Assembly (NCBI GenBank): GCA_018829965.1
Contig: JAHJTG010000005.1
Coordinates: forward strand, 148,774 to 212,773
Direction of reading: 5' to 3'
Origin: Patescibacteria group bacterium
GTDB lineage: Bacteria > Patescibacteriota > Minisyncoccia > Minisyncoccales > Staskawiczbacteraceae
DNA: 64,000 bases
Shown: positions 1-64,000 of the stretch, in pieces
Numbering within the stretch: position 1 is the first letter of the stretch
How the letters are laid out: every line of letters begins with the position of its first letter
Notes under the pieces: generated by a model
What the model was told of the DNA's origin: nothing
Databases searched by the model: none
Seen by the model: the letters and a program-made list of their open reading frames with translations, nothing else
Program-made: the position numbers and the translations under genes

Positions 1-934
1 GCATCTGGTCGTAAGCTTTCCTCACGACAAAAGGGTGTAGCCCGCTTTTTTTAGCAATTAAGTTATACGGAGTATTTCTTTCTGCTAAGTCTTTTACTAT
101 CAAAAGATTACGGAATTGATAGCCTATCATTGAAAGCAAATAAAGAGGAGCGTCTCCGTCTTCTAAGTGCTTATACAATAAGTTAAGCGCTTGTTTTTTA
201 TTCTTTTGAGCAATCGCATCAATGGTTTTAAAAATATCTGTTTCAATTTTCGGCTTCACTAATAATTTAACGTCTGCAATTGTAATAGTTTTATCCCGAC
301 TCTGTCCCGACCCTATCGAGGACTCTCGATGAAATCGGAGTCGAGTATCCTCGATGGTTCCGACTTTGTCGAGAATCCTCGACTTTGTCGAGACTTTGCC
401 ATCGGAATTCTTCTTAAAATTAGATAGCTTCTGCAATTCATTAGAAAGCCACCATAAATCTTCACCTACATAATCTAAAAGCAAATCTTGAGCTATAGGA
501 TCAATCTTAATATTCCGTGATTCAATTTCCTTCTTCACCCAATTACTTAATTTTACGCCGCTTAATGATTCAAACTCCTGAACCTTAGCGCTCTTTTTTA
601 AGAATTTTAATAATGAATCGCTTTTCTTAATTTTCTGTTCTTCGTATAAAACTACTATTTCTTCTGAATCCAGCATCTCTTTTACTATTTTTAAAAACTT
701 TTCTTTTAAATCTGCGTCATTAAAAAGATTTTTTACTACTACCAGCTTCTTTTCTTTAAATATTGAACTCTGGCGGGTTTCATCTGTTAAATTATCTATA
801 GAAAAACCTACTTCTTCAACATCGAGGAACTTTAAATTCAACCCGCTTTTATGGGTTTTCTTGTATTCTTCAATAATCTCATTCAATTTCTGGCGCGACC
901 TATATGAATCTTGGCCGTAAAGAAAAATAACCAT
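1..934 (-). CDS. holA: DNA polymerase III delta subunit; the N-terminal ~310 aa lie in the window and the gene runs off the left edge
   Basis: Minus-strand frame opening at ATG 934 (MVIFLYGQDSYRSRQKLNEIIEEYKK...LLSMIGYQFRNLLIVKDL). Layout is HolA-like. Absent from the ORF track because it is open at the window edge. Carries an in-frame GC-rich insert at ~294-414. Confidence 0.6.
   Translation of the reverse strand, partial: MVIFLYGQDSYRSRQKLNEIIEEYKKTHKSGLNLKFLDVEEVGFSIDNLTDETRQSSIFKEKKLVVVKNLFNDADLKEKFLKIVKEMLDSEEIVVLYEEQKIKKSDSLLKFLKKSAKVQEFESLSGVKLSNWVKKEIESRNIKIDPIAQDLLLDYVGEDLWWLSNELQKLSNFKKNSDGKVSTKSRILDKVGTIEDTRLRFHRESSIGSGQSRDKTITIADVKLLVKPKIETDIFKTIDAIAQKNKKQALNLLYKHLEDGDAPLYLLSMIGYQFRNLLIVKDLAERNTPYNLIAKKSGLHPFVVRKAYDQM
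294..414. repeat. GC-rich palindromic insert lying in-frame inside holA (family E-like)
   Basis: A local GC jump in an AT-rich gene. Multiple CTCGA/TCGAG hairpins, and gactttgtcgaga occurs twice. Encodes SDGKVSTKSRILDKVGTIEDTRLRFHRESSIGSGQSRD without breaking the frame. Confidence 0.6.
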
Positions 935-1058
935 GGTTTTAATAGACAATTTATTGTCTCTATAAATAGTTGTTTTTATTATACCAAATTCCAAAAAGAA
1001 CTGCCCGAAGATGGTCATCGAGCAGTTTTTGTATTTTAGAAAAATTTATAAAAATTAA

Positions 1059-1679
1059 TTATCCTGTTTTTTTAATATCCATATCCACACCAGATTTTTT
1101 AATCGAACTGATGTGCTTTTCTCTTTCCACTGAAGACTCGTTTATCTGCTTAATTTCCTTTTTTAAATTAATAACCTCGGTTTCACGACTTTTTACTAAA
1201 TTCTGAAGCGCATCTGATTCTTTAATCATTCTTTGAAGCTCCTGCGCTCTATTTTTCACTTTCTCTTCTAAATCATTCACCATCTCTTCTAGCTCCTGAG
1301 TTTTAGCTCTTATTCTTACGTCTGCTATTCCCTCAGCCTCTTGAGTAGCCATCTGGCTTTTTTGTAAATCTTCGGCTATTTTATTAAAAGCTTTTGCTAA
1401 TTCTCCAAATTCATCTTTTGTCTCTAAGTAAACTCTAGATTTTAATTCTCCCTTGCTTAATCGCTCAACCGTATCTAATAATTGTCTAACGGGTGAGGCA
1501 AACTTTTGGCCGATAGCAAATCCAAAAAGAAAGATAAAAATTGATACAAGAATAGATACGATATAAACTTCTATGGTTAAATTCCCATAATTAAGGGCGG
1601 TAAAAATAACCATAACAAAAAGCCCGACTATGATTATAGGAAAAGCTATATTAAATAAGATTGTTTTTTGTATCGTCAT
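1059..1679 (-). CDS. Membrane protein with two TM helices, a HAMP-like linker and a coiled coil; no output domain
   Basis: Two N-terminal hydrophobic helices, then PVRQLLDTVERLSKGELKSRVYLETKDEFGELAKAFNKIAEDL (HAMP-like), followed by heptad-rich sequence. Confidence 0.5.
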   Translation of the reverse strand: MTIQKTILFNIAFPIIIVGLFVMVIFTALNYGNLTIEVYIVSILVSIFIFLFGFAIGQKFASPVRQLLDTVERLSKGELKSRVYLETKDEFGELAKAFNKIAEDLQKSQMATQEAEGIADVRIRAKTQELEEMVNDLEEKVKNRAQELQRMIKESDALQNLVKSRETEVINLKKEIKQINESSVEREKHISSIKKSGVDMDIKKTG

Positions 1680-1687
1680 AATTAATT

Positions 1688-2614
1688 TTATAATAATGAT
1701 TTTTGCTTACTGATATTTGATTGATCTCCCGCAAGCGGAAGCTTGTTAATAAGGCTGTTGAACTCAAACTTTGAGAAAACGCTTTCAACTTCTTTTTTAT
1801 TAAAGCTATTAAAACGGCACTGCTCTAAATTGAAATCCATATCAACATCTTTTTTCATTTCCACTAATTCTCTCGCCAATAATGCCTGCTCTTTATATTT
1901 CAATAAGATTTCTTTTATCCTGTGCTTAATATCTGGATTATCGTTTTTTATCTCTTTATATATATTCTCTAAATTACTAAATTTTTGCAACAATTCAGAT
2001 GCTGTTTTCTGTCCTATCCCTAGGACTCCAGGAATATTGTCTGAAGAATCGCCAACCATGGCCTTAAAATCAATCATCTGGCTAGATTTTATTGAATATC
2101 TGGAGAAAACCTTTTCTTCGTCGTAAATAACAGTATCTTTGATGCCACGGCCTAAGGTATAGACTTTTACGATATTATTAACCAATTGGATATTATCAAG
2201 ATCTCCGCTTAATATATATATCTCAGACAATTCTTTCTTTTTAGAACTACCTACGGCAATAGTAGCTATCAAATCATCTGCTTCAAATCCTTCTTTGGCA
2301 AAAATTGGAATTTTGAAAACCTCTAATATTTCTTTTGTCTTAGGAATTTGAGTTACGATCTCCCCTGGTGTTTTCGGCCTCTGCGCCTTATACTCTTTAA
2401 ACCTTTTATGGCGAAATGTCGGGGCAGGAGTGTCAAAACAAGCAACAATATATCCAGGATTTAAATCTTTTATAGCTTTAAAAAGCGTTAATAGAAATCC
2501 GTAAACAGCGCCTGTCTGTTCGCCGTTCTTAGTGGCTAGTGGCGGCAAGGCATGAAAAGCTCGGTGTAAAAGTGCGTTGGAATCAATAATGAGTAATCGC
2601 TTTTGGTCTGCCAT
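1688..2614 (-). CDS. 5'-3' exonuclease / flap endonuclease (stand-alone Pol I N-terminal domain type)
   Basis: LLIIDSNALLHRAFHA, FDTPAPTFRHKRFKEYKAQR and GDSSDNIPGVLGIGQKTA motifs. 308 aa. Confidence 0.85.
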   Translation of the reverse strand: MADQKRLLIIDSNALLHRAFHALPPLATKNGEQTGAVYGFLLTLFKAIKDLNPGYIVACFDTPAPTFRHKRFKEYKAQRPKTPGEIVTQIPKTKEILEVFKIPIFAKEGFEADDLIATIAVGSSKKKELSEIYILSGDLDNIQLVNNIVKVYTLGRGIKDTVIYDEEKVFSRYSIKSSQMIDFKAMVGDSSDNIPGVLGIGQKTASELLQKFSNLENIYKEIKNDNPDIKHRIKEILLKYKEQALLARELVEMKKDVDMDFNLEQCRFNSFNKKEVESVFSKFEFNSLINKLPLAGDQSNISKQKSLL

Positions 2615-2626
2615 TTTTTTATTTTA

Positions 2627-3082
2627 TCACCTAAGAGAAACTTTAGCAAAACTTATCTGACGCTTATTTTTATTTATAAGTTTAAACTTAATAAACATGG
2701 CTTCTGACGGTAAAATATCTCTGATTTTATCAGCCCACTCAAGAGCAATAATATTTTCTGGATTAGATATGATCTCCTCAAAACCTAATTGCACTAACTC
2801 TTTAGGGGACTGCAACCTATAACAATCAATATGATAAAAATTATCAAAAGGTGTTTCTCCTTTTATTTTAAATCTTTTTAAAATAACAAAGGTCGGGCTT
2901 AAAACTTTTTCTTTAACACCAAGACCCTTGGCAAACCCTTGCAAAAAAGTTGTTTTGCCGCTACCTAAATCTCCTTCTAAACCAATAACAACAGCTTTCT
3001 TGCTTTTAATAAGCTGTTTAACTAAATTCTCACCCATTTTTTGGGTTGCTCTAGCGCTATTGGTTATTCTTTTTTTTAGCAT
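2627..3082 (-). CDS. tsaE: tRNA t6A37 biosynthesis ATPase TsaE
   Basis: 151 aa. P-loop GDLGSGKTTFLQG and SPTFVILKRF...HIDCYRL motifs. Confidence 0.8.
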   Translation of the reverse strand: MLKKRITNSARATQKMGENLVKQLIKSKKAVVIGLEGDLGSGKTTFLQGFAKGLGVKEKVLSPTFVILKRFKIKGETPFDNFYHIDCYRLQSPKELVQLGFEEIISNPENIIALEWADKIRDILPSEAMFIKFKLINKNKRQISFAKVSLR

Positions 3083-3161
3083 TTTTTAAAAGCACTTTTA
3101 AAAAAATTTACTTTTTTTAAAATTGACTTGTCAGATAAAATAATGTAATTTAGACTAAACT

Positions 3162-3893
3162 ATGGATATTTTTCAAGAGGCAAAAAACCTTATTAATAAC
3201 TCTCAAAATATATATATTTTCTCCTCTGAAGAACGAGAAGAAAGCATAACAAGCGCTTTAGCCCTTTTTTATACTTTAAAGGATTTGAATAAAAATGTAA
3301 ATTTAACGTTAGAGAAAGTTCCTTCAAGGTTGAAGTTTTTAATACCTTCTCTAGACCATATTACCTACCCTAAAAACCTCTCCATCTCTATCCCTAAAGC
3401 CTCTGCTGAAATCTCTCAAATTCGTTATGAAAAAAACGAAGACAATTTAAAATTCTACTTAACAGTAGATAAAGGGAACATCAAGAAGAGCGATGTTTCT
3501 TTTTGTTTTACAGAACTTAAGTTAGACTTAATAATAACAGTGGGATTGAAGGATTTAGGAGAGATCAAGAATTCTAACTCTTTTAATAACGCTGTTTTAT
3601 CTGATTTAACAATTTTAAATATTGACAACCAGAAAGAAAACCTAAATTTTGGTAGAATAAACCTATTAAAAGATAACGAATCGTTATCCGAGCTAACTTT
3701 CAACTTTATAAAATCTATCAGCGAAAACTTGGTGAAGAAAGAGGTTGCCACAATCCTTCTAGCTGGCATAATTATTGCTTCTGACAACTTTAAGAGCGAT
3801 AACACTTCCCCTCAATTATTAGAAGCATCAGCTAGTTTAATAAAAAAAGGGGGCAATCATCAAGAAATTATTAGTAATCTATGTAAAAATTAA
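3162..3893 (+). CDS. Degenerate DHH/DHHA1 (NrnA-like) family protein
   Basis: NrnA-like layout (IYIFSS...SALALFYTLKDLNKNVNL; C-terminal LLAGIIIASDNFKSDNTSP...LIKKGGN). The DHH metal motif is replaced. Its stop overlaps the pilB start (TAATG). Confidence 0.4.
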   Translation: MDIFQEAKNLINNSQNIYIFSSEEREESITSALALFYTLKDLNKNVNLTLEKVPSRLKFLIPSLDHITYPKNLSISIPKASAEISQIRYEKNEDNLKFYLTVDKGNIKKSDVSFCFTELKLDLIITVGLKDLGEIKNSNSFNNAVLSDLTILNIDNQKENLNFGRINLLKDNESLSELTFNFIKSISENLVKKEVATILLAGIIIASDNFKSDNTSPQLLEASASLIKKGGNHQEIISNLCKN

Positions 3894-5212
3894 TGGAAAC
3901 AATAAACTCGCAAAAACTATTAGGCGCTATTGAAATCTCTGCTGAAATTTTTGAAAAGATAAAAAAAGAAGCAAAAAATATTGCTGATTTCAAAAAAAGA
4001 TTAGAGGAATATTTAAGCCAAAAGGTGTCAGATATCATTGACGTTCTTTTCGCAGGAGCGATAACATTAGGGGCATCAGATATCCATATAGAGCCCCAAG
4101 AAGAACAAGCGCGATTAAGAGTAAGGTTGGATGGCGTACTACAAGATGTTTTGTTTTTTGACCTAAAGATATACCATAATTTAGTTTCCCGCATAAAACT
4201 TCTTTCTAAAGTAAAACTGAATGTCACTGATAAACCGCAGGACGGAAGATTTTCAATTTTAATCAACGAATTGCCGATTGAAATCAGAACATCCTCTTTG
4301 CCTTCAGAATACGGCGAGTCAATCGTAATGAGAATTTTAAACCCAAAGAGTTTAATCGGTTTAGAAGAATTAGGTTTAAGAAAAGACCTCTATGAAATTT
4401 TTAAAAAAGAAATTCAAAAGCCAAATGGCATGATAATCGTTACTGGGCCAACTGGGTCTGGTAAAACAACCACTCTTTATGCTTTTTTGAAAAAAATCCA
4501 AAATCCAGAAATCAAAATTATTACCATTGAAGACCCTATTGAATATCATCTGCAAGGAATATCCCAAACGCAAGTTGCTCCGGAAAAAGGATATGATTTT
4601 AGCGAAGGTCTACGATCTATTGTCAGACAGGACCCTGATGTTATCCTTGTCGGTGAAATAAGAGACCTGGAGACGGCAAAGATTGCATTACAGGCTGCCC
4701 TAACAGGCCACCTAGTATTAAGCACGCTACATACTAATGACGCTGCAGGAACTATCCCGCGTCTTGTGGACCTAGGAGCAGACACTGCTTCAATCGCTCC
4801 CGCGTTAAATATGGCTGTTGCTCAAAGATTAGTAAGAAAGGTTTGCCCGAAATGCTCCGCCTTGTCAAAACCAACCGCGGAAGAATTTAAAGAAATTGAA
4901 AAGGGTTTAATTAATTTACCAAAGAGTATAGAAGTGCCTAAAATAGACAAAGATTTAAAAATTTCTAAAATTAAGGCGGGTGGATGTGAACATTGTAATT
5001 TTACTGGTTATAAAGGGAGGAAAGGTTTATTCGAAGTCTTTTTAATAGATAACGAGGTAGAAAGATTTATATTAACCAACCCGCCAATATCAGCTGTTAG
5101 GGATTTAGTTATAAAAAAAGGCATGATAACTATGTATCAGGCCGGGTTAATTGATATAATTTTAGGAGAAACTACCTTAGAAGAAGTTAAAAAAATTGTT
5201 GGCGAAGAGTAG
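3893..5212 (+). CDS. pilB: GspE/PilB-family type II/IV secretion (type IV pilus assembly) ATPase
   Basis: Walker A GPTGSGKTTTLY, Asp box EDPIEY, Walker B DPDVILVGEIRD, His box LSTLHTNDA, and the tetracysteine CPKC...CEHC. Confidence 0.85.
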   Translation: METINSQKLLGAIEISAEIFEKIKKEAKNIADFKKRLEEYLSQKVSDIIDVLFAGAITLGASDIHIEPQEEQARLRVRLDGVLQDVLFFDLKIYHNLVSRIKLLSKVKLNVTDKPQDGRFSILINELPIEIRTSSLPSEYGESIVMRILNPKSLIGLEELGLRKDLYEIFKKEIQKPNGMIIVTGPTGSGKTTTLYAFLKKIQNPEIKIITIEDPIEYHLQGISQTQVAPEKGYDFSEGLRSIVRQDPDVILVGEIRDLETAKIALQAALTGHLVLSTLHTNDAAGTIPRLVDLGADTASIAPALNMAVAQRLVRKVCPKCSALSKPTAEEFKEIEKGLINLPKSIEVPKIDKDLKISKIKAGGCEHCNFTGYKGRKGLFEVFLIDNEVERFILTNPPISAVRDLVIKKGMITMYQAGLIDIILGETTLEEVKKIVGEE

Positions 5213-5300
5213 ACCTTTTAGGATATATAATTACGACGCTCGGTCAAAAAGTAAAAATAAATTTTTCCTTTTTTCCCTCGTTTGTAATTATAAAAAAACA

Positions 5301-5426
5301 GCTCTACAATTGGAGGCGTCCTTATGTCTGGGACACAAGACGGACCTATCTGAGGAATAATCAAGCCGGAGCCAAATTACCCAAAATCGAGATAAACCCA
5401 ATAACACACGCCTCCAACTACAGAGC
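5301..5426. ncRNA. Candidate structured RNA of unknown class in the pilB-ruvB spacer
   Basis: GCTCTACAATTGGAGGCGT (5301-5319) pairs with ACGCCTCCAACTACAGAGC (5408-5426). Together they close a ~125-nt segment that is visibly GC-richer than its flanks and has internal hairpins (GTCT-GGGACACA-AGAC). No ORF. Confidence 0.3.
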
Positions 5427-5470
5427 TATTAATTTGTTACAAAAGCCTATTATGGCAAAAGTATAAACTT

Positions 5471-6514
5471 ATGTCAAGACCCTTAGACCCTTCACCTTTT
5501 TTAAAAGGTGAACAGGTAGACCAAAAACCCAAAGAAGATGAGATTTTAGACTCTGCTTTAAGGCCCAACAATTGGGAGGAATATATCGGGCAAGAGAGCA
5601 TTAAACAGAATATTAAGATAATTGTTACAGCTGCCAAGCAGAGAAATCAATCCCCTGACCACCTTCTTTTGTGCGGAAACTCTGGATTAGGAAAAACCAC
5701 ACTAGCCTATCTTATAGCAAAAGAAATGGGCAAGCCAGTTAGAGTTACTTCCGGCCCTGCACTTGAAAGAGCCGGGGATTTAGTTGCCATATTAACCAAT
5801 CTCTCTGATGGAGAGGTTTTATTTTTAGACGAATGCCACCGCATTAATAAAATAACAGAGGAATATTTGTATCCTGCTATGGAAGATTACAAATTAAACC
5901 TAATATTGGGAAAAGGCCCTATGGCAAGAACCATGGAATTAAAAATACCGCACTTTACTTTAATCGGAGCTACAACAAAACCCGCCCTATTATCCTCTCC
6001 TTTAAGAAATCGCTTTGGCGCGACATTTCAACTTAATTTTTACGAGAATAAAGATATAGAAAAAATTATTGAAAGATCTAGCAGGCTTTTGAATATAAAA
6101 ACGGAAAAGGATGCTATAAAAATTATTGCCCAAAGATCTCGTTTCACTCCCAGAGTAGCCAATAGGCTTTTAAAAAGGGTGCGAGATTTTGCAGAAGTAG
6201 AGGGAGATGGAATTATAAATAGAGAAGAAGCAGAAAGAGCTTTAGGTTCTCTAGAAATAGACGAAATGGGGCTAGAGCCATCTGACAGAAGAATTATAGA
6301 GGCAATAATTCATAAATTTAATGGCGGACCAGTTGGAGTCCAAGCTTTAGCCTCTGCTGTGCGAGAAGAAGAAGATAGTATTTTAGATATTAATGAGCCA
6401 TATTTAATGCAATTAGGTTTTATTGAAAGAACTCCTCGCGGAAGAATAGCCACAAAACTTGCCTACGAACATTTCGGCATAAAATATCCCTCAAACCAAA
6501 ACAATCTGTTTTAA
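5471..6514 (+). CDS. ruvB: Holliday junction branch migration helicase RuvB
   Basis: GNSGLGKTTLA, LFLDECHR and the C-terminal winged-helix region. 347 aa. Confidence 0.95.
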   Translation: MSRPLDPSPFLKGEQVDQKPKEDEILDSALRPNNWEEYIGQESIKQNIKIIVTAAKQRNQSPDHLLLCGNSGLGKTTLAYLIAKEMGKPVRVTSGPALERAGDLVAILTNLSDGEVLFLDECHRINKITEEYLYPAMEDYKLNLILGKGPMARTMELKIPHFTLIGATTKPALLSSPLRNRFGATFQLNFYENKDIEKIIERSSRLLNIKTEKDAIKIIAQRSRFTPRVANRLLKRVRDFAEVEGDGIINREEAERALGSLEIDEMGLEPSDRRIIEAIIHKFNGGPVGVQALASAVREEEDSILDINEPYLMQLGFIERTPRGRIATKLAYEHFGIKYPSNQNNLF

Positions 6515-6521
6515 AGGTTTA

Positions 6522-7739
6522 ATGAAAAGACATTTTTTTCTATTTGTAATTCTATTTTTATTATTCCCTTTTATTAGTAGCGGAGAAAGCGCTCCCGCTG
6601 TTGTTATCAACGAAATTGCATGGATGGGTACGGGTATTTCGGCGAATGACGAATGGATAGAGATGTATAATAATACAAACAACTCTATAAATTTTGATAG
6701 TTGGCAGCTAATTGCTCAAGACGGAACGCCAAAAATCAGCCTATTTGGAACAATCCCCGCTAATGGTTTTTATTTATTGGAAAGAACAAACGATGATACG
6801 GTGCCGGGGATTTCGGCTGATAAAATTTATACCGGCGCCTTGGGAAATGGCGGGGAAGATTTAAAACTTTATAATAGCTCTGGGAATTTAATTGACGAAG
6901 CCGATTGTTCTACAAAATGGCTTGCTGGCGACAATACCACAAAACAAACGATGGAAAAAACTCCTACTGGCTGGCAAACCAGTGAAAACCCGGGAGGGAC
7001 ACCGAAAGCGATCAACGAGAATCAAGAATTAAAAGATAAACCGACAGAGGATATTCCTCTGCTAACTAATCAAATAGCAGAAACGAACCTAACCGAAACC
7101 ATAGAATACCCTAGTGGCATTGTTTTTAATGAAATAATGCCAAACCCTGATGGACCTGACGAGCGAAATGAATGGATTGAATTATATAATGAAAACAATT
7201 TTGAAGTTGATATTTCTGACTGGAAAATTCATGATACCGAAGGAAAAATTACTAATTATATTTTTCCAGATGAAACAAAAATAAAACCAAACGGATATAT
7301 TATACTGACAAGACCTATAACAAAAATTACTTTAAATAATACAAAAGATGGATTGGTTTTTATGCAGCCAGATAGGAAAATAGCTAACGAAGTTAATTAT
7401 CAAAACGCGCCGAAAAATCAATCTTATAATAAAACGAGCTCCGGCTGGCCCGCCAGCAACGCTTCGCTTCGCTCGCGTAGCGATGCGGGCTGGGTATGGA
7501 GCGAAATATTAACTCCGAACTCAAAAAATATTATTTCTACAAAATCTAAAATAGCAGACGAAAAGACTATTACACCAAAAAATGAAGAACTGGGCAAAGA
7601 AAAATTATTGGCATCATTAAGCCAAGACAATGACAAAAAAAGTGATTTTAAAAATACATTCTTTATTGCTATCGGGGTTATTATTTTTTCCGCTACAACT
7701 TTTTATTTTTCAAAAAAGGCTCTAATAAAAATTACTTGA
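6522..7739 (+). CDS. Secreted protein with two lamin-tail-domain (LTD) repeats and a C-terminal TM anchor
   Basis: Signal peptide. INEIAWMGT...DEWIEMYN and FNEIMPNPDG...NEWIELYN LTD signatures. C-terminal hydrophobic helix. In-frame GC-rich insert at ~7440-7500. Confidence 0.6.
   Translation: MKRHFFLFVILFLLFPFISSGESAPAVVINEIAWMGTGISANDEWIEMYNNTNNSINFDSWQLIAQDGTPKISLFGTIPANGFYLLERTNDDTVPGISADKIYTGALGNGGEDLKLYNSSGNLIDEADCSTKWLAGDNTTKQTMEKTPTGWQTSENPGGTPKAINENQELKDKPTEDIPLLTNQIAETNLTETIEYPSGIVFNEIMPNPDGPDERNEWIELYNENNFEVDISDWKIHDTEGKITNYIFPDETKIKPNGYIILTRPITKITLNNTKDGLVFMQPDRKIANEVNYQNAPKNQSYNKTSSGWPASNASLRSRSDAGWVWSEILTPNSKNIISTKSKIADEKTITPKNEELGKEKLLASLSQDNDKKSDFKNTFFIAIGVIIFSATTFYFSKKALIKIT
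7440..7500. repeat. GC-rich palindromic insert in-frame inside the LTD gene (family E)
   Basis: ggctggcccgccagcaacgcttcgcttcgctcgcgtagcgatgcgggctggg. Related to the jag copies (gcttcgc...tagcgatgc(a/g)ggc). Encodes SSGWPASNASLRSRSDAGWVWS. Confidence 0.6.
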
Positions 7740-7848
7740 CCCTTCACCAATTTCAGCAGAGAATCATTGTAATAGTTTGTACAATATGCGAAGCGCCTGC
7801 GGCTGTCATTGTTAGTGTTCATTTTCTGTTGTAAAAATTGGTGAAGGG
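7740..7848. mobile_element. MITE-like element, family D (CCCTTCACC termini), flanked by a TTGA duplication
   Basis: Terminal inverted repeats CCCTTCACCAATTT (7740-7753) and AAATTGGTGAAGGG (7835-7848). TTGA sits at 7736-7739 and again at 7849-7852. Confidence 0.7.
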
Positions 7849-7900
7849 TTGACAAGACCTGTAATAAAAATTACGTTAAATGCGTCAATAACGTTCTGGC

Positions 7901-8000
7901 AACACCGGGTGTTGAGCGTTCCATGTTGAGCGTTCCACGGGTGTTTCCACGTTTCAACACCGGGTGTTGAGCGTTGTTGAGCGTTCGTGTTGAGCGTTCC
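7901..8000. repeat. Tandem/interspersed GTTGAGCGTT(CC) repeat array upstream of yebC
   Basis: At least five copies of gttgagcgtt and two copies of aacaccgggtgttgagcgtt within 100 bp. Confidence 0.8.
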
Positions 8001-8037
8001 ATTTATTGTTTTAAAAACATTTAATTAAATATTAATT

Positions 8038-8769
8038 ATGTCAGGACACTCACATTTTAAAACAGTCAAAGCGACGAAAGAGGCAGATGCCGTAAAAAGA
8101 GGCAAGGCTTTTGCTAAAGTTGGGAAAGTAATCGCAATTGCAGCAAAAGAAGGGCCGGACCCAATTACTAACTCAAAATTACGGGTAGCAATTGAGCAAG
8201 CCAAGATAGTAAACATGCCTAAAGAAAATATTGAAAGGGCGATTAAGCACGGGACTGGAGAATTAGCTGGTGAGAGCTTAGAAGAAGTAGTTTTTGAGGG
8301 ATTTGGACCTGGTGGGATAGCAGTTATTGTGGAAGGAATTACTGATAATAAAAATCGAACATTAGGCGATATAAAACAGATATTAGGACAGCATAACGGA
8401 AAATTAGCTGGCGAAGGCGCTGTAAAATGGATGTTTGAGAGAAAGGGCTGTATAGTTGTGGATTTAAAGTTGCAAAGCGAAGGCTGGGAGAATAAAGAAA
8501 AATTAGAAACAATGGCGATTGAGGCCGGCGCAGATGATATTTATTGGCAGGAAGACAATTTAGATATTTATACAAAACCAGAGGATTTAGAAAATGTAAA
8601 AAAGTCTTTGGAAGCAAAAGAAATTAAAATAGAAGCTTCTTTTCTCGGCTGGGTGCCAAAAGATACAGTAGCAATAGACGAAAGGGCAAAGAACGATTGC
8701 CAGAAACTATTTGAAGCCTTAGACGAAAACGATTCAGTCCAAGAAATATATTCTAATACTAAAGATTAA
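8038..8769 (+). CDS. yebC: YebC/PmpR family DNA-binding transcriptional regulator
   Basis: MSGHSHFKTVKATKEADAVKRGKAFAK...VAIEQAKIVNMPKENIERAI. Confidence 0.9.
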   Translation: MSGHSHFKTVKATKEADAVKRGKAFAKVGKVIAIAAKEGPDPITNSKLRVAIEQAKIVNMPKENIERAIKHGTGELAGESLEEVVFEGFGPGGIAVIVEGITDNKNRTLGDIKQILGQHNGKLAGEGAVKWMFERKGCIVVDLKLQSEGWENKEKLETMAIEAGADDIYWQEDNLDIYTKPEDLENVKKSLEAKEIKIEASFLGWVPKDTVAIDERAKNDCQKLFEALDENDSVQEIYSNTKD

Positions 8770-8771
8770 CT

Positions 8772-9251
8772 ATGCTAATTATCGGAATCGATCCAGGAAC
8801 GGCAATAACGGGTTTTAGCGTTGTTAAAAAAACCAAAGACAGAAAGTTCACTGCTGTTGAGTATGGCTGTATTTTAACCCAGCCTGGAAAATCTGCTGGA
8901 GAACGATTGAAAAAGATAGCTGATTCCCTTAATAAGCTGATTAAAAAACACAAACCAGATCTAATGGCAATTGAAAATATATATTTCTTTAAAAACTTTA
9001 AAACAGCGATGCCGGTAAGCCAAGCGCGAGGAGTAGCTTTATTAATAGCCGCTCAAAAGAAGATTCCTGTTTGCGAAATAACGCCTTTGCAAATGAAAAT
9101 GGCTATAGTGGGCTATGGTAGGGCTGATAAGAAACAAGTGCAGAAAATGGTTGAAAAAATTCTAGAATTAGAAAAGCCGATAAAGTCAGATGATGCAGCT
9201 GATGCCCTAGGAATCGCTATTTGTGGCGGGCTGAAAACTGTTTTGAAATAG
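8772..9251 (+). CDS. ruvC: Crossover junction endodeoxyribonuclease RuvC
   Basis: IIGIDPGTAITGF, AIENIYFF and DDAADALGIAIC motifs. Confidence 0.9.
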   Translation: MLIIGIDPGTAITGFSVVKKTKDRKFTAVEYGCILTQPGKSAGERLKKIADSLNKLIKKHKPDLMAIENIYFFKNFKTAMPVSQARGVALLIAAQKKIPVCEITPLQMKMAIVGYGRADKKQVQKMVEKILELEKPIKSDDAADALGIAICGGLKTVLK

Positions 9252-9257
9252 CTATGA

Positions 9258-9318
9258 GGGTTTAGGATTTAGAATATAGGACTCTAGGCTCTAGGTTCTA
9301 TCTTCTAATGCCTAACTA
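9258..9318. repeat. Family B heptamer-rich repeat, single arm (TTTAGGATTTAGAAT type)
   Basis: gggtttaggatttagaatataggactctaggctctaggttcta matches the arms of the 26.1, 37.4, 41.9 and 60.6 kb copies. Confidence 0.6.
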
Positions 9319-9333
9319 TCAGTGATGGGCTTG

Positions 9334-9463
9334 CCCCGTTAGAAGTCTACATAATTTAAAATTTTATAATCACAATTCTAAGAATTTATTATAATACTGT
9401 GGCGATGCACGAATTTTTGAATTCGTGCATCGCAAAGTTTTCCACCGCAAACTTCTAACGGGG
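9334..9463. mobile_element. MITE-like element, family C (CCCCGTTAGAAGT termini), flanked by a CTTG duplication
   Basis: CCCCGTTAGAAGT at 9334-9346 and ACTTCTAACGGGG at 9451-9463. CTTG at 9330-9333 and 9464-9467. 130 bp, with an internal perfect hairpin gcgatgcacgaat/attcgtgcatcgc. Confidence 0.7.
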
Positions 9464-9464
9464 C

Positions 9465-9492
9465 TTGACAACGTTCCTTGAAAAAATACAAT
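9465..9492 (+). promoter_or_regulatory. Sigma70-like promoter abutting the family C element end
   Basis: TTGACA (9465-9470), a 16-nt spacer, then TACAAT (9487-9492). It would drive the small acidic ORF. Confidence 0.4.
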
Positions 9493-9574
9493 AATGATAA
9501 TAACAAAAATTTATTAATTAAAACTTATAAAGGTCGAGCTAATTTAAAAATTTAATAAAACTAGTTCAAGAAAA

Positions 9575-9763
9575 ATGGCTGAGGAATTTTTAACTCGCTT
9601 TATCAACCTAGACGAAGAAGATGAAATTGAAATAGACCCTGAAGAACTGAATGATGATTTAAAAGACGACGATGATTTAAAAGATGATGACGACTTGAAA
9701 GACGACGATGCTTTAGAAAAAGATACAGACGACATAGACCCGATAGAACCAGACGACGAATAA
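9575..9763 (+). CDS. Small, highly acidic repeat protein (62 aa); hypothetical
   Basis: DDDDLKDDDDLKDDD repeats. A promoter-like site lies upstream and a hairpin terminator (ccgc-tcaact-ggcgg plus a T-run at ~9779-9803) downstream. No homology recognised. Confidence 0.3.
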   Translation: MAEEFLTRFINLDEEDEIEIDPEELNDDLKDDDDLKDDDDLKDDDALEKDTDDIDPIEPDDE

Positions 9764-9937
9764 ACTTAATTTAAAAACTCCGCTCAACTGGCGGGGTTTT
9801 TAAATTACTCTCTTTCTTTTCTAAGAAATTTGTTATTTAATGAACTAACCCGCCCTGAATAGCAGAGATATCCCCTTCGGGGCAAGTTCTTTTGGCGACG
9901 AGAATTCTCGTCGCCAAAATAGAATAATACTTTTATT

Positions 9938-12121
9938 ATGAATTTTTTAAAACTTCTAAAAACTAAACTCCGCCTAAAGGTTTGTCCAAAAACTCGCAAA
10001 AAAATAAAGCACATTGCTTTCTCTACTGCCAAATACGCTTTTTTTCTTTTTGTATTGTCGGTTCTTTTTGTTTTAGTTTTATTTATCTATTACAGCCGAG
10101 ACTTACCAAGACCAGAAAATTTTACCGAAAAACCTTTTATCCAATCAACCAAAATATATGACAAAACTGGGAAGATTCTTCTATACGATATCTATGGAGA
10201 AGAAAGAAGAGAAATTGTTTCCTTAACACAGATATCAGAAAACTTCAAAAAGGCTATTCTAGCCTCTGAAGATTCTAGATTTTATCAGCATCATGGAGTC
10301 GATCTTATAGGAATAGCTAGGGCAATTTTAATTGATTTAAAATTAAAGAGTCCTAGCCAAGGAGCATCCACCATTACCCAGCAACTTATCAGGTCTTCTT
10401 TCCTGACTATGAAGAAAACCGCTGAAAGAAAAATCCAAGAAATTATTTTAGCGCTAGAATTAGAGCGCAAATATTCAAAAGATCAGATCTTGGAATGGTA
10501 TTTGAACCAAATCCCCTTTGGAGATAATTCTTATGGAATAGAAGCTGCTAGCCAGACGTTCTTTAAAAAAGCCAGCTCTGATTTATCCATCCCAGAGTCA
10601 GCTACTTTAGCGGCTATGGTCTCTGCCCCAAGTTATTATTCGCCATACGGTCCAAATAGACAAAAGTTATTGCTAAGAAAAGACTATATCTTAAATAGAA
10701 TGGCAGCACTAGATTATATCACTCAAGAACAATTAAAAACTGCTTTAAGCGAAGAAATAGTTTTTGCAGATGCCTCAAAAGCCATAAAAGCTCCTCATTT
10801 TGTATTTTATGTAAAAAGCTATCTAACAAAAGAATATGGGGAAGATTATTTAAGAGAAAAGGGGCTAAAGGTTTACACTAGTTTAGACTGGGATGTACAA
10901 AAAAATATGGAAGATGTTGTCACGGAAAAAACAAAATCCAATGAAGGGTTCAACGCAAATAACACTGCTGCCGTAACTTTAAATCCTAAAACTGGTGAAA
11001 TATTAGGATTAATTGGTTCTAAAAACTATTTCGGGGAAGCATACCCAGAAGGGTGCGAGTCCAACCAAGGAAAATGTCTTTTTGACCCTTATTTTGATGT
11101 AGCCACTCTCGGAGAAAGACAACCTGGATCATCTTTTAAACCATTTGTTTACGCAACTGCATTCAAAAAGGGGTATTTACCGTCTACAATCCTATGGGAC
11201 GTTCCGACAGAATTTAATCCTAGCTGCAACCCTGACGGAACGCAAGAAAAAAATTCAAATGGAATGGATTGCTACCACCCTCATAACTATGACGAAGCCT
11301 TCAGGGGAAAAGTTACTATCCGCCAATCTCTAGCCCAGTCTCTTAATCTGCCATCTGTTAAACTTTTATACCTCGCTGGCATAGAAGACAGCCTTAAAAC
11401 AGCCTGGGACTTAGGATTAACAACTTTGACAGATAAAAATCGCTACGGCCTTTCTTTAGTTCTCGGTGGCGGAGAAGTAAATTTACTAGAAATGACATCT
11501 GCGTATGGCGCATTCGCTACTGAAGGATTAATAATCCCGCCTGTCAGTATTTTAAAAATAGAGGACGCTGATGGGAATATAATAAAAGAGAATAAAAAAG
11601 AACCAAAAAGAGTTTTAAGTGTCCAAGTAGCCCGATTAATAAACGATGTTTTGTCCGATAATGACGCCCGAGTCCCTGCTTTTTCCCGAGAAAATCCTCT
11701 TTATTTTAAAAATTACCAAGTAGCTGCTAAAACAGGCACAACTTCAAATTACGTTGACGTTTGGACAGTAGGATATACCCCTTTCGCAGTGGTCGGCGTT
11801 TGGGCAGGGAATAATGATAGTTCTCCTATTAATAAGAAAAGCGGGATAGGCTTAGCCGCTCCTATTTGGCGAATGATTATGGAAAAACTATTAACCACTA
11901 ACCCAATAGAAAACTTCTCAAAACCTGATACGATTATACAAAATAAGCCAGTTTTGAATGGAGAATCTCCAGAAAGAGATATTCATGAAATCCTATATTA
12001 TATTGATAAAAACAATCCATTGGGAAGCGCTCCCACAAACCCTGCTGACGATTCTCAATATGTAATGTGGGAAGAGAGCCTTAAAAATTGGCTATCTAAA
12101 AACCTTATACCGCAACTTTAA
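9938..12121 (+). CDS. Class A penicillin-binding protein (transglycosylase + transpeptidase), PBP1A type
   Basis: GT51 motifs EDSRFYQHHG and GASTITQQL. Transpeptidase motifs SSFKP (SxxK) and KTGT. N-terminal TM anchor. Confidence 0.9.
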   Translation: MNFLKLLKTKLRLKVCPKTRKKIKHIAFSTAKYAFFLFVLSVLFVLVLFIYYSRDLPRPENFTEKPFIQSTKIYDKTGKILLYDIYGEERREIVSLTQISENFKKAILASEDSRFYQHHGVDLIGIARAILIDLKLKSPSQGASTITQQLIRSSFLTMKKTAERKIQEIILALELERKYSKDQILEWYLNQIPFGDNSYGIEAASQTFFKKASSDLSIPESATLAAMVSAPSYYSPYGPNRQKLLLRKDYILNRMAALDYITQEQLKTALSEEIVFADASKAIKAPHFVFYVKSYLTKEYGEDYLREKGLKVYTSLDWDVQKNMEDVVTEKTKSNEGFNANNTAAVTLNPKTGEILGLIGSKNYFGEAYPEGCESNQGKCLFDPYFDVATLGERQPGSSFKPFVYATAFKKGYLPSTILWDVPTEFNPSCNPDGTQEKNSNGMDCYHPHNYDEAFRGKVTIRQSLAQSLNLPSVKLLYLAGIEDSLKTAWDLGLTTLTDKNRYGLSLVLGGGEVNLLEMTSAYGAFATEGLIIPPVSILKIEDADGNIIKENKKEPKRVLSVQVARLINDVLSDNDARVPAFSRENPLYFKNYQVAAKTGTTSNYVDVWTVGYTPFAVVGVWAGNNDSSPINKKSGIGLAAPIWRMIMEKLLTTNPIENFSKPDTIIQNKPVLNGESPERDIHEILYYIDKNNPLGSAPTNPADDSQYVMWEESLKNWLSKNLIPQL

Positions 12122-12140
12122 TAGATTATTCTTTTTAAAA

Positions 12141-12176
12141 AACAACCCTGCTGTAAGATATAGGGTTGTTTTTTGT
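12141..12176. terminator. Bidirectional rho-independent terminator between the PBP gene and dnaN
   Basis: aacaaccct...agggttgtt stem, flanked by an A-run and a T-run. Confidence 0.6.
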
Positions 12177-12192
12177 ATTCCTTATTTCCGAA

Positions 12193-13317
12193 TTATACTG
12201 ATTTTATAGGCATAACCACATAAAGATAACTAATATCTCCTACTGGTTTTAAAATACAAGGGCCGCCTTCTCCACTCAAACTTAACATGATTTCCGCGCT
12301 TTTAATATTTAAAATGCCGTCTGTCAAAAACTTATGATTAAAAGAAACCTCCATCGGCTCTCCATCTATTTTCGCCAATAAGGTTGATGTACTTTCGCCA
12401 ATATCTGGGTTTTTTGCTAAAATCTCCAGGGATTTTTTAGCGGGATTAATAATAAATTTTATTTCGTTAATCTTTCCGCTAAAAAGAGCTGCTGTTTTAA
12501 TATGGTTTAAGAAATCGTCCTTTTTAACTGTAATATTTGTTTTAAATTTAGAGGGGATAATCTCCTGATAATTAGGGTATTCTCCTTCTATTAAACGAGA
12601 AAAAACTTGAATTTGTGGATGTTTGACTCCTTCCATAGGAAGCTCAAATAAGGTTTGATTGGTCGCAAAACAAATTTTTAAAACACCCTCTTTGTCTCCT
12701 AGGGCATTAATTATTTCTTTTGCTGACTTTTGCGGGAGTATGAAAGAATAATCTTTTTTGTCTTTATTTTCTATAGCGATTGTTTTTTCAGCTAACCTGA
12801 AACTATCAGTGGCCACTATTTTTAAAGAGTCTTTAGAAAACAACAAATAAACACCTGAGATTTCCGGCCTCGCCTGTGAAAGAGAAGCGATGTCAACAAT
12901 TTGCCCTAATCCCATACAAAACCTTTTATTATCAACCACCAAAGATTCTTGGTTTTTAATTTCTGGTATTAAAGGAAAATCCTCCGGATTAAATCCTTGT
13001 AGTTGAGTTTTATAATTTTTACACTCTATAGATAAGTTTTGTTTTTTTTCTTCAATCAATATTTTTTCTTCTGGTAACAAAGAAATAAAACTAGAAAGGA
13101 ACCTTGCGGGGACAACCACTTTTCCTTCTTTTGATATTTTAGCTAAAACCCAATATTTTATGGCGGTTTCTAAATCGGTTGCGGTTAATAATAAAAAATT
13201 ATTTTCAGTGCTTATTAAAACGTTGTCTAAAATAGGAAGGGTTATGTTTTTCCCAATAATTTTTTCAACAATACTCAACCCAGTTTTTAGATTATTTTTT
13301 GAAACTTCTATTTTCAT
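12193..13317 (-). CDS. dnaN: DNA polymerase III beta sliding clamp
   Basis: 374 aa with three-domain clamp layout, immediately downstream of dnaA. Confidence 0.9.
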   Translation of the reverse strand: MKIEVSKNNLKTGLSIVEKIIGKNITLPILDNVLISTENNFLLLTATDLETAIKYWVLAKISKEGKVVVPARFLSSFISLLPEEKILIEEKKQNLSIECKNYKTQLQGFNPEDFPLIPEIKNQESLVVDNKRFCMGLGQIVDIASLSQARPEISGVYLLFSKDSLKIVATDSFRLAEKTIAIENKDKKDYSFILPQKSAKEIINALGDKEGVLKICFATNQTLFELPMEGVKHPQIQVFSRLIEGEYPNYQEIIPSKFKTNITVKKDDFLNHIKTAALFSGKINEIKFIINPAKKSLEILAKNPDIGESTSTLLAKIDGEPMEVSFNHKFLTDGILNIKSAEIMLSLSGEGGPCILKPVGDISYLYVVMPIKSV

Positions 13318-13515
13318 ATTTCACAATAGTTTTAATTATTTATATATATAATTATTGTTATTATTAGTTTTGTGTTTGTTTTATTGGTTTTGTGTTTGTT
13401 TGTGTTTGTTTTTTTTGTGGATTAATTGTGGTTTATATTAATGGGTTTATATGTTTTTTTTCGTTGTTTTTATAAAAATATTTTAATAGGTTTTTATCCA
13501 CAGTTTTTATCCACT
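13318..13515. other. Candidate oriC (dnaA-dnaN spacer with DnaA boxes and an AT/GT-rich repeat tract)
   Basis: TTATCCACA at 13494-13502. TTATCCACT at 13507-13515. TGTGGATTA (complement TAATCCACA) at 13417-13425. gttttgtgtttgttt tandem tract at 13360-13415. The rpmH/dnaA/dnaN synteny supports the call. Confidence 0.6.
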
Positions 13516-14862
13516 ATATATTTTTTGTTTTATTAACCCGATTTCCTCAGTTAGTTTGTTGTTTTCTTCAAACTCTTGATTAATTTTTCGATAAGCATAA
13601 ATCACAGTGGTGTGGTCTTTCCCCCCAAATTTTCTAGCGATAGCCGGGAAAGAATATTTTAATTCTTTTCTTAATAAAAACATTGCAATTTGTCGGGGCC
13701 TTACAATTTCTTTTTTTCTTGTTGTCTCAAAAAGATCTTTTTCTTCTAGGTTATAAAACTTAGCCACGGCCTCAATAATCTTTTTATAATTAGCAACATC
13801 GAAAGGAGAAAAAATATAGCTTTTTAAAAGTTTTTTAACTGTGTCTAAACTAGGAATACTATTATTTATTTTAGAATAAATTAAAAGGCGGTTCAAAGCT
13901 CCTTCTAATTCTCGTATATTTTTTTTGACATTAGCGGCAACATAATCCAGAACGTCTTCGGGGAGTCCTAGGTGCTTTTCTTGCAATTTGTTTTTTAAAA
14001 TAACCAAACGTGTCTCATAGTCGGGGAAGCTGATATCGGCAATCATCCCGCCTTCAAACCGCGACCTTAATCTTTCTTCTAGTTCTGGAATTGCGTTTGG
14101 CGGTCTGTCGGAAGATAAAATAATTTGCTTATTTTTTTCGTATAAAGTATTAAATGCGTGGAAAAATTCCTCTTGAGTTTTATTTTTACCAGCTAAAAAC
14201 TGAACATCATCAACAATTAAAACATCAATTTGGGACAAATTATTTTTAAACACATCTATATTGTGGTTTCTTATAGCATTCACAATGCCAGTGATAAATT
14301 TTTCGGAAGATATGTATTTAATTTTTTTCTTCTTTGAACCCCCAGTAATCTTATTCCCAACCGCTTGCAAGAGGTGGGTTTTACCCAACCCGACTCCTCC
14401 ATAAATAAATAAAGGATTATATGTCAACCCTGGGTTTTCTGATACTGCCCAAGCAGCGGCGTGGGCCAATTCATTGAAAGAACCGATAACAAAATTATCA
14501 AAAGTATAACGAGGATTGAGGTTTGTTTCTTTGTCTATTTTAAATTCTTCAAAATCAAGCTGCTCTATATTAGATTTTTCTCCATTAGAAATTTTTACAG
14601 GGAAGACTTTTGCGCCTTGAGGTTTAATAATATACTCAACTTCTTTAATTTTATCATCTAAATCATGTAGAATTTTTAGAATTAACTTATTATATTTATT
14701 GCTCAACCATTCTTTTGAAAAAGCGTTAGGAACCGAAACAACCACCACTTCGTCTTCTTTTGAGGCAATTTCAGTATTCTGAAGCCATGTAGCAAAATTA
14801 GCCTTAGAAATACCAAGCTGAATTTGGGTTAAAACTGTTTGCCAAAGCTCTTTATTGTCCAT
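13507..14862 (-). CDS. dnaA: Chromosomal replication initiator DnaA
   Basis: GGVGLGKTHLL, LIVDDVQFL and the C-terminal RKFGGKDHTTVIYA DNA-binding motif. Confidence 0.95.
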   Translation of the reverse strand: MDNKELWQTVLTQIQLGISKANFATWLQNTEIASKEDEVVVVSVPNAFSKEWLSNKYNKLILKILHDLDDKIKEVEYIIKPQGAKVFPVKISNGEKSNIEQLDFEEFKIDKETNLNPRYTFDNFVIGSFNELAHAAAWAVSENPGLTYNPLFIYGGVGLGKTHLLQAVGNKITGGSKKKKIKYISSEKFITGIVNAIRNHNIDVFKNNLSQIDVLIVDDVQFLAGKNKTQEEFFHAFNTLYEKNKQIILSSDRPPNAIPELEERLRSRFEGGMIADISFPDYETRLVILKNKLQEKHLGLPEDVLDYVAANVKKNIRELEGALNRLLIYSKINNSIPSLDTVKKLLKSYIFSPFDVANYKKIIEAVAKFYNLEEKDLFETTRKKEIVRPRQIAMFLLRKELKYSFPAIARKFGGKDHTTVIYAYRKINQEFEENNKLTEEIGLIKQKIYSG

Positions 14863-15141
14863 AGGTGGAAAATATTATTAGAATCTTTTGGTAAAAATAA
14901 TTAATAAATTAACGCTATAATTTAGAAGAGAAAAAATAATGCCTTTTTCATTGTAGCAGACAATAAGAGTAGTCGGAAATGAGCGTAAACTTTGCTTAAC
15001 TGTTATTAACTTGGGGATAAGTTGTGCAGGGATATAGGCTAATTTTAATCGTGATTTCTGTCCAAGCTGCGGGACATAATTGACGACGAAGTAATTTCAT
15101 AATATACTAAAATATAATAAAAACAATTAATTTTTATCAAT

Positions 15142-15276
15142 ATGAGTTTTACCTACCAACCCAAAAAGAAAAAAAGGAGAAAGACCCACGGTTTTTTGAA
15201 ACGAAAAAAAACCAAACAAGGCAAAGCAGTTCTTCAAAGGAGAAGAAGGAAAGGAAGAAAAAAATTGACGGTATAA
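15142..15276 (+). CDS. rpmH: 50S ribosomal protein L34 (not in the ORF track; 44 aa)
   Basis: ATG at 15142. [47 protein letters not shown] at 15274-15276. Upstream of rnpA as usual. Confidence 0.9.
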
Positions 15277-15291
15277 TATACATAAAAATTC

Positions 15292-15633
15292 ATGCTGCCA
15301 CGGCAAAACAGGCTTACTAAAAAAAGAGACTTCGATAGTGTTTTTAAAAACGGTAAAGGAGCTAAAGAAGGCTTTTTATTTTTAAAAACAGTCCCGAACA
15401 AACTTTCCGATAGCCGCTTCGCCTTTATTACGAGCCAAAAGATGTCCAAAAAAGCGACGGTTAGAAACAAAATTAGGCGTCAACTGCGGGAAATAATAAA
15501 AACCAATATAGGTATTATTAAAAAAGGAACGGATTGCGCGATAGTTGTTTTGCCTGGGTTTAATGACGTGTCTTTCTGGGATATAGAAAAAGATATGATG
15601 GGTTTATTAAAAAAAGCAAAGTTAGTTAAATAA
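15292..15633 (+). CDS. rnpA: Ribonuclease P protein component
   Basis: 113 aa, basic. LTKKRDFDSVFKNG...KKATVRNKIRRQLRE. rpmH-rnpA-yidC synteny. Confidence 0.85.
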   Translation: MLPRQNRLTKKRDFDSVFKNGKGAKEGFLFLKTVPNKLSDSRFAFITSQKMSKKATVRNKIRRQLREIIKTNIGIIKKGTDCAIVVLPGFNDVSFWDIEKDMMGLLKKAKLVK

Positions 15634-15645
15634 TTTTAATCAAAA

Positions 15646-16377
15646 ATGATTGAAATACTCGTAAAATCATTCTATTTAGTTTTATATCAACCGTTATTCA
15701 ATTTTTTAGTCTTGCTATATGAATATTTGCCTGGCCATGATTTTGGCTTGGCAATTATTGTTTTAACTTTAATAATTAGATTATTATTATATCCGTCCTC
15801 CGCAAAATCCATAAAGACTCAAAAAGCCCTGAACGAGATACAACCTAAACTCCAGGAAATCCAAAAAAAATATAAAGACGATAAAGAAAAGCAAGTGAAA
15901 GAGACGCTAGACCTTTATAAAAAAGAGAAGATAAATCCATTCGGAGGAATTTTATCCGCCCTTATACAGCTACCAATTTTGATTGCTTTGTACCAAGTGC
16001 TTAGAAAGGGTTTTGACCCAGCAGAATTGTCTGTTTTATATAATTTTGTCTCAAGCCCGGGCCATATCAACGCAATGTTTATAGGATTTATTGATTTATC
16101 AAAACCGAATTTAGTTTTAGCAATACTGGCTGGGGTTGCTCAATTCATCCAAACAAAAATCACACTTCCTATCACAAAAAAAACTAATGATAAAACACAA
16201 GACTTCGCGAAGATTATGCAAAAACAAATGGTATATTTCTTCCCTTTTTTAACGGTTATAATACTTATGGGTCTTCCTTCGGCGCTTGGACTTTATTGGA
16301 TGGTTGGAAGTGTATTTTTAATTATTGAACAATATCTTCTTTTTAACAAAACAAAAACTAATAAAACACCTATTTAA
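15646..16377 (+). CDS. yidC: Membrane protein insertase, short YidC/Oxa1 family
   Basis: Multi-TM protein with PFGGILSALIQLPILIALY and LPSALGLYW motifs. Synteny supports the call. Confidence 0.85.
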   Translation: MIEILVKSFYLVLYQPLFNFLVLLYEYLPGHDFGLAIIVLTLIIRLLLYPSSAKSIKTQKALNEIQPKLQEIQKKYKDDKEKQVKETLDLYKKEKINPFGGILSALIQLPILIALYQVLRKGFDPAELSVLYNFVSSPGHINAMFIGFIDLSKPNLVLAILAGVAQFIQTKITLPITKKTNDKTQDFAKIMQKQMVYFFPFLTVIILMGLPSALGLYWMVGSVFLIIEQYLLFNKTKTNKTPI

Positions 16378-16383
16378 AAAAAC

Positions 16384-16971
16384 ATGTTAAACTCTGATGA
16401 CATTAAAAAAGCGAAAGAAGCAACAGAAGAATTCTTTCAAAAGATGACGATCGGCGCCATTATTGACATTAACGCGGGCAATTTAAATACAGAGGATATT
16501 TTATCTGGACCTGCCCGCATCGACTACGCCGAAGGCGTTGCAGGCGGGGATAGTGAAGTAAAAGAAAATAAACCTGCCCGCAATGCTTCGCATAGCGATG
16601 CAGGCGGGAGCAATGATTCTATAGAGTTGAATATAAAGGTTGATGATCCGCAGATTTTAATTGGAGAAAGAGGGCAAACCTTAAACGAAATACAAAGGCT
16701 TTTGAGGGTGGTTCTTAATAAGAAATTAGATAAAGCGTTTTATTTAAACTTAGATATTAATGAATATAGGAAAAAGAAAACAGAGTACTTGAAAACTATG
16801 GCCAGGGAATTAGCTGATGAAGTAGTTTTAACAAAAGAAGAAAAGGTTCTTTCCCCGATGTCTTCTTATGAGAGAAGAATTATCCATGCGGAGCTAGCAG
16901 GCAGGCCAGATATAATAACAGAGAGTGAAGGAGAAGGGTTGGAAAGAAGAGTGGTGATAAAATTAAAATAG
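16384..16971 (+). CDS. jag: Jag/SpoIIIJ-associated RNA-binding protein (KH + R3H)
   Basis: C-terminal SYERRIIHAELAGRPDIITESEGEG (R3H), downstream of yidC. The linker carries two in-frame GC-rich hairpin repeats. Confidence 0.75.
   Translation: MLNSDDIKKAKEATEEFFQKMTIGAIIDINAGNLNTEDILSGPARIDYAEGVAGGDSEVKENKPARNASHSDAGGSNDSIELNIKVDDPQILIGERGQTLNEIQRLLRVVLNKKLDKAFYLNLDINEYRKKKTEYLKTMARELADEVVLTKEEKVLSPMSSYERRIIHAELAGRPDIITESEGEGLERRVVIKLK
16510..16608. repeat. Two tandem family E GC-rich hairpins in-frame inside jag
   Basis: cctgcccgcatcgactacgccgaaggcgttgcaggcggg (16510-16548) and cctgcccgcaatgcttcgcatagcgatgcaggcggg (16573-16608). The same termini occur at 35.5 kb. Confidence 0.75.
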
Positions 16972-17013
16972 TAAATAAAAAACCGCTCGGACCTAATAAG
17001 GTATGGGCGGTTT

Positions 17014-18174
17014 TTAATTATTTACGACTGGGAAAATTACAACAATTAAAGGTAGCCATTTTTGGTTTTGGATAACTTCCCATTTTATTTGTTTCGGCCC
17101 TTCCTTATTTATATCATTTGGTGTTGGGAAAAGTTGGCAGAAACCGAAAGTTTCCTTTTCCGGATTTTTAGGTGGCTCAGCGGTAATAAATAAAACAACA
17201 TAACTACCGTCTATTTCTATCGAGCCTATGTTCTGCCCATCTAAAGTAGGTGGTTTCCTCTCTATGCATTTGTTTTTAATATCCCATTTTATGCAAACTT
17301 GTTCCTCTATCGGAACATCTTTGAATTGTAGTTCATCTAAGCTGGCAACGTAAACATTTTTTAGTTCACTATTTTTAATAGTGTACCAGCCACCATTTTT
17401 ATCGTGATATGGTTTTCTATAAAATGTTACTCCATTGCCAGTCGGGCTTTTGGTTTCTTGGTATATGGCGGCTGAAGAGGCAGAAGTATCAATATCGCTG
17501 TCGCATCCTACGGGGAATACCCACAAACAATTGCCTTGGAAATTAATTACATCGAATAATATTGCCATATAAACAGTTGATTCTGCCCAAGTTTTCTCCC
17601 ACTTGTCGACTATTTTTACTGATTTTATTTTATTTTTATAGTCCCCAAAGTCATTTATACTCGAAGTCGAATATCCGACTGGGGTAGAAAAGCAGCCAGG
17701 TTTATCATAAAAATAAACACCAGCTGGCTCTCCTTCTTCTGGTAGCTTTGGTGGCTCCTTAAGCTTTTTTTGTATTTCAAAAACGCTAAGGGCCGGATTA
17801 ATAGTCGTGGCTATTAAATATGTAAACAATATAAGAAGAAAACCCGTTAAAGCTCCCCGAAAACGATCTTTGGCAGACACCTTTAAGCTTGGGAATACAT
17901 TAGAAAGCAGATAAAAAACACCAGCGACAATTAAAGCTAAAATTGTTATCAAAAAACCAAACCATATTCCGAAATTATATAAATACAATAGAAAGGTTGG
18001 TAGTTCTGGCATATCAGAAAGAGCTTCTCCTGTCGGGAGTTCTGGGTATTTAATTTCTAACGGTAGATTTGCGGCCGAACAAAAATTAAAACAAAAAAAA
18101 GAGAAAAGGCAGATTATTAAAAACCCCCAAACAAAAATACTGCAATTTATTTTTTTAAATATATTATATTTCAT
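17014..18174 (-). CDS. T4SS-pilin-domain fusion protein 3: signal peptide, TrbC/VirB2-like two-TM pilin module and a ~250-aa extracellular domain
   Basis: Start re-set to MKYNIFKK, where ATG 18174 overlaps the upstream TAA as TAATG. The N-terminal module LEIKYPELP...LYLYNFGIWFGFLITILALIVAGVFYL...TGFLLILFTYLIATTINPAL is paralogous to the two upstream genes and to the 119-aa ORF at 43.3 kb. Confidence 0.6.
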   Translation of the reverse strand: MKYNIFKKINCSIFVWGFLIICLFSFFCFNFCSAANLPLEIKYPELPTGEALSDMPELPTFLLYLYNFGIWFGFLITILALIVAGVFYLLSNVFPSLKVSAKDRFRGALTGFLLILFTYLIATTINPALSVFEIQKKLKEPPKLPEEGEPAGVYFYDKPGCFSTPVGYSTSSINDFGDYKNKIKSVKIVDKWEKTWAESTVYMAILFDVINFQGNCLWVFPVGCDSDIDTSASSAAIYQETKSPTGNGVTFYRKPYHDKNGGWYTIKNSELKNVYVASLDELQFKDVPIEEQVCIKWDIKNKCIERKPPTLDGQNIGSIEIDGSYVVLFITAEPPKNPEKETFGFCQLFPTPNDINKEGPKQIKWEVIQNQKWLPLIVVIFPVVNN

Positions 18175-19496
18175 TAAATAGGTTTGATAGAAATTACCCA
18201 TATTTTCCCTTTAGAAATATCATTATCCCTTAGAAGCCAAGAGGTTCTTAGGGTGGTAGCAGAATTGTTTTGTTGGGAAGAATATTTGTCAAAACCCTGG
18301 CAATAATTACCATCCGTTGAACAGATATAAACTAAGTAATCGCCTTTTATATTTATAGAACCACCGCAGGAGATTTTTGGTATGTCGGCTATTTTATAAC
18401 ATAGTTCTTTTTCTTCGTCGGTTCTATCTATCCCCGTATAGTCAAATTCCGCTTCCGCAGGCCATGAAGCTCCTAACCCAAGACTAAAAGCATAATTTTT
18501 ATATATATCAGGTGGAAAGGAATATTTACCAGCTCGCGCCGCAACCTGCCAGCCGTACGGATGGCTGTAGAAATCTACTCCATCACCAGAAGTTTTGGGT
18601 TCAAGGTTTAATTGAAAAAAAGTAAAAGAAGAAGGGGAAAAGTCTAATTTGCCAGTTATTAATGGTACTTTCCCAAAATAAATTTTTGAACATTTCCCTG
18701 TTTGGTCTATCCCTTCGTGAAAAATGACTCCGTAATATGTTTTTGTTTTCTCGTCGTTTACAATTATAAAAGATTTTGTATTTTTTTTATAATCTTGATC
18801 CATCTCTGGCTGGCTTTTTAAAATTTGTTTAGAGCGATCTTTGCCCCCTACGGTGGTAAGATAAAGGCCGGGTTTTTCTTTTTCCCACATAAAAGATTTG
18901 GCGTCACTGATGGCAGTTGTTCCTCCGCATTTTAATTCAACAATCCATTGCTGTACCCAAGGGATTAGATTTGCGGTAGGAAATTTTCTAACCCATAGGG
19001 TAGGCATTATCCCCTCTAACCCTTCTGGGCATTTATATTTCAGCGTTTTAAAAACTCCTAATTTAGAGGTGTCATCTATTGATGGCGGACAGGGCGTTTC
19101 TTCAGTTCCATCTGTGAGAATAACATCAAAGTTATCTGGGAGCTCCGCAGGGTTTTTATTGGTCAGCAATGCCGGATTAATTGTTTTCATAATCAAATAA
19201 GAGGAAAATAAAAGAATTAAGCCGAAAATAGAGCCTATAATTCTTTTTCTGGCGTTACCAACCGCGTCAGGATTACCAGCCGAAGTCATCCATTGGATAG
19301 CTCCGATTACTAGGGCCAAAACAGCAATAGCTCCGCCTAGTCCGATAAAAAAATTGAATAAAACATCTCTATAATCAATTAAAGTGGGGTTGCCCGGGAG
19401 ACCAGGTATTTCTACTTCTAATTTAGCGGAACAAAAACTTCCTGCTGTTAGGAGAATAAATATGATAAACAAAAAATAGTGATAAATTTTTTTCAT
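18174..19496 (-). CDS. T4SS-pilin-domain fusion protein 2 (440 aa)
   Basis: Signal peptide, then LEVEIPGLPGNPTLIDY...FFIGLGGAIAVLALVIGAIQWMTSAGNPDAVGNARKRIIGSIFGLILLFSSYLIMKTINPALL. The C-terminal domain shares motifs with the 17.0 kb paralog (GDGVDFYSHPYGW / GNGVTFYRKPYH; GSINIKGDYLVYI / GSIEIDGSYVVLFI). Confidence 0.6.
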   Translation of the reverse strand: MKKIYHYFLFIIFILLTAGSFCSAKLEVEIPGLPGNPTLIDYRDVLFNFFIGLGGAIAVLALVIGAIQWMTSAGNPDAVGNARKRIIGSIFGLILLFSSYLIMKTINPALLTNKNPAELPDNFDVILTDGTEETPCPPSIDDTSKLGVFKTLKYKCPEGLEGIMPTLWVRKFPTANLIPWVQQWIVELKCGGTTAISDAKSFMWEKEKPGLYLTTVGGKDRSKQILKSQPEMDQDYKKNTKSFIIVNDEKTKTYYGVIFHEGIDQTGKCSKIYFGKVPLITGKLDFSPSSFTFFQLNLEPKTSGDGVDFYSHPYGWQVAARAGKYSFPPDIYKNYAFSLGLGASWPAEAEFDYTGIDRTDEEKELCYKIADIPKISCGGSINIKGDYLVYICSTDGNYCQGFDKYSSQQNNSATTLRTSWLLRDNDISKGKIWVISIKPI

Positions 19497-19497
19497 A

Positions 19498-19627
19498 CTC
19501 CGTTAGAAGTCCTTTGCGAAAAAATTATAAATAAATTTTTTCTTGGACTCATAAATAAATTATTTAATAAAATTATATTTGCCCCATTAAAATTTCCATC
19601 GTAAAATTTATCAGACTTCTAACGGGG
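19498..19627. mobile_element. MITE-like element, family C, inside the pilin operon; flanked by a CATA duplication
   Basis: CTCCGTTAGAAGT at 19498-19510 and ACTTCTAACGGGG at 19615-19627. CATA at 19494-19497 (includes the ATG of the 440-aa gene) and at 19628-19631. 130 bp. Confidence 0.7.
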
Positions 19628-19693
19628 CATAGTTTTTATATTATTTAAAATTCAAATATTTTTTAATAAAAATTATAGACCCAGAAAATCCAC

Positions 19694-22600
19694 CTACTCG
19701 TTTTTTCCAATGACCGTTGTTGTTGCTGTTGTTTCACAGCACTCCCAGTTATCCATTAAATCGCTCTTTAATATTTCACCAAGTTGTAACCCATAGCATT
19801 GGTTTTTGTATTTTTTACTGTTTATTATCACGCTCCAACTTGTGACAGGCGCAACAAAATAATCTTTCGCCATTATACAGCTTATAGCCTTCTTTCCTCC
19901 TCCAAATAAACTAGAGACAACACCGCAATCCTGCATTTTCTTTCTTGAGTAAGTCAATTTTTTTAATAGGTCAGACCTATCTCCGGACTGAACAGCCTTT
20001 TCGAATTCCTTAAGAGTTTTCGTTACTTCTTGCTGGTACAAAGCTACACCCTTATATTCTACATCTTTAGGGCACCCGGACTCTTTCTTTTTTCCACGCA
20101 GTAAATTAATAACTTTTTGGCAAGGGTTGCCCGTACAGGGACTTTTAGTGCAAAAACAAGACCAATATTTTTCTCCAGTATCAGGGTCTTCCATCTCGGC
20201 TTGTCCATACATACAATTACTCGGGCAAGCATTTTCTGTTGCAGAACACTTACTATTGCATTCGCAATAACTTGCTTCTTTTCCTATCTGTCCGATGTAG
20301 TTTATTATGTCGTCCAGTTTTTTAATAGCATTTTCAGCTATGAATTTAACCATGTTGTCAGCCCATGTTTCTACTCCATCCACTGTTTCTCCGATAGGTA
20401 TTTCTTCTCCCTTTAAACAGCGAAGAGACTGTACTGTTGCGAGTTGCGATGAGCCTTGCTCTTCTTTTATGAGTTCGTCTTTTTCTTCTTTGGTTAGCCC
20501 CTCGGCATTCTTAATGTCTTCTATTACTCCTTTATCTGGCGAGCTACTTGTTCCTGTCCCAACTTCTTTCCACCAATCAGTTCGGCAGTAAAAAGTTAAA
20601 GGGTCTTGGTTGTAAGCAGATTCTACGCAATCAGCACTACAGAAAAGAGCTTTTTCTTCAATTTGAGAACAGTTTTGATTTTGGTCTCCGCAAATTTTTT
20701 TGCACGATTTATTTTCATCAGAGTTTTTTGGATATTTTGTATCGCAAGACGCAGAACATTCGGAGCAGGTCTTTTTGCATTTTTTATTTTCATCTGGATC
20801 CTTTGGATATTTTGAATCGCAGGAGATAGAACAGCCGTCCTTGCAAGGGCATTTAGGGCAGATAGAACATGCCGAACATTTCTGACATTCGGGATTATTT
20901 TCGACGCCTTCATAAATAGGATATTTTGTATCGCAAGACTTAGAGCATTCTTCTATATCATCGTCACTGCAATCATTTTTGCATTTTTTGTTCTCTTCTT
21001 TAACTTTCGGGTCCTGATAGCAAGATTGGCATTTTTGTTGGGCTGGGTTTTTATACAGATATAAAGAAGATGACGCCCCAAGATTTTTTGAGCAATCAGG
21101 ATAACCTGCATATTGGTCTGTACAAAAAGAACAAGTAGATAATTCTATACACCTTTTAAAGCTTTCAAAATCAGATTCATCATAAGCGTCAGCGCAATTT
21201 TTAGCTGATTTAAAATTGTTACCAAAGCAATTTTCGTCTTGGTTTAGAATATATTCTGAGTCCTGAGCGCAAACATCCTTGCATGCTTGATTTTTATCCT
21301 CGCACTTTGGAGAGCTTTTATCGCAAGATGCCTTACATTTTGATGATAAGGTGTCGCAAATATTTTTACATGTTGTTCTTTCTCCGCTGGGTTTTTTATC
21401 GCACTCTTTTTTACAATTAGAAAGATTAGTATCACAGGCGCTCCCACAATCTTTGTTTTTATCCGGGCATTCGGGCGTTCCAAGTTTTGGATATTTTAAA
21501 TCACAAGATGTAGAACATTCGGACCTACATCCAGTAAAGCACTCCTGCATATTTGTAAAACCAAAACTATTACTCGCGCATTTGTAAAAATTATCTTCAA
21601 GGCATTTAAAATTATTTTTATCGCAGGCTTTTAATCCCTTAAATGATTCTGGGTTTGTTGTTGGAAAACACATTTTTCGGCAAAAGCTAAAACAGGAAGA
21701 ATCACTATAATTATAGCCTTTGCAGTATTTTGAAGAATCAACGGTTTGGTTGGTAATTGGATCTTCGAAGTCTTTTTGAATTATTATTTCCCCATATTTT
21801 ATATTTTCATTTCCCTCCGTTATTTTCCAGAAATCAACAGATGACTTCACTAAGTAGCACTTGCTGATCTCATTTTCTACTTGCTTTAAAGTATCTGAGT
21901 CAGTTTTTAAGTCCTCCTTTATTTTATTTATTTTTTCTTTAAAATACATAAGCTGTTCAATCAGCTTTAATTGGCTCCATTTGTCTTTTTGGATAATTTT
22001 TACTTTCTTTCCGTTAATCGTAATTTCTTTTTCCACAAAAGAAGAAATTTCTGTTCGCGTTGTCCTAAATTCGCTTAATCCTTTGTATGTTTTTTCGCCA
22101 CATTCTGGGCAATCAATGCTTATTTTTATTGGTCCATTCTCTATTATTCCCTTTGCCCCAACTATTTTGCCGCCCTCTATAGCACATTCTATTTTGCCTG
22201 CGTCTGTGCTGACATTAATATCCAAAATATTATTATTTTTAATGCAAATATCTGGACAAACATTTTTTGCCGGCTTTTTTTTACAGGAAGCATTAACGCA
22301 ATTCCCCGTGCAGAGAGTCGATGTTCCTATGTATTTTTCATCGCGAGGGCAACTGCCACCTTTCCATGCGCACTTACTACAATTCTGGTCGCAGTTTCCT
22401 CCGCAACTACATTTATCCATTAATTTCGCTATTTCTTCTGATAGTAAGCTAAATATCTTTGCTTTTCTTTCTACTGCGTCGTATATTTTTAAAGCGCAAT
22501 CCAATCTGTCATGGTCTTCAATGCTTGGCTCATAAATATCACCAGTTCCTAGTTTTCCGTCAATTGGGTCTCCGTTTAAATCAAACTCATAACAGTAATC

Positions 22601-23116
22601 AGATGCCCTTGATAAAGTATTTTCCGTTAAAGTCCCTATCGGTAGTTCCACATAAGTCATTTCTGATATTTTCGGTACCTCTGGAATGTCGGGTATATTA
22701 ACTGTTGGCAAGGGTATCCCCAGCAAGCTCATTTTTAAAGAAACTAAATCTTTATTTATTGTATACAAAATTAAATAAGAGCACATTAAAAGAAGTAATC
22801 CCAGAATTCCCGCTTTTACCCATTCTTTACCCGCGTTTTTAGCCGTGGGGCTCCCGAAGGATGCTAAATAGCGCAGTCCGCCGAAAGTTACTGCTAAAAG
22901 AGCTAAACTGCCGGCCAATTGCATAACAAAATTAAAGATAAAAGAAATATATTGCGGCAATGTCGGATTTTCTCCTAACCCCGGCAATATAACCTCATTT
23001 ACAGAAGCTAAAACAAAATTTCCTCCAGTTTTTACAATTGATGGAGAATATAGCGAGAGGATAACAAAAAACGAAAGAATAAAAAACAAGTATGGCTTTT
23101 TAGTTTTCATCTTCAT
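19694..23116 (-). CDS. Giant cysteine-rich T4SS-pilin-domain fusion protein 1 (1140 aa)
   Basis: The N-terminal signal and pilin module is GLGENPTLPQYISFIFNFVMQLAGSLALLAVTFGGLRYLASFGSPTAKNAGKEWVKAGILGLLLLMCSYLILYTIN. The remaining ~1000 aa are extracellular and very Cys-rich. They contain repeated C-S-x-S-C-D-x-K-Y-P modules (CSTSCDLKYPK, CSKSCDTKYPI, CSISCDSKYPK, CSASCDTKYPK). Confidence 0.6.
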   Translation of the reverse strand: MKMKTKKPYLFFILSFFVILSLYSPSIVKTGGNFVLASVNEVILPGLGENPTLPQYISFIFNFVMQLAGSLALLAVTFGGLRYLASFGSPTAKNAGKEWVKAGILGLLLLMCSYLILYTINKDLVSLKMSLLGIPLPTVNIPDIPEVPKISEMTYVELPIGTLTENTLSRASDYCYEFDLNGDPIDGKLGTGDIYEPSIEDHDRLDCALKIYDAVERKAKIFSLLSEEIAKLMDKCSCGGNCDQNCSKCAWKGGSCPRDEKYIGTSTLCTGNCVNASCKKKPAKNVCPDICIKNNNILDINVSTDAGKIECAIEGGKIVGAKGIIENGPIKISIDCPECGEKTYKGLSEFRTTRTEISSFVEKEITINGKKVKIIQKDKWSQLKLIEQLMYFKEKINKIKEDLKTDSDTLKQVENEISKCYLVKSSVDFWKITEGNENIKYGEIIIQKDFEDPITNQTVDSSKYCKGYNYSDSSCFSFCRKMCFPTTNPESFKGLKACDKNNFKCLEDNFYKCASNSFGFTNMQECFTGCRSECSTSCDLKYPKLGTPECPDKNKDCGSACDTNLSNCKKECDKKPSGERTTCKNICDTLSSKCKASCDKSSPKCEDKNQACKDVCAQDSEYILNQDENCFGNNFKSAKNCADAYDESDFESFKRCIELSTCSFCTDQYAGYPDCSKNLGASSSLYLYKNPAQQKCQSCYQDPKVKEENKKCKNDCSDDDIEECSKSCDTKYPIYEGVENNPECQKCSACSICPKCPCKDGCSISCDSKYPKDPDENKKCKKTCSECSASCDTKYPKNSDENKSCKKICGDQNQNCSQIEEKALFCSADCVESAYNQDPLTFYCRTDWWKEVGTGTSSSPDKGVIEDIKNAEGLTKEEKDELIKEEQGSSQLATVQSLRCLKGEEIPIGETVDGVETWADNMVKFIAENAIKKLDDIINYIGQIGKEASYCECNSKCSATENACPSNCMYGQAEMEDPDTGEKYWSCFCTKSPCTGNPCQKVINLLRGKKKESGCPKDVEYKGVALYQQEVTKTLKEFEKAVQSGDRSDLLKKLTYSRKKMQDCGVVSSLFGGGKKAISCIMAKDYFVAPVTSWSVIINSKKYKNQCYGLQLGEILKSDLMDNWECCETTATTTVIGKNE

Positions 23117-23130
23117 TTAGCTTTCTATTT

Positions 23131-24933
23131 TTATTCGTTAGTTTGTTCTTTGGTTTGTTTTATTTTTAATAATTCCTCTGGCGAGGTTGTGATAATTTGG
23201 TTTTCGGTAGAGCTTGCCAAAACAGTTATTGCAGCGTGTTTTTTCCCGGCAAAGAAGATTCCTTCTCCTACCGCAGACTCTAATAATAGGAATTTTTCTT
23301 GTTCGGTCAGATTGAATACTTTTTGGAGTACGTCAATAGTTGCCGGTGATTGTTTAAATAAAATTGACATTGAAGAGTTTGTAATAATCGCTTGGCCATA
23401 ATCTGATTTCATAAAATCAGCAACGTCTTGAGTAATAGTTGTGACGCCCAGCCAGTATTTTCTCGCTCTTTTTACTAGTCCGAATAAAAATGAAGCTCCT
23501 TCTAATGTTTGCATCATCCACCAAGCCTCATCAATCACTAGAATCCTTTTTTTCATTTTTGACCTGATGATATTCCAGATGTATCTCATAATAATATACA
23601 AAGCCATTGGCTTTAATGATTCCTCCATATCCCTTATACCGAAAACAACCATATTTTTATCCATTGAAATATTAGATTTTTGGTTAAAGAAATCAGCATA
23701 AGTGCCTTTGATGAATTTTTTCATCCTCTTAACTAAGGATTCGGTTCCAGACATGCTTTCTAACACTTCTGCAAAATCAGACATTAAAGGAATATTTTCC
23801 TGCCAAGTTTTTGGGTCTGATTCCGGTGTGATGTCTCGGATTGCATAAGTTTCAGTTAAAGCCTCGTCTATAATGCTGTCTTCTTCCGGGTTTAACCCGC
23901 CAAGCATTATTCTTAATAATCCAACTAAGTTGATAATATTAGACCTTAAAATATCTTCTTTGTTTTCTTTTTCATTAGGGATTGGCAAATCAAAAGGATT
24001 AAGTTGATGCGGCGAAGTTAAAGAAATTTTAAAAAATGCCCCGCCTGCCGCATCTGCTAACGCCTGGTACTCGTTTTCAGGGTCAATGACAATGATATCT
24101 ACCCCTTGCATTAAGTAACGTAAAATTTCTAATTTTATCGCGAAACTTTTTCCTGATCCGCTTTTAGCGAAGCAAACCGAGTTCGCATTTTCCAAACTAA
24201 ATCTATCAAATAAAACAAGAGAATTATTATGGCGGTTAATGCCGTAAAGAATTCCTTCATTTGAGCTCAAGTCAAAAGAAGTGAAAGGGAAAGCAGTAGA
24301 TAAGGGAGCTGTATCCATCGGGATATGAACGCCGATTAAATCCATTCCATAAGGGCTACAAGATATAAATCCCTCCCTTTGTTTATAAAGGGCTGGTTTG
24401 ATATATATTAAGCGCGATTCAAAAATAGACCTTAAGGTAAGCTCAGTGTCTTTTAATTCTTTTAGCGTGTTTTCATAGATAGTGATATATAGCCCGAAGC
24501 GGAACATTTTTTCTTGCGCAGTTTGAAGACTATCTCTTAACGCTTCAATGTTTTGGTAAGCGGCTTCTAACGCGGGGTCGCGGACTAATCCCTTTTCCTC
24601 TCTGTCTAAAAGGTCGGCAGAAACCTCGGTAACTTTTTTTCTTAACTTTTTCAGGATTAGCTCGGTGCTGATAGGGTGGATATGGAAAGAAATATCCATC
24701 GGCGTATTTAGGTTGATTACAGGAGAGAGCCAACCTGTATTTAAATATCTTGGGTAAGAAAAAATAAAAAAAGAACGAGAAAGGCGTTCTCCTAATTTAA
24801 GATGGTCTTGTTCAACTCCGATATATGGAGGAGCAATAATATCTCTTACATCAAAAGCTTCTTCTTGGAAGATTTTCTCTTCTGTTTCGTCTTTTTGTTT
24901 TTTGAAAAGTTTATTTAAGAAATCAAATTTCAT
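23131..24933 (-). CDS. VirB4/TraE/PrgJ-like type IV secretion ATPase
   Basis: 600 aa. Walker A FAKSGSGKSFAIK and Walker B RILVIDEAWWMM. The N-terminal region is like Gram-positive VirB4 homologs. Confidence 0.8.
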   Translation of the reverse strand: MKFDFLNKLFKKQKDETEEKIFQEEAFDVRDIIAPPYIGVEQDHLKLGERLSRSFFIFSYPRYLNTGWLSPVINLNTPMDISFHIHPISTELILKKLRKKVTEVSADLLDREEKGLVRDPALEAAYQNIEALRDSLQTAQEKMFRFGLYITIYENTLKELKDTELTLRSIFESRLIYIKPALYKQREGFISCSPYGMDLIGVHIPMDTAPLSTAFPFTSFDLSSNEGILYGINRHNNSLVLFDRFSLENANSVCFAKSGSGKSFAIKLEILRYLMQGVDIIVIDPENEYQALADAAGGAFFKISLTSPHQLNPFDLPIPNEKENKEDILRSNIINLVGLLRIMLGGLNPEEDSIIDEALTETYAIRDITPESDPKTWQENIPLMSDFAEVLESMSGTESLVKRMKKFIKGTYADFFNQKSNISMDKNMVVFGIRDMEESLKPMALYIIMRYIWNIIRSKMKKRILVIDEAWWMMQTLEGASFLFGLVKRARKYWLGVTTITQDVADFMKSDYGQAIITNSSMSILFKQSPATIDVLQKVFNLTEQEKFLLLESAVGEGIFFAGKKHAAITVLASSTENQIITTSPEELLKIKQTKEQTNE

Positions 24934-24938
24934 AAATT

Positions 24939-25427
24939 CCTACGAATTACGAATTAAATCGAATTACGAATAACTTCGAATTTATCATGATTTTAAATTA
25001 ATGATTCTTTTAAATTGCAGTCCTTTTTTCGTAAAATTTGCTAAAATTCCTAATTCTAATCCAGTTGCTTTTAAATAAGCATAAACTTGGTCGGTGTTAT
25101 TTTTTAGAAATTTATCCATTTTTTTAATTTCTAATATAATTTTATTTTCAATTAAAAAATCTAAGAAATACCTGCCTATCGGATTTTTATCAAAGCTAAT
25201 TTCTATTGGGACTTGTTCTTTGAATAACAAATTGGTTTCTTTTAATCTCGTGCTTACGGCTTTTTGATAATATTTTTCTTGATAACCATAGCCTAATTTA
25301 TTAGAGACATCAAACAAAATTCCTATTATTTGGTAGCTTAACTCTGGGTAGAGCAAATCTTTCCGTCTTAACTTGCTTTGTTTATTTAAATTATATTCGT
25401 AATTCGGTGACATTCGTAATTCGTAAG
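24939..25427 (-). mobile_element. Family A hairpin element in its gene-bearing form: CGAATTA-heptamer arms enclosing a GxxExxY ORF
   Basis: Left arm cctacgaattacgaattaaatcgaattacgaata (24939-). Right arm attcgtaattcggtgacattcgtaattcgtaag (-25427). These match the arms of the ~115-bp copies at 37.8, 39.0 and 42.2 kb. The ORF start codon lies inside the right arm. Confidence 0.7.
24985..25413 (-). CDS. GxxExxY family protein (PD-(D/E)XK-fold, IVS-protein type)
   Basis: 142 aa. The family motif is present as G-YQ-E-KY-Y in LGYGYQEKYYQKA, followed by DFLIENKIILEIKK (D...E-x-K). Confidence 0.7.
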   Translation of the reverse strand: MSPNYEYNLNKQSKLRRKDLLYPELSYQIIGILFDVSNKLGYGYQEKYYQKAVSTRLKETNLLFKEQVPIEISFDKNPIGRYFLDFLIENKIILEIKKMDKFLKNNTDQVYAYLKATGLELGILANFTKKGLQFKRIINLKS

Positions 25428-25431
25428 ATCG

Positions 25432-26103
25432 TTATTTTATTAATTCCGGAAGAATTTCAGGATAGTAGCCGATTTCTGCTTGTTCCGGGTGGTGGATTGA
25501 CCAAAATAATTCAATCAATTCAGCCGTAGTCAAAGGAATGGCTTCTAACCCGCATCTCCTTAATCCCATTGCCAAGAATTCCATTCTTTGCCAAAGTTGA
25601 GTTTTACATCTTTGAAAGTCGCTATCATCTATTTCTTGCGAATTTTGTTCTTCTTTTTTGCCGAATAATTTTTTTAAATCGAATCCTTTTTTAACAGCAG
25701 CTTTTATGCCCAGCGCTTCTACTAAGCTATATGGCACGACGACATAGAAATTCTTGGTCATAATAGTTTCTCCTTTGACCAGCTCTTTTATAAAGTCGTG
25801 GTAACCAGCAGTTTGCGCTTTTAAAAGTTCATTTGTTTGGTTGGCTTCTAAGTCTTTTATGCCGTCTAAATATGGTGTGATATTTATCCTTCTTGATTGG
25901 ATTATGATTTGCGCGGAAAAATCCAAGCTATTTAAAAAGCTTTGGAAGGCATAAATAATTGCTGTTTGTTCGTCTTCAGATTTCAAAGCAAAGTTTAAAG
26001 AGGAAACCATTAAAACACCCCTTATTCCTTGGTTTTTTAAAATCAGTAAACCTTCTTTAATATCTTTAACTTCTAAAAAATCTTGAGTTGATGTTTCAGG
26101 CAT
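25432..26103 (-). CDS. Conserved T4SS-cluster protein (223 aa), function unknown
   Basis: Sits between the PrgI-like and VirB4-like genes. QDFLEVKDIKEGLLILKNQGIRGVLMVSSLNFALKSEDEQ resembles proteins that accompany VirB4 in Gram-positive-type systems (recollection only). Confidence 0.45.
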   Translation of the reverse strand: MPETSTQDFLEVKDIKEGLLILKNQGIRGVLMVSSLNFALKSEDEQTAIIYAFQSFLNSLDFSAQIIIQSRRINITPYLDGIKDLEANQTNELLKAQTAGYHDFIKELVKGETIMTKNFYVVVPYSLVEALGIKAAVKKGFDLKKLFGKKEEQNSQEIDDSDFQRCKTQLWQRMEFLAMGLRRCGLEAIPLTTAELIELFWSIHHPEQAEIGYYPEILPELIK

Positions 26104-26235
26104 AAATTTATGAAATTCTAAACTCTAATATCTAAATTCTAAACAAATTTCAATTTTCTAAATCCCAAATCACAAACACGTTTGAAATTTGAGCAATTGG
26201 GATTTGTGATTTATTTAGGATCTAGGATTTTAATT
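26104..26235. repeat. Family B hairpin element (CTAAAYY-heptamer arms), empty form
   Basis: Left arm aaattctaaactctaatatctaaattctaaa...aaatcccaaatcacaaa. Right arm gggatttgtgatttatttaggatctaggatttt. It fills the intercistronic gap. Confidence 0.65.
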
Positions 26236-26643
26236 CTACTTAGTATTTAGCTCTATTTTCGTTTTTAGCTTTTTAAGGCCACTTTTCTGACTTACTCCTA
26301 ATTTTACTTCTTCAACTTTTTTAAGAGTTGCTTTTTGTATTGTTTTGAAGGGATAAAGGGATTCTTTCTTTTTCCATGTATATGCTTTAGCGCCAGATAG
26401 AAATCCGATAGAATTGAAAACCATTGTTAATAAAGGAACGCCATTAATTTTAAAAAATCCTAAAGAAAGAGCGCCCCCGCCGACAATAATAGCGGCGACA
26501 ACAAAAATAGGGAAAGGGAGGATAGAGTAGAGTACAAAAATAACAGCACCGGCTACAGTAAGGTATATGAATTGTCGCATTGTTAAGAAAGAAGTCATTC
26601 TTGCTTCCTCTTCAATAAATTGTGGGACAGGATATTGTTCCAT
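26236..26643 (-). CDS. PrgI-family (VirB3-like) small T4SS membrane protein
   Basis: 135 aa. MEQYPVPQFIEEEARMTSFLTMRQFIYL followed by two TM helices. First gene of the VirB4 block. Confidence 0.6.
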   Translation of the reverse strand: MEQYPVPQFIEEEARMTSFLTMRQFIYLTVAGAVIFVLYSILPFPIFVVAAIIVGGGALSLGFFKINGVPLLTMVFNSIGFLSGAKAYTWKKKESLYPFKTIQKATLKKVEEVKLGVSQKSGLKKLKTKIELNTK

Positions 26644-27130
26644 AACAACTTAAATTCTAAATTCTAATTTCTAAATCCTAAATAAATCTAAAACTCAAAG
26701 GTTAAAATTCAAAACATTACATTATTTTGATTTCTCAACCATTGAGCCAAAAATTTTAGTCAGTTCGGTTGCTTCCTGTATTAATTTGTTCCCTTCTGTT
26801 TTTAGGGTTTCACTGTTAATTTCGACTAATCTTAACCAATAACAACTTTCTTTGGCTTCCTTGCGGCAAATTTTAATTCGCATTAGAAAATCTTTTTTGC
26901 TCAAAGTTTCATTCGCCTCAATATAATTTGCCCCGATAGACCCCGATGACCTAATAAGCTGTTTGCCGTCTTCTATGTTGGCAATAGTTCGGCTTAATTT
27001 TCTGACAAATTCTCTTACGTGTCTGGAAAATTCAAGCGTCCTGTCTTCAAGGTCATATCGTTTTGAATTTTGGATTTCGGACATTTAAATTTATTTAGAG
27101 TTTAGGATTTAGTGCTTAGAGTTTTAAATA
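26644..27130 (-). mobile_element. Family B hairpin element in its gene-bearing form, enclosing a four-helix-bundle (23S IVS protein family) ORF
   Basis: Arms taaattctaaattctaatttctaaatcctaaataaatctaaaactc (26650-) and atttatttagagtttaggatttagtgcttagag (27088-27125). The latter is near-identical to the right arm at 60.67-60.71 kb. Confidence 0.65.
26722..27084 (-). CDS. Four-helix-bundle protein (23S rRNA intervening-sequence protein family)
   Basis: 120 aa. LIRSSGSIGANYIEANETLSKKDFLMRIKICRKEAKESCYWLRL is the typical signature of that family. Confidence 0.75.
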   Translation of the reverse strand: MSEIQNSKRYDLEDRTLEFSRHVREFVRKLSRTIANIEDGKQLIRSSGSIGANYIEANETLSKKDFLMRIKICRKEAKESCYWLRLVEINSETLKTEGNKLIQEATELTKIFGSMVEKSK

Positions 27131-27218
27131 AGCATTTATCTATTATACCACAAGAGAAAATCGTAGACAAAAAGCCGTTGAATTATTAAATAAGCATCCT
27201 GTGTTTACACGACGAAGA

Positions 27219-28151
27219 TTATTTTATATCCTTGCGTTCCAGTATTCTAAATCCGTCTGCAACAGCCTCACAAAGAAACTCCTCCAACTGGCTGGGATCA
27301 TCTTTTGTTTGGGCCTTATAAAGATAGGTGTAGTAAAGCTGTTTTTGTTCCTGGCGGATTATGGCCGGAGCGAAATTCTTTTTCAAAAACATAGCGTTCA
27401 TAAGCAGACGACCCACGCGACCGTTACCGTCCGAAAAAGGATGAATTTGTTCAAATCGGCTATGGATATTAACCGAGAGGCTGATAATATCTTCGCTCGT
27501 TTTTTCCGCATCGGTCATGACTTTGGATATTAAATTCGGCACGCGGATATAGTTTGTCGTCGGTAAATTAACACCGGTAATTCGCACGCCGTGTCTGCGA
27601 TATTGGCCGGCATCGGACCGGACACCGTTCATAAGAATTCCGTGGAGCTTTAGTATTAAGTTTTCATTGATTTTTTGTTTTTTAGAAATATGGTCAAACA
27701 AATAATTTAAAGCTGTCTGATGGTTTTTTGCCTCCAGTTGTTCAGTTAGACTTTTATCAGGCAAGGCGGCATTATCAAAAAGTATGGCTGCTGTGTCCGA
27801 TTCGGTCAATGTACTTCCTTCAATGCTATTGCTGTGATAGGTAAGCTTTAAAATAAACTCATCACGGATATCTGGATTATTTAAAATCTCCGAAATCATG
27901 TTTTTATGCTCGGACGATTTCTGATTTAATACACTTTTTTTAGCCGACAGCTGATCTGCTGAAATCACTTTTTGTCCTGTTACTTCCAAAAACAACTCGT
28001 CAATAGCAGCTTGTATTTTGGGTCGTGGCGTTGACTTGCCAGTCCACCAGCTATTGAAGGCGACAAAAGACACGCCAAACTTTTCGGCAAGCTTTGTTTG
28101 GGTTAAACCCAGCATTTTTTTGATGATTTCTAACTTTTGACGAATAGTCAT
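27219..28151 (-). CDS. Fic/DOC family protein with an N-terminal XRE-type HTH
   Basis: HTH LGLTQTKLAEKFGVSFVAFNSWWTGKSTP. Fic motif HPFSDGNGRVGRLLMN. Visibly GC-richer than the neighbouring genes. Confidence 0.85.
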   Translation of the reverse strand: MTIRQKLEIIKKMLGLTQTKLAEKFGVSFVAFNSWWTGKSTPRPKIQAAIDELFLEVTGQKVISADQLSAKKSVLNQKSSEHKNMISEILNNPDIRDEFILKLTYHSNSIEGSTLTESDTAAILFDNAALPDKSLTEQLEAKNHQTALNYLFDHISKKQKINENLILKLHGILMNGVRSDAGQYRRHGVRITGVNLPTTNYIRVPNLISKVMTDAEKTSEDIISLSVNIHSRFEQIHPFSDGNGRVGRLLMNAMFLKKNFAPAIIRQEQKQLYYTYLYKAQTKDDPSQLEEFLCEAVADGFRILERKDIK

Positions 28152-28187
28152 ATTTTTAGACCAATAGTTATTATATTGTTATAATAC

Positions 28188-28234
28188 CTAACTTTATAAA
28201 GTTAGTCAAAATGGGGACAACTTTATAAAGTTAG
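28188..28234. promoter_or_regulatory. Two palindromic operator-like sites upstream of the HTH-Fic gene
   Basis: CTAACTTTATAAAGTTAG (28188-28205) is a perfect 18-bp palindrome. AACTTTATAAAGTTAG follows at 28219-28234. Centres are ~29 bp apart, 37-85 bp upstream of the start codon. Confidence 0.5.
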
Positions 28235-28427
28235 TGAGCGGTTGGTTTGTGTAAATAGTTACATATATTTAACTATTTTTTCAATTGTTTTCATTTGCTA
28301 ATTTGGATTATATATTATGGTGGACAGTTGACTGTATACTGTCCACCTTTTATCTATCCATTATCCTCTCCCCCTTAAAATATAATAAAAAGCCCCAATG
28401 CTTGTCATTGGGGTCACCTCTAGAATT

Positions 28428-28660
28428 CTATTCCAAAGTGCAGCATTTTTGTTTTTGGTTGAACACTTCATAAGGAGTAGAGTAATTAAGTCTTTTACGC
28501 GGTCGGTTGTTTAGCAATCTGGCCGCTTTTTATATGTCTCTTTGCGTTATTGCAGCAAAGATGGTTTTCTTGGGGAAGAACTGACGCAATAGTCCATTAG
28601 CGTTTTTGGATACCTCGAGTTCGCCTAAGGCAGACGAGGATTGCGCTTTTCGTATGCTTT
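28428..28660 (-). pseudogene. IS30-family transposase C-terminal remnant
   Basis: The minus-strand frame reads ...LEVSKNANGLLRQFFPKKTIFAAITQRDI*KAARLLNNRPRKRLNYSTPYEVFNQKQKCCTLE*. There is an internal TAA at 28530-28532, no N-terminal part, and a terminator hairpin ccccaatg/cattgggg just downstream. Confidence 0.7.
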
Positions 28661-28741
28661 ATTATACCATAGTAAAAAAACGTAAACAAAAAGAACTACT
28701 ATTCAAAACCGCCATATGTCCGTATACATTACCATTTGGGC

Positions 28742-28770
28742 TTGACAAGAGATTAGAGAAATGACATAAT
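28742..28770 (+). promoter_or_regulatory. Sigma70-like promoter for the SPFH-like gene
   Basis: TTGACA (28742-28747), a 17-nt spacer, then CATAAT (28765-28770). Confidence 0.4.
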
Positions 28771-28849
28771 ACAACATGTATTCTGAAGAGCGTATCTTTG
28801 GTACAAAATTGTAATTTGTCAACTTAATTGGAAATGGAAGGGTATACAA

Positions 28850-30190
28850 GTGGAAAATATTATTGAAAAAATTCTAAACGTTGTTAGATTGGGTATTGGC
28901 TCGAAGGTTGTCTTTATTGCTGTTTCTTTTTTTGTCTTGTGGTTGTCGTTACATATTTTTAAAAAATATGCCAACAATCGTTTATGCCGGATGGCAGCAG
29001 GAGTAGTTTTTGGTATTACCGTCGCCGTCTTACTGATTTGGTTTTTGAAGGGTTGGGGAATTTTACTGATGTTGTTAGTTGGTTTCGTGGTATATATTCC
29101 TTTTTGGTTTACTATAGTAAAAGAAGGGACGGGGAAGATTGTTAATAAAATGGGAGCATATCACAAGATTTTAATCCAGTGGGAAAATAGAACCATAAGT
29201 AAAAAAGTTGCTAAAGATTTAAACAATAAAATCACAATTGATGTCGATGACGTTGTCAGCGGAGAAGAACATCACATCTTAGGTGGCATTCGTTACAAAG
29301 GACCTCCGCCATTTTATACTCTCGACAGTCATAGCTTTAGTTGGACCAGCGTAAAACCAGATGGGACGTTTGAAGTCCACGACAAGGAAAGTCACGATTA
29401 TTTTCTTTTCAAAGATGATGTTTATGGTTGTAAGATTATCGGCGCAGAAGATAAGAATAAAATTCCCTTGGATATTAATCTAATTATTACCGCAGCAATT
29501 GTTAATGCCATAAAGGCTCGTTTCAATGTCCAAAACTGGTACGAAACAATGATGAGTAGGATCTATCCTTATGTGCGAGACTGTATAACAAAACATACAT
29601 TTGATGAGTTGATCAAAACCGACATAAGGATTGACAAAATCATTTGGGATAGGCTCATTGAGGAAGGGATCATAGCAGAATTTTATGATCGCTATGGTGT
29701 AAAGATCCGTAAAATAGAAGTTAGGAACTTTGATCCTCAAAGAGAATATCGCGAACTTACTTTGCGTGAATACGATGCCGAAAAAGACGCCGGAGCCCGA
29801 ACTCAAAAGACAACCGGTGCTTTAATGCGAATGATTGCTCAAGTAACGGGGAAAAGGATAGAAGACATTCAAAAAGAAATTGAGTTAGATTCTTCTGCAA
29901 AAGAAAAGTTTATAAATATGTGCTCTGATTTACTTGCTCGACAAATGGCTATTGATGGTAAATCTTTCTTTGACATTAGATACGGTGGTCCAGATGGAAT
30001 GAGTGCTATTTTAAGCACTATCGCCACGGCCCTGGGAATGTCGCGAGGTAAAAATAGTCTTACTTCTTCTCCTGCTACTGTGGATGATTTAAAGAAAAAA
30101 GAAAAGAAAAAGAAAAAAATTGATGATATGGATCCAACTGAATTAGAAGAGGCGTGGCAAGCTGAACAAGAAGACAAGAAACAGGTTTAG
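28850..30190 (+). CDS. SPFH/band-7-like membrane protein (GTG start)
   Basis: N-terminal TM helices, then IVKEGTGKIVNKMGAYHKIL and GAEDKNKIPLDINLIITAAIVNAIKARFNVQNWYETMMSRIYPYVRDCITKHTFDELI (SPFH-like). Charged C-terminal tail. GC-richer than background. Confidence 0.5.
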   Translation: MENIIEKILNVVRLGIGSKVVFIAVSFFVLWLSLHIFKKYANNRLCRMAAGVVFGITVAVLLIWFLKGWGILLMLLVGFVVYIPFWFTIVKEGTGKIVNKMGAYHKILIQWENRTISKKVAKDLNNKITIDVDDVVSGEEHHILGGIRYKGPPPFYTLDSHSFSWTSVKPDGTFEVHDKESHDYFLFKDDVYGCKIIGAEDKNKIPLDINLIITAAIVNAIKARFNVQNWYETMMSRIYPYVRDCITKHTFDELIKTDIRIDKIIWDRLIEEGIIAEFYDRYGVKIRKIEVRNFDPQREYRELTLREYDAEKDAGARTQKTTGALMRMIAQVTGKRIEDIQKEIELDSSAKEKFINMCSDLLARQMAIDGKSFFDIRYGGPDGMSAILSTIATALGMSRGKNSLTSSPATVDDLKKKEKKKKKIDDMDPTELEEAWQAEQEDKKQV

Positions 30191-30215
30191 ATAAAACCCC
30201 ACTTTTAGTGGAATT

Positions 30216-30252
30216 AAAAAAGGGTTGGATTATTAATAATCCAACCCTTTTT
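30216..30252. terminator. Bidirectional terminator hairpin
   Basis: aaaaagggttggattattaataatccaaccctttttt, a perfect stem with A and T runs on each side. Confidence 0.7.
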
Positions 30253-30289
30253 ACTTAGACTAAATAGCGAAACAGTAAAATAACCTAAA

Positions 30290-30874
30290 TCATTCTATTG
30301 GTTCACGATAAACATCTGACTGTTTCGGATTTTTTCCGTTTTCCATATTTTTTTCTATCATCGGATTTCTTTGTTTTTTTATATTCTGTGATTTAATATT
30401 AGGCCTAGGTTTTTGATTTATTGAGGGAATTGGTTTTCTTTTTATTTCTAATTTATATTCCTCCTCTTTTTTAAATATAGGAGGAAATGTTTTAGGGATA
30501 TCCATCACCCTCTCATTCGTAGTAGCTTCTTCTTTAATCACAATTTTTTTGGTGAAAGGAATAATTTTTTCTTTGGTACTTTTTATTAAGTTTTCCGCTT
30601 TTTCTTTAGAAATTTCTAATTGGTTTTGTAATAAAAGAATAAAGTCATTTTCTGAAATATTACCACCTACAAAACTTTTTGTTGCGTCATTTATTGTAGT
30701 TATTCGGGAAGGTTTTTCTTGCATTAATTTTTCATAAGCTTCCTCTATCGTTTCCTGTAATCCGTTCTCTTTTAAAATATTAGAGAAAACGTCAATTGAA
30801 TCAATTTCTTCTGGGAAAGAAAATACCACCCTTTGTTTTTTATTGTTGGAATTTGATATATCAAGATTTGGCAT
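30290..30874 (-). CDS. Hypothetical protein co-transcribed with the VirB6-like gene
   Basis: 194-aa ORF, 22 nt downstream of the VirB6-like gene. No recognisable motif; basic, proline-rich C-terminus. Confidence 0.4.
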   Translation of the reverse strand: MPNLDISNSNNKKQRVVFSFPEEIDSIDVFSNILKENGLQETIEEAYEKLMQEKPSRITTINDATKSFVGGNISENDFILLLQNQLEISKEKAENLIKSTKEKIIPFTKKIVIKEEATTNERVMDIPKTFPPIFKKEEEYKLEIKRKPIPSINQKPRPNIKSQNIKKQRNPMIEKNMENGKNPKQSDVYREPIE

Positions 30875-30896
30875 ATTTTATGAAACGATTAAAATA

Positions 30897-32657
30897 TTAT
30901 AATTCTTTAATGGTAAGATATTTTTTTATCAACTCTGCTCTTTCTTTTGATCCTTTAGCGGCGGCAGATACCAAGGAATTTAATTCGTTTTTTTCCTTTG
31001 TTCCTTTTGTTACATATTTTTTAAGCTGATTAACATTTCCTTGGGACATTTCGTCAGAAGCTTTGTTTATTTTTTTATGACTAACATTTTTTATAAAATT
31101 TATATCCAACGCGTTTTTTGGTAATTTTCTTATATCAGAAACATCAAGTTTTTGATACGCTATATTAACCGCTTCATTTTCTGCTTGGTTTTGGGTATAG
31201 GTTGGGTTTGCTTTCATAATTTTGTTCACTTCCTCTGTATTATTTTTTGCTAGATTAGGATCTGATTTCTCAAAAATTTTTCTTTGGGTGCCAAAAGCTT
31301 GTGCGCGAGCCATAAGGGTTGGAATCTTTGCTTGATTTAAATTTTTTGAACCTAGGTCATTATTTTCAGCCATTACCTCTAGCGCAGCTGCTGACCTTGA
31401 TCCTTTTCCGATGTTAGCAACGCGCGCAACCTGTTCCTTTTTCCCTTGGGCGTATAAAGATTGCATATATTTTTTCTCATCCTGCTTTTTATTTTCTTTA
31501 TATTTAGCGGTCGCGCCTTTAGACGCAAGTCCCATTTTTTCTTTTGCCGCTGTCCATCTTGCTCCCATTGCTTCACGACTTGCTGTCGCTGCCCTTGAAT
31601 TTCCTATTAAATTACCTAATCCAGCTCCAGCTTTTCCTAATATGCCTTTGCCTTTAGCCGTTCCTGTAAAGGCTCCTGCGACAGCTCCTGTGAGTGCTCC
31701 ACCCGTTGCAGCCGCAGCTCCCATAGCAATTGCCGCTCCAGCTCCGGAGAACTTTAAAGTATAAAGAAATCCAACCAACATTATCATAGCTGGTAGAGAA
31801 AAAGTAAAAAGCATAGCCATAGTTGAATCTCCAGATGGACTAGTTTTATTAATACTGTATGACATACTGGCAAGGTATAAGGTGAAAGCTGCTGGTATTC
31901 CTACAAGGCACCATTTAATAAATTGGCTCCACCATTGTTTAAAATATTGATTTGTAAAGGGAAAAACATAGCAGACAAAGGCTATCGGCGAGAATATCAC
32001 TAATATCCATAACATAATATATCTTGCCAAAAATAAGACAAACAAAAGCCCGAAGACAAGAAATCCGACAATATTGCCCAAAATAAGGCTCCCTGATACT
32101 GTAATTGTTTCAGTGTAATTCGTTGCTTTCGCTATGTCCCTTGATTGTGTCTCCCAACTAGGAAGGATTTCTCTAACATCCCCTTTCATAAAAAAATTCA
32201 TAGTTATATTTGAAGCATCAATTACCACGCCACAGATTACAGGAGAAAAATTAATTAAGATGGCAACTATTATCAGTTTTGGTAAAAGTTTTTGAGCCTG
32301 ATAGTCTTGGAGTCTTAATATGGTTGCTATACCAATAATAATAAAGCCAAGTACAACTATCATATTTGCTAAATCTCTGCAGATTGCCCAACCAGAGTCA
32401 ACCATTAGATTATGATTTCCTGTCCAACTGGCCCCGTGTGGTGTATAGGCAACATTTATTGCATCGGACATTATTATCCATTTTAAAAGACTAGCTGTAA
32501 TGTCCGAGCACATTTTTGTAATTCCTACGATCATTATGTCAATTCCCTTAACAAACGATAATAATAAGTCAGCATTGGCTATTTGAGGAATAACTAGGGT
32601 CATAGCAACTAAAAATAGAAAAAAATAGGAAATTAATGTTTTTTTATTATAAGGCAT
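30897..32657 (-). CDS. VirB6/TrbL-like polytopic T4SS membrane protein
   Basis: 586 aa. Signal/TM plus ~7 further hydrophobic helices, a Gly/Ala-rich segment (GAGAAIAMGAAAATGGALTGAVAGAFTG), then a long Lys-rich cytoplasmic tail. Confidence 0.55.
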   Translation of the reverse strand: MPYNKKTLISYFFLFLVAMTLVIPQIANADLLLSFVKGIDIMIVGITKMCSDITASLLKWIIMSDAINVAYTPHGASWTGNHNLMVDSGWAICRDLANMIVVLGFIIIGIATILRLQDYQAQKLLPKLIIVAILINFSPVICGVVIDASNITMNFFMKGDVREILPSWETQSRDIAKATNYTETITVSGSLILGNIVGFLVFGLLFVLFLARYIMLWILVIFSPIAFVCYVFPFTNQYFKQWWSQFIKWCLVGIPAAFTLYLASMSYSINKTSPSGDSTMAMLFTFSLPAMIMLVGFLYTLKFSGAGAAIAMGAAAATGGALTGAVAGAFTGTAKGKGILGKAGAGLGNLIGNSRAATASREAMGARWTAAKEKMGLASKGATAKYKENKKQDEKKYMQSLYAQGKKEQVARVANIGKGSRSAAALEVMAENNDLGSKNLNQAKIPTLMARAQAFGTQRKIFEKSDPNLAKNNTEEVNKIMKANPTYTQNQAENEAVNIAYQKLDVSDIRKLPKNALDINFIKNVSHKKINKASDEMSQGNVNQLKKYVTKGTKEKNELNSLVSAAAKGSKERAELIKKYLTIKEL

Positions 32658-32724
32658 AGTTAGTTTGGGCTAAGTTTAATTATTTAATAATAGCATAAAA
32701 AAAGATAAATACTAAGTCCAAGTT

Positions 32725-33561
32725 TTAATTTTTAAATATTAAACTAAAAGATTTTATTAAATTAATCCAATCGTTAATGTTTAGTGTCCCGGCTCTTTGT
32801 TCTGTCTTTAGCCCATTTTTTAGGAGAATAGAGCTTATTTGTTCTTTACCTAATTTTAAGCTTTTTGATAGATTATTAACAAGTTGTTTCCTTGGTTGAG
32901 AAAATCCCGCCTTTACAATCTCAAAAAATCTGTGTGAATCCGTGTTCTTATCTGTGTGAATCTGTGTAATCCGAAGGATAGCTGAATCAACTTTTGGTTT
33001 TGGCCAAAATGATTCTTTTGACACATAATCTATAATTTTCGGTTTAGCATAAAATTGTACAGAGACAGATAAAATACTCATTTTAGGCGGATTGTTGCAG
33101 ATTCTTTGAGCAACCTCTTTTTGGACCATTAAAACCATAGAGCTAGGCGGTTTTTTTAATTCTAAAAATTTTCTGACTATAGGAGAAGTAATATAATAGG
33201 GAATATTTGAAATTACTTTGTAGGATTTAGGTAGGATATAGTGGATAATATCTATTTTTAATATATCTGCGTTGACGATTTCTACATTTTTAATATTTTG
33301 ATGTCTTAACGATTCTTTCAAGATTTCGCACATTTTAAAATCTTTTTCTATGGCGATTACCTTCTTTGCATTTTTTGCCAATTCTTTAGTTAAAATTCCT
33401 GTCCCTGGTCCTATTTCAACAACTGTATCACTTAGTTTAATACCAGCTGTTTCAATAATTTTATCTAAAATTTTTCTATCTATTAAAAAGTTTTGACCCA
33501 AGTATTTGATTGGTTTAAGATTATGTCTCTTTAAAATGGTTTTTTCGAAATTTATAGTCAT
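32725..33561 (-). CDS. rsmA: 16S rRNA (adenine1518/1519-N6)-dimethyltransferase RsmA/KsgA
   Basis: LGQNFLIDRKILDKII...VVEIGPGTGILT. Start trimmed to MTINFEK (ATG 33561) rather than the ORF-track start at 33603. Confidence 0.85.
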   Translation of the reverse strand: MTINFEKTILKRHNLKPIKYLGQNFLIDRKILDKIIETAGIKLSDTVVEIGPGTGILTKELAKNAKKVIAIEKDFKMCEILKESLRHQNIKNVEIVNADILKIDIIHYILPKSYKVISNIPYYITSPIVRKFLELKKPPSSMVLMVQKEVAQRICNNPPKMSILSVSVQFYAKPKIIDYVSKESFWPKPKVDSAILRITQIHTDKNTDSHRFFEIVKAGFSQPRKQLVNNLSKSLKLGKEQISSILLKNGLKTEQRAGTLNINDWINLIKSFSLIFKN

Positions 33562-33701
33562 TGTTAAATTATAGCAAGAATTACTGATAAAAGGTATTGA
33601 CATAAGCGCCTATTCTGTAATATAAAGAAGATAGTAATTTAATAATCTTTTAGGGTTGTGAAATAATAAAACAATTTTAGATAAAACTGAAAGGATATAA
33701 G

Positions 33702-34151
33702 ATGAAGAAACGGTTTAATTGCATTTTGTTAATTATCGTGTCTGTCGCTATGGCGATGATGCTAGGCGGTTGTAAAGAAAAATATCAAGTGCAAGAAATA
33801 GTAGAAAACGGAACGGTCTCGTGCTTCGTTGTAACGGTAATTGGTCCCGCAAATGACCTCATTGTGATATTGCTTAGTCCCACCGGAGACTCTTTGAAAC
33901 AGAACATTGAGAAAACAGTTATGGAAAATATGAAAAATTCCGCAACTGTGCGCTTTGCTTTTTGTGAGCTCGGGAAAGGATATCCTTGTTCCCCTGAAAA
34001 TAGAGGGAAAAATGGTTTCTACAAATTGTTGGTTCAGAATAGCGAAAGTAAAAAAGTTGTTCTCGAAAAAACAGTAATACTTATCGGCGGATATGATAGC
34101 GTAGAAATAGTGTCAACAACGGCACAGGCAACGGCAAAAGCCGGGTTATAG
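33702..34151 (+). CDS. Lipoprotein, function unknown
   Basis: Lipobox MAMMLGG-C at the N-terminus. 149 aa, GC-richer than its surroundings. Confidence 0.5.
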   Translation: MKKRFNCILLIIVSVAMAMMLGGCKEKYQVQEIVENGTVSCFVVTVIGPANDLIVILLSPTGDSLKQNIEKTVMENMKNSATVRFAFCELGKGYPCSPENRGKNGFYKLLVQNSESKKVVLEKTVILIGGYDSVEIVSTTAQATAKAGL

Positions 34152-34326
34152 GCCGCGTTAGCGGAGAACACTAAAAGGCTTGGATTTATCATAATCCCGG
34201 CCTTTTTTATTACAAAAACCAGAATATAAGAGGTGTGGATTAAACCTTGACCGCGACCCTTTGCAATGATATCTTAAATATAGCCCTATCTTCTAACAAT
34301 AAAGGAGTGCGGGTTTTAATATTTTA

Positions 34327-35493
34327 ATGCCGTCCTTTCGAAAATTAAGAAGCAAGGTAATAGATACTTGTCATTATTTGTGGGAAAAGATAGGCATCCT
34401 GACACAATTTAAGGGCTTTTTTAAAACGCCCTGTTTTTATTACGGATTAGTATCAATTATTGTGCTTGGTTTAGTTTGTTTCGGCATTCAACGTCTTTCC
34501 CACGCTACTGTCTTATCAGGAACAAACTATTTGCCAAGCACTCAAGCCTCATTATTCAACCCCATTTCTAAGAATTCAAACGACTCTAAGGAAGGGGTTT
34601 TGTTTTTTAATCAAAGCCAGTCTTGTCTATTAGAGCCACCAGAATTAAAGATTATACAAAGCGATTGTTTAGCCGCTCTTACCTCGCCAAGGGTTTTATC
34701 TACAAAAGTTTTAGGCGCTATCTTCGGTCAAGGACCGCAAATCAGAAAAGAGATTATTGAATATGCCGTTCAATCTGGAGATACTTTCCAATCAATAGCT
34801 AAGAATTTTGATATTTCTTTAGATACTTTGCTTACATCAAATAGCTTTACAAAATCTTCTAAAATTAAAGCTGGGCAAAAGCTTATTATTTTACCAGTTA
34901 CTGGTTTGGTTCATATTGTAAGAGCAGGCGATACGTTAAGCGAGGTGGCTAAGCTGTATAAGGCGCAAGCAGATGAGATTATAGAAACTAATGAATTAAC
35001 AGACGAGTCAGATGTATATATCGGAGATATTTTAGTTATTCCTAACGGAGTTGCCCCGAAGAAAGCCCCGGTATATTCAGAAACACAATTAGCTAACAGC
35101 TACTTTAAGTTTCCAGTTGAGGGAAGAATTACACAGGGCTTGCATTGGTATAATGCTGTAGATATTGGCAATAAATGCGGCACCCCGATTTTTGCGGCAG
35201 CTGCCGGAACGGTTTTAAAAGCTAAATATGGTTGGAATAGCGGCGGTGGTAATGTTGTCACTATTATGCACAAAAATGGAGTGGTCTCTTATTATGGTCA
35301 TCTTCAAATTATTTCTGTAAAAGTAGGAGATAGCGTTGACCTCGGAGACAGAGTTGGTTTAATGGGAGGAGGGAAAGGAATGGATGGCGCAGGAATTTCA
35401 ACTGGTTGTCATTTGCATTTTGATGTTATCGGCGCTAAAAACCCATTTGGTAAACTTCCTTTAGGATATAAAATGCAATATGTCGGGGAATAG
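34327..35493 (+). CDS. LysM-domain M23 family metallopeptidase
   Basis: TM anchor. Two LysM repeats (YAVQSGDTFQSIAKNFDISLDTL; HIVRAGDTLSEVAKLYKAQADEI). M23 motifs HWYNAVDI and GCHLHFDV. Confidence 0.85.
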   Translation: MPSFRKLRSKVIDTCHYLWEKIGILTQFKGFFKTPCFYYGLVSIIVLGLVCFGIQRLSHATVLSGTNYLPSTQASLFNPISKNSNDSKEGVLFFNQSQSCLLEPPELKIIQSDCLAALTSPRVLSTKVLGAIFGQGPQIRKEIIEYAVQSGDTFQSIAKNFDISLDTLLTSNSFTKSSKIKAGQKLIILPVTGLVHIVRAGDTLSEVAKLYKAQADEIIETNELTDESDVYIGDILVIPNGVAPKKAPVYSETQLANSYFKFPVEGRITQGLHWYNAVDIGNKCGTPIFAAAAGTVLKAKYGWNSGGGNVVTIMHKNGVVSYYGHLQIISVKVGDSVDLGDRVGLMGGGKGMDGAGISTGCHLHFDVIGAKNPFGKLPLGYKMQYVGE

Positions 35494-35494
35494 T

Positions 35495-35752
35495 TTTCAC
35501 CCTACGAATTACCTGCCCGCATCGGCTACGCCAGCCCGCATGACTCGCGTCAGCGTGTCTGGCAGACCGGAAGCGTTGCAGGCGGGCGGAATTCGAATTA
35601 CGAATAAAATTCCTGCCCCTACGAATTACGAATTTAACCAAATTACGAATTTAAAAAACGGAGTGATTTATCTCCGCTTTTTTATTAGTACTCGGTTGCT
35701 ATCCCCTAAACCCTATACCCTAAACCCTGCACCCTATCCCTTAGACCCTAGC
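35495..35752. repeat. Repeat pile-up: a family E hairpin nested in family A arms, a terminator, then CCCTAAA-type heptamers
   Basis: - cctacgaatta|cctgcccgcatcggctacgcc...gaagcgttgcaggcggg|cggaattcgaattacgaata.
- Terminator cggag-tgatttat-ctccg plus a T-run (~35656-35690).
- ccctaaaccctataccctaaaccctgcaccctatcccttagaccctag at 35704-35752. Confidence 0.7.
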
Positions 35753-37328
35753 TCTCTTTTAACCTATACATTAAAGCCTCGGCGACATGTCCATATTGGA
35801 TGCTCTCTGCTTTATCTAAATCAGCAATAGTTCTGGCGACTTTTAACACTCTGTGATATCCTCGGGCAGATAGTTTTCCGGAATCAACGTATTGTTTTAG
35901 AAGATTTTGTCCTCGCGAGTCATGTTGACAGTACTTTTTTATATCAGGTAATCCCATTTCAGAGTTCGTAAAAATCTTATTAGAAGAAAATCTTGATTTT
36001 TGTATCTCACGGGCTGTCTCTATTTTTTCTCTTATTTTCTCGCTTGTATTTTCTGTTTCTTCTGAAACTAATTTTTCATATTTTACAGCCGGCACCTCAA
36101 TAAACAAATCCATTCTATCCATTAATGGCCCTGATAATTTTCTTCTATACATCGCGACTTGGGAAGTTGTGCAATTGCAGATTTTATCCGGGTCATTTAA
36201 ATATCCGCAAGGGCAGGGGTTGGAAGCTCCAATTAACATAAAACGGCTGGGAAAATTAAAAGTATTTTTTGCCCGAGAAACAGTTATTGTCCCTTCTTCA
36301 ATTGGTTGTCGGAGTGATTCTAAAACATCTCTATGGAACTCTGGAAATTCGTCCAGAAACAAAACTCCGCGATGCGCCAATGTTATTTCCCCTGGTCTTG
36401 GAGGATTTCCGCCGCCGAGCAAAGCCACTTCAGACGAAATATGATGCGGGGAACGGAATGGTCTGAAATTAATAAGCGGCTTGTCATCCGGCAGTAATCC
36501 AGCTATGCTGTAAATTTTTGTGACCTCTAACGATTCTTGAAAATTTAATCTCGGCAAGATAGAAGGGATTGCTTTGGCTAATAAAGTTTTTCCTCCGCCC
36601 GGCGGTCCGAAAAGAAAAAGATTATGACCTCCTGCGGCGGTGATTTCCAAAGCTCTTTTCGCATATTCTTGGCCTTTAATCCAAGCCAAGTTCACGGGAT
36701 AATCAGGGTTTTGGAATAATTCTTCTATTTTAAAATCCTCTGGGGCAAAAGATTTCTTTCCTTCTAAATACTTTATTACATCTGTTAATGATTCGCATCC
36801 TATTACTTTTAGGCTATTATCCTGCGCCCCATCTTTTTTAGATAAGGCGGTTGCTAAAACTGCCTCTTTTTCGTTTGCTCTTGGCAAGATTATTTCTTTA
36901 ATTCCTTGTCTTTTAGCCAATAAAGCAAAAGATAAAGCGCCTTTAATCGGCCGTAATCTTCCATCTAAGGATAGCTCGCCAAAAAATATTTTATCTTGCG
37001 ATTCAAATTTAATCTGGTTAGACGCAGAGAGAAATGAAAGAGCTATTGGCAAATCAAAAAGCGCCCCTTCTTTTTTTAAATCAGCAGGAGCTAATCCTAT
37101 CAGAACTTTATATGGTCTTTGATAGGGAGAGAGAAGCTTCGAACTTTTAATGGCGCTGCCAATCCTTTCTTTTGATTCTTCAACCGCCTTGTCTGGAAGC
37201 CCTACTATATTAAAAGAGCGGAGACCGTGTGAAACATCAGCCTCCACTTCTACAATTTTTGCTTCAAGTCCTACTATTGACGCCGAAAAAACCTTTGATG
37301 GCATAGAATAATAAATCCTAAACTCCAA
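35748..37328 (-). CDS. comM: Mg-chelatase-like AAA+ protein YifB/ComM
   Basis: 526 aa. Lon-like N-terminal domain, GPPGGGKTLLAK, GVLFLDEFPEF, and the Zn motif CPCGY...CNC. Confidence 0.85.
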   Translation of the reverse strand: MEFRIYYSMPSKVFSASIVGLEAKIVEVEADVSHGLRSFNIVGLPDKAVEESKERIGSAIKSSKLLSPYQRPYKVLIGLAPADLKKEGALFDLPIALSFLSASNQIKFESQDKIFFGELSLDGRLRPIKGALSFALLAKRQGIKEIILPRANEKEAVLATALSKKDGAQDNSLKVIGCESLTDVIKYLEGKKSFAPEDFKIEELFQNPDYPVNLAWIKGQEYAKRALEITAAGGHNLFLFGPPGGGKTLLAKAIPSILPRLNFQESLEVTKIYSIAGLLPDDKPLINFRPFRSPHHISSEVALLGGGNPPRPGEITLAHRGVLFLDEFPEFHRDVLESLRQPIEEGTITVSRAKNTFNFPSRFMLIGASNPCPCGYLNDPDKICNCTTSQVAMYRRKLSGPLMDRMDLFIEVPAVKYEKLVSEETENTSEKIREKIETAREIQKSRFSSNKIFTNSEMGLPDIKKYCQHDSRGQNLLKQYVDSGKLSARGYHRVLKVARTIADLDKAESIQYGHVAEALMYRLKES

Positions 37329-37480
37329 ACTCTAAATTCTAATCACTAAATTCTAAATAAATCCAAAAACTAAAATCAAAAATTCAAAACTTTATAATTT
37401 AAATATTTGGATTTTGAAATTGTTTAGGCCTATTTAGCTCGTCGAGCCAACGGTTCGAATAGAGATTTAGGATTTAGGAT
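37329..37480. repeat. Family B hairpin element, empty form
   Basis: aatcctaaactccaaactctaaattctaatcactaaattctaaataaatccaaaaactaaaatcaaaaattcaaaac ... agagatttaggatttaggatttt. It spans the comM start and the dksA-like stop. Confidence 0.65.
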
Positions 37481-37839
37481 TTTATAATGTTGCATTTTGT
37501 ACAAAATTTTGCTTCTGGGCAGGCTTTCAATCTCGCAATGTCTATAGATTTTCCGCATTTTTCGCATTTGCCATATTTACCCTTCTTTATTTTTTCCAAA
37601 GCCAGATTAACATCGCGTAATCGTGTTTCCAGATTGTATTCCACGGATAAAAGTTTTTCATATTCTTGTACTTCGTCTGCTTCTGATTCTAAATTTCCTC
37701 CATCAAATTTAGGATAACGAGTGCCCCAGTCCCCCCTTGATTTAGAGTCTTCATTGGCGAAATTCTTTAACTCTTTTTCAAGAGAGCTTTTCTCTTTTTC
37801 TAATTTTTGTTTTAATTCTTCAGTTGATTTTTTAATCAT
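37474..37839 (-). CDS. DksA/TraR-family C4 zinc-finger protein
   Basis: Coiled-coil N-terminus and CEKCGKSIDIARLKACPEAKFCTKC. Confidence 0.75.
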   Translation of the reverse strand: MIKKSTEELKQKLEKEKSSLEKELKNFANEDSKSRGDWGTRYPKFDGGNLESEADEVQEYEKLLSVEYNLETRLRDVNLALEKIKKGKYGKCEKCGKSIDIARLKACPEAKFCTKCNIIKS

Positions 37840-37847
37840 AATAAATC

Positions 37848-37960
37848 CTACGAATTACGAATTATTTCGAATTACGAATATGTGGAAAGCGTTATGCGAA
37901 TTTTTATTTTCCGCTCCGAATTTTTTATTCGTAATTCGGTAGCATTCGTAATTCGTAAGG
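37848..37960 (-). mobile_element. Family A hairpin element, ~115-bp empty (deletion-derivative) form
   Basis: cctacgaattacgaattatttcgaattacgaatatg...ttattcgtaattcggtagcattcgtaattcgtaagg. The minus strand retains ATG CTA CCG AAT TAC GAA TAA (MLPNYE*), the stub of the GxxExxY ORF start (MSPNYEY...). Confidence 0.75.
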
Positions 37961-38980
37961 TTATTTATCTTCTTTTGCCCGTTCTTCAATGTTTTTTAAA
38001 AACTCTTCTCTTTCTTTTTTTTCTTTGTCTGCGCTTTGCTGTAATTTTTCAACTAGTTTTTCTTTAGCAGTCTCTGGTATATTTCCTAAAAATCCCCTAT
38101 CGTCAGGTTTTTCTTTTTGAACCCATTCTTGCCTTTGTATTTTTTCTTTCAAAAGGGATTCCTCTTTTGCCCTTCCTGCGGTTTCTAAATTTTTCTGCGT
38201 CTCTTTCTCGCTTTTTTTATTTTCTTCCCTTTGCATAATCTTGGTATATATCGCGCGCAATGAATTATTATTTTCCTCTATTTTATCTTTTAATGCCCTC
38301 TGGTTTATTAGAACTCCTTGCTCTTGGTCACCTATGTCTTTTGTCTTGTTTAATATTGCTTCCATTTCTTTTTCTATCACCCATTTTCTTTTTTCTAATT
38401 CCGTCCTTTGTTCTTCCAAAGATTGCCTTTTCTTTTCTAGTTTCTGCCTATCGCTGGGCGCGGTTGCTGTTCCTTCATTTTCGCTAACAACTTTTTCTTC
38501 GTTTTCAATCGCTTTTTCTTGTTCTAAAATATGGTTGAGTCTATTCTCAACTTCGTTTCTTTTTAATAAAAACTCATTTTTTTTCAACAGCAAAGAAGAC
38601 CCCCGTTCTTTTTGTAGGGTTTTAAGTTGTTCTTCTAGGGTTATTTTCTCTGATTCCAAATAAAAAATCTGTTGTTTTTCTTGCTCTTGGGCATAACCTT
38701 TCAATTGCTTCATCGTGTCCTCTTCATTCGCAAATTGTTTTTTTAATACCGCGCTTCTTAGCTCGGTTTCTTTTGCCAATTTTTCTTTTTCTATAATTTC
38801 CTGTTTTTCTTTTTCTAATTTTTCCTCTTCTGGCATTTTCATTTTTACTATCCTGTCTCTTTCTTTTAACGCTTCCCCTTCTCTTAATTTCCGAAGGTCT
38901 TTCTTCATTGTTCTAATCTCGGTTCTACTCAAAAACTCCCTTAATTGTGCATCTTCATTGTTTTGTGGCGTATTTACCAT
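37961..38980 (-). CDS. Glu/Lys-rich coiled-coil protein; hypothetical
   Basis: 339 aa, almost entirely heptad-like charged sequence. Flanked on both sides by family A elements. Confidence 0.4.
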   Translation of the reverse strand: MVNTPQNNEDAQLREFLSRTEIRTMKKDLRKLREGEALKERDRIVKMKMPEEEKLEKEKQEIIEKEKLAKETELRSAVLKKQFANEEDTMKQLKGYAQEQEKQQIFYLESEKITLEEQLKTLQKERGSSLLLKKNEFLLKRNEVENRLNHILEQEKAIENEEKVVSENEGTATAPSDRQKLEKKRQSLEEQRTELEKRKWVIEKEMEAILNKTKDIGDQEQGVLINQRALKDKIEENNNSLRAIYTKIMQREENKKSEKETQKNLETAGRAKEESLLKEKIQRQEWVQKEKPDDRGFLGNIPETAKEKLVEKLQQSADKEKKEREEFLKNIEERAKEDK

Positions 38981-38984
38981 AAAT

Positions 38985-39099
38985 CTTACTAATTACGAAT
39001 TTTTTTCGAATTACGAATATGCAGGAAGTGTTATACGAGCTTGCCTTTTCCGCTACGAATTTTTTATTCGTAATTCGGTAGTATTCGTAATTCGTAGGG
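38985..39099 (-). mobile_element. Family A hairpin element, empty form
   Basis: cttactaattacgaatttttttcgaattacgaatatg...ttattcgtaattcggtagtattcgtaattcgtaggg. The stub start codon has decayed to ATA. Confidence 0.75.
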
Positions 39100-41253
39100 C
39101 TATTGTTTTTTATTCTTAGGTTGGAATCCAGCTTCTATAGCAGAAAGATTAATCCTGCCTAACTCATCTATTGAGGTAACCTTGACCGGGATAATATCCC
39201 CGATATTTACCACGTCAGTCGCGCTTTTTATATGATAGGGGACAAGTTTGGAAATATGAACTAAACCGTCTGTTCCCGGCAGAACCTCCACAAAAGCTCC
39301 AAAATCCAGAATTCTTTTTACTTCTCCTTGGAAAACTTCTCCGACCTGCACTTCTCTAGTCATGCCTTTTATTTGTTGCACTGTTGCTTCTACTGCATCA
39401 TCATCTTTTCCTGTGATATAAACTAATCCGCTATCTTCTATATCAATGCCAACATTATATTGTTCAATCATTTTATTGATTACGCTTCCTCTCGGTCCGA
39501 TTACCTCGCCGATCTTCGCAGGATCAATATGAATAACTTTTATTTTTGGCGCCCAAACAGAAAGATTTTTTCTTGGCTCGGGTATTGCTTTTTTTATTAT
39601 ATCAAGAATTTCTAATCTTGCCTTCTTAGCTAATGCTAAAGCGTCTTTCATCAGCTCTTTATCAATGCCAGCTGTCTTGGTATCCATTTGGATTGCAGTT
39701 ATACCATTCTTTGTGCCGGCTACTTTAAAATCCATACCGCCTAAATGATCTTCTGGTCCCTGTATATCAAGTAAAAGTTCTTGTTTGCCTGTTTTTTCAT
39801 CTTCTGCTAAGCCAATTGAAATACCAGCCACTGGTTCTTTGATAGGAACGCCGGCGTCTAATAAAGCTAAAGTTGACGCGCAGACTGAAGCCATTGAAGT
39901 AGAGCCGTTGCTAGACACGACTTCTGAAACAATTCTTATTGTATAGGGAAACTGTTCAGAGTCTGGTATCAAAGGCAGTAAAGCTTTTTCAGCCAAGCAT
40001 CCGTGGCCGATTTCTCTTCTTTTAGGTCCCCTTGAGAAGCCAACCTCGCCAGAGGAATAGGCTGGAAAATTATAATGATGCATAAATCTTTTCTTTCCGA
40101 TAAACTCCATCCCCTCTAAAAGTTGTTGGTCTTTAGGTCCGCCCAAAGTCAAAATAGATAAAACCCTTGTAAGCCCTCGAGAAAAAACTCCAGTTCCATG
40201 AGTTCTTGGCAAAACTCCAACTTCACAGGATAACTTTCGTAATTCGTCTGTTTTCCTTCCATCAGGCCGTTTATTATTTTCAATGATATTTTTGTAGACA
40301 GCTTTTGCTATCTCTTCTTCAAAGTATTCTAAGGCGAGCTTTATTTTTTCTGGGTCTGGATATTTTTCTTTAACTATATTGATCAATTCTTCTTGCAGAT
40401 TATTGATAGTAGAGAGTTCTTTTTCCTCTGGCTTAAGGTCTTTTATTGCTTTTTCTAATTTATTTTTTGCGAATTCTTTTACCTCTTTTTCTAATTGCTC
40501 ATCAATGATAGCGGGTATTATAGCTTTTGTTTTTCCAATTTCAGCACCAATTTTTCTTTGAAAATCTATAAGTTTTTTTAATTCCGGTTCAGCTACTTTT
40601 GTTGCTTCCATAACATCGTCTTCTGGCACTTCCTTTCCGCCCATTTCTACCATATTAATTAAGATTTTTTTATTTGATTCCACGGCAGCCAAAATTAAGT
40701 CAATGTCGCTTTTGGCCCTTTCTTCATAAGTTGGGTTAAAAATCCATTTATTATCAACCCTTCCAATTCTTACTAACCCAATTGGTCCCGAAAATGGGAT
40801 ATCGGAAATAGATAAAGCAGTTGATGCCGCGATTAAACCCAAAACATCAGGGTCATTTTCCCCGTCCCAGGAAAGGCAAGTTATAACTACTTGAGTTTCT
40901 CTTTTTAATTCTTTAGGAAAGCGGGGGCGTATTGTTCTGTCAATCATCCTTCCCGTTAAGATTGCTTCATCTGTTGGCCTGCTTTCTCTTCTGATAAAAC
41001 GAGAGCCAAAAATTCTGCCAGCAGCATAAAACCTTTCCTCGTAATCAACTGTTAGAGGAAAAAAATCTTGTCCTTCTTTATCTTGTTTTGCCATTACTGC
41101 CGTGGCTAAAACCTCAGTGTCTCCAATTTGGACCAAGCATGACCCAGATGCTTGTTCTGCCCAATTCTTTATCTTTATCTGTATCGGGCGTCCGCCTACT
41201 TCTGTTTGGAAATTACGTTCTTTTTCCATCTTTATTTTTATTGTTGCTGGCAC
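39100..41253 (-). CDS. pnp: Polyribonucleotide nucleotidyltransferase (PNPase)
   Basis: 717 aa. Two RNase PH domains, GGMDFKVAGT, KH (GPRGSVINKMIEQ) and S1 (GEVFQGEVKRILDFGAFVE). Confidence 0.95.
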   Translation of the reverse strand: MPATIKIKMEKERNFQTEVGGRPIQIKIKNWAEQASGSCLVQIGDTEVLATAVMAKQDKEGQDFFPLTVDYEERFYAAGRIFGSRFIRRESRPTDEAILTGRMIDRTIRPRFPKELKRETQVVITCLSWDGENDPDVLGLIAASTALSISDIPFSGPIGLVRIGRVDNKWIFNPTYEERAKSDIDLILAAVESNKKILINMVEMGGKEVPEDDVMEATKVAEPELKKLIDFQRKIGAEIGKTKAIIPAIIDEQLEKEVKEFAKNKLEKAIKDLKPEEKELSTINNLQEELINIVKEKYPDPEKIKLALEYFEEEIAKAVYKNIIENNKRPDGRKTDELRKLSCEVGVLPRTHGTGVFSRGLTRVLSILTLGGPKDQQLLEGMEFIGKKRFMHHYNFPAYSSGEVGFSRGPKRREIGHGCLAEKALLPLIPDSEQFPYTIRIVSEVVSSNGSTSMASVCASTLALLDAGVPIKEPVAGISIGLAEDEKTGKQELLLDIQGPEDHLGGMDFKVAGTKNGITAIQMDTKTAGIDKELMKDALALAKKARLEILDIIKKAIPEPRKNLSVWAPKIKVIHIDPAKIGEVIGPRGSVINKMIEQYNVGIDIEDSGLVYITGKDDDAVEATVQQIKGMTREVQVGEVFQGEVKRILDFGAFVEVLPGTDGLVHISKLVPYHIKSATDVVNIGDIIPVKVTSIDELGRINLSAIEAGFQPKNKKQ

Positions 41254-41350
41254 GAGGTACTTTTCTTAGAATTTCACCCGGATATTTCGAAACTAATTTC
41301 GATGCATTCGGGTGTTATCCTTTAACCAAGTCGACCAGCGCTATTAATAT

Positions 41351-41848
41351 TTATTTAAACAAAAACTTATTGGTTTCTTTATCTATATCAATAAATTCAT
41401 CTGCTATTTCTTTTAAGTGCAAGGACGTGGTTTTTCCGAATGCCATTACTTCAACTCTTTTACCTTGGTTTTTTAAATATTCAACTAAAGGAATAAAGTC
41501 TCCGTCGCCTGAGGCCAAGATAACAACATCAACCCCTGGAGAAGTGCGAATAGCGTCAACTACAATGCCGACATCCCAGTCAGCTTTCTTCTGTCCATCA
41601 TAAAATTCCTGAAGGTCTTTTACTCGTGTTTCAATCCCTAACTTTATTAATGCTTCAAAAAACGGCTCTTCAGTGCCGGTTTTTGTGCGGACGACATAAG
41701 CAAAGGCGCGGATAAATTTTCTTCCAGCGATTGCCTCTTTTAGAATTTCTTTAAAATTAACTTTCGCGTGATAGAGATTTTTTGCAGAGTGATAAAGATT
41801 TTGAACATCTATCAATACTTCTACTCTTTGTTCTTTTGGTTTTGCCAT
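41351..41848 (-). CDS. NYN/LabA-like domain protein inserted between rpsO and pnp
   Basis: VEVLIDVQNLYHSAKNLY...VILASGDGDFIPLVEYLK, the typical NYN layout. Confidence 0.65.
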   Translation of the reverse strand: MAKPKEQRVEVLIDVQNLYHSAKNLYHAKVNFKEILKEAIAGRKFIRAFAYVVRTKTGTEEPFFEALIKLGIETRVKDLQEFYDGQKKADWDVGIVVDAIRTSPGVDVVILASGDGDFIPLVEYLKNQGKRVEVMAFGKTTSLHLKEIADEFIDIDKETNKFLFK

Positions 41849-41869
41849 AATGCTTTTACTTCGTAAAAG

Positions 41870-41968
41870 AAACTCTAAATTCTAATATCTAAACTCTAAA
41901 TGTGTTTTGGATTTTGTGATTTAGAATTTGTGATTTGTTTAGAATTTAGAATTTGGGATTTAGGATTT
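41870..41968. repeat. Family B hairpin element
   Basis: aaactctaaattctaatatctaaactctaaatg...tgatttagaatttgtgatttgtttagaatttagaatttgggatttaggattt. Confidence 0.65.
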
Positions 41969-41969
41969 A

Positions 41970-42233
41970 TTACTTTACTCCTAATTTTTTACAAATTTCA
42001 CTGTATCTTTTTGCAGACTCTTTTTTAAGATAAGCTAAAAGCTTTTTTCTTTTAACCACCATTTTTATTAAACCCCTCTTTGAATGAAAATCTTTAGGAT
42101 GTTTTTTGAGATGTAAAACTAACCTGTTAATTTCTTCGCTTAACAAGCCAATCTGGACCTCTGGAGAACCAGTGTCAGTTTCGTGAATATTGTGCTTCTT
42201 AATAATCTTTGTTTTTTCTTCCGTCTTTAGCAT
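41970..42233 (-). CDS. rpsO: 30S ribosomal protein S15
   Basis: 87 aa. [39 protein letters not shown]. Confidence 0.95.
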
Positions 42234-42238
42234 ATTTC

Positions 42239-42352
42239 CTACTAATTACGAATTATTTCGAATTACGAATATATGGAAAGCGTTGTGTGAGTTTTTATTT
42301 TCCACTCCGAATTTTTTATTTGTAATTCGGTAGCATTCGTAATTCGTTAAGA
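42239..42352 (-). mobile_element. Family A hairpin element, empty form
   Basis: cctactaattacgaattatttcgaattacgaatatatg...tatttgtaattcggtagcattcgtaattcgttaag. The stub reads MLPNYK*. Confidence 0.75.
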
Positions 42353-42407
42353 TTGTCTTTTATTGATTTTAAATATATATTGTAAAACGATTTATGTCAA
42401 ACGAATG

Positions 42408-42480
42408 TGCCCCCAGCAGGGCTCGAACCTGCGACTCACAGCTTAAGAGGCTGTTACTCTACCGACTGAGTTATGGGGGC
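42408..42480 (-). tRNA. tRNA-Lys (anticodon CTT)
   Basis: GCCCCCATAACTCAGTCGGTAGAGTAACAGCCTCTTAAGCTGTGAGTCGCAGGTTCGAGCCCTGCTGGGGGCA folds as a clean cloverleaf. Anticodon loop CTCTTAA. CCA is not encoded. Confidence 0.9.
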
Positions 42481-42499
42481 TTAGTTAAACTTTAGTATT

Positions 42500-43228
42500 T
42501 TATGAGACGTTTATTGCCCTGGAGACTTTTTCAAGTGATTTCCATTCTTGTTGTGTTAGTTCTGTTTTTGCGGAAATATCTTGTAAAACTACTTTAATCC
42601 AACCGAAAATTCTGTGACGCATATCAGTTCCTCGGGGTACAGTAATTTTTATTGTTCCATAATAAAGATTATTTTTCTTGTAATTTTTACTTAATGGTTT
42701 AACAAAACTTTTACCGAAATTTTCTAAAGGTATGCCAGTTAATTGAGACCAAAAGCTTTTAATCTTTAAATCGTTTTGTTGAGGATAAATATTAAGCCAG
42801 GCCTTCAAGTCTTTTGGCGCTACCCCAAGTATTTTTTTAAACCACTTTACTATAAATGAGATAAGATAAGGATCAGAATTTGTAATTTCTAAACCGTTCT
42901 TTTTATTGCCTTCTGCCCAATATAATGCAGCACCGAATAGGCGATAGCTTTCCAATGAAATAGAGTTACTAACTTCTTTTTTAGCATTTTTGATAATTTC
43001 AGCGATTTCACGTATTCTTCTTTCTTTTTGGCTCTGAGGACCTTTTGATAAAATTGAAATTTGTTTTGTATATAATCGTTTTCTATGTTTCGGTGAGAGA
43101 GGTATATTTTTCAACCACAGACTGAGTGTACTTTTTGCAACCTTTACTGATTTTTTTATTTCATTATAGCTTCGCCCTTGTTTTCTAAGTTTTATAGCTT
43201 TTATTTTAAGAAGATTATAGTTCTTCAT
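42500..43228 (-). CDS. HTH + LAGLIDADG-like (single-motif) homing-endonuclease-like protein, tRNA-adjacent
   Basis: N-terminal resolvase-type HTH (RKQGRSYNEIKKSVKVAKSTLSLWLKN). LFGAALYWAEGNKKNGLEITNSDPYLISFIVKWFKKILGV resembles a LAGLIDADG core. The stop lies 19 nt upstream of tRNA-Lys. A paralog sits at 63630-64000. Confidence 0.45.
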   Translation of the reverse strand: MKNYNLLKIKAIKLRKQGRSYNEIKKSVKVAKSTLSLWLKNIPLSPKHRKRLYTKQISILSKGPQSQKERRIREIAEIIKNAKKEVSNSISLESYRLFGAALYWAEGNKKNGLEITNSDPYLISFIVKWFKKILGVAPKDLKAWLNIYPQQNDLKIKSFWSQLTGIPLENFGKSFVKPLSKNYKKNNLYYGTIKITVPRGTDMRHRIFGWIKVVLQDISAKTELTQQEWKSLEKVSRAINVS

Positions 43229-43334
43229 ACTTCCAATTATACCACACAGAGAAGCCGAACTGCAATCCGTTGATTAATTTTTAGTGAGTTTGTTTTTCTC
43301 ATTAACTATTAAGTTACGGGCACGCTAAATGAGA

Positions 43335-43694
43335 TTAAGGACCGACGGTATATGTTGAACCGAGGGCTCCTAAAATGAAATTAATGATAAGTACAGACCC
43401 GTATGCCAACACCATACCGATAACGGTTGCTATAAGAATTTTTTTGCCCGTGTTCTTCAGTTCCGGGTTTCCGCCAGATATTAACAATACTATTCCGCCT
43501 ATTGTTAGAAATAAAATAGATAGTGGTAAAACAAGAAAATCCATTATAAAATTTATTATCCTCGGGATTATATCTTGGAAATCTTGGAAACTACAAGGGT
43601 CATCTGCGCATGATACTATCGATTCTCCGTGGACAAAACTTATTGCTGGAATCAATAAAACAAAAACGAAAAATATAAGAAATAATTTTTTCAT
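43335..43694 (-). CDS. Stand-alone TrbC/VirB2-like T4SS pilin (119 aa)
   Basis: Signal peptide followed by two TM helices: FIMDFLVLPLSILFLTIGGIVLLISGGNPELKNTGKKILIATVIGMVLAYGSVLIINFI. Same architecture as the N-termini of the three fusion proteins. Confidence 0.6.
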   Translation of the reverse strand: MKKLFLIFFVFVLLIPAISFVHGESIVSCADDPCSFQDFQDIIPRIINFIMDFLVLPLSILFLTIGGIVLLISGGNPELKNTGKKILIATVIGMVLAYGSVLIINFILGALGSTYTVGP

Positions 43695-43764
43695 AGAGTT
43701 TTTATCAATTTTAAATTTTTGTTTAACAACTTAATACTAAATATTGTTTTAACCACGTTTGACG

Positions 43765-43840
43765 TGGTGCCCTCGCCAGGATTTGAACCCGGAACTTTTG
43801 CTTCGAAGGCAAAGATGATATCCAGTTTCAACACGAGGGC
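43765..43840 (-). tRNA. tRNA-Arg (anticodon TCG), CCA encoded
   Basis: GCCCTCGTGTTGAAACTGGATATCATCTTTGCCTTCGAAGCAAAAGTTCCGGGTTCAAATCCTGGCGAGGGCACCA. Anticodon loop CTTCGAA. Confidence 0.85.
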
Positions 43841-44068
43841 CCTATATCCTAATCCTGTAAAAACAGGACGGGTCGGGCTCGACCCCGCTAAGCGGAGTAT
43901 AGAGCTTATTTAAACTTTATCATAAAATTGTAAAAAATCAAACCCAGTAAAATTCTTTACTGGGTGCAGTCCCGCACCGTGCTTTGCTTTGGTGCGGGGC
44001 AATTTTAGATAATTTTTAATTGAAATAAATAAAAAATTAAGATAACATAAATTTGTATTATTAAATTT

Positions 44069-45640
44069 ATGTTAATCCCAAAAGAAGTAAGGTCTGCTAT
44101 TGATAAGTTAAAGAAGCAAGGATTTGAAGCATATATTGTGGGCGGTTGTGTCCGCGATTTTTTGCTTGCCTCGCCGAAGTTTGCAAACGAAGGCGGGATT
44201 GGGATTGCCGCCCAAAGTAAATCTTTGGGCGAGCCTCGCCAAAGGCGGGAACCCGCGGATTGGGATATAACAACTAATGCTAAACCAGAAGAAATCCAAA
44301 AAGTATTTCCAAAGAACTTTTACGAGAACAAGTTTTTAACTGTAACTATTCAAACTGGCAGTAAAAAATCAAAATTAAAAGAAATAGAGGTGACAACTTA
44401 TCGATTAGAGGCGAAATATTCAGACAAACGTCATCCGGATGGAATAAGGTTCGCAAAAACATTAGAAGAAGACCTGGCCAGGCGCGATTTCACCGTAAAT
44501 GCAATCGCGCTGGAAATTCTAAATTCTAAATCCGAAATCCCAAATAAATCTAAAATTCAAAATTCAAAATTCAAAATTGTGGATCTGTTTGACGGCCAAA
44601 CAGACTTAAAAAATAAAATTATTAGAACTGTCGGAAATCCAGAAGAGCGATTTTCTGAAGACGCCCTAAGAATGCTCAGAGCAATAAGATTTGCTACAAC
44701 GTTAGGCTTTACAATTGAGCTCAAAACCTTAGAAGCTATTAAAAAGAACGCCGAGTGGCTAAAAATGATATCAGAAGAAAGAATAAGAGATGAACTCGTA
44801 AAAATTATTATGTCAGAGAGAGCAGATGAAGGAATAGAATTATTGCGTGAAACAGGGCTTTTACGGTTTTTTATCCCAGAGTTATTAGAGGGTTATAAAG
44901 TAGGCCAGAATAAACACCATATTTATGATTGTTGGCAACACTCTTTGCTTTCTTTAAAATATAGCGCTCAGAAAAAGTTTAATCAAAATGTAAGATTAGC
45001 TGCCTTATTTCACGATATTGGCAAACCCCGCGCTAAACGCGGCGATGGCCTTGATTCAACTTTCTATAACCACGAAATAATTGGAGCTAGAATGACCCAA
45101 GGAATTTTAGAAAGATTAAAATTCTCCAAGAAAGATATTGAAAAAATAGTAAAGTTGGTTCGTTACCACCTTTTTTACTATAACGTTGATGAGGTTAAAG
45201 ATGCTTCTGTAAGGCGTTTAGTTCGTAATGTCGGTCCAGACAGCATGGAAGAGCTTTTACAGGTTAGAATGTCAGACAGAATAGGTTCTGGCGTGCCTAA
45301 AGCTGAGCCGTATAAGTTAAGACATCTAAAATATATTGTTGATAAGGTTGCCCAAGACCCGATTTCAGCAAAAATGCTTAAAATTAGCGGGAATGACGTG
45401 ATGAAAATTTTAAATATTAAACCGGGACCAAAGATCGGACAGATTTTAGATATTTTGCTAAGCTATGTTTTGGCTGAGCCTAAGAATAACAAAAAAGCAT
45501 TTTTAGAGAAAGAAGTTTTAAAACTCGGTAAATTATTAGATAGTGATTTGAAAAAAATAGCCGATGGGGCTAAAAAAGAGAGAGAAAAAACAGAAACGAA
45601 AAGAGATGAGATGACAAAGCAGAAGTATTGGGTAACATAG
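44069..45640 (+). CDS. cca: CCA-adding enzyme / poly(A) polymerase family nucleotidyltransferase with HD domain
   Basis: GGCVRDFLL...DWDITT head motif, RAIRFA, and HD domain LFHDIGK. Two repeat-derived in-frame inserts (44165-44258 and 44514-44578). Confidence 0.85.
   Translation: MLIPKEVRSAIDKLKKQGFEAYIVGGCVRDFLLASPKFANEGGIGIAAQSKSLGEPRQRREPADWDITTNAKPEEIQKVFPKNFYENKFLTVTIQTGSKKSKLKEIEVTTYRLEAKYSDKRHPDGIRFAKTLEEDLARRDFTVNAIALEILNSKSEIPNKSKIQNSKFKIVDLFDGQTDLKNKIIRTVGNPEERFSEDALRMLRAIRFATTLGFTIELKTLEAIKKNAEWLKMISEERIRDELVKIIMSERADEGIELLRETGLLRFFIPELLEGYKVGQNKHHIYDCWQHSLLSLKYSAQKKFNQNVRLAALFHDIGKPRAKRGDGLDSTFYNHEIIGARMTQGILERLKFSKKDIEKIVKLVRYHLFYYNVDEVKDASVRRLVRNVGPDSMEELLQVRMSDRIGSGVPKAEPYKLRHLKYIVDKVAQDPISAKMLKISGNDVMKILNIKPGPKIGQILDILLSYVLAEPKNNKKAFLEKEVLKLGKLLDSDLKKIADGAKKEREKTETKRDEMTKQKYWVT
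44165..44258. repeat. GC-rich palindromic insert (family E-like) in-frame inside the catalytic head motif of cca
   Basis: gcctcgccgaagtttgcaaacgaaggcgggattgggattgccgcccaaagtaaatctttgggcgagcctcgccaaaggcgggaacccgcgg. It encodes ASPKFANEGGIGIAAQSKSLGEPRQRREPA between VRDFLL and DWDITT. Confidence 0.7.
44514..44578. repeat. Family B heptamer arm in-frame inside cca
   Basis: aaattctaaattctaaatccgaaatcccaaataaatctaaaattcaaaattcaaaattc encodes ILNSKSEIPNKSKIQNSKFKI. Compare the four-helix ORF start MSEIQNSK. Confidence 0.65.
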
Positions 45641-45658
45641 ATAGAATTTTTAAAACAA

Positions 45659-45729
45659 CGGGAGTTGGTTTAACGGTAGAATCTACGGTTCGGGACCGTA
45701 GGGCGAGAGTTCGACTCTCTCACTCCCGA
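45659..45729 (+). tRNA. tRNA-Pro (anticodon CGG)
   Basis: CGGGAGTTGGTTTAACGGTAGAATCTACGGTTCGGGACCGTAGGGCGAGAGTTCGACTCTCTCACTCCCGA. Anticodon loop TTCGGGA with G37. Confidence 0.85.
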
Positions 45730-45779
45730 ATGATGGTGGCAGAGCATTGTGTCCGCGTTGCAGAAATGGCGGTTCGCCT

Positions 45780-46700
45780 CTATTCTCCCTGAAATTTTAA
45801 ATTAATAAAATTCTGAAATTTTTCTTTTAGATTTTTATTTAGAAGATTTTTAGGATAAATATCTTTTGGGTAGATTCCGATTAAAGGGATATTATGTTTT
45901 TTACATAACATCTCTTTTTCTTTTATAGAGCGGTCGTACTTTGGACTGTCATTTGCTAATCCAAAGTATTCAACAAAAATTTCTTTATCTTCGATAATTA
46001 TTTTCCAATCTGATTTATGATTAGTCTCTGGATAATGAGCATCTCTTTCATGTAAAATACTGTTTTTATAAAACCAATTATCAATCAAAAGCTCTGAAAT
46101 AGAGTCGCACAAGTGGCCATCCAAAGCTTTAGCACGAGATCTTTTATACATTCTGTTGTCGTGAGATCTATTTGGCGTAAACCCCGCTGCTAAAACAGCA
46201 TTGTTCCATGAGCCGAAAGATTTTCTGCACGCCCCATTCACACCATTTAATATTTCGCGTCTTGCCGGAACCCTTTTTAGTTTTTTAAAGTATTTTCGGA
46301 TGATATCTAATAATTCTTCTGGCTTATATCGTTCTGCGTCAACCCTACAACTCAATGAACAGTACTTTTTATTGCTGGTACTTTTTCTATATTTCTTCCC
46401 ACATTGTTCGCAAATTTTAAATTTAGGTAGTAAGCGTTTTCTATCATATCTTTTATTATTAACTATCATTGCACAGGAGTGAGAACAATAATTATGAATA
46501 GAAATACCACTTAATGTTCGTTCAAATTTTCTTCCACAATTTTCACAGGAGATTTCTTTTTTTGTAGTTTTGTGTTTAAATTGACATTTTGTTGAACAGT
46601 ACTGATTCCAGCCAAATTTTATAGCTTCATTAAAACGCCCAGTTAAGCGGTAAAAAGTTTTTTTACAATTTTTACAGCGAACTTTTATAGTTTTAACCAT
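45780..46700 (-). CDS. Multi-zinc-ribbon + homing-endonuclease-associated-repeat + PD-(D/E)XK-like nuclease protein
   Basis: - Four CxxC...C...C ribbons (CKNCKK, CENCGRK, CEQCGKK and others).
- RVPARREILNGVNGACRKSFGSWNNAVLAAGF, typical of the HNH/homing-endonuclease-associated repeat.
- C-terminal LCDSISELLIDNWFYKNSILHERDAHYP...DWKI...IFVEYFG (nuclease-like). Confidence 0.45.
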   Translation of the reverse strand: MVKTIKVRCKNCKKTFYRLTGRFNEAIKFGWNQYCSTKCQFKHKTTKKEISCENCGRKFERTLSGISIHNYCSHSCAMIVNNKRYDRKRLLPKFKICEQCGKKYRKSTSNKKYCSLSCRVDAERYKPEELLDIIRKYFKKLKRVPARREILNGVNGACRKSFGSWNNAVLAAGFTPNRSHDNRMYKRSRAKALDGHLCDSISELLIDNWFYKNSILHERDAHYPETNHKSDWKIIIEDKEIFVEYFGLANDSPKYDRSIKEKEMLCKKHNIPLIGIYPKDIYPKNLLNKNLKEKFQNFINLKFQGE

Positions 46701-46877
46701 ATTTTATCCATTTACAGTTTTGATTTTTAGGATTAGTATTATAAATGAATTAGAAATTCTTATTTAATTATAACACAAAATGGGAGAGTATAGACTGAGC
46801 GCAAATCCCAGCGCCACGACAAATATGATATAGTGGAAAAAATTGAATAGGAATAAAAAATAATTTAAATTAGTTTT

Positions 46878-47729
46878 ATGCTAAATAAAAAAACAAATAA
46901 CAAACAAATCGCTATTTTTGAAGGTCAGAAAATTCGTCGAACATGGAACGAGAAAAAAGAACTATGGTATTTTTCCGTAATAGATGTCATCGCGACATTA
47001 ACGGACAGCGTTAATCCGCGCGATTATTGGTTTAAAATGAAAATTAGGGTGAAAACAGAGGATGGAGCTGAGTTGTCGACATTTTGTCGACAACTGAAAT
47101 TACCGGCTTCAGACGGTAAATATTACTTAACTGATGTCGCTAACACGGAAGGAATTTTGAGAATAATCCAATCTATCCCATCTCCTAAGGCCGAACCATT
47201 CAAGCTTTGGTTAGCAAAAGTTGGCTATGAAAGGATACAAGAAACAACAGATCCGGAAAAATCAATCAATCGGGGCAGAATGAATTGGCAGAGGTTGGGT
47301 CGAAGCGCAAAATGGATTCAGCAAAGAATGATGGGGCAGGAAGTTAGAAATAAACTAACTGATTATTGGAAAGATAACGAGGTTAAAGAAAAAGATGAGT
47401 ATGCTATTTTGACGAATATAATCCATCAAGAATGGAGCGATTTGTCGGTTAAGGAACATAAAAATTTGAAGAAGTTAAAAACGCAAAATTTACGCGATCA
47501 TATGTCTGATGCCGAATTGGTCTTTACTGCTCTTGCCGAACTTTCCACTCGCCAAATCGCGGAAACTATGGAAACAAAAGGATTGGAATAAAATAAAACT
47601 CCAGCGAGAAAAGGCGGTCGTATCGCCAAAAATGCGCGCATAGAATTAGAGAGTAAAACGGGTAAAAAGGTAGTAAGCAGGAAGAATTTTTTACAATTTC
47701 CGGAAAACGGCAAAAAATTATTAAAATAA
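46878..47729 (+). pseudogene. dinD: DinD-like (Bro-N domain, DNA-damage-inducible protein D family) gene interrupted by an in-frame TAA
   Basis: WYFSVIDVIATLTDS...LRIIQSIPSPKAEPFKLWLAKVGYERIQE. TAA at 47589-47591. The same frame continues NKTPARKGGRIAKNARIELESKTGKKVVSRKNFL...* to 47729, which looks like the normal family C-terminus. Confidence 0.6.
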
Positions 47730-47783
47730 AAAACTAAATTAAATAATAACCCACCACTACCAGTTCGCCTGTGGGCGATTGGT

Positions 47784-48770
47784 GTGGGGGCAAGAAAAAT
47801 TATGGAAAATATACAATCAGTTCCTAAAAGAAATTTACCAAGAGATGTATTCTTACATCTTTTGGTGATAGTCACTCTTTATTGGTCAGCAATAAGCTTT
47901 GTGACTCTAATCTGGCAATTCATCAATAAATTTTTTCCAGATATTTTGGATTATCGCTCAAGCGAATATTCTTTATCGCTTATCAGATTTTCAGTTTCCG
48001 CTTTAGTTATAGTTTTTTCAGTATTCATTTTAGTGTCTTGGTATTTAAATAAAATTTACAGAAGAGAATCGCAAGTCAGAGATTCTAAAATAAGAAAATG
48101 GCTAATTTATTTGACTCTTTTTATTACTTCGTTGGTTATAATTGGAGATTTAATTTTCATTATTAACACTTTTTTAGGAGGAGAGATAACTATAAGATTT
48201 ATTTTGAAAGCCCTGTCAATAATTTTGGTCGCTGGTGTTATTTTTGGATATTATTTAGACGATGTAAGGCGGGATACGCCTACAAAGTTAGCGAAATACT
48301 TTGCATGGGTAACGAGCATTTTGGTTTTAGCGGTTATTGTAAGCGCATTTTTAGTTGTTGGTTCTCCGCAAGAAGCAAGATTGAAACAATTTGACCAGCA
48401 GAAAATAAGCGATTTACAGGAAACCCAATCAATGATTATAAATTACTGGCAGAGGAAGGAAAAATTGCCAGATAGATTATCTGATTTGGATGACAGCATA
48501 TCAGGCTTTATTGCTCCGATTGACCCGCAAACAGGAGATTCTTACGAGTATAATACAAAAGGAGATTTAGAATTTGAATTATGCGCTGTATTTAATAGGG
48601 TGTGGAATAATAAAGAGAATCTTTCTATTCCAAAAGGCATGTATCCTTCTATGTATTCCCAAAATTGGGATCATAGTCAGGGGAGAGTATGCTTTGAAAG
48701 AATAATTGATAAAGAATTATACCCGCCACTGCCAAAAGATGTAATAAATATAAGAGATGTAATAGAGTAA
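47784..48770 (+). CDS. DUF5671-like multi-TM protein with a pseudopilin-like C-terminal domain
   Basis: Four to five TM helices, then ARLKQFDQQKISDLQETQSMIINYWQRKEKLPDRLSDL...IDPQTGDSYEYN...FELCAVF. The real start may be MENIQS at 47802. Confidence 0.45.
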   Translation: MGARKIMENIQSVPKRNLPRDVFLHLLVIVTLYWSAISFVTLIWQFINKFFPDILDYRSSEYSLSLIRFSVSALVIVFSVFILVSWYLNKIYRRESQVRDSKIRKWLIYLTLFITSLVIIGDLIFIINTFLGGEITIRFILKALSIILVAGVIFGYYLDDVRRDTPTKLAKYFAWVTSILVLAVIVSAFLVVGSPQEARLKQFDQQKISDLQETQSMIINYWQRKEKLPDRLSDLDDSISGFIAPIDPQTGDSYEYNTKGDLEFELCAVFNRVWNNKENLSIPKGMYPSMYSQNWDHSQGRVCFERIIDKELYPPLPKDVINIRDVIE

Positions 48771-48778
48771 GAATATAA

Positions 48779-48811
48779 AAAGCCCCCCCCTTTTTAAAAT
48801 GGGGCTTTTTA
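48779..48811. terminator. Bidirectional terminator
   Basis: aaaagcccc...ggggctttt hairpin between convergent genes. Confidence 0.6.
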
Positions 48812-48822
48812 ATTATAATTTA

Positions 48823-51057
48823 TTAAATTTTACTTTTATAAAACTTCATTGAGAGTGCATTGAGCACTACGCTTACTGAAGAAAAAGCCATAGCCACCGC
48901 AGCAATTGCCGGATTTAAAAGCCAACCAGTGAAAGGATATAAAATACCAGCGGCAACAGGAATGCCGACAATATTATAAAAGAAAGCCCAGAAAAGATTT
49001 TGCTTAATTTTATTTAAAGTGTATTTGCTTAAATCAATTGCTATTACTACGTCTCTTAAATCGTCTTTAATTAAAACTATTTCGCCGGTTTCCATTGCCA
49101 CATCTGTGCCCGAACCCAAAGCAATGCCTAAATCCGCTTGGGCCAAAGCTGGCGCGTCATTAATGCCGTCGCCCACCATCGCCACAATATTTCCTTCACT
49201 CTGTAATTTTTTAATTTCGGCTGATTTTTCTTGCGGCAATACCTCGGCTAAAACTCTATCTATGCCGACTTGCTGGGCAATAGCTTGTCCAACTCTTTTA
49301 TTATCTCCGGTAATTATCGCGACTTTTTTCCCCATTTTATGAAGCATTTTAACTGCTTCTTTTGAGTAATCCTTAAGCGTATCAGCCACTGCAATGATAC
49401 CAATGATATCTTTTTCTACAGCCAAAATCATTGCTGTTTTGCCTTGATCTTCTAAAACAATCATTTTTTCTTCTATTATATTTGGATTAATTTGATTGTT
49501 AGTCATTAGTTTTCTTGTTCCGAAAAGTATTTTTTTATTTTTTAAATCAGCCGTAACGCCATAGCCGGGAATAGCTTGAAACCCTTCGACTTCGCTCAGG
49601 GCAAGATTTTTTTCTTTGGCTTTTTTAACAATTGCTTCCGATAGAGGATGCTCTGAATTTTTTTCCACTGACGCCGCGATTTGCAAAACTAAATTCTCAC
49701 TGACATCGTTTTTAATTTTCACCACGTCAGTAACACTTGGTTCACCCTTGGTTAAAGTTCCGGTTTTATCAAAAATAACAATATCCAAGTCGCGGGCAAT
49801 TTCCAGCGCCTTACCACTTTTAATTAAAATGCCATTTTTTGCCGCCAGACCAGTACCCATCATCACAGCGGTTGGCGTTGCCAGACCTAAAGCGCAAGGG
49901 CAAGCGATAATTAAAACAGCGATAAAGGCTGTGAGCGCGAAAGGAAAAGGATGGCCTGCAAAAATCCAAACCGCGAAAGAGACAATAGCGATGACTACTA
50001 CTGTCGGTACAAAATAAAGAGAAACTTTGTCGGCTAAAAGCTGAATTGGCGCCTTAGAACCCATAGCTTCTTCAACTATCTTTATAATCTGGGCCAACAT
50101 CGTATCTTTACCAACTCGAGTTGCTTTAAATTTCAAAACGCCGGTTTTATTAATAGTGGCGCCGATGACTTCATCGCCCTTGCTTTTTTCAACCGGGATA
50201 CTTTCGCCAGTGATTGCTTTTTCATCAACGCCGGAATAGCCGTCAATAACAATTCCGTCTACCGGGATTTTTTCGCCGGGCTTGACTAAAATAATATCCC
50301 CGACTTTTACTTCGGAAATAGGAATTTTTATCTCCTCATCGTCTTTTATAATTGTCGCTTCTTTGGGCTGAAGTCCGATTAATTTTTTAATAGCTTCGCT
50401 TGTTTTCCCTTTAGTTATTGCTTCTAGATACTTTCCCAAAAGGATGAAGATAAGAATGAAGCCCGCTATCTCGTAGTATAGCTCTTTCATTCCGTATGTT
50501 TTGATGTTGAGCCAAGTAGATAAAGAGATTGCCACGCTGTAGACATAGGCAGCCGAAGTGCCAATAAATATCAAAGAGTCCATATTTGGCGCTCGTCTTA
50601 AAATAGCCTTGAGTCCGGAAATGTAAAGTTTGAAGGCAACTATAATCACGGGGGTAGTTAACAGAAATTGGATTAGATGCTGGTTCATCTCGATAATCTT
50701 CGGTATGTGAAGACCAACCATCATACCCATTGAAACATAGAGAAGAGGAATGCCGAAAATGAGGGCTACAATAAGTCTTATTTTCAGATCTTTAACTTCC
50801 TGAATTTTCTCTTCCTTGTGATGATCCTCCATTTCTTTTCCAAAACCTTCTTCACTGGCTTTATATCCCAATTTTTCTATTACTTTTTGAATTCGGGCAA
50901 TACTTATTTTGATAGAATCAAATTCTAAATAGGCCTTTTCCGTAGCAAAATTGACATTAGCAGATTTAATACCCTCTTCTTTTTTAAGCGCGTTTTCAAT
51001 GATTGCCGAGCATGAAGCGCAATGCATGCCAGATATTTTTAAAATTGTTTTTTTCAT
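48823..51057 (-). CDS. copA: Copper-translocating P1B-type ATPase
   Basis: HMA GMHCASC, the TM CPC motif ([12 protein letters not shown]), DKTGTLT and GDGINDAP. Confidence 0.95.
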
Positions 51058-51078
51058 ATATATAAATTAGCGAATTCT

Positions 51079-52611
51079 TTATTTTATATTACAGCTACCT
51101 CCGCAACTTCCACCGCCACACCCTCCACCACCTCCGCAACCGCAACCACTGGCTCCAGACGATATATCCGAGATATTATTTACAGTAGTATTCAAATTAG
51201 TTGTAGGGGTGGAATTTGTATTATTAACATCAATAACTTCTATTGTCCCCGTTACCATTCCCATCCAACAACTAAATTTGTATCTTCCGGGGTTTGTGGG
51301 GGTAAATTCTTTAACGCTTACTTGTCCAGGGGTAAGATTAATCGCTCCATCAAATAAATTTTTTGAAATAACAGCATTAGTGCAACCGCTAGTTCCCTTA
51401 TCGGTTATCTCCCATCTTATTGGTATTCCGGCTTTAACTTTAAAATAATTAGGCGAATAGCCGCGAGAAGAAGCGCCCATTTTTAAAATTTGCTTACCAT
51501 CAACGATTGGCGTCAGCCCTTCTAAATTTTTGTTTTTTGATTCTGTGCTCGTATTCGATTCTAAAGCTATATCGTTTAAACTAAAAAAACCAAGAATATT
51601 CATTTGAGAATTAATATTAAAAAGGGCGAAAAATAAAATTAGGATGCCGGCAATTTTAGTAAATCTGTAAGCTAAGTGGGGTTTTTGAGACATTTTTATA
51701 CTCGATAGTCCGATAGCTAGAAGTGGTCCGAATGTTCCTAGCGCAAAAAATCCCATTATTAAAGCGCCCTGTATCGGACTGCCGGATAAAAGAGCTAATC
51801 CTTGGCTGGTTATAGTAAAACCGCAAGGCAGAAAGAAAGTTAAGGCACCCATTAAAAATGGCATATTTTTCCTTTTGAAGTTTTTTTCATTTGCAATTCG
51901 TCTGGTTATGAATTTCGGCAAACTAAATTGTCTTCCTTTAAATTTTTTAACTCCTAACATTTGAAGAGCTACAAAGAGCATCATTATTGATATTGCGATT
52001 ATTAGAAATGACGTAAATGTTAAAGATGAGCGGAATTTATTTCCTAACAAACCTAATAAAAAACCAAAAAATATATAAGACAGAAGCCTTCCTATATTAA
52101 ACATTAAATGAGGTTGGAGCTTTTTAATTGTTGATGGCTCTTGCGCATATAATTGCAACCATTGCTTTGACATGGATAATATTAATCCTCCGACTAAAGC
52201 TGCGCAGGTAGAAATACCAGCTAATAAACCAAAAACAAAAAAAGCAGGCAAAGAAGACTTTGAATTCACGTTTATTAAGCCTGCCAATCCTAATTTATTA
52301 AGGATTATGAACCCGGCAATTATTAGCAAGCCGATAAAAATACTATTACCTATGCCGCTATTTTTATTTGTTTCTGCCTTTATATTTTTTGTTACATCAA
52401 AAAATGTATACCCTTCTTTTAAAAATATGCTATTCAGTTTTTCTAACGTTGGTTTTTTGTCTTCATATTCTATCAATAGTTTGCCCTTAGCGTTTGAAGC
52501 ATCGGCTGATTTCACGCTTTTAAAAGCCAAAAGTTTTTTTTCTATTAATATCTCACAAGAGGCGCAATGCATGCCTTTTACAGAATAAATATGCTCTTTT
52601 ATTTTTGCCAT
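51079..52611 (-). CDS. HMA domain + TauE/DsbD-like permease + cupredoxin-like domain protein with a Gly/Cys tail
   Basis: N-terminal GMHCASC, ~8 TM helices, and C-terminal YFKVKAGIPIRWEITDKGTSGCTNAV...YKFSCWMGMVTGTIEV. Tail GCGCGGGGGCGGGSCGGSC. Confidence 0.65.
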   Translation of the reverse strand: MAKIKEHIYSVKGMHCASCEILIEKKLLAFKSVKSADASNAKGKLLIEYEDKKPTLEKLNSIFLKEGYTFFDVTKNIKAETNKNSGIGNSIFIGLLIIAGFIILNKLGLAGLINVNSKSSLPAFFVFGLLAGISTCAALVGGLILSMSKQWLQLYAQEPSTIKKLQPHLMFNIGRLLSYIFFGFLLGLLGNKFRSSLTFTSFLIIAISIMMLFVALQMLGVKKFKGRQFSLPKFITRRIANEKNFKRKNMPFLMGALTFFLPCGFTITSQGLALLSGSPIQGALIMGFFALGTFGPLLAIGLSSIKMSQKPHLAYRFTKIAGILILFFALFNINSQMNILGFFSLNDIALESNTSTESKNKNLEGLTPIVDGKQILKMGASSRGYSPNYFKVKAGIPIRWEITDKGTSGCTNAVISKNLFDGAINLTPGQVSVKEFTPTNPGRYKFSCWMGMVTGTIEVIDVNNTNSTPTTNLNTTVNNISDISSGASGCGCGGGGGCGGGSCGGSCNIK

Positions 52612-52645
52612 AAAATTTAATTATTTAAATGTTTGGGTTTTTTAC

Positions 52646-52918
52646 TTACTTATTAAATAATTTTGTTACTAATAATATTTCTTCTATCATTTCTTGTTTT
52701 TTTCTTTCGTTGCGGGTAGACATTGCTTTTTTAAAACAAGTATTCAGATGATTTTCCATCAACATTTCATGCGCTGACCTTAAAAGTCCGATTACAGCTA
52801 AATTTTGCTGCATAATGTTAATGCAATATTCATCGCTCTTAATCATTTCGATTATTTTTAAGAGCGAGCTGGCGGCTTTCTTTAAATTTATCAATGTTTT
52901 TTGTTTTTTGTTAGTCAT
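52646..52918 (-). CDS. csoR: CsoR/RcnR-family metal-sensing repressor
   Basis: 90 aa. YCINIMQQNLAVIGLLRSAHEMLMENHLNTC (Cys...His...Cys ligand pattern). Heads the copper operon. Confidence 0.8.
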   Translation of the reverse strand: MTNKKQKTLINLKKAASSLLKIIEMIKSDEYCINIMQQNLAVIGLLRSAHEMLMENHLNTCFKKAMSTRNERKKQEMIEEILLVTKLFNK

Positions 52919-52924
52919 ATGTTT

Positions 52925-52965
52925 TTTATTTTTTAATATACCCCGACCTATGGTATAGGTATAAT
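52925..52965. promoter_or_regulatory. Candidate CsoR operator/promoter
   Basis: tataccccgacctatggtataggtataata lies immediately upstream of csoR. It contains ATACC/GGTAT inverted repeats reminiscent of CsoR GC-tract operators, plus a TATAAT-like box. Confidence 0.35.
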
Positions 52966-52991
52966 AATAACAAATCCTAAAAACGTGTCAA

Positions 52992-53069
52992 CCCTTCACC
53001 TTCGCCAATACTGTTTGGAAACAAGAAATAGCTATTTTCATTAATTTATTTTTTAACGAAGGTGAAGGG
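52992..53069. mobile_element. MITE-like element, family D, flanked by a TCAA duplication
   Basis: CCCTTCACCTTCG at 52992-53004 and CGAAGGTGAAGGG at 53057-53069. TCAA (the complement of TTGA) at 52988-52991 and 53070-53073. Confidence 0.7.
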
Positions 53070-53154
53070 TCAATAGTTATTCCCTTTTTGTATAAGAAAT
53101 GATAGAGTCAAATATAGGAAAAGATTAAATAATTATTTTATTTAATAAAAATAT

Positions 53155-53594
53155 ATGGCAGAAGAAATTAGAAAAATGAGAGAATTAGAAGTGGCTCTTA
53201 GCAGGAATCTTTATCTGATTTGCGCTTTTGTAACTTTAATTACAATGATTATGACTGTAATTGAGTTTTTCAGTAGAGGAACCTTTTTCCCGAATCATAT
53301 GGGTCTTTTTTATTTAGGAATTTTACTGATTTATTCTTTACATAAAGAGATGATAAGGTGGCTGGGGCGCGCCAAGGAGAATATTTTGTATATAGTTGGA
53401 TTATATTAACAACCGTTCTTTATATTATTAATTTTATATCAAAAGATTATTATACATATATGGTCCAAGGCGGACTCTGCGACACTTTGCGGGATACTGC
53501 CGTTCTTACGTTAGAGGTTCTTGCTGTGTTTATCTTTACTCGTTGTTTGAAGATTTTCCAGATTTATATAAAAACACGGAAGATTAAGTTTTAA
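53155..53594 (+). CDS. Small membrane protein(s): two overlapping frames (84 + 78 aa), possibly one frameshifted gene
   Basis: ORFs 53155..53409 and 53358..53594 are both hydrophobic. They overlap by 52 nt around a GC-rich GGCGCGCC site. Confidence 0.3.
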
Positions 53595-53599
53595 TCTTC

Positions 53600-54058
53600 G
53601 GGCCTGTAGCACAGTCCAGACGCAGTCGTGGATCCACGATTGATAAAATCAATCGGGATGGCCCTATGTAGAAATTTTTTAAAATTTCTACCGGGCTCGT
53701 TCAAAATTTTGGAATAGAGCAATACATCGCATTCGTCTCGATAAAATTTTAAGATTTTATTGAGGATACTCGATAACTCTGGTGGGCCCATGGTCCAGTG
53801 GCAAGACACCGCATTCGCATTGCGGAAACGGCAGTTCAAATCTGCCTGGGTCCACCAGAGTTATCGGGACATTGCTGAATTCCGGGTTCGACTCCCGGTG
53901 AGTCCATAGATATTTCTAACGGGGCGAGTTGCGGGGACGCGAGTTCGTCCGGTCATTCGGCCTGACGCCCAGTCGAATGACTGGGCGATTCTGCCCATGT
54001 CCATAAAAATTTAGGCGGGTAAGTTGTAGAAATGGCGGTTCAAATCCGCCCAGGTCCA
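53600..54058 (+). ncRNA. tmRNA-like (ssrA candidate) structured RNA with tRNA-Ala-like termini
   Basis: - 5' GGGCCTG (53600-53606) pairs perfectly with CAGGTCC (54051-57), giving G3:U70 and discriminator A.
- A T-arm GGCGG-TTCAAAT-CCGCC (54034-50) sits immediately 5' of that acceptor strand.
- The interior is GC-rich with hairpins or possible pseudoknots (gtcattcg/cgaatgac, cccagtc/gactggg, ggacg/cgtcc).
- I could not identify a canonical tag ORF. Confidence 0.4.
53784..53857 (+). tRNA. tRNA-Ala (anticodon CGC), CCA encoded, nested in the tmRNA-like locus
   Basis: GGGCCCATGGTCCAGTGGCAAGACACCGCATTCGCATTGCGGAAACGGCAGTTCAAATCTGCCTGGGTCCACCA. G3:U70 is present. Anticodon loop TTCGCAT. Flanked by a 13-nt perfect inverted repeat cgataactctggt / accagagttatcg. 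Confidence 0.8.
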
Positions 54059-54084
54059 TTATATAAATTTTTTTAATAATAATT

Positions 54085-54762
54085 ATGATAATAAAAACCA
54101 AAAATCCCAAAGAAGCTATCGCTTATTTGAAATCTTCAAAAAATAAAATATTGAACTATTTAAAAAAAGTAGTAAATGATAAAGATTTTAATTATCGTAC
54201 TTTTGGGACCGCCATAGAGGAGCATCTTACAGAGGTTCTTATTAAATTATTTAAAGAGGGTGGATTTATTAAAAGTAATAGAGATTATATTGTCGCGCCC
54301 GATAAAAATTATTTTCCAGACCTTGAGTTAAAAACTAAACCTCCACTTGCTATTGAGTTTAAATCTGGGAATAGTAGCCAATATAGAAAAGGAAAATGGG
54401 TTACGGTAAAGAACAGTGAAAACGATATGGGTACGCTAAATAAGTGGCCGCTTAAGATTGCCAAATTCGGCGGAGAAAATATTTATTATATTTTTGTTTT
54501 CTATAATCTTAATGATAGAGCCAAAGAAGTTTTAAATATTGAGATAGCCCCGTTTTATCAATTCATAGGATTAAGCGGCGGTAAGGTTCTTAAATATAGA
54601 GAAAAAGATGGAAACCTGCGACCTAAGGATTTTAAAATTGAGCCTTCAATTAAAACATTAAAGCAGTTTGAGGGATTGTTTATCAAAACGGTAGTTTATA
54701 GATCAAAGCGTATAATAAAAAAACATCGATCAATTATAAAAGAGGCATTTAAGAAACATTAA
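54085..54762 (+). CDS. Putative type II restriction endonuclease (PD-(D/E)XK pattern)
   Basis: 225 aa. NYFPDLELKTKPPLAIEFKSG gives P-D...(12)...E-F-K. Convergent with the methyltransferase gene and overlapping it by 4 nt. Confidence 0.45.
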   Translation: MIIKTKNPKEAIAYLKSSKNKILNYLKKVVNDKDFNYRTFGTAIEEHLTEVLIKLFKEGGFIKSNRDYIVAPDKNYFPDLELKTKPPLAIEFKSGNSSQYRKGKWVTVKNSENDMGTLNKWPLKIAKFGGENIYYIFVFYNLNDRAKEVLNIEIAPFYQFIGLSGGKVLKYREKDGNLRPKDFKIEPSIKTLKQFEGLFIKTVVYRSKRIIKKHRSIIKEAFKKH

Positions 54763-56303
54763 AAGAGGGTACAATTAATTGCCGTTGGGATAGATTCTGT
54801 ATTGTCTATTGGATAAATCCCTTCGTCTTCGGATATAGTCAGGTTTTTCAAATATTTTGAGGCTACTTTTGGTATATTATCATTGTATTTATAACCATTA
54901 CTTGATCGATAATTTACTTTCTTTAATTTGTCTGAAACAATTTTTTCGTATTTCGGGTCGATATCGATCCCAATATAATTTCTACCCAATCTTTTAGCTG
55001 CTAGCGCGGTTGTGCCAGCTCCAATAAATGGATCTAATACAACATCTCCCTCATTGGTGCTCATCAAAATTAAGCGTTCAAGTAGTGGCTCGGGAAGTTG
55101 GCAAGGATGTTCGTCTCTACGAGCACTATGTCTAATGCGATGTATATCAGCCCAAACATCGCTTAAAAGTGTTCCATAGGGGTTGATTTGGCTTTTTTTA
55201 CCACCATAATCTTTAATCATTTGTCCACATGTGCGGCATTTTCTATGTGGAGATCTAAGCTCATGAAATTTAAATCCCTTAGGAATTTTTGTATAGAAAA
55301 GTATCCCATAATGAGCTGGTAGTAATGTTTTTCCAAGGGGTATGCTCATTGAGTCCCATGCGATCCAATGCTTGAATATAGCGATTTTGTTTAAATGGTT
55401 TGCAAAATAGACCAACCATTTTGGGATATTGTGTACAAAAATTGAACCAGTTGGCTTGGTAACCCTAACCATTTCAGTAAGCCATTGTTCACACCATTTT
55501 ATATAATCTTCGGCTGCTCTTTTATCTTTATAATTGCCGTATTTTTTATTTAGGTTAAATGGCGGGTCTGCAAATGTCATATCTGCAGAATCATCAGGGA
55601 TTTTTTTTAGCTCTTCTATCGCATCGCCACACAAAATCTCATTAAGCGGAAGTTTTTTATATTGTTTAATAGTTGCGTTTACTTTCGGTAAAGTAGTTGG
55701 GTTTTGAGTTATTTCATGTATAACATCTATTACTACCCCTTGAATCGCAATATCTCTGTTATTGCGGATTATAATTGGCTCAATGCTTTTGTTAGCTGGT
55801 TGTAAGCGAATATATCCTCCTTCTCGATAATATTTTTTTAGAGTTGCTTCTTGATTATCAATTAAAGCAACTACTTTTTGTCCGTTATCTGCTGTTCCTT
55901 GTTTTTTTACCAAAACAATATCTCCATCATTTATATTTTCATCAATCATACTATTTCCACTGACTCGTAGTGCGTAAATATCTGAACTAGGAGGTAATTT
56001 AGTTTTCGGAACAGCTATCATTTCTTTATTCTCTATCGCCTCTATCGGCTCGCCAGCCGCTATAGTTCCTAATAAGGGTATACTTACCATCTGCTCATTT
56101 TCATAAAGATTAATGGCTCTGGGTTTATTTTCTTCTTTATTTAAATAACCAAGCTCTTGGAGTTTTTTAACATGAAAATGGGCCGTAGACACAGATACGA
56201 TTTTTAGTTTTCTTTTAATGTCTTCAAGGGAGGGGGAATACCCCCTTTTTTTTGTATAATCTTTTATAAAATCTAAAACTTGTTTTTGTCTTTTTGTAAG
56301 CAT
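54759..56303 (-). CDS. LexA (wHTH + S24 autopeptidase) fused to a beta-class N6A/N4C DNA methyltransferase
   Basis: A single 514-aa frame.
- aa 1-~197 are LexA: LLGTIAAGEPIEA (Ala83-Gly84), VSGNSM (Ser118), EATLKKY (Lys156).
- aa ~215-514 are the methyltransferase, with FADPPFNL (motif IV) preceding VLDPFIGAGTTALAA (motif I). Confidence 0.8.
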   Translation of the reverse strand: MLTKRQKQVLDFIKDYTKKRGYSPSLEDIKRKLKIVSVSTAHFHVKKLQELGYLNKEENKPRAINLYENEQMVSIPLLGTIAAGEPIEAIENKEMIAVPKTKLPPSSDIYALRVSGNSMIDENINDGDIVLVKKQGTADNGQKVVALIDNQEATLKKYYREGGYIRLQPANKSIEPIIIRNNRDIAIQGVVIDVIHEITQNPTTLPKVNATIKQYKKLPLNEILCGDAIEELKKIPDDSADMTFADPPFNLNKKYGNYKDKRAAEDYIKWCEQWLTEMVRVTKPTGSIFVHNIPKWLVYFANHLNKIAIFKHWIAWDSMSIPLGKTLLPAHYGILFYTKIPKGFKFHELRSPHRKCRTCGQMIKDYGGKKSQINPYGTLLSDVWADIHRIRHSARRDEHPCQLPEPLLERLILMSTNEGDVVLDPFIGAGTTALAAKRLGRNYIGIDIDPKYEKIVSDKLKKVNYRSSNGYKYNDNIPKVASKYLKNLTISEDEGIYPIDNTESIPTAINCTLF

Positions 56304-56319
56304 AAATTTATTGGCTTTA

Positions 56320-56361
56320 TTCTATCAACTATAGTATAATAGAAAGAAAATAGAAAATCAA
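56320..56361 (-). promoter_or_regulatory. Promoter with an overlapping palindromic operator candidate for the LexA-MTase gene
   Basis: Minus strand: TTGATT (56361-56356), a 17-nt spacer, then TATACT (56338-56333). Inverted repeat TTCTAT-N13-ATAGAA (56320-56344) with an inner palindrome ACTATAGT overlapping the -10. Confidence 0.4.
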
Positions 56362-56458
56362 TAACAGAGTTATCCATAATTAAAGTTTATGTTTATAGAA
56401 AAATTTTTAAAAAATCATTTTTTTTAGTAAAACCAAATTATAGAGATTATAAATAATC

Positions 56459-56589
56459 TATATAATTAATTCATTCGGTCGTCCCGCTAAGCGGGACTTT
56501 CTCATTCATAATTATAGAAACAACCTCACTATTTATATAATTAATCTTTCGGTCGTCCCGCTAAGCGGGATTCCCTCTCTCATAATTAT
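56459..56589 (+). repeat. Two ~56-bp direct repeats, each with a TATATAAT box and a GTCCCGCTAAGCGGGA hairpin, upstream of yraN
   Basis: Unit 1 at 56459-56515 and unit 2 at 56534-56589, a 75-bp period. Unit 2 ends in the yraN ATG. Unit 1 ends in ATA at the equivalent position. Confidence 0.7.
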
Positions 56590-57040
56590 GGATAAAAAAG
56601 AATTAGGACAATTCGGAGAAAATATTGCTTGCGAATATCTCAAAAGAAAGGGATACAAAATTTTAGATAGAAATTATATTAAAATTTGGGACGATAAAAC
56701 AAAGGGAGAAATTGATATTATTGCCAAGTCCCAAAGTAATGTCTTTGACATCCTACGGGGTAAAAAAGACAATGCCGTTTGTTTTATTGAAGTGAAAACG
56801 ATTATTGAAGGTTCGGGATTTTTGCCAGAAGACAAGGTGGATTATAAGAAACGAAAAAAATTGATAAAATTATCCCAAAATTGGTTTTTGGAAAAGAAAA
56901 TTCCATCAGAGTCGCAGTGGCAAATTGATGTAATAGGAATTTTAGTAAACAGAGACACCCTCTTTCGCCTTTCGGCTTCGGACGGGCAAGCAAAAAAGGC
57001 AAAAATTAGACATTTTGAAAATGTGGTCGCGGAAAGCTGA
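56588..57040 (+). CDS. yraN: YraN-family (UPF0102) endonuclease-like protein
   Basis: GENIACEYLKRKGYKILDRNY...GEIDIIAK...FIEVKT. Carries a GC-richer in-frame insert at ~56951-57000 (RDTLFRLSASDGQAKKA). Confidence 0.75.
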   Translation: MDKKELGQFGENIACEYLKRKGYKILDRNYIKIWDDKTKGEIDIIAKSQSNVFDILRGKKDNAVCFIEVKTIIEGSGFLPEDKVDYKKRKKLIKLSQNWFLEKKIPSESQWQIDVIGILVNRDTLFRLSASDGQAKKAKIRHFENVVAES

Positions 57041-57052
57041 TAGGAGGGTTGA

Positions 57053-57204
57053 CCCCGTTAGAAGTTTGCGATTGGATACCGAGCGAAGCGCGAGTGGCGA
57101 ATAGCCACATCCTGAACCGGGGCGAAGCGCTTCGCCCAACAAGGGATATACCTATTCGGTATACGCACTTCGTTACTGAAAACTATGGCAAACTTCTAAC
57201 GGGG
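57053..57204. mobile_element. MITE-like element, family C, flanked by a TTGA duplication
   Basis: CCCCGTTAGAAGT(TTGC) at 57053- and (GCAA)ACTTCTAACGGGG ending at 57204. TTGA at 57049-57052 and 57205-57208. 152 bp, with a GC-rich interior containing ggcgaagcgcttcgcc. Confidence 0.7.
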
Positions 57205-57335
57205 TTGACATCCAATTTTCATTTTGATAAGCTACAATAAAGTATTGGATATTTGGAAGATACGTCCGTCTGACCGCGGACTATTTTTTTAAGAAAATAA
57301 TTACTAATATCTAACATCTAATATCTAACACCAAA

Positions 57336-58685
57336 ATGGAAATCGATATTAAGTCGTTTCATCGGGCTTTAAATCAAATTGCTCAAGAAAGAGGCATCCC
57401 TGCCGAGAAAATTATAGAAACGCTGGAAGCAGCGATTGCTACTGCATACAAAAAAGATTATGGGAAAAAAGGCCAAAAAATTAAAGCGAAGTTTAATCCT
57501 GTGTCAGGAGACGTTAAGTTTTGGCAGATAATGTTGGTTGTTGATAAGGATATGATTTATTCAGAAGAAGAAATAGAAAAACTGAAAGAGAAAAAAGAAA
57601 TCGCTGTTGTTGAGGCAGAAGAACACGAAGAGGGAAAGAAAGTTGTTTTTAATCCGGAAAAACACATTATGATAGAGGATGCTAAGAAAGATAATTCTAA
57701 TATCAAACCGGGAGATGAATTAGAGATTCCTTTGGCACCAAAAACTGATTATGGCCGCATTGCTGCTCAGACAGCAAAACAGGTTATTTTACAGAAGATA
57801 AGAGAAATTGAAAAAGAAGCTATCTTTGGAGAGTATAAGTCAAAAGAAGGAGAGATTACTTCAGGAATCGTTCAAAGAATTGAAGGTCATACTGTTTTTG
57901 TTGATATCGGTAAAACTTTAGGCGTTTTAAACAGAGAAGAAAATATTCCAGGAGAGTTTTATAGACCAGGTCAACGTTTAAAGTTTTACATCCTTAAAGT
58001 TGAAGAAACTCCAAGAGGGCCAGTTGTTTTGCTTTCTCGCGCTTATCCTAAATTAATCTCCAAACTTTTTGAGTTAGAGGTCCCAGAAATTACTACTGGC
58101 ACCGTTGTTATAAAAGCTGTTGCCAGAGAAGCTGGTTTCCGTACCAAAATAGCAGTTGAATCAACAGCTGAAGGAATCGATCCAATTGGTTCATGTGTTG
58201 GGCAAAGAGGAACAAGAATTATGGCAGTGATTAATGAGCTTGGCGGAGAAAAAATAGATGTTGTTGAATGGAAAGAGGACCCTGCAAAATTTATTTCCAA
58301 TGCCTTAGCTCCGGCAAAAATTATTGAAGTAAAAATTGATAAGAAAAATACTGCGAAGGTTTCAGTTCCTGACGACCAGCTATCTTTAGCTATTGGGAAA
58401 GACGGCAGGAATGTAAGATTAGCAGCGAATCTCACTGGTTGGAAAATTGATATTGAGGGAGTGGTCGCCGAAGAAGCGACCACAGAAAATGTTCCAGAAG
58501 AAAAATCCGAGAAAGAAGTCAAAGAGAAAATAGAAGGAATAGAAGGGGAGAAAAAAGAAAACGAAGGTAAAGAGGGTGATAAAAAAGAGGAAAATAAGGC
58601 AAAAAAGAAAGAGGAAGAAAAGAAAAAATCTATCTCAGCTAAATCTCCAAGAAGTAAGGGGAAAAAGCCTCCTAAAAATAATTAA
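57336..58685 (+). CDS. nusA: Transcription termination/antitermination factor NusA
   Basis: N-terminal domain, S1 (GEITSGIVQRIEGHTVFVDIG), two KH domains (GSCVGQRGTRI; AIGKDGRNVRLA), and a Lys/Glu-rich tail. Confidence 0.9.
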   Translation: MEIDIKSFHRALNQIAQERGIPAEKIIETLEAAIATAYKKDYGKKGQKIKAKFNPVSGDVKFWQIMLVVDKDMIYSEEEIEKLKEKKEIAVVEAEEHEEGKKVVFNPEKHIMIEDAKKDNSNIKPGDELEIPLAPKTDYGRIAAQTAKQVILQKIREIEKEAIFGEYKSKEGEITSGIVQRIEGHTVFVDIGKTLGVLNREENIPGEFYRPGQRLKFYILKVEETPRGPVVLLSRAYPKLISKLFELEVPEITTGTVVIKAVAREAGFRTKIAVESTAEGIDPIGSCVGQRGTRIMAVINELGGEKIDVVEWKEDPAKFISNALAPAKIIEVKIDKKNTAKVSVPDDQLSLAIGKDGRNVRLAANLTGWKIDIEGVVAEEATTENVPEEKSEKEVKEKIEGIEGEKKENEGKEGDKKEENKAKKKEEEKKKSISAKSPRSKGKKPPKNN

Positions 58686-58715
58686 AAGTCGATTTTAATT
58701 AAAATTTTAAAAATT

Positions 58716-59255
58716 ATGGTTAATTTATATAAAGATTTAACACCTGGCAAAAATCCACCAAAACAAATAAACGTCGTGGTGGAAATTTCTCAAGGGGCCA
58801 ATAATAAGTATGAATATGACGAAAAAGGCGGTTATTTTAAATTAGATAGAACGCTTTTTTCACCGATGTATTATCCATTTGAATATGGTTTTATTCCTCA
58901 GACCGTCTCAGAAGACGGGGATTCTTTAGATGTTGTTTTGATAACAAGCAGGCCGACTTTCCACGGTTGTGTTGTTCAGGCTAGGCCAGTCGGGGTTTTA
59001 AAAATGAAAGATGAAGGAGGGGTAGATAATAAAATAATTGCTGTTCCTATAGAAAAAGTTGACCCTCGTTTTAAAGAGATTAAAGAAATTAACGATTTAG
59101 GAGGGCATTTAAAAAAGGAAATAGAGCTTTTTTTCGCCGACTATAAAAAATTAGAAACGGAAAAATATAAATTTGTGAAAGTTGAAGGTTGGAAGGGACG
59201 AGAAAAAGCAGAAGATATCATCAAAAAATCAGTAGCTAAATATCTCGGTAAATAA
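58716..59255 (+). CDS. ppa: Inorganic pyrophosphatase (family I)
   Basis: NVVVEISQGANNKYEYD, YGFIPQTVSEDGDSLDVVL and DNKIIAVP. Confidence 0.9.
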   Translation: MVNLYKDLTPGKNPPKQINVVVEISQGANNKYEYDEKGGYFKLDRTLFSPMYYPFEYGFIPQTVSEDGDSLDVVLITSRPTFHGCVVQARPVGVLKMKDEGGVDNKIIAVPIEKVDPRFKEIKEINDLGGHLKKEIELFFADYKKLETEKYKFVKVEGWKGREKAEDIIKKSVAKYLGK

Positions 59256-59281
59256 AAAACAAAAACAGGAAAATATAAAAA

Positions 59282-59313
59282 CTATTGGAAGGTCAGACCT
59301 TCCAATAGCTTTT
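59282..59313 (+). terminator. Rho-independent terminator after ppa
   Basis: ctattggaagg-tcaga-ccttccaatag followed by ctttt. Confidence 0.6.
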
Positions 59314-59321
59314 GTAGATAT

Positions 59322-60590
59322 ATGAAACATCAAATTAAAAAACTACCAGCATCACAAATAGAAATTGAAGTAGAAATTCCTTCCGAAGATTTGGATAAGT
59401 TTTTAGAAAAAGCCTTTGCGCATTTTAACGAACACTTAAAAGTGGATGGTTTTAGGCAAGGAAACATCCCGAAAAATATCGTGGAAGAAAAAGTTGGCAA
59501 GGAAAATATACTTGCCGAAGCAGCGGATTTAGCAGTGAAGGATGCGTATGCAAAAATAATTAAAGAAAATAATTTGGAGCCTATTACTGCGCCGGATGTA
59601 CAGGTTTTGAAGTTGGCAAAAGGCAATCCTTTCATATTCAAAATAAAAGTGAATCTCTTGCCGGAAATTGGTCTCGGAGACTATAACAAGATTGCTTCGC
59701 AAGTTAAAAAGAATAAAATTTCTGTCAGCGAAGAAGAAATTAATAACTCGTTGGAATATATCAGAAAATCAAGATCTAAGTTTTCCCAACTTGATAGACC
59801 TGCTCAAGAAAAAGATTTTATTGAAATTGAATACGAAAGTTCTCAATTAGGTTCTGAAAAAATGAAGGACCAGTTTATCCTAGGGGAGGGCGGATTCATG
59901 CCTGGTTTTGAACAAAAAATCGTAGGGATGAAAACCGGCGAGGAAAAAGAGTTCTCTGTAGCCTTTCCGCAAAACGCTCAAAGAAAAGATTTAGCCGGAA
60001 AGGAAGTTTCTTTTAAAACTAAAATGCTCGGCGTTAAAAAAGTAGAAATACCAGAAGCTAATGACGATTTTGTTAAAAGTTTAGGGAAGTTTGAGAGCCT
60101 TTCAGCTCTTAGAGATAATCTTAAAGAAGGAATAACAATGGAAAAAGAAGAACAAGAAAGAGAAAATAGAAGAAAGGAGATCTTAGAGAAAATAGTTGAA
60201 AAATCAAAAATTGATATTCCTCAATCTTTGATTGATTCTGAAAAAGAAAACCTATTAAAGAATTTTAAAAACAGAATAAGCCAAAACCATAAAATCAGTT
60301 TTGAAGAATATTTGGCTTCGGTAAAACAAGACGAAAAGACAATTTTAGAATCTTTTGTAAAAGAGGCAGAGAAAAAGATCAAAAACTATCTAATTTTAAA
60401 AGAAATCGGAAAGAGAGAAAATATTCTAATTAGCGAGGAAGAAATTGAAAAGGAAGTCAATAAAAATATCAAAAATTATTCAAAAGAGGTTTTAGAAAAA
60501 ATTGACATTAACGAATTTAAAGAGTATATTAAAGGAGTAATATATAACGAAAAGATTTTCCAATTATTGGAAAATCTTTTAAAACCCTAA
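59322..60590 (+). CDS. tig: Trigger factor
   Basis: 422 aa. N-terminal ribosome-binding region GFRQGNIP, a central FKBP-like region and a C-terminal arm domain. Upstream of clpP as usual. Confidence 0.85.
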   Translation: MKHQIKKLPASQIEIEVEIPSEDLDKFLEKAFAHFNEHLKVDGFRQGNIPKNIVEEKVGKENILAEAADLAVKDAYAKIIKENNLEPITAPDVQVLKLAKGNPFIFKIKVNLLPEIGLGDYNKIASQVKKNKISVSEEEINNSLEYIRKSRSKFSQLDRPAQEKDFIEIEYESSQLGSEKMKDQFILGEGGFMPGFEQKIVGMKTGEEKEFSVAFPQNAQRKDLAGKEVSFKTKMLGVKKVEIPEANDDFVKSLGKFESLSALRDNLKEGITMEKEEQERENRRKEILEKIVEKSKIDIPQSLIDSEKENLLKNFKNRISQNHKISFEEYLASVKQDEKTILESFVKEAEKKIKNYLILKEIGKRENILISEEEIEKEVNKNIKNYSKEVLEKIDINEFKEYIKGVIYNEKIFQLLENLLKP

Positions 60591-60712
60591 ATTCGAAATC
60601 CTAAACTCTAAACAATATTAAAATTATAAATCCAAAGCACAAAACCAGTTTAGAATTTTAAATTTTTAGCATTTGGATTTATTTAGGATTTAGAGATTAG
60701 TGCTTAGAATTT
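60586..60712. repeat. Family B hairpin element between tig and clpP
   Basis: ccctaaattcgaaatcctaaactctaaac...atttggatttatttaggatttagagattagtgcttagaattt. Confidence 0.65.
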
Positions 60713-60729
60713 AATTTATTAAAATTTTT

Positions 60730-61326
60730 ATGCCAATAGTTCCAACTATTGTCGAAAAAACGCAACGTGGTGAACGTGTTTATGATATATTCTCTCGTCT
60801 TTTAGAAGAGAGGATAATTTTTCTTGCAGGACAGATAACAGACCTTAACGCTAATGTGGTTATCGCTCAGATATTGTATTTAGCCTCAAAAGACCCAAAG
60901 CGTGACATAAAAATCTACATCAATAGCCCTGGAGGTTCTGTGACAGCAGGACTGGCAATTTACGATACAATGCAGTACGTAAAATGCCCTGTTTCCACTA
61001 TTTGTGTGGGTTTGACTGGTTCCATGGCGGCAATTCTTTTGGCAGCAGGTAGCAAAGGAAAGCGCTTTGCTTTGCCAAATGCCGAGATTTTGCTTCATCA
61101 GGTAGCCGGAGGTATAACGGGTCAGGCAAGCGAGATAGAAATTACAGCTAAGCAGATAATGAAGTTAAAGGAGAATATTAACCAGATTTTGGTTAATCAT
61201 ACTGGGCAGCCATTGAGTAAGATAGAAAAGGATACTGATAGAGATTTCTATTTAACTTCTCGGGAAGCCAAAGAATATGGCTTAATTGATGATGTTATTG
61301 GGGTTAAAGAAAAGATAGCCAAGTAA
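60730..61326 (+). CDS. clpP: ATP-dependent Clp protease proteolytic subunit
   Basis: [20 protein letters not shown], the GSMAA active-site Ser and LLHQ His. Confidence 0.95.
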
Positions 61327-61546
61327 GATTATTTTAATTTTATAAACACAGATTCGCCCGCCAAAAATGCTTTGCATGTTTAGGCGGGTAAACTCACCTC
61401 GTTGGGGTGAGTTGTTTTATTTAATAAATGCGATACCAATAATACTAATCTGCATACCAATGATACGAATAATTTATGGTGAGTTCGTCGAACCATTAGT
61501 ATAATTGGCATGACATTCGTAGATTAGTATCGCGTTAAACAAAAAA

Positions 61547-63076
61547 ATGGATTTAATTATGTTAATAGTAATCATATTTATTGCTGTAGGTGTAGGCGTT
61601 GTTTTAGGGTATTTGGCTCGCCAGTCTATTGTCAAAAGAAGAGCTGGCACTATTGAAGCAAAACTTCATCAAAAAATAGAGCAAGTAAAAAACGAAAACA
61701 GCGTTCTTATAAAAAACGCCCAGAATAAAGCGGCTAATATTGTTAGCCAAGCGGAAAAAGAAATTGACCAAAGAAGAAGAGACTTTTTAAAGTCTCAGCA
61801 AATTTTATTAGACAGAGAAAGCCTTTTGGAAAAAAAGATAACTGCTTTTGAAATAAAAGAAGAAGATTTCCATCACAAAGCGGATAAATTAAAGGAAATA
61901 AAAGATGACTTGGAAAAATTAAGAAAAGAAGCCGAAGAAAAATTAGAAAAAGTTGCTAATTTTTCGAGAGAAGACGCAAAAAAAGAGTTATTATCTTTAG
62001 TTGAAGTTGAAATACAAAAAGAATTATTAGAAAAAGAAAGAAAGTTTAGAGAAATTGGGACGGAAAAATTTGATAAAAAAGCAAAAGAAATTTTAGCATT
62101 GGCTATCCAAAAGTGCGCTATTTCACAGGTACAGGAATTAACTACCACAACCCTTATGCTTAAGGGAGAAGATATTAAAGGAAGAATTATTGGTAAAGAG
62201 GGAAGAAATATCAGGGCGTTTGAGAGGTTAACCGGAGTTGAACTTATAGTTGATGAAACTCCGGAATCAGTAGTTATTTCCAGTTTTAATCCTATTCGCC
62301 GACAAATTGCGAAAATAGCTTTAGATAAATTAATTCAAGACGGAAGAATCCAGCCGGCAAAAATTGAGGAAAAGGTTGAAGAGGCAAAGGTTGAAGTTGC
62401 GACTAAAATTAAAGAAGCTGGAGAAAAAGCTATCTATGATGTCGGCGTTGTCGGTATGGACGACAAGCTTACTCAATTATTGGGAAGGTTATATTATAGA
62501 ACCAGTTATGGTCAAAATGTTTTACTTCATTCAATAGAGGTGGCATTTTTGGCAGAAGCAATTGCTGAAGAAATCGGAGCTAACAGCCAAATAGCAAAGA
62601 GAGCAGGTTTATTGCACGATATAGGAAAAGCAGTTGACCACCAAATACAAGGGTCGCATGTTGATATTGGTATTAAAATTTTACAGAAATTTGGGGAAAG
62701 CGAAGATATTATTAAAGCGATGAAGGCGCATCACGAAGAATACCCAGCCGAATTATTAGAAGCAATTATAGTAAAAACAGCCGATGCTGTTTCTGGCGCA
62801 AGACCCGGAGCAAGAAAAGATACTTTAGAAAATTATCTTCAGAGATTGAAAGAATTAGAAGATATTGCGACAAAATTTGATGGCGTAGATAGAGCTTATG
62901 CTATTCAAGCAGGGAGAGAAATAAGAGTTTTTGTGAAATCAGATAAGGTAGATGATTTGGGTTTACAAAAATTAGCCCGTCAAATTGCTGATAGGGTTGA
63001 GGAGGAATTAAAGTACCCTGGTGAAATAAAAGTGGTTGCGGTTAGAGAAAACAGAATAGTGGAGTATGCGAGGTAA
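61547..63076 (+). CDS. rny: Ribonuclease Y
   Basis: N-terminal TM, coiled coil, KH (IGKEGRNIRAFE) and HD (AGLLHDIGK). Confidence 0.9.
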   Translation: MDLIMLIVIIFIAVGVGVVLGYLARQSIVKRRAGTIEAKLHQKIEQVKNENSVLIKNAQNKAANIVSQAEKEIDQRRRDFLKSQQILLDRESLLEKKITAFEIKEEDFHHKADKLKEIKDDLEKLRKEAEEKLEKVANFSREDAKKELLSLVEVEIQKELLEKERKFREIGTEKFDKKAKEILALAIQKCAISQVQELTTTTLMLKGEDIKGRIIGKEGRNIRAFERLTGVELIVDETPESVVISSFNPIRRQIAKIALDKLIQDGRIQPAKIEEKVEEAKVEVATKIKEAGEKAIYDVGVVGMDDKLTQLLGRLYYRTSYGQNVLLHSIEVAFLAEAIAEEIGANSQIAKRAGLLHDIGKAVDHQIQGSHVDIGIKILQKFGESEDIIKAMKAHHEEYPAELLEAIIVKTADAVSGARPGARKDTLENYLQRLKELEDIATKFDGVDRAYAIQAGREIRVFVKSDKVDDLGLQKLARQIADRVEEELKYPGEIKVVAVRENRIVEYAR

Positions 63077-63093
63077 TCATCAAATATAAGATA

Positions 63094-63558
63094 TTAAGTA
63101 AACAAAAACCGCCTCAAGGCGGTTTTTGGCTCTATTTTGTCGCTTACTTTTAAGTTAATTTTATCCGATAGGCCACCGTTTATCTCTAAAACATATTTTG
63201 CCGGAATGCTCTGGTTGATTAACGGGCACGGATTTATTTTGCAGGGTTGATTGTTTTTACTAATAAAAACTACTTTTTTGTTTTGATTAATCCAAATAAT
63301 ATCTAATGGGATTGAAGTATTTTTCATCCAGAAAGAATAAGTTTCTTCTTTTGGAAAAATAAAAAGCATTCCTTGATTTTCATCTAGGCTTTTTCTAAAC
63401 ATTAAACCCAGTTCTCTGGTAGTGGGATTGTTAGCAATTTTTACCGCAAAGCAATTATTTCCAAAACAGACAACTGCAGTTTTTTTATATAAAAAAACTG
63501 CAACAATAGCAGTGATGATAATTATAACAGTAAATAATATAATCCAGGTTTTTTTCAT
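63094..63558 (-). CDS. DUF192 domain protein
   Basis: Start trimmed to MKKTWIILFTV (ATG 63558), because the ORF-track extension to 63675 runs through tRNA-Gly. GLMFRKSL...GMLFIFPKEETYSFWMKNTSIPLDIIWI. Confidence 0.75.
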   Translation of the reverse strand: MKKTWIILFTVIIIITAIVAVFLYKKTAVVCFGNNCFAVKIANNPTTRELGLMFRKSLDENQGMLFIFPKEETYSFWMKNTSIPLDIIWINQNKKVVFISKNNQPCKINPCPLINQSIPAKYVLEINGGLSDKINLKVSDKIEPKTALRRFLFT

Positions 63559-63573
63559 TTTAAAAAAAAGATG

Positions 63574-63644
63574 AGCGGGTAAGGGGAATCGGACCCCTGT
63601 GATCGGCTTGGAAAGCCGGTGCATGGCCACTATGCTATACCCGC
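63574..63644 (-). tRNA. tRNA-Gly (anticodon TCC)
   Basis: GCGGGTATAGCATAGTGGCCATGCACCGGCTTTCCAAGCCGATCACAGGGGTCCGATTCCCCTTACCCGCT. Anticodon loop TTTCCAA, discriminator U. Confidence 0.85.
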
Positions 63645-64000
63645 ATTTATTTGGTTTGCCGCCGATTCTATCCATCCCGCTATTCTTCTATGTAATCTTT
63701 TCCCGAATTCTTTTTTACCGCAAGATTTAATACATAAGTGTAAGGTGCCATACGGTAAATTTTGTTTTTTGGCACTAGATTTATTAGTTCTTATATCTAT
63801 CTGGGTTTTACCAAACTGTTTTTTAGGAACGTCTGTTATTTTAGACCAATAATTAATAGTTTTTTTAATATTGTTGTCTGGATAGATATGAATAGCTGGG
63901 CTAAAGTTTTCATTTTTTAAATGGCAAATTTCTTTAAACCATTTTATGGCGATTTTTATTATTTGTGGGTCAGAGTTCGCAATTCGAATATGTTCATATG
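63630..64000 (-). CDS. Paralog of the 42.5 kb HTH/LAGLIDADG-like protein; C-terminal part only (N-terminus off the right edge)
   Basis: Open minus-strand frame from the window edge: ...IANSDPQIIKIAIKWFKEI...IHIYPDNNIKKTINYWSKITDVPKKQFGK...YGTLHLCI...RRIAGWIESAANQINAGIA*. The stop at 63630-63632 lies inside the 5' end of tRNA-Gly. Confidence 0.5.
   Translation of the reverse strand, partial: YEHIRIANSDPQIIKIAIKWFKEICHLKNENFSPAIHIYPDNNIKKTINYWSKITDVPKKQFGKTQIDIRTNKSSAKKQNLPYGTLHLCIKSCGKKEFGKRLHRRIAGWIESAANQINAGIA

What the first reader, a model, noticed from the sequence alone, without database searches (positions are those of the whole stretch)
7736..7852. Family D MITE with a 4-bp TTGA duplication; a second copy at 52988-53073
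Both copies have ~13-14-bp terminal inverted repeats that begin with CCCTTCACC, but their interiors are unrelated. Each is bracketed by a 4-bp direct duplication. The copy here has TTGA at 7736-7739 and 7849-7852. The other copy has TCAA, the same tetramer in the opposite orientation, at 52988-52991 and 53070-53073. The left duplicate here contains the TGA stop codon of the LTD gene. The right duplicate regenerates a TTGACA -35-like hexamer that faces outward.
Basis: seen in the sequence. Interest (0 to 1): 0.6.

Follow-up and report, generated by a model that had tools for sequence, protein, structure and literature searches.

The report
Hairpin mini-transposons that land on promoters
Both copies are real small non-coding mobile DNA hairpins, of a kind widespread in Patescibacteria (CPR) genomes, that insert into the first four bases of a promoter's TTGACA box, duplicate them and so leave the promoter intact; no enzyme that moves them was found.

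Summary

- **The two copies.** Both (7740-7848 and 52992-53069) have perfect 14/13-nt terminal inverted repeats starting CCCTTCACC. Both are flanked by TTGA/TCAA direct repeats and abut a TTGACA hexamer.
- **Census.** In Patescibacteria genomes, 30 of 48 such hairpins have perfect 4-bp flanking repeats (P about 1e-20 against a shifted-flank control). Among non-CPR matches the figure is 1 of 78.
- **Promoter context.** 22 of 24 TTGA-type copies are followed by TTGAC(A)-N16-19-TAnnnT. 21 of 24 have an ORF within 300 nt.
- **Filled versus empty.** One related element (CCCCGT ends) is present in one metagenome contig and absent, with a single TTGA, from two close relatives. Nested insertions give further empty-site comparisons.
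- **Interiors.** The two window copies have unrelated interiors because they belong to different subfamilies. Each subfamily is conserved elsewhere. Copy 1 carries an invariant 22-nt core and a compensated long stem.
- **Not found.** No transposase, Rfam family or publication matched.

I read this as a new, promoter-homing variant of the MITE/REP-like kind. The mobilising enzyme is unknown.

The parts
7736..7739 (+). Left copy of the TTGA target-site duplication of copy 1. It contains the TGA stop (7737-7739) of the LTD gene.
7740..7848 (+). Copy 1 (D1), a 109-nt hairpin element. Terminal inverted repeats are 7740-7753 and 7835-7848. An extended imperfect stem with G.U pairs forms on the + strand.
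7786..7807 (+). 22-nt core ATGCGAAGCGCCTGCGGCTGTC. It was the anchor of the metagenome search; in the six aligned members all positions are invariant except the K position.
7849..7852 (+). Right copy of the TTGA duplication. With CA at 7853-7854 it forms TTGACA, followed by N17 and TACGTT, a weak -10.
52988..52991 (-). TSD copy of copy 2 on the promoter side. It is part of TTGACA (52991-52986, minus strand), the -35 of the csoR operon promoter. The -10, TATTAT with an upstream TG, ends at 52964.
52992..53069 (.). Copy 2 (D2), a 78-nt hairpin element. Terminal inverted repeats are 52992-53004 and 53057-53069. A subterminal CGCCAATAC motif, shared with other CPR copies, sits at the promoter-side end.
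53070..53073 (-). Distal TSD copy of copy 2 (TCAA on +, TTGA on -).
9330..9467 (+). Sister-family copy E1 (ends CCCCGTTAGAAGT) with a CTTG duplication. It is followed by CTTGACA-N16-TACAAT upstream of the 62-aa ORF and PBP genes.
19494..19631. Sister-family copy E2 with a CATA duplication. The left copy holds the complement of the ATG that the ORF listing gives as the start of ORF 18174-19496 (-).
57049..57208 (+). Sister-family copy E3 with a TTGA duplication, followed by TTGACA upstream of nusA. Its interior is GC-rich (53%).

Best explanation
Both loci are copies of a superfamily of small (28 to about 150 nt), non-coding, hairpin-shaped mobile DNA elements found across Patescibacteria (CPR).

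What is shown:
- The elements are defined by terminal inverted repeats that start 5'-CCC (here CCCTTCACC; in the sister family CCCCGTTAGAAG) and end GGG-3'.
- Insertion duplicates 4 bp of target.
- The preferred target is the TTGA of a sigma-70-type -35 hexamer, TTGACA. After insertion one TTGA copy plus the following CA restores the -35 box, so the promoter survives with the element directly upstream of it.
- The interior is a variable module. Copy 1 and copy 2 belong to two subfamilies with different interiors, each conserved in other genomes.

What is inferred:
- Insertion probably follows a staggered 4-nt cut made by a transposase acting in trans. A DDE-type enzyme is the most likely kind. 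None is encoded in the window.
- The near-exclusive promoter location reflects sequence preference for TTGAC(A), combined with loss of insertions that land in genes in these gene-dense genomes.
- The perfect, copy-specific extension of the arms may be kept up by template switching between arms, by selection on a folded single strand, or both.
For: - **Anatomy and statistics in the window:**
- **Sister family in the same window:** three copies with three different 4-bp duplications, CTTG, CATA and TTGA.
- **Genome-collection census:** 30 of 48 CPR copies have a perfect 4-bp duplication. These are TTGA/TCAA 22, TGAA 4, TTTA 2, TAAA 1 and TTCA 1, plus one copy with a 5-bp TTACA duplication that is not among the 30. 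P = 1.5e-20 against shifted-flank controls. Non-CPR matches give 1 of 78.
- **Multiple copies per genome:** at least 12 in MAG KR13_S3.mb.134. Same-genome pairs are 88-95% identical at different sites.
- **Filled/empty pair:** L142 carries an 80-nt element with 19-nt CCCCGTAGTATAATTTGGG ends between two TTGA. L141 and L139 have the same flanks with one TTGA inside TTGACA-N17-TATAAT.
- **Nested insertions:** 28-nt hairpins sit inside D1-type copies, with TCAA and TTAA duplicated, against uninterrupted paralogues. One E element sits inside another in L006, and L074 has the tandem TTGA-D-TTGA-E-TTGACA.
- **Promoter context:** 22 of 24 copies have TTGAC, 22 of 24 have TAnnnT at N16-19, and 21 of 24 have a downstream ORF within 300 nt, against 8 of 24 on the other side. 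The D2 promoter scores 11/12 with an extended -10. That promoter and a conserved sequence downstream of it, which resembles a CsoR operator, are present in relatives that lack the element.
- **Older empty state of the D1 site:** in L122 the LTD stop and the yebC start are 11 nt apart.
Against: - No transposase or longer element bounded by these ends was found. This covers the window (Pfam and NCBIfam) and about 330 kb of fetched CPR DNA.
- 28-nt copies are too short for a conventional double-strand paired-end transposition complex. They must be either collapsed derivatives or evidence for a different mechanism.
- 18 of 48 census copies lack a perfect duplication.
- My census pattern forced A and T next to the ends. 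That fixes the outer bases of the duplications found, so it says little about non-TNNA targets.
- No strict empty allele of either window copy was recovered. The nearest relative (yebC 86% aa, L121) has a different element at the D1 site.
- Some subfamilies have a fixed orientation towards the promoter (D1-type 5 of 5, CGNYAATAC-type 8 of 8). Symmetric ends alone do not predict this.
Confidence: 0.75

Rival explanations
1. The elements move as single-stranded hairpins, mobilised by a structure-specific enzyme such as an HUH/Y1 transposase of the IS200/IS605 or RAYT type, or something new. The enzyme would recognise the conserved foot of the stem. The flanking tetramers would then be a cleavage-site motif present at both junctions (a pseudo-duplication), or the result of filling in after ligation of a hairpin into a nick.
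For: - What is conserved across the superfamily is the stem foot, while loop size ranges from 0-4 nt to about 125 nt.
- 28-nt perfect hairpins occur with flanking repeats.
- Tetramers are largely subfamily-specific: the CAAACGAG subfamily always has TGAA/TTCA, and the L033/L078 pair has TTTA.
- In the D1 subfamily G.U pairs are confined to one strand. Folding is on average more stable on the promoter-facing strand, -29.7 against -27.0 kcal/mol.
Against: - The same end family shows different tetramers within one genome: E1 CTTG, E2 CATA, E3 TTGA.
- The register shifts relative to TTGACA (TTGA|CA against CTTG|ACA).
- The filled/empty pair shows a true duplication of a single target TTGA.
- L051 and L105 are inverted relative to each other at equivalent targets.
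- No Y1/HUH gene was seen near any copy.
- IS200/IS605 elements lack long-range terminal inverted repeats (established knowledge).
Confidence: 0.15
2. The hairpins are primarily functional structured RNAs or promoter-upstream regulatory or insulator hairpins. Their stems would be kept by selection, and mobility would be secondary or absent.
For: D1 subfamily only:
- A 22-nt core that is invariant in the six aligned members apart from the K position. It was the search anchor, so its conservation is partly by construction.
- 92.7% of cells paired, against 35-52% with slid partners.
- 6 pairs with compensatory changes.
- Conserved G.U pairs on the strand that points towards the promoter.
- Fixed orientation towards the promoter in two subfamilies.
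- The sister species keeps an element with a variant end at the same site, although its interior differs.
Against: - Direct flanking repeats, the filled/empty pair and nested copies cannot be produced by structure alone.
- There is no Rfam match, even at E up to 10.
- Interiors differ completely between subfamilies.
- The alignment has only six sequences, and the arms of an inverted repeat can be homogenised without selection.
- There is no T-run after the stem, so it is not an intrinsic terminator. D2 lies in a divergent intergenic region where no terminator is needed.
Confidence: 0.07
3. This is a chance pair of inverted repeats with chance flanking tetramers in AT-rich intergenic DNA.
For: There are only two copies in the window. 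The single 9-mer with one mismatch is not enriched (9 observed, 6.1 expected).
Against: - The paired pattern is expected 0.00 times in shuffles.
- The same architecture recurs in dozens of CPR genomes, with duplications at P about 1e-20.
Confidence: 0.01

Closest known systems
Bacterial MITEs in general (for example Correia/CREE elements of Neisseria, RUP of Streptococcus pneumoniae, ERIC/IRU). Properties stated from my own knowledge.
   Same: They are small, non-coding and intergenic, with terminal inverted repeats and a short target-site duplication. There are multiple copies per genome, and they can fold into long hairpins. They sit next to promoters and can affect transcription.
   Different: - The duplication is 4 bp and is usually the first four bases of a -35 hexamer. 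Correia, RUP and ERIC duplicate TA.
- The ends are shared across CPR lineages labelled as Saccharibacteria, Doudnabacteria, Staskawiczbacteria and Paceibacteria, while the interiors are interchangeable modules.
- Copies can be as short as 28 nt.
- No parent IS is known.
IS1380 family and the eukaryotic piggyBac superfamily (ends beginning CC/CCC, 4-5 bp duplication, TTAA for piggyBac). Recalled from memory.
   Same: The ends are 5'-CCC...GGG-3'. The duplication is 4 bp and mostly of TNNA form (TTGA, TCAA, TTAA, TGAA, TTTA, TAAA).
   Different: No IS1380-type transposase or full-length element with these ends was found. The target is TTGAC(A), not TTAA. The resemblance is a lead only.
REP / BIME / REPIN elements with RAYT transposases. 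Recalled from memory.
   Same: They are short extragenic palindromes. They are sometimes found in arrays (L043 has three to four hairpins separated by TTGA). The conserved part is the stem.
   Different: REPs carry a conserved GTAG and make no target duplication. Here a true duplication is shown, there is no GTAG, and no RAYT gene was seen.
IS200/IS605-derived palindrome-associated elements. Recalled from memory.
   Same: Insertion is next to a specific tetranucleotide, and hairpins are important.
   Different: Those elements have subterminal hairpins at each end, no long-range inverted repeat and no duplication. Here tetramers vary within one end family.

Membership tests
MITE (generic definition) | Small size and no coding capacity | tested here: met
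   The elements are 109 and 78 nt. Only a spurious 50-aa TTG ORF overlaps D1.
MITE (generic definition) | Terminal inverted repeats | tested here: met
   Perfect arms of 14 and 13 nt. Arms of 10-21 nt in CPR copies.
MITE (generic definition) | Target-site duplication of fixed length created on insertion | tested here: met
   30 of 48 perfect 4-bp repeats, P = 1.5e-20. Filled/empty pair. Nested insertions.
MITE (generic definition) | Multiple dispersed copies in a genome | tested here: met
   At least 12 copies in KR13_S3.mb.134, 5 in Staskawiczbacteria bin-5022 and 6 in the JBDRST MAG. Same-genome pairs are 88-95% identical. In the window itself there are only 2 D and 3 E copies.
MITE (generic definition) | An autonomous IS with the same ends that supplies the transposase | tested here: inconclusive
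   None was found in the window. No pair of these ends 500-5000 bp apart was found in the fetched CPR loci. Whole genomes could not be searched.
IS1380 / piggyBac-derived element | Ends starting CC(C) and a 4-5 bp duplication | tested here: met
   CCC...GGG ends and a 4-bp duplication, with one 5-bp case.
IS1380 / piggyBac-derived element | Cognate DDE/DDD transposase of that family bounded by the same ends | not tested
REP / REPIN (RAYT-mobilised) | Conserved GTAG next to the palindrome, no target duplication, and a RAYT gene flanked by REPs | tested here: not met
   There is no GTAG, a true duplication is present, and no Y1 transposase domain was found in the window.
IS200/IS605-type palindrome-associated element | One fixed target tetranucleotide at one end only, no inverted ends, no duplication | tested here: not met
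   The ends are inverted repeats. The tetramer is duplicated and varies within one end family.
Intrinsic (rho-independent) terminator | Short GC-rich stem with a 3-8 nt loop, followed by a T-run | tested here: not met
   Loops are 52 and 81 nt. The stem is followed by TTGACA, not by Ts. The scan reports no terminator at either element.
Integron attC site | R''/R' core sites (RYYYAAC ... GTTRRRY) bounding gene cassettes | tested here: not met
   The ends read CCCTTCACC...GGTGAAGGG. No cassette ORFs lie between hairpins.
Any Rfam RNA family | Match to a curated covariance model | tested here: not met
   There is no match at gathering score across the window. Around D1 there are only chance-level hits (E at least 0.11, bit scores far below the gathering thresholds).

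The most novel reading that the evidence does not exclude
CPR bacteria would harbour a previously undescribed transposition system whose substrates are bare hairpins defined only by a roughly 10-bp stem foot. The minimal unit would be 28 nt, and the loop a free cargo slot. The system would home specifically to the -35 hexamer of active sigma-70 promoters. It would be moved by an enzyme that is not a recognisable transposase, possibly one that acts on single-stranded hairpins or reads promoter DNA through RNA polymerase or sigma. Some cargo modules, such as the invariant 22-nt core of copy 1, would be functional RNAs or protein-binding sites delivered to promoters.
Probability: 0.2. Interest if true: 0.85.

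Novelty: new variant of a known kind. Interest (0 to 1): 0.55.

Why it matters
- **Mobile DNA in CPR genomes.** As far as I know, Patescibacteria have tiny, gene-dense genomes and are not noted for abundant mobile DNA. My literature searches found no description of MITEs in them. These hairpins show an active family of insertions shared across several CPR lineages.
- **How insertions survive in compact genomes.** The elements land on the -35 box and rebuild it. This explains how insertions can accumulate without destroying genes. It also gives a ready-made marker for real promoters in organisms where promoters are barely characterised.
- **Possible rewiring of regulation.** The elements split upstream regulatory DNA from core promoters, so they may change regulation. 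Different elements occupy the same promoter in sister species.
- **Assembly quality.** Public assemblies break inside copy 1, so the elements may also affect MAG contiguity.
- **The open question.** If the mobilising enzyme proves to be new or promoter-guided, that would be of real interest to the transposon field.

Tried and rejected
- **Strict empty alleles of the two window copies.**
  - Contigs encoding the identical YebC or LTD proteins are the same strain, and they break inside D1.
  - The nearest relative (86% aa) has a different element at the D1 site.
  - The 74% relative has no intergenic region there at all.
  - csoR relatives (about 80% aa) keep the promoter but have non-alignable upstream DNA.
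- **Partner transposase.**
  - None was found in the window by Pfam or NCBIfam.
  - No pairs of these ends 0.5-5 kb apart were found in the fetched CPR DNA.
  - The rve/IS481-like gene next to a hairpin array in L043 has unrelated TGT ends.
- **Viral contigs.** All six matches were the unrelated tandem-decamer type.
- **Rfam.** Both gathering and permissive thresholds gave nothing.
- **GCGAAGC mini-hairpin.** I considered it a general hallmark of the interiors. GCGAAGCGC is confined to D1 and E3 in the window. The 7-mer is not clearly enriched across 329 kb of CPR loci, with 57 occurrences where I would expect roughly 40, so I dropped the idea.
- **Strand asymmetry of folding across all TTGA-type copies.** It is modest and not uniform: 13 copies fold better on the promoter-facing strand, 8 on the other. 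I do not use it as an argument beyond the D1 subfamily.
- **Literature.** Searches on CPR plus MITE, on TTGACA plus duplication, and on the end sequence itself found nothing relevant.
- **Search syntax.** A W placed between two gaps solved this.
Full report
**1. The observation**

Reading the window confirms every stated coordinate.

- **Copy 1.** The layout is TTGA (7736-7739), then CCCTTCACCAATTT...AAATTGGTGAAGGG (7740-7848), then TTGA (7849-7852), then CAAGACC.
- **Copy 2.** The layout is TCAA (52988-52991), then CCCTTCACCTTCG...CGAAGGTGAAGGG (52992-53069), then TCAA (53070-53073). Read on the other strand this is TTGA|...|TTGACACG.
- **Arms.** They are perfect, 14 and 13 nt. One more pair forms if the flanking A and T are counted.
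- **Chance.** Exact CCCTTCACC occurs five times in 64 kb, and four of these are the ends. The paired pattern never occurs in dinucleotide shuffles.
- **Interiors.** They share nothing.
- **Stop codon.** The TGA of the left TTGA is the stop codon of the LTD gene 6522-7739.

**2. Setting**

The window comes from a Patescibacteria (CPR) genome. The YebC protein is 100% identical to an NCBI 'Patescibacteria group bacterium' entry, and the nearest named relatives are Staskawiczbacteria at about 70%. The region is 35% G+C. It carries ruvB-LTD-yebC-ruvC-PBP-dnaN-dnaA, type IV secretion genes, and a csoR-copper operon among others.

A second hairpin family, which I call E here, has ends CCCCGTTAGAAGT and three copies in the window.

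| Copy | Span including duplications | Duplicated tetramer | What follows |
|---|---|---|---|
| E1 | 9330-9467 | CTTG | CTTGACA-N16-TACAAT |
| E2 | 19494-19631 | CATA | no TTGACA follows |
| E3 | 57049-57208 | TTGA | TTGACA, upstream of nusA |

Their interiors are again unrelated to one another. Three different directly repeated tetramers around one kind of end already argue for a true target-site duplication.

**3. Census**

I scanned one genome per species (GTDB) for ACCCTTCACC-N50-110-GGTGAAGGGT. The hits fall into two classes.

- **Gut class.** Hits from gut Bacteroidales, Lachnospiraceae and some other taxa are inverted arrays of tandem 7-11-nt CCCTTCACC units. They are a different thing, and only 1 of 78 has a flanking 4-bp repeat.
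- **CPR class.** Hits from Patescibacteria are single hairpins of 58-141 nt. The taxa include MAG KR13_S3.mb.134 with at least 12 copies, Staskawicz-, Doudna-, Pacei- and Saccharibacteria.
  - 30 of 48 have a perfect 4-bp direct repeat.
  - The tetramers are TTGA/TCAA in 22, TGAA in 4, TTTA in 2, and TAAA and TTCA in 1 each. One further copy, not among the 30, has a 5-bp TTACA duplication.
  - My pattern fixed the outer T and A, so the fair test is the inner dinucleotide. It matches in 32 of 48, against 10% at shifted positions (P = 1.5e-20).
  - Pairs from the same genome at different sites are 88-95% identical over their full length. The elements are therefore multi-copy repeats, not one-off hairpins.

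**4. Direct evidence of insertion**

- **Filled and empty.** While looking at csoR relatives I found a clean filled/empty pair.
  - Contig L142 has ...CTTAACTA-TTGA-[80-nt element with 19-nt ends CCCCGTAGTATAATTTGGG]-TTGA-CAATT....
  - Its close relatives L141 and L139 have ...CTTAACTA-TTGA-CAATT....
  - That sequence is a single TTGA inside TTGACA-N17-TATAAT.
- **Nested copies.**
  - L129 and L127 are copy-1-type elements that carry 28-nt hairpins (CCCTTCACCTTG-loop-CAAGGTGAAGGG). These are flanked by duplicated TCAA and TTAA.
  - The uninterrupted paralogues, L130, L128 and the window copy, have a single tetramer or a one-base variant of it at that position.
  - L006 has one E element inside another with TGAA duplicated.
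  - L074 has TTGA-D-TTGA-E-TTGACA.

**5. The target is a promoter -35 box**

I oriented the 24 TTGA-type copies by the tetramer.

- 22 of 24 are followed by TTGAC, and 18 of 24 by TTGACA.
- 22 of 24 have TAnnnT 16-19 nt further on. Many of these are TATAAT, TATACT or TACAAT, often with an upstream TG.
- 21 of 24 have an ORF of at least 60 aa starting within 300 nt in that direction, against 8 of 24 on the other side.

For copy 2 the box is TTGACA-16-TATTAT with TG, a match of 11 out of 12, on the minus strand upstream of csoR. The same promoter, and a conserved sequence downstream of it that resembles a CsoR operator, are present in relatives that have no hairpin there.

For copy 1 the downstream -10 (TACGTT) is weak. 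The TTGACAAGRCCTGYAATAAAAATTAC flank is nevertheless kept in the sister species.

The insertion register can shift by one base: CTTG|ACA in E1 and in L127. Other AT-rich tetramers are also used. The specificity is therefore a strong preference, not an exact cleavage rule.

**6. Interiors are modules**

- **Copy 1 subfamily.** I scanned metagenomes with the central 22-mer of copy 1 and found seven relatives in four samples. Six of them align over the full length.
  - The core ATGCGAAGCGCCTKCGGCTGTC is invariant apart from the K position.
  - The long stem is kept by compensatory changes. 92.7% of cells are paired, against 35-52% with slid partners, and six pairs change on both sides.
  - Several G.U pairs exist only on the strand that points towards the promoter.
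- **Copy 2 subfamily.** Copy 2 shares a subterminal CGNYAATAC motif with eight other CPR copies. The motif is always at the promoter-side end.
- **Orientation.** The L051/L105 subfamily occurs in both orientations.
- **Ends.** They vary in a graded way: CCCTTCACC, CCCATCACC, CCCCACACC, CCCCGCACC.
- **Conclusion.** 'Unrelated interiors' therefore means two subfamilies of one end-defined superfamily.

**7. History of the two sites**

- In the 74% relative, the LTD stop and the yebC start are 11 nt apart.
- In the 86% sister species the contig starts inside an element that ends ...GGTGAGGGG|TTGACAAGG... at the same site, but its interior is different.
- At the E1 site the sister species has a short degenerate CCCGCAC...GTGCGGG hairpin before the same CTTGACA.
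- The same promoters are thus occupied by different members in sister species. That suggests repeated hits or turnover.
- Public Logan contigs end at 7764 and restart at 7808 in two samples. With k = 31, this is what a repeat spanning about 7735-7837 would produce. I infer, but have not shown, that copy 1 has near-identical copies elsewhere in that genome.

**8. Mechanism**

- **Shown.** Insertion duplicates 4 bp. The preferred target is the TTGA of TTGACA. The promoter is regenerated.
- **Inferred.** A transposase acting in trans makes a staggered 4-nt cut. A DDE-type enzyme is the conventional expectation. CCC...GGG ends with a 4-bp TNNA duplication recall IS1380 and piggyBac, but that is from memory and is a lead only.
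- **Not found.** No such gene is in the window. No long element with these ends is in about 330 kb of CPR DNA.
- **The 28-nt copies.** They are hard to reconcile with a double-strand paired-end complex. They may be collapsed derivatives, since template switching between arms would also explain the perfect, copy-specific arm extensions. Alternatively they may point to mobilisation as single-stranded hairpins, which is rival 1.
- **A purely structural or RNA reading (rival 2).** It cannot explain the duplications. It may still describe a second layer for the copy-1 subfamily.

**9. Comparison and verdict**

The elements meet the generic definition of MITEs on every feature I could test except the parent IS. 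They are not REPs, IS200/605-type elements, attC sites, terminators or any Rfam family (see the membership table).

I found no description of them in the searchable literature. Four things set them apart from described bacterial MITEs:
- the -35-hexamer target;
- ends shared across several CPR lineages;
- the modular loop;
- the 28-nt minimal copies.

I rate this a real feature and a new variant of a known kind, of moderate interest. Interest would rise if the mobilising enzyme proves unusual.

Noticed in passing
window 7849-7881, 7305-7337 and 7720-7739: The 33 nt right of copy 1 (TTGACAAGACCTGTAATAAAAATTACGTTAAAT) are a 91% copy of an internal LTD-gene segment that encodes the conserved LTRPITKITLN motif. 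The last 20 nt of the LTD gene resemble the same sequence. The '-35' next to copy 1 may therefore derive from duplicated coding DNA. The sister species L121 has it too.
   Followed up: partly
window 7900-8002: There are five copies of GTGTTGAGCGTTCC and two copies of the palindrome CAACACCGGGTGTTG between copy 1 and yebC. This block of about 110 nt is absent from the sister species L121.
   Followed up: partly
window 7440-7500 and 16570-16620: GC-rich palindromic stretches lie inside ORFs. The one in the LTD gene encodes about 18 aa (SSGWPASNASLRSRSDAG) that the L122 orthologue lacks. A similar motif (CCTGCCCGCAATGCTTCGCATAGCGATGCAGGCGGG) lies in ORF 16384-16971. These may be in-frame palindromic insertions.
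   Followed up: no
window 53660-54060: A 20-nt inverted repeat (53771-53790 / 53847-53866) brackets tRNA-Ala(CGC). Downstream there are pieces that look like tRNA 3' halves (T-arm plus acceptor). The region also holds an E-type end (ATTTCTAACGGGG at 53912) and a degenerate mini E-type hairpin near 53663-53695.
   Followed up: no
window 35594-35640, 37838-37968, 39007-39094, 42259-42346: This is another repeat family, built on inverted CGAATTACGAAT units.
   Followed up: no
L011, L014, L018, L021, L046, L049, L061 and others (genome scan); L133-L138 (IMG/VR): In gut Bacteroidales, Lachnospiraceae and some viral contigs the same CCCTTCACC word forms inverted arrays of tandem 7-11-nt units around an AT-rich spacer of about 60 nt. 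There are many per genome, and they lack flanking duplications (1 of 78). This is a separate, unexplained repeat type.
   Followed up: partly
L127 250-277, L129 5225-5252, L043 6224-6251: These are 28-nt perfect or near-perfect hairpins (CCCTTCACC...GGTGAAGGG with a 0-4 nt loop), each with a 4-bp duplication. L043 6050-6760 holds arrays of such hairpins separated by TTGA.
   Followed up: yes
L043 6767-7648 (-): A transposase gene with rve and HTH_23 domains (IS481/IS3-like) abuts a hairpin array. The DNA next to it starts TGTTTTCTAG, which is unrelated to the hairpin ends.
   Followed up: partly
L003 end (window 7764); L001/L002 start (window 7808); L121 start: Public Logan contigs from three samples break inside these hairpin elements. 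This suggests the elements fragment assemblies of CPR genomes.
   Followed up: partly
window 7736-7764: The left TTGA plus the element's first CC gives TTGACC-N17-GAGAAT, a 9/12 promoter-like site that points into copy 1. The GAGRAT is conserved in the copy-1 subfamily (L127, L129, L130).
   Followed up: no

Follow-up and report, generated by a model that had tools for sequence, protein, structure and literature searches.

A large, apparently undescribed family of Patescibacteria MITEs with insertions at start codons and −35 boxes

The best functional analogy to the elements described here is provided by the Correia (NEMIS) elements, small gene-adjacent MITEs of Neisseria that are about 100–155 bp long and non-coding, and that have inverted ends and a target duplication. 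Many copies lie near genes and share their transcripts, the ends influence promoters, and in RNA the hairpin formed by the ends is cut by RNase III. With 26-bp ends and a duplicated TA target, Correia elements are found only in Neisseria and create promoter elements from their own ends, whereas in the elements reported here the ends are 13–14 bp, the duplication is 4–5 bp, the hosts are Patescibacteria, and the −35 sequence comes from the target. About two thirds of the copies lie on start codons, with a fixed orientation in the subfamily designated type A. We know of no report of Correia elements placed exactly at start codons in a fixed orientation.

A second likeness is to IS1380, which makes target duplications of 4–5 bp. 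IS1380 is the prokaryotic relative of piggyBac, whose ends start with CCC and whose 4-bp duplication is TTAA, with variants that include TAAA, TCAA and TATG (PMC10813416). The elements reported here resemble both in their CCCC ends, their 4–5 bp duplication and their T-rich tetramer targets, and the piggyBac variant duplications TAAA, TCAA and TATG are among the commonest in the Patescibacteria family. Unlike piggyBac, TTAA is rare, the targets being TGAA, TATG, TTGA and TAAA, and the host is a member of the Patescibacteria. The ends of ISEcp1 (CCTAGATTCTACGT) share CC..TAGA with CCCCGTTAGAAGT, although this likeness is short and could be due to chance.

Several other systems share single features. 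Ty3 and other eukaryotic start-site- or promoter-targeting systems, and Tn7 at attTn7, also insert within a few bases of a landmark in one orientation and leave the gene intact; these are autonomous and have a known tethering or selector protein. In the elements here the position relative to the landmark varies by 1–3 bp. RPE of Rickettsia and the ERIC/IRU repeats are likewise short palindromic mobile repeats in or next to essential genes that form mRNA hairpins, but RPE lie in-frame within coding regions and are translated, whereas here translation never crosses the element, and ERIC lack a clear duplication of the 4–5 bp type found here. PATE elements (derived from IS200/IS605) and REP/RAYT systems have no inverted ends or duplication and are marked by a fixed flanking tetranucleotide or a HUH transposase gene; the elements here have inverted ends and variable duplications, and no recurrent neighbouring protein.

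Three elements and a solo end in the window

The window—the whole 64-kb stretch of DNA that was analysed—is a gene-dense bacterial chromosome segment of 35% G+C, with an origin region (dnaA, dnaN, rnpA, yidC, jag), type IV secretion and pilin genes, and housekeeping genes. The relevant features are as follows.

9330–9333, no strand assigned: left target duplication of copy 1, CTTG, the same as 9464–9467, with unlike outer bases
9334–9463, no strand assigned: copy 1, a 130-bp MITE with inverted ends at 9334–9346 and 9451–9463; layout CTTG / CCCCGTTAGAAGT...ACTTCTAACGGGG / CTTG
9464–9492, plus strand: right duplication of copy 1 (CTTG, 9464–9467) and flank, with TTGACA at 9465–9470, 16 nt, and TACAAT
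19494–19497, minus strand: gene-side duplication of copy 2, CATA (TATG on the minus strand), holding the ATG at 19496–19494
19498–19627, minus strand: copy 2, a 130-bp MITE with ends at 19498–19510 (CTCC.., one mismatch) and 19615–19627; layout CATA / CTCCGTTAGAAGT...ACTTCTAACGGGG / CATA
19628–19631, minus strand: upstream duplication of copy 2, the old start codon, reading ATG CCC CGT TAG with a stop after 3 codons
53912–53924, minus strand: solo end ATTTCTAACGGGG, one mismatch to the 13-mer
57049–57052, no strand assigned: left duplication of copy 3, TTGA, by direct reading
57053–57204, no strand assigned: copy 3, a 152-bp MITE whose inverted ends reach about 18–21 bp and are 95% complementary; layout TTGA / CCCCGTTAGAAGT...ACTTCTAACGGGG / TTGA
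57205–57210, plus strand: right duplication of copy 3, TTGA, which with CA gives TTGACA, a putative target-derived −35 box upstream of nusA

Direct reading confirms what the sequence-only reading had reported: three elements of 130, 130 and 152 bp with 13-bp inverted ends, each with its own 4-bp flanking repeat. All 13 end bases pair in copies 1 and 3; in copy 2 only 12 of the 13 do, through a mismatch in the left end that had gone unmentioned. The base just outside each flanking repeat differs, and thus the target duplication of the window copies is exactly 4 bp. Matches to the 13-mer with up to two mismatches number eight in the window against a mean of 1.0 in dinucleotide-preserving shuffles, none of 100 shuffles reaching eight.

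The interiors of the three copies are mutually unrelated (about background identity), so that there is no sign of recent amplification in this genome, and those of copies 1 and 3 are unique, that of copy 1 having no relative among about 270 elements compared. The claim that interiors have diverged and that only the ends are shared therefore holds within the window but not across genomes, where large subfamilies have conserved, covarying interiors. All three copies are predicted to form highly stable hairpins in which the paired ends make the closing stem, and they are overlapped only by chance ORFs of 20–66 aa. Copy 1, which has a perfect 14-bp hairpin inside (9402–9433), has a predicted folding energy of −51.7 kcal/mol (z = −9.2), and the G+C-rich copy 3 is predicted to form one long hairpin of −69.9 kcal/mol (z = −7.9). 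Copy 2 has on its gene side an A/T-rich hairpin (about 19517–19543) like those that the main subfamilies conserve, and its interior contains a CCCCATTA box (19582–19589).

Copy 1 lies between ruvC on one side and a small acidic ORF followed by a PBP1A gene on the other, and copy 3 between a UPF0102 gene and nusA. Copy 2 is flanked by two pilin-like minus-strand genes, of which ORF 18174–19496 (minus strand, a T4SS-pilin-like protein) begins at the gene-side duplication; the CATA of copy 2 is the TATG of this ORF, and insertion at start codons, the dominant feature of the family, had been overlooked in the sequence-only reading. Empty alleles of the window copies were sought, and contigs encoding identical RuvC and YraN proteins were found to bear the same insertions; when the site of copy 1 was reconstructed without the element, no metagenome sequence matched it exactly.

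The solo end is spelled like a sister end variant that is common in metagenomes, CCCCGTTAGAAAT (..GAAAT/ATTTC..). No partner end was found for it when up to three mismatches were allowed, and only about 0.07 one-mismatch matches to the 13-mer are expected by chance, so the solo end is probably a remnant. It had been placed in a tmRNA-like locus; the end itself stands, but for the tmRNA label Rfam scores are sub-threshold and ARAGORN makes no call. From its sequence the locus is a tRNA-Ala with an extended stem, together with pieces like tRNA 3′ halves. A further match, with two mismatches, lies within a VirB4/TraG-like gene (24563–24575) and is probably due to chance.

Distribution, duplications and mobility

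One genome per species was scanned for two ends 100–130 bp apart, and such paired ends are present in at least 118 loci from at least 67 assemblies, with up to at least eight loci from a single assembly among the matches listed. The hosts among these matches are nearly all Patescibacteria: Nealson-, Staskawicz-, Kaiser-, Uhr-, Wildermuth-, Jorgensen-, Wolfe- and Niyogibacteria and unclassified Parcubacteria. An independent metagenome scan with relaxed ends (a 10-bp core each) gave 120 further loci, and a scan of viral contigs gave no matches. The family-defining ends are CCCCGTTAGA(AGT)...TCTAACGGGG, with a duplication of 4 bp, occasionally 5 bp. Position 14 covaries between both ends, and positions 11–13 are mostly identical in both arms (relaxed scan); both scans demanded exact (core) ends, and the conservation of the ends is thus partly a selection effect.

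From the genome loci among the matches listed, 129 full elements were extracted. Most are 126–135 bp long (range 126–156 bp, with shorter forms of 62–116 bp). The sequence-only reading had let its assignment to a MITE family depend on target duplications in further copies, and these are present: among the listed elements an exact flanking repeat of 4 bp is found in 102 of the 129 and one of 5 bp in six (108 of 129 in all). Sixty-three of these 108 duplications fit TNNA, 31 are TATG, and TTAA is rare (2–3 copies). Unpaired ends are also rare, with 14 in the fetched loci, mostly in short or nested elements.

Several observations show that the elements move. Interior pairs at least 70% identical make up 45% of comparisons within an assembly but 6% between assemblies (among the matches listed), and two loci, L060 and L078, carry identical copies before different genes on different contigs of one assembly. 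Orthologous gene starts occur both with and without an element, and the empty orthologue has an undisturbed ATG. Examples are nusG (filled in L072, empty in L001), rpsL (filled in L069, empty in L004, L087 and L118) and pnp (filled in L080, with the window's own pnp as the empty site); rpsR, rnhA and a DUF167 gene also have filled and empty orthologues. Inverted ends, duplication, filled and empty sites, and amplification within genomes together identify these elements as MITEs, as the sequence-only reading had classed them. They are smaller than about 300 bp, lack coding capacity, have inverted ends and a variable duplication, and occur as dispersed, moving copies. The three window elements, judged by these shared sequence features, are members of a large, apparently undescribed MITE family of Patescibacteria (CPR). 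Searches of the literature on the sequence, MITE, CPR, Parcubacteria and leaderless topics returned no description of the family. MITEs are common; what is unusual here is the target pattern and the orientation rule.

It could be argued that the inverted 13-mers are not transposon ends but operators or recombination sites (for a transcription factor, Xer/dif-like, or integron attC-like), as they are located at promoters and gene starts, and GTTAGAA/TTCTAAC resemble the integron core-site consensus GTTRRRY / RYYYAAC. Such sites, however, do not account for the variable 4-bp direct duplication of local sequence at each copy, for ends that are nearly always paired about 100–125 bp apart around unrelated sequence, or for orthologous genes that are filled and empty. 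The motif order, with GTTAGAA first and TTCTAAC last, is also the reverse of that in attC sites (RYYYAAC...GTTRRRY), which form a cassette array with intI; the copies here are single and dispersed with their own duplications, and no integrase or recombinase is present in the window or recurs beside the elements. The simpler version considered in the sequence-only reading, stand-alone transcription-factor sites, fails because the ends are almost never unpaired. We regard an operator or recombination-site origin as very improbable.

Insertion sites at start codons and −35 boxes

Among the matches listed, 84 of the 129 elements have the start of an ORF of 60 aa or more exactly at their boundary. 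Two forms of this start-codon class can be recognized in these matches. In 33 cases the duplication is TATG and the ATG is retained. In a further 49 cases it is TGAA or TGGA, cut from ATGAA or ATGGA, and the last G of the element together with TG makes a GTG. Several more start-codon cases were missed where the gene is short (L36, for example) or runs off the locus. The targeted genes are diverse, genuine and intact, and include rplK (L11) and those for S18, RecA, TopA, ClpB, AtpG, RtcB and MetK. As a control, each element was removed in silico and occurrences of the same 4-mer elsewhere in the same loci were scored. The duplication overlies the initial ATG of such an ORF (60 aa or more) at 63 of 102 real sites and at 266 of 8342 control sites (odds ratio 49, p = 2e-64). 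The association was seen again in the metagenomes, where 27 of 50 copies with canonical ends are at start codons.

A second class concerns promoters. In 11 elements (about 9% of the matches listed) TTGAC follows directly after the end, with the spelling (C)TTGAC(A) and often a consensus −10 box 16–18 bp further on. The duplicated bases, CTTG or TTGA, belong to the −35 hexamer. Nine genome-scan loci among the matches listed show this pattern in addition to copies 1 and 3 of the window, which belong to the −35 class, while copy 2 belongs to the start-codon class. According to the sequence-only reading, copies 1 and 3 end on the right in GGGG(C)TTGACA, with a −35 box created by the element. The sequence is present, but its TTGACA is made up of duplicated target bases (CTTG or TTGA) and flank. 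The −35 box was thus there before the element inserted into it, and the duplication restored the promoter on the downstream side. In copy 1 the resulting TTGACA-16-TACAAT agrees with the consensus at 11 of 12 positions and is the predicted promoter of the small acidic ORF (9575–9763) and the PBP1A gene; in copy 3 the −10 box is weaker (TAAGCT at 17 nt). An outward promoter in the right end itself was considered and not adopted, as there is no convincing −10 box at a usable distance.

Target choice also varies with the ends. At positions 11–13 the two arms (10-bp core scan) read AGT/AGT in 50 elements, AAT/AAT in 30 and AAG/AAG in eight; the AAT and AAG variants have different conserved interiors, which are G+C-rich, and the solo end in the window carries the AAT spelling. 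Elements with AAT or AAG ends prefer TAAA within GTAAA as target, and those with AGT ends prefer TGAA, TATG and TTGA (Fisher p = 3e-4). This link between end variant and target preference suggests that the enzyme itself contributes to the choice of site. A link between the sister family and tRNA ends was considered and rejected.

A different account of the same sites is that insertion occurs at any T-rich tetramer and that, in a compact genome with short intergenic spacers, purifying selection alone leaves just those copies whose duplication re-forms a start codon or a −35 box. The duplication shifts by 1–3 bp around the landmark (TATG versus TGAA; CTTG versus TTGA), an offset to ATG or TTGACA that is unexpected under strict sequence recognition. 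Intergenic spacers can be short, as at the secE-nusG-rplK junctions, about 20% of the copies (among the matches listed) are at other sites, and one element, inserted in era near its 3′ end, provides the stop of that gene; all of these favour selection. Selection alone is harder to reconcile with a looser version of the control test (boundary-ORF criterion, non-coding controls), in which 69% of real sites but 18% of same-4-mer controls qualify. Insertion between promoter and start should moreover be worse, not better, than insertion at other intergenic positions; identical and presumably recent copies (L060, L078) are already at start codons; and the target differs by end variant. We consider selection as the sole cause possible but unlikely.

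Translation from the old upstream start always ends inside the element, with no in-frame read-through; the stop comes after 3 codons for TATG (ATG CCC CGT TAG) and after 7–45 codons for TGAA. Translation of the gene therefore has to start from the rebuilt codon, and a translated insert or N-terminal extension was rejected, every copy having a stop in the frame of the old start. Shine-Dalgarno motifs are scarce, at about 10–14% of starts, and none is visible in the window. A −10-like TANNNT ending 5–9 nt before the ATG is present at 40% of targeted starts, compared with 22% at other starts and 10–13% at control distances; the enrichment at targeted starts (p = 0.002) suggests that many of these may be leaderless. 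Other targets are operon-internal junctions (secE-nusG, nusG-rplK), and a transcription start is thus no general requirement.

Subfamilies, a candidate enzyme and the proposed mechanism

Alignment of the copies defines a type A subfamily that comprises about half of the elements among the matches listed. Its members share one arrangement: the left end is followed by the A/T-rich hairpin H1, an internal (A)TAACGGGG box duplicating the final bases of the right end, the motif TATAAY, a pair of nested hairpins and the right end itself. Covariation is strongest in H1: pairing holds in 92% of cells, and changes on both sides are seen in 10 of its 11 pairs, values beyond those of all 500 shuffles and every slid control. 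The remaining two hairpins have less support, at 77% and 66% paired. Strong type A copies at start codons all have the same orientation to the gene (p = 2e-21), both in the genomes (49 of 49 among the matches listed) and in the metagenomes (21 of 21). In 21 weaker or other-subfamily copies, copy 2 of the window included, H1 is on the gene side, and orientation is therefore fixed within the subfamily and not across the family. The bias is not explained by the symmetric ends: either the transpososome is asymmetric and has a target selector, or only one orientation permits expression.

These regularities raise the question of whether the elements are domesticated mobile 5′-leader or regulatory RNA modules, in which a transcribed hairpin set (end stem, H1–H3 and the internal TAACGGGG box) would control downstream translation or mRNA processing. 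Intact essential genes directly behind the element, initiation at the rebuilt codon, the type A orientation bias (70 of 70), the covarying interior hairpins with their conserved box, and the almost complete lack of Shine-Dalgarno motifs in the host genomes are all consistent with this proposal, as is the recurrence of elements, in some cases from different subfamilies, at the starts of clpB, rnhA, rpsR and the DUF167 gene across several species. One possible route is that RNase III cuts the end stem to give a short-leader mRNA in these Shine-Dalgarno-less hosts, and RNase III is retained by Patescibacteria (PMC12641178). Against such a role, copies 1 and 3 and many others have unrelated interiors, so there is no RNA common to the whole family, and the hairpins could equally serve transposition at the DNA level. 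The lowest-energy predicted fold, furthermore, sequesters the rebuilt start codon in the base of a 13–15 bp stem. With Rfam 15 the window gives tRNAs only and no family at gathering score, and a permissive search with copy 2 and one type A copy gave only chance-level scores far below threshold; a known RNA family, self-cleaving ribozymes included, was rejected for lack of an Rfam match. On balance we are doubtful that the elements as a whole are leader modules of this kind.

The sequence-only reading had looked to an autonomous element with the same ends; none was found when end pairs 400–7000 bp apart with a 4-bp duplication were sought in the window and in about 1.5 Mb of fetched MITE-bearing loci. 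Each long end pair proved to be two separate MITEs around ordinary genes, and the last candidate (L167, 3182–4314) encloses era. No transposase is present among the 50 ORFs of the window annotated with Pfam, and no partner gene recurs when the 665 ORFs of the 118 listed loci are clustered, only housekeeping families doing so. A tblastn search of all loci with the TnpA of ISEcp1 (IS1380 family, from a CTX-M plasmid) gave chance matches only (E > 2). By ends, duplication length and target set, the best fit would be an enzyme of the IS1380/piggyBac type, as we infer from the element sequences.

We therefore return to the MITE reading and propose the following mechanism. A transposase supplied in trans from outside the window would recognise ends of 10–14 bp and cut with a 4-bp stagger at T-rich tetramers (TNNA or TATG). 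At a start codon, a TATG duplication keeps the ATG, and TGAA or TGGA with the terminal G of the element rebuilds a GTG; at a promoter, the duplication repairs the cut TTGACA hexamer. The site bias would be partly the enzyme's own choice, as end variants go with different targets, and partly a matter of survival, only those insertions persisting that leave genes expressible in a compact, Shine-Dalgarno-free genome; sequence alone cannot separate enzyme preference from selection. The strict type A orientation and conserved hairpins may mean that the transcribed element is a tolerated or even useful 5′ leader. This explanation as a whole—MITEs, site repair and an enzyme acting in trans, in a very large family of Patescibacteria/Parcubacteria—is in our view probable. 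A bolder extension is a mobile 5′-leader cassette with built-in target repair, for which placement would be piggyBac/IS1380-like, the codon or promoter would be regenerated, and the oriented interior would govern processing or translation of housekeeping mRNAs; this we judge rather improbable. If excision were seamless as in piggyBac, the insertions would be reversible expression switches across Patescibacteria.

For a MITE, it is unusual to be found at the start codons of intact essential genes, with the codon rebuilt from the terminal base of the element and with one orientation in 70 of 70 copies of the main subfamily. There are practical consequences, in that gene callers will misplace starts or report spurious short ORFs at hundreds of these positions in metagenome-assembled CPR genomes, and the ends are usable as a sequence marker for Parcubacteria-type genomes. 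The family also offers an entry to how a transposon finds, or survives at, gene starts, and to translation initiation in Patescibacteria, as the targeted genes tolerate a 130-nt hairpin right before the start codon.

Surroundings of the MITE copies in the window

Between copy 3 (57053-57204) and nusA, a TTGACA box directly follows the copy; no more than about 60-80 nt further on come a hairpin that resembles a terminator and a T-run, and together box and hairpin could be the source of a short transcript or an attenuator ahead of nusA. Elsewhere in the window, dnaN and dnaA face rnpA, yidC and jag on the opposite strand, and this region is the probable chromosomal replication origin; copies 1 (9334-9463) and 2 (19498-19627) are about 4-5 kb from it. 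On the minus strand, a LexA DNA-binding domain, an S24 peptidase and an N6/N4 DNA methyltransferase are fused in a single ORF.

12193-16971: dnaN and dnaA (minus strand); rnpA, yidC and jag (plus strand)
54759-56303 (minus strand): LexA/S24/methyltransferase ORF
57205-57290: TTGACA box, hairpin (57264-57281), T-run

Other repeats and the tRNA-Ala locus

Degenerate 7-nt units (AAATTCT, AAACTCT, AAATCCT and others) form intergenic arrays in both orientations, often adjoined by small genes, and are a repeat family distinct from the MITEs. A second family consists of CGAATTACGAATTA-type units that form imperfect palindromes of ~116 bp; genes bordered by these include a PD-(D/E)XK nuclease (24985-25413) and a dksA-like gene. 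Immediately upstream of the UPF0102 gene, and overlapping its start, is a pair of 53-nt direct repeats, both of which contain a GTCCCGCTAAGCGGGAC hairpin.

26113-26719, 37312-37394, 41869-41968, 44513-44581, 60582-60712, also 9260-9320: 7-nt unit arrays (both orientations)
24935-24989, 25391-25445, 35614-35651, 37838-37968, 38980-39116, 42232-42368: CGAATTACGAATTA-type repeats
56471-56597: 53-nt direct repeats

The locus at 53771-54060 had been called tmRNA-like in the sequence-only reading; ARAGORN reports no tmRNA there and all Rfam tmRNA matches are sub-threshold. It contains a tRNA-Ala(CGC) whose acceptor stem is lengthened by a 10-bp inverted repeat (53771-53790 / 53847-53866), followed by two tRNA 3' half-like pieces (about 53880-53905 and 54035-54060). 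The pieces may be what is left of attachment sites used by integrated elements.

Recurrent gene starts and an insertion in era

Among the loci listed, the same gene start bears a MITE in several species:

clpB start: L044, L082, L083
rnhA start: L005, L099, L105
DUF167 start: L013, L100

The MITEs at these shared starts sometimes come from different subfamilies, and they are closer to copies in their own genomes than to each other; the starts look like hot spots struck repeatedly, rather than sites of a single ancient insertion. In locus L167 the era GTPase gene carries a MITE (3182-3336) inside its 3' end, and the new stop codon is provided by the MITE's inverted end (..CCC CGT TAG).

A sister MITE family

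Metagenome loci also carry a sister family. Its ends are CCCCGTTAGAAAT (or ..AAAG), its interior is G+C-rich and conserved, and its target duplication, TAAA, falls inside GTAAA(T). Examples, among others, are:

L135 1751-1877
L182 859-986
L240 3004-3130
L168 2050-2176

Its existence shows the core end CCCCGTTAGA to be the mark of a superfamily with several target preferences.

Follow-up and report, generated by a model that had tools for sequence, protein, structure and literature searches.

An IVS-type cassette bounded by inverted heptamer arrays and carrying an S23p-type gene in protein-coding operons outside rRNA

Introduction

Proteins of the S23p, or four-helix-bundle, family were first found in the 1990s in the intervening sequences (IVS) of rRNA. 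To our knowledge, the family has remained without a known function ever since, its one characterised relative being Avd, a component of the diversity-generating retroelements (DGRs).

The IVS of Coxiella burnetii is 428 nt long, lies in helix 45 of the 23S rRNA and is closed by a 28-bp terminal stem; three tandem heptamers (GACAGAT) and a degenerate fourth one immediately precede the ATG of its S23p gene, an ORF that is oriented in the sense direction and has a weak ribosome-binding site, while RNase III cuts at the first repeat (PMC4990558). ORFs of the S23p type are occasionally carried also by rRNA insertions of CPR bacteria (PMC11270868), and the corresponding Pfam family, PF05635, has been recognised as a homologue of Avd (PMC10053308). 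A second type of element to be considered is represented by the STRR, hairpins of 7-bp repeats located between hupS and hupL of filamentous cyanobacteria, which are unexplained (PMC2670836).

The DNA analysed here, hereafter referred to as the window, is a stretch of 64,000 nucleotides from a Patescibacteria group bacterium (GCA_018829965.1, JAHJTG010000005.1:148774-212773). Positions 26652-27124 of its minus strand are occupied by a cassette of 473 nt containing one gene for a 120-aa protein of the PF05635/TIGR02436 family; there is no rRNA in the window, so that the cassette is not located in an rRNA helix. A first-pass annotation had interpreted this locus as a four-helix-bundle gene placed within an IVS-like hairpin, an interpretation that is essentially right and more general than had been thought. 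It requires correction in that only four of the six empty copies listed are members of the family, and in that the arms consist of a conserved 7-nt motif repeated in inverted arrays and do not represent a stem selected for complementarity. The presence of a cassette of the IVS type in operons outside rRNA is new, such cassettes having been known until now from rRNA genes; in the literature, closed-access papers excluded, no account was found of a cassette outside rRNA, of fixed four-heptamer arms or of covariation between protein and repeat.

With the rRNA IVS of Leptospira and Coxiella the cassette has in common the protein family, a length of ~0.43-0.5 kb, a TIR stem enclosing the ORF, the sense orientation within the host transcript and a sporadic distribution suggesting horizontal transfer (PMC4990558) and, with the Coxiella IVS in particular, tandem heptamers that continue up to the start codon, the last of them being degenerate, and a Shine-Dalgarno sequence that is poor or absent. 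Unlike the rRNA IVS, the cassette resides in the 5' UTR or in an intercistronic spacer of protein-coding operons and is accompanied by ORF-less copies; furthermore, its heptamer is AAATYCK and not GACAGAT, its stem is much less perfect than that of the Coxiella IVS, and its ORF is under strong purifying selection whereas that of Coxiella is decaying. As to the STRR, these share with the hairpins of the window the tandem 7-bp repeats in inverted arrays and the formation of hairpins in operon spacers; however, STRR have been described without an associated gene and in cyanobacteria only, whereas the cassette has a fixed complement of four heptamers and an anchor, includes a gene and is found in many phyla, the source of the window belonging to the Patescibacteria.

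The cassette and its protein

The 120-aa protein scores 48.5 bits against the PF05635 HMM (curated cut-off 33.8) and 68.1 bits against that of TIGR02436 (curated cut-off 24) and possesses all 38 invariant columns of a 36-sequence alignment (A1). A failure to match the four-helix-bundle HMM would have refuted the first-pass annotation, and this test was passed. The AF2 model of the monomer (pLDDT 91.7) consists of four helices, with disorder limited to residues 1-7, and Foldseek superimposes it on 2RLD (BT_0352; TM 0.77-0.82), on 2GSC (Xcc0516; prob 1.0) and on Avd (4DWL; TM 0.67/0.72), the Avd chains of the DGR RNP 8UB7 (chain E) being matched as well. A sequence search of the PDB likewise retrieves 2RLD (E 2.6e-12), an entry with five chains, while sequence identity to Avd is only ~10-12%. 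The protein is matched by 5,993 clusters at the 50% identity level, and thousands of homologues that are 60-77% identical to it occur in very distant lineages.

The inverted arms flanking the gene (26652-26692 and 27084-27124) have a length of 41 nt and are 78% complementary, their alignment standing at z = 8.3 relative to shuffled sequences. When folded as sense RNA the cassette is predicted to form an outer stem around the ORF (-111.6 kcal/mol, z -4.4, a value equalled in 0 of 100 shuffles). Read in register, each arm comprises four heptamers (AA-A-T-N-C-K) followed by an anchor of the AAAYAA type, which is here AAATAA (Table 1). The window has a G+C content of 35% and the heptamers are A/T-rich.

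The four-helix-bundle gene is the only ORF of the cassette, in which neither a transposase nor a recombinase was found. Between 26000 and 27400 there is no site resembling an intrinsic terminator (a G+C-rich stem followed by a U tract), which rules out the reading of the stem as a terminator.

Table 1. Features of the cassette and of related copies within the 64,000-nt window
Feature	Position	Strand	Evidence and remarks
Promoter-like site of the type-IV-secretion-like operon	27142..27170	-	TTGTCT-17 nt-TATAAT with TG extension; adjoins the cassette on its upstream side
Outer 5' arm	27091..27124	-	AAACTCT AAGCACT AAATCCT AAACTCT + AAATAA; 12/12 invariant positions; profile match 27125-27059, E 2.3e-13
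Inner 5' stem half	27059..27090	-	6-nt leader, ATG (27084-27082) and first 8 codons (MSEIQNSK); fold
Avd-like four-helix-bundle gene (PF05635/TIGR02436)	26722..27084	-	120 aa, intact; HMMs, alignment, AF2 model
Inner 3' stem half	26686..26721	-	Right after the stop codon (TGTAATGTTTTGAATTTTAACCTTTGAG...); fold; profile match 26718-26649, E 3.2e-9
Outer 3' arm	26652..26685	-	Reverse complement AAATTCT AAATTCT AATTTCT AAATCCT + AAATAA; 8 nt separate its end from the start codon of prgI
Empty (ORF-less) hairpin filling the prgI/traC-like spacer	26110..26231		Foreign-arm profiles; fold
Empty hairpin, weakest of the four, between a DksA/TraR-type gene and a Mg-chelatase/ComM-like gene	37311..37428		Profiles; fold z only -1.6
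Empty hairpin upstream of an NYN-domain gene	41867..41973		Profiles; fold z -7.5
Single arm-like copy, in frame within cca (ILNSKSEIPNKSKIQNSKFK)	44508..44579	+	Profiles, E 5.7e-8 and 4.7e-10
Empty hairpin in the tig/clpP spacer; each arm is complete, with four heptamers and the anchor	60576..60715		Profiles; fold z -4.4

The same cassette in other genomes

Out of more than 1,100 homologue matches, 160 loci were kept, 80 from genome assemblies and 80 from metagenomes. These related loci (~160) span more than ten phyla, and most homologues for which both flanks can be read share the design of the window cassette; the same arms are found in Planctomycetota, Patescibacteria, Desulfobacterota, Gammaproteobacteria, Chlorobi, Bacteroidota, Nitrospirota and other lineages, so that conservation across phyla is documented.

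The usual layout begins with the stop codon of the upstream gene, followed by four heptamers A-A-A-T-N-C-(G/T), the anchor AAA(C/T)AA and 6 nt, after which comes the ORF, opening with ATG ACC GAA ATT CAA AAT TCA AAA CA... and running to its stop codon, then an inner arm of ~25-36 nt, TT(G/A)TTT, four inverted heptamers and the next gene. Both flanks are available for 146 elements; in 103 of these the canonical anchor stands exactly 12 nt before the ATG, and in these 103 exactly four in-register heptamers are present in 79 of the 5' arms and 72 of the 3' arms, whereas five are never found (0/103). Of 82 elements, 77% have flanks that are significantly inverted (median z 6.7); 62 elements of other genomes, all of them fully in register, have the same register as the window cassette, and the ends of the elements are sharp (AAAT...ATTT).

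More distant subfamilies have heptamers of their own in the same arrangement, namely AAAAGGC (L004), AATTTTC (L085), GGGGTCA (L089) and AATTGCT (L007). In Nostoc punctiforme PCC 73102 the arms consist of four copies of GTCGGAG and in N. flagelliforme of four copies of AATTCAA, and four-helix-bundle genes flanked by heptamer arrays are present on plasmids of Nostoc and Anabaena. Cultured carriers are N. punctiforme PCC 73102 (NPUN_RS34315), N. flagelliforme (COO91_RS40980) and Anabaena cylindrica PCC 7122 (ANACY_RS28330). A search of viral contigs yielded 0 relatives of the cassette, and carriage by phages was accordingly set aside.

Operon setting and insertion polymorphism

The cassette lies in the sense orientation, the upstream neighbour being co-oriented with it in 114 of 118 cases (p 5e-29) and the downstream neighbour in 104 of 117 (p 8e-19). 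From the upstream stop codon to the ATG of the cassette the median distance is 48 nt and the mode 38 nt, a spacing at which the upstream TAA overlaps the first heptamer, while the start codon of the next gene is found from a few to a few tens of nucleotides past the 3' arm. The annotated neighbours in the related loci are genes of metabolic or transport operons; examples of such pairs are the large and small subunits of an aconitase-family enzyme (leuC/leuD-like), a B12-binding (methylmalonyl-CoA-mutase-like) protein and a glyoxalase-fold (epimerase-like) protein, HlyD and AcrB, and an isocitrate/isopropylmalate-dehydrogenase-family protein and an HMGL-like protein. Several loci of Planctomycetes display the same conserved end of the upstream gene as the leuC/leuD-like example. 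The neighbours of the window cassette are Fic, PrgI, a TraC-like protein, a GxxExxY protein and TraG.

The orthologous type-IV-secretion-like operon was compared in four relatives, in which the TraC-like protein is 78-82% identical. The prgI-traC spacer, which in the window measures 132 nt and contains an empty hairpin, has only 4-27 nt in these relatives, and the traC-traG spacer only 4-11 nt as against 498 nt in the window. In relatives L163-L165 the promoter TTGTCA-N17-TGTGGTATAAT is found directly before prgI, without the cassette; the window has retained this promoter, and the four-helix-bundle cassette is located between it and the ATG of prgI and is therefore expected to be the first cistron of the operon transcript. 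Furthermore, one of the relatives (L165) has an empty hairpin with a different type of heptamer at the same 5'-UTR position as the window cassette. As judged from the comparison of these orthologous loci, the insertion of the cassette into the operon is demonstrated, and its sites are polymorphic. On the other hand, no target-site duplication was shared in 39 junction pairs, nor was a footprint of any known insertion mechanism found in them, it being understood that the occupied orthologous spacers have diverged so far from the empty ones that a duplication of 1-2 bp could have escaped notice.

Taken with the position of the anchor, the inverted flanks and the co-orientation of the neighbours, the absence of the insertion from the four relatives bears out the earlier view that the hairpin-plus-ORF unit is dispersed among operons.

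Empty hairpins and other copies in the window

Arm profiles built solely from the arms of other genomes were run on the window, where they recover the cassette itself (E 2e-13 and 3e-9) and four empty hairpins. Of the six empty copies that had been claimed, those at 26.1, 37.4, 41.9 and 60.6 kb are thus confirmed (E 1e-5 to 5e-11), whereas those at 9.26 and 57.3 kb, which give no significant match to the foreign-arm profiles (E at least 0.25) and consist of partial heptamer runs with a different layout, are not supported as members of the family. Since the arms flanking the ORF do align with the empty copies, the second possible ground for refuting the first-pass annotation, a lack of such alignment, is also removed; the similarity which it had seen between the right arm at 27089 and the copy at 60677 is real, and the first codons of the ORF, which it had described as repeat-like, do recur in frame inside cca (Table 1).

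The copies within the window are diverged from one another and not near-identical. Because the arms are near-palindromic, no orientation can be assigned to the empty hairpins, the scores of the 5'-arm and 3'-arm profiles being uninformative in this respect. In the same operon the GxxExxY (PD-(D/E)XK, PDDEXK_3) gene, situated in the enlarged traC-traG spacer, has heptamer arms of its own; a general rule to this effect was tried for GxxExxY genes of other genomes and rejected, because two other examples have direct, non-heptamer flanking repeats, and the claim is therefore limited to the window copy.

Selection on the arms and on the first codons

The extent to which the arms are selected for pairing was assessed on the 62 in-register outer arms, which had been chosen for their invariant positions, so that the corresponding columns are uninformative. 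Paired cells amount to 83.3%, to be compared with 80.0% in shuffled arms and 21-56% when the partner is slid, and the abundant two-sided changes are all confined to the four pairs formed by position 7 of the heptamers (U-A ~30, G-C ~27). In 68-84% of the elements the triplet of heptamer 3 does not pair, and it therefore represents a conserved internal loop. An excess of G-U on the sense strand, the expected signature of RNA pairing, is absent, the mismatches including 163 G-U vs 199 A-C and 588 transversion mismatches. At positions 3-5 of the heptamer the agreement of the two arms within an element (0.438) is lower than that between elements (0.49, z -2.8); complementarity at the variable positions being below chance, no claim can be made of a stem selected for pairing.

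At position 7 the arms agree in 81% of the cases vs 44% expected, and the eight heptamers of an element share the base found there (G or T) with a uniformity of 89%. This base is unrelated to the G+C content of the locus, and the possibility that the core type (CTAAA vs CGAAA) depends on that of the host was rejected (0.454 vs 0.455). The energy of the arm duplex is about -46 to -60 kcal/mol. What is conserved is the 7-nt motif, its number and its inverted arrangement, from which pairing follows physically without being fine-tuned by selection.

The constraint extends into the gene. In 100 homologues the synonymous sites of the first codons are frozen (Glu3 is GAA in 57/57, Gln5 is CAA in 61/61 and Lys8 is AAA in 97/97), whereas elsewhere in the gene Glu, Gln and Lys make use of both codons. 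Codons 3, 5, 6 and 8 are under constraint at the nucleotide level and, on the evidence of this codon usage, the first codons belong to the nucleic-acid element.

Covariation of protein and repeat

Position 7 of the heptamer tracks residues of the C-terminal motif ...IFGSIL[x]KS[z]. Elements of the G type (CGAAA) encode ...ELMNIFGSIL-R-KS-E, with x being R in 26 cases, Q in 6, K in 2, A in 2, V in 1 and E or T in 0, whereas those of the T type (CTAAA) encode ...ELM(K/H)IFGSI(L/V)-(E/T)-KS-K, with x being E in 21, T in 16 and R in 0; the window protein is of the T type and that of L006 of the G type. The Arg at x is specified by CGN and AGA codons alike, and the constraint therefore acts on the protein. 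A tree from which the termini had been left out implies 14 or more switches of core type, and the class of residue follows the core type in 74 of 77 elements; since this tree is noisy, the covariation over the switches is suggestive and not a proof. Both types, T and G, occur together on one contig (L027), where each element has the C-terminus that goes with its own type.

The existence of the covariation is thus documented, it being borne in mind that it is not fully corrected for shared descent. Its simplest reading, in the absence of binding data, is that each protein recognises its own repeat, but the three covarying residues could instead represent an internal charge swap. Xanthomonas S23p has been reported to be a toroidal homopentamer (PMC4990558). 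The fact that the solved members are pentameric, considered together with the four plus one repeats of each arm, suggests one repeat per subunit, an inference in which the correspondence between 4 + 1 and a pentamer remains numerology until binding is shown.

Discussion

The interpretation that accounts best for these data is that the locus harbours a selfish cassette of the IVS type whose protein binds its own repeats, a reading to which a probability of roughly 0.6 is attributed, RNase III processing, binding and mode of spread being inferred. The features from which it starts, namely the architecture and its cross-phylum conservation, the orientation in the sense direction, the polymorphism of the insertions, the constraint on nucleotides and the covariation of protein and repeat, are established, and confidence in the mechanism as a whole is moderate.

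The element would be a widespread, horizontally spreading cassette of ~0.47 kb, of the same kind as the ORF-bearing IVS of 23S rRNA and located in mRNA operons. Having no promoter of its own, it is inserted here in the sense direction between the promoter of the type-IV-secretion-like operon and its first gene, and would be transcribed as the first cistron. The arrays run inward, on one side through the start codon and the first eight codons and on the other for ~35 nt past the stop codon, and in the transcript the two ends may pair to give an imperfect stem of ~70 nt which closes off the ORF and rejoins the flanks of the host. By analogy with the IVS of Coxiella and Leptospira this stem is a likely substrate of RNase III or would at least insulate the insertion structurally, so that the genes on either side suffer no harm from it. 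The Avd-like protein most probably recognises the sequence of the heptamer array, each subunit binding one repeat, on the RNA or the DNA of its own element, and the ORF-less hairpins may be related elements without the gene, whether through loss or because it was never present. Several points weigh against this interpretation: the arms are unlike a stem selected for pairing, the many internal loops would make them poorer substrates of RNase III than the stem of Coxiella, no footprint of a known insertion mechanism was found, and the covariation is not fully corrected for shared descent. No RNase III gene is present in the window and, there being no RNA data for these organisms, processing by this enzyme is no more than an inference.

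The main rival explanation, unlikely though by no means negligible, is that of a mobile element operating at the DNA level, in which the inverted arrays would be TIRs offering binding sites in double- or single-stranded DNA, and the four-helix-bundle protein would mark or synapse the ends for a nuclease or a recombinase supplied in trans; the RNA hairpin would then be a by-product, and the sense orientation would reflect the need to borrow a host promoter. Several of the above findings are compatible with such an element, since it is the motif in inverted orientation and not complementarity that is conserved, the ends are sharp, relatives differ in the occupation of the sites, protein and repeat covary, the empty copies look like internally deleted, MITE-like derivatives and, in the same operon, a PD-(D/E)XK gene has heptamer arms of its own. 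Against it stand the lack of a target-site duplication in the junction pairs, the lack of a transposase or recombinase in the cassette, the divergence of the window copies, and the 114:4 orientation bias together with a placement flush with stop and start codons, which is unusual for DNA transposons; moreover, the same design inside rRNA needs tolerance at the RNA level (PMC4990558).

Comparison with mobile elements of known type shows both shared and differing features. Like the REP/REPIN-RAYT systems, the cassette is associated with dispersed intergenic hairpin doublets and has a gene flanked by cognate inverted repeats; unlike RAYT, a Y1, IS200-like transposase, its gene product is a small helical PF05635 protein without an evident catalytic site, and the cassette is multi-copy and transferred across phyla and is made of heptamer arrays and not of a single palindrome. 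With MITEs and integron cassettes it has in common its shortness, the lack of a promoter, the structured repeats at the ends, the dependence on an upstream host promoter and the ORF-less derivatives, but it has neither the target-site duplication, nor the transposase or integrase partner, nor the single site of attC type, and its insertions are scattered in operons and not arrayed as in integrons.

It is improbable, on the other hand, that the hairpins are intergenic elements serving the host, similar to STRR or REP, which stabilise transcripts or couple translation, the four-helix-bundle gene being an occasional passenger of a unit that is not mobile. Empty hairpins do outnumber the full cassette in the window by four to one and are found in operon spacers such as that between tig and clpP, and the 7-bp repeat hairpins of hupS-hupL have been proposed to stabilise the mRNA or to couple translation (PMC2670836); however, the arms and the gene travel together across phyla, with 60-77% protein identity, near-identical leader nucleotides and unrelated flanking genes, in close relatives the same spacers consist of 4-27 nt without any hairpin, and the repeat includes the first codons of the gene.

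Still less credit can be given to the possibility that the protein is the Avd accessory protein of a DGR. Avd, a pentamer that binds nucleic acid and reverse transcriptase as an accessory (4DWL, 8UB7), and the window protein share a homologous four-helix-bundle fold, and no Pfam family is found more often than PF05635 in the vicinity of DGR reverse transcriptases (PMC10053308), but no reverse transcriptase is found near the window gene, whose neighbours are those listed above, and the annotated neighbours of the related loci belong to metabolic and transport operons. Finally, a chance resemblance of low-complexity, AT-rich spacers, which the base composition of the window and of the heptamers might have led one to suspect, is refuted by the z score of the arm alignment, by independent profiles reaching E 2e-13 and by the identical register in the 62 elements of other genomes.

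Gene, hairpin and heptamers constitute one conserved unit that enters operons in one orientation across many phyla and whose protein covaries with one base of its repeat, and three loose ends are brought together in one testable model. For genome annotation this means, if the cassette is indeed of the selfish IVS type, that hundreds of "intergenic" stem-loops of MAGs and of genes annotated as small "four helix bundle protein" belong to a single selfish element.

A broader generalization, which is put forward tentatively and is more easily wrong than right, is that the S23p/Avd proteins are sequence-specific readers of heptamer arrays, in which the homopentameric ring would wrap ~35 nt of single-stranded RNA or DNA, each subunit taking up one heptamer, and a C-terminal residue would read position 7 (Arg for G), and that they define a new class of self-contained mobile cassettes. 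The wrapping of an array by a pentameric ring would be likened to that of TRAP, which wraps its repeats. If true, such a class of array readers would unify the ORF-bearing IVS of rRNA, the operon hairpins of STRR type and the origin of Avd.

A second cargo and further insertions in the operon

The junction between the traC-like and traG genes of the type-IV-secretion-like operon, which in relatives consists of 4-11 nt, is occupied in the window by a GxxExxY gene (see table) having on both sides inverted arrays of a heptamer (TTACGAA / TTCGTAA) different from that of the four-helix-bundle cassette and extending into the first codons; being bracketed by inverted heptamer arrays, this insertion has the same design as the cassette and represents a second cargo family. 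The GxxExxY genes found at two other loci (L049 and L045) are, unlike the window copy, flanked by direct, non-heptamer repeats.

Location of the insertions and of the arm-like array
Feature	Position	Strand	Context
GxxExxY / PD-(D/E)XK gene insertion	window 24934-25431	-	gene 24985-25413; TIGR04256, 112 bits
Empty hairpin, different heptamer type	L165:3460-3569		between promoter and prgI
Lone arm-like heptamer array	window 44508-44579	+	within cca (44069-45640)

In a relative of the window genome (L165), the 5'-UTR position matching that of the window cassette is occupied by an ORF-less hairpin made of other heptamers (AAATGCA AAATTTA AATATCA AAATGCA ... TGATGTT TGATTTT), suggesting that one 5'-UTR site has been used repeatedly. 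An intein with a LAGLIDADG endonuclease, present inside the traG-like ATPase gene of one relative (L162:4677-8474), adds a third type of selfish insert to those of this operon.

Other repeats in the window

The array within cca is read in frame, its translation (ILNSKSEIPNKSKIQNSKFK) lying between the CCA-adding enzyme motifs RDFTVNAIA and DLFDGQTDL, and is apparently a loop insertion in this enzyme. A solo array (TAATATC TAACATC TAATATC TAACACC; 57299-57335) reaches the nusA start codon; it lacks an inverted partner, and by the arm profiles it does not belong to the family (E 8.8). A long G+C-rich hairpin of a different kind (GGGTTGACCCCGTTAGAAGTTTGC ... GCAAACTTCTAACGGGGTTGAC) follows the UPF0102 gene at 57043-57210, with a related half-site (GGGCTTGCCCCGTTAGAAGTC) at 9.33 kb (about 9325-9350); these two are presumably the other hairpin family of the first-pass annotation.

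Cassettes in other genomes and possible origin of the empty hairpins

One Pirellulales contig (L027) carries two cassettes (181-546 and 2319-2684) about 1.8 kb apart, one CTAAA-type and one CGAAA-type, and in each the protein C-terminus matches the type. On plasmid pANACY.01 of Anabaena cylindrica PCC 7122 (L166), the four-helix-bundle gene ANACY_RS28330, flanked by AAAGTRA-type repeats, separates cas2 from cas1 and is encoded on the strand opposite to both, an exception to the rule that cassettes face the same way as the neighbouring operon genes. Finally, in the flanks of four loci (L015, L024, L048 and L068) ORF-less copies adjoin full cassettes and still contain the ATG along with the first 8 codons, which fits the derivation of the empty hairpins by internal deletion.
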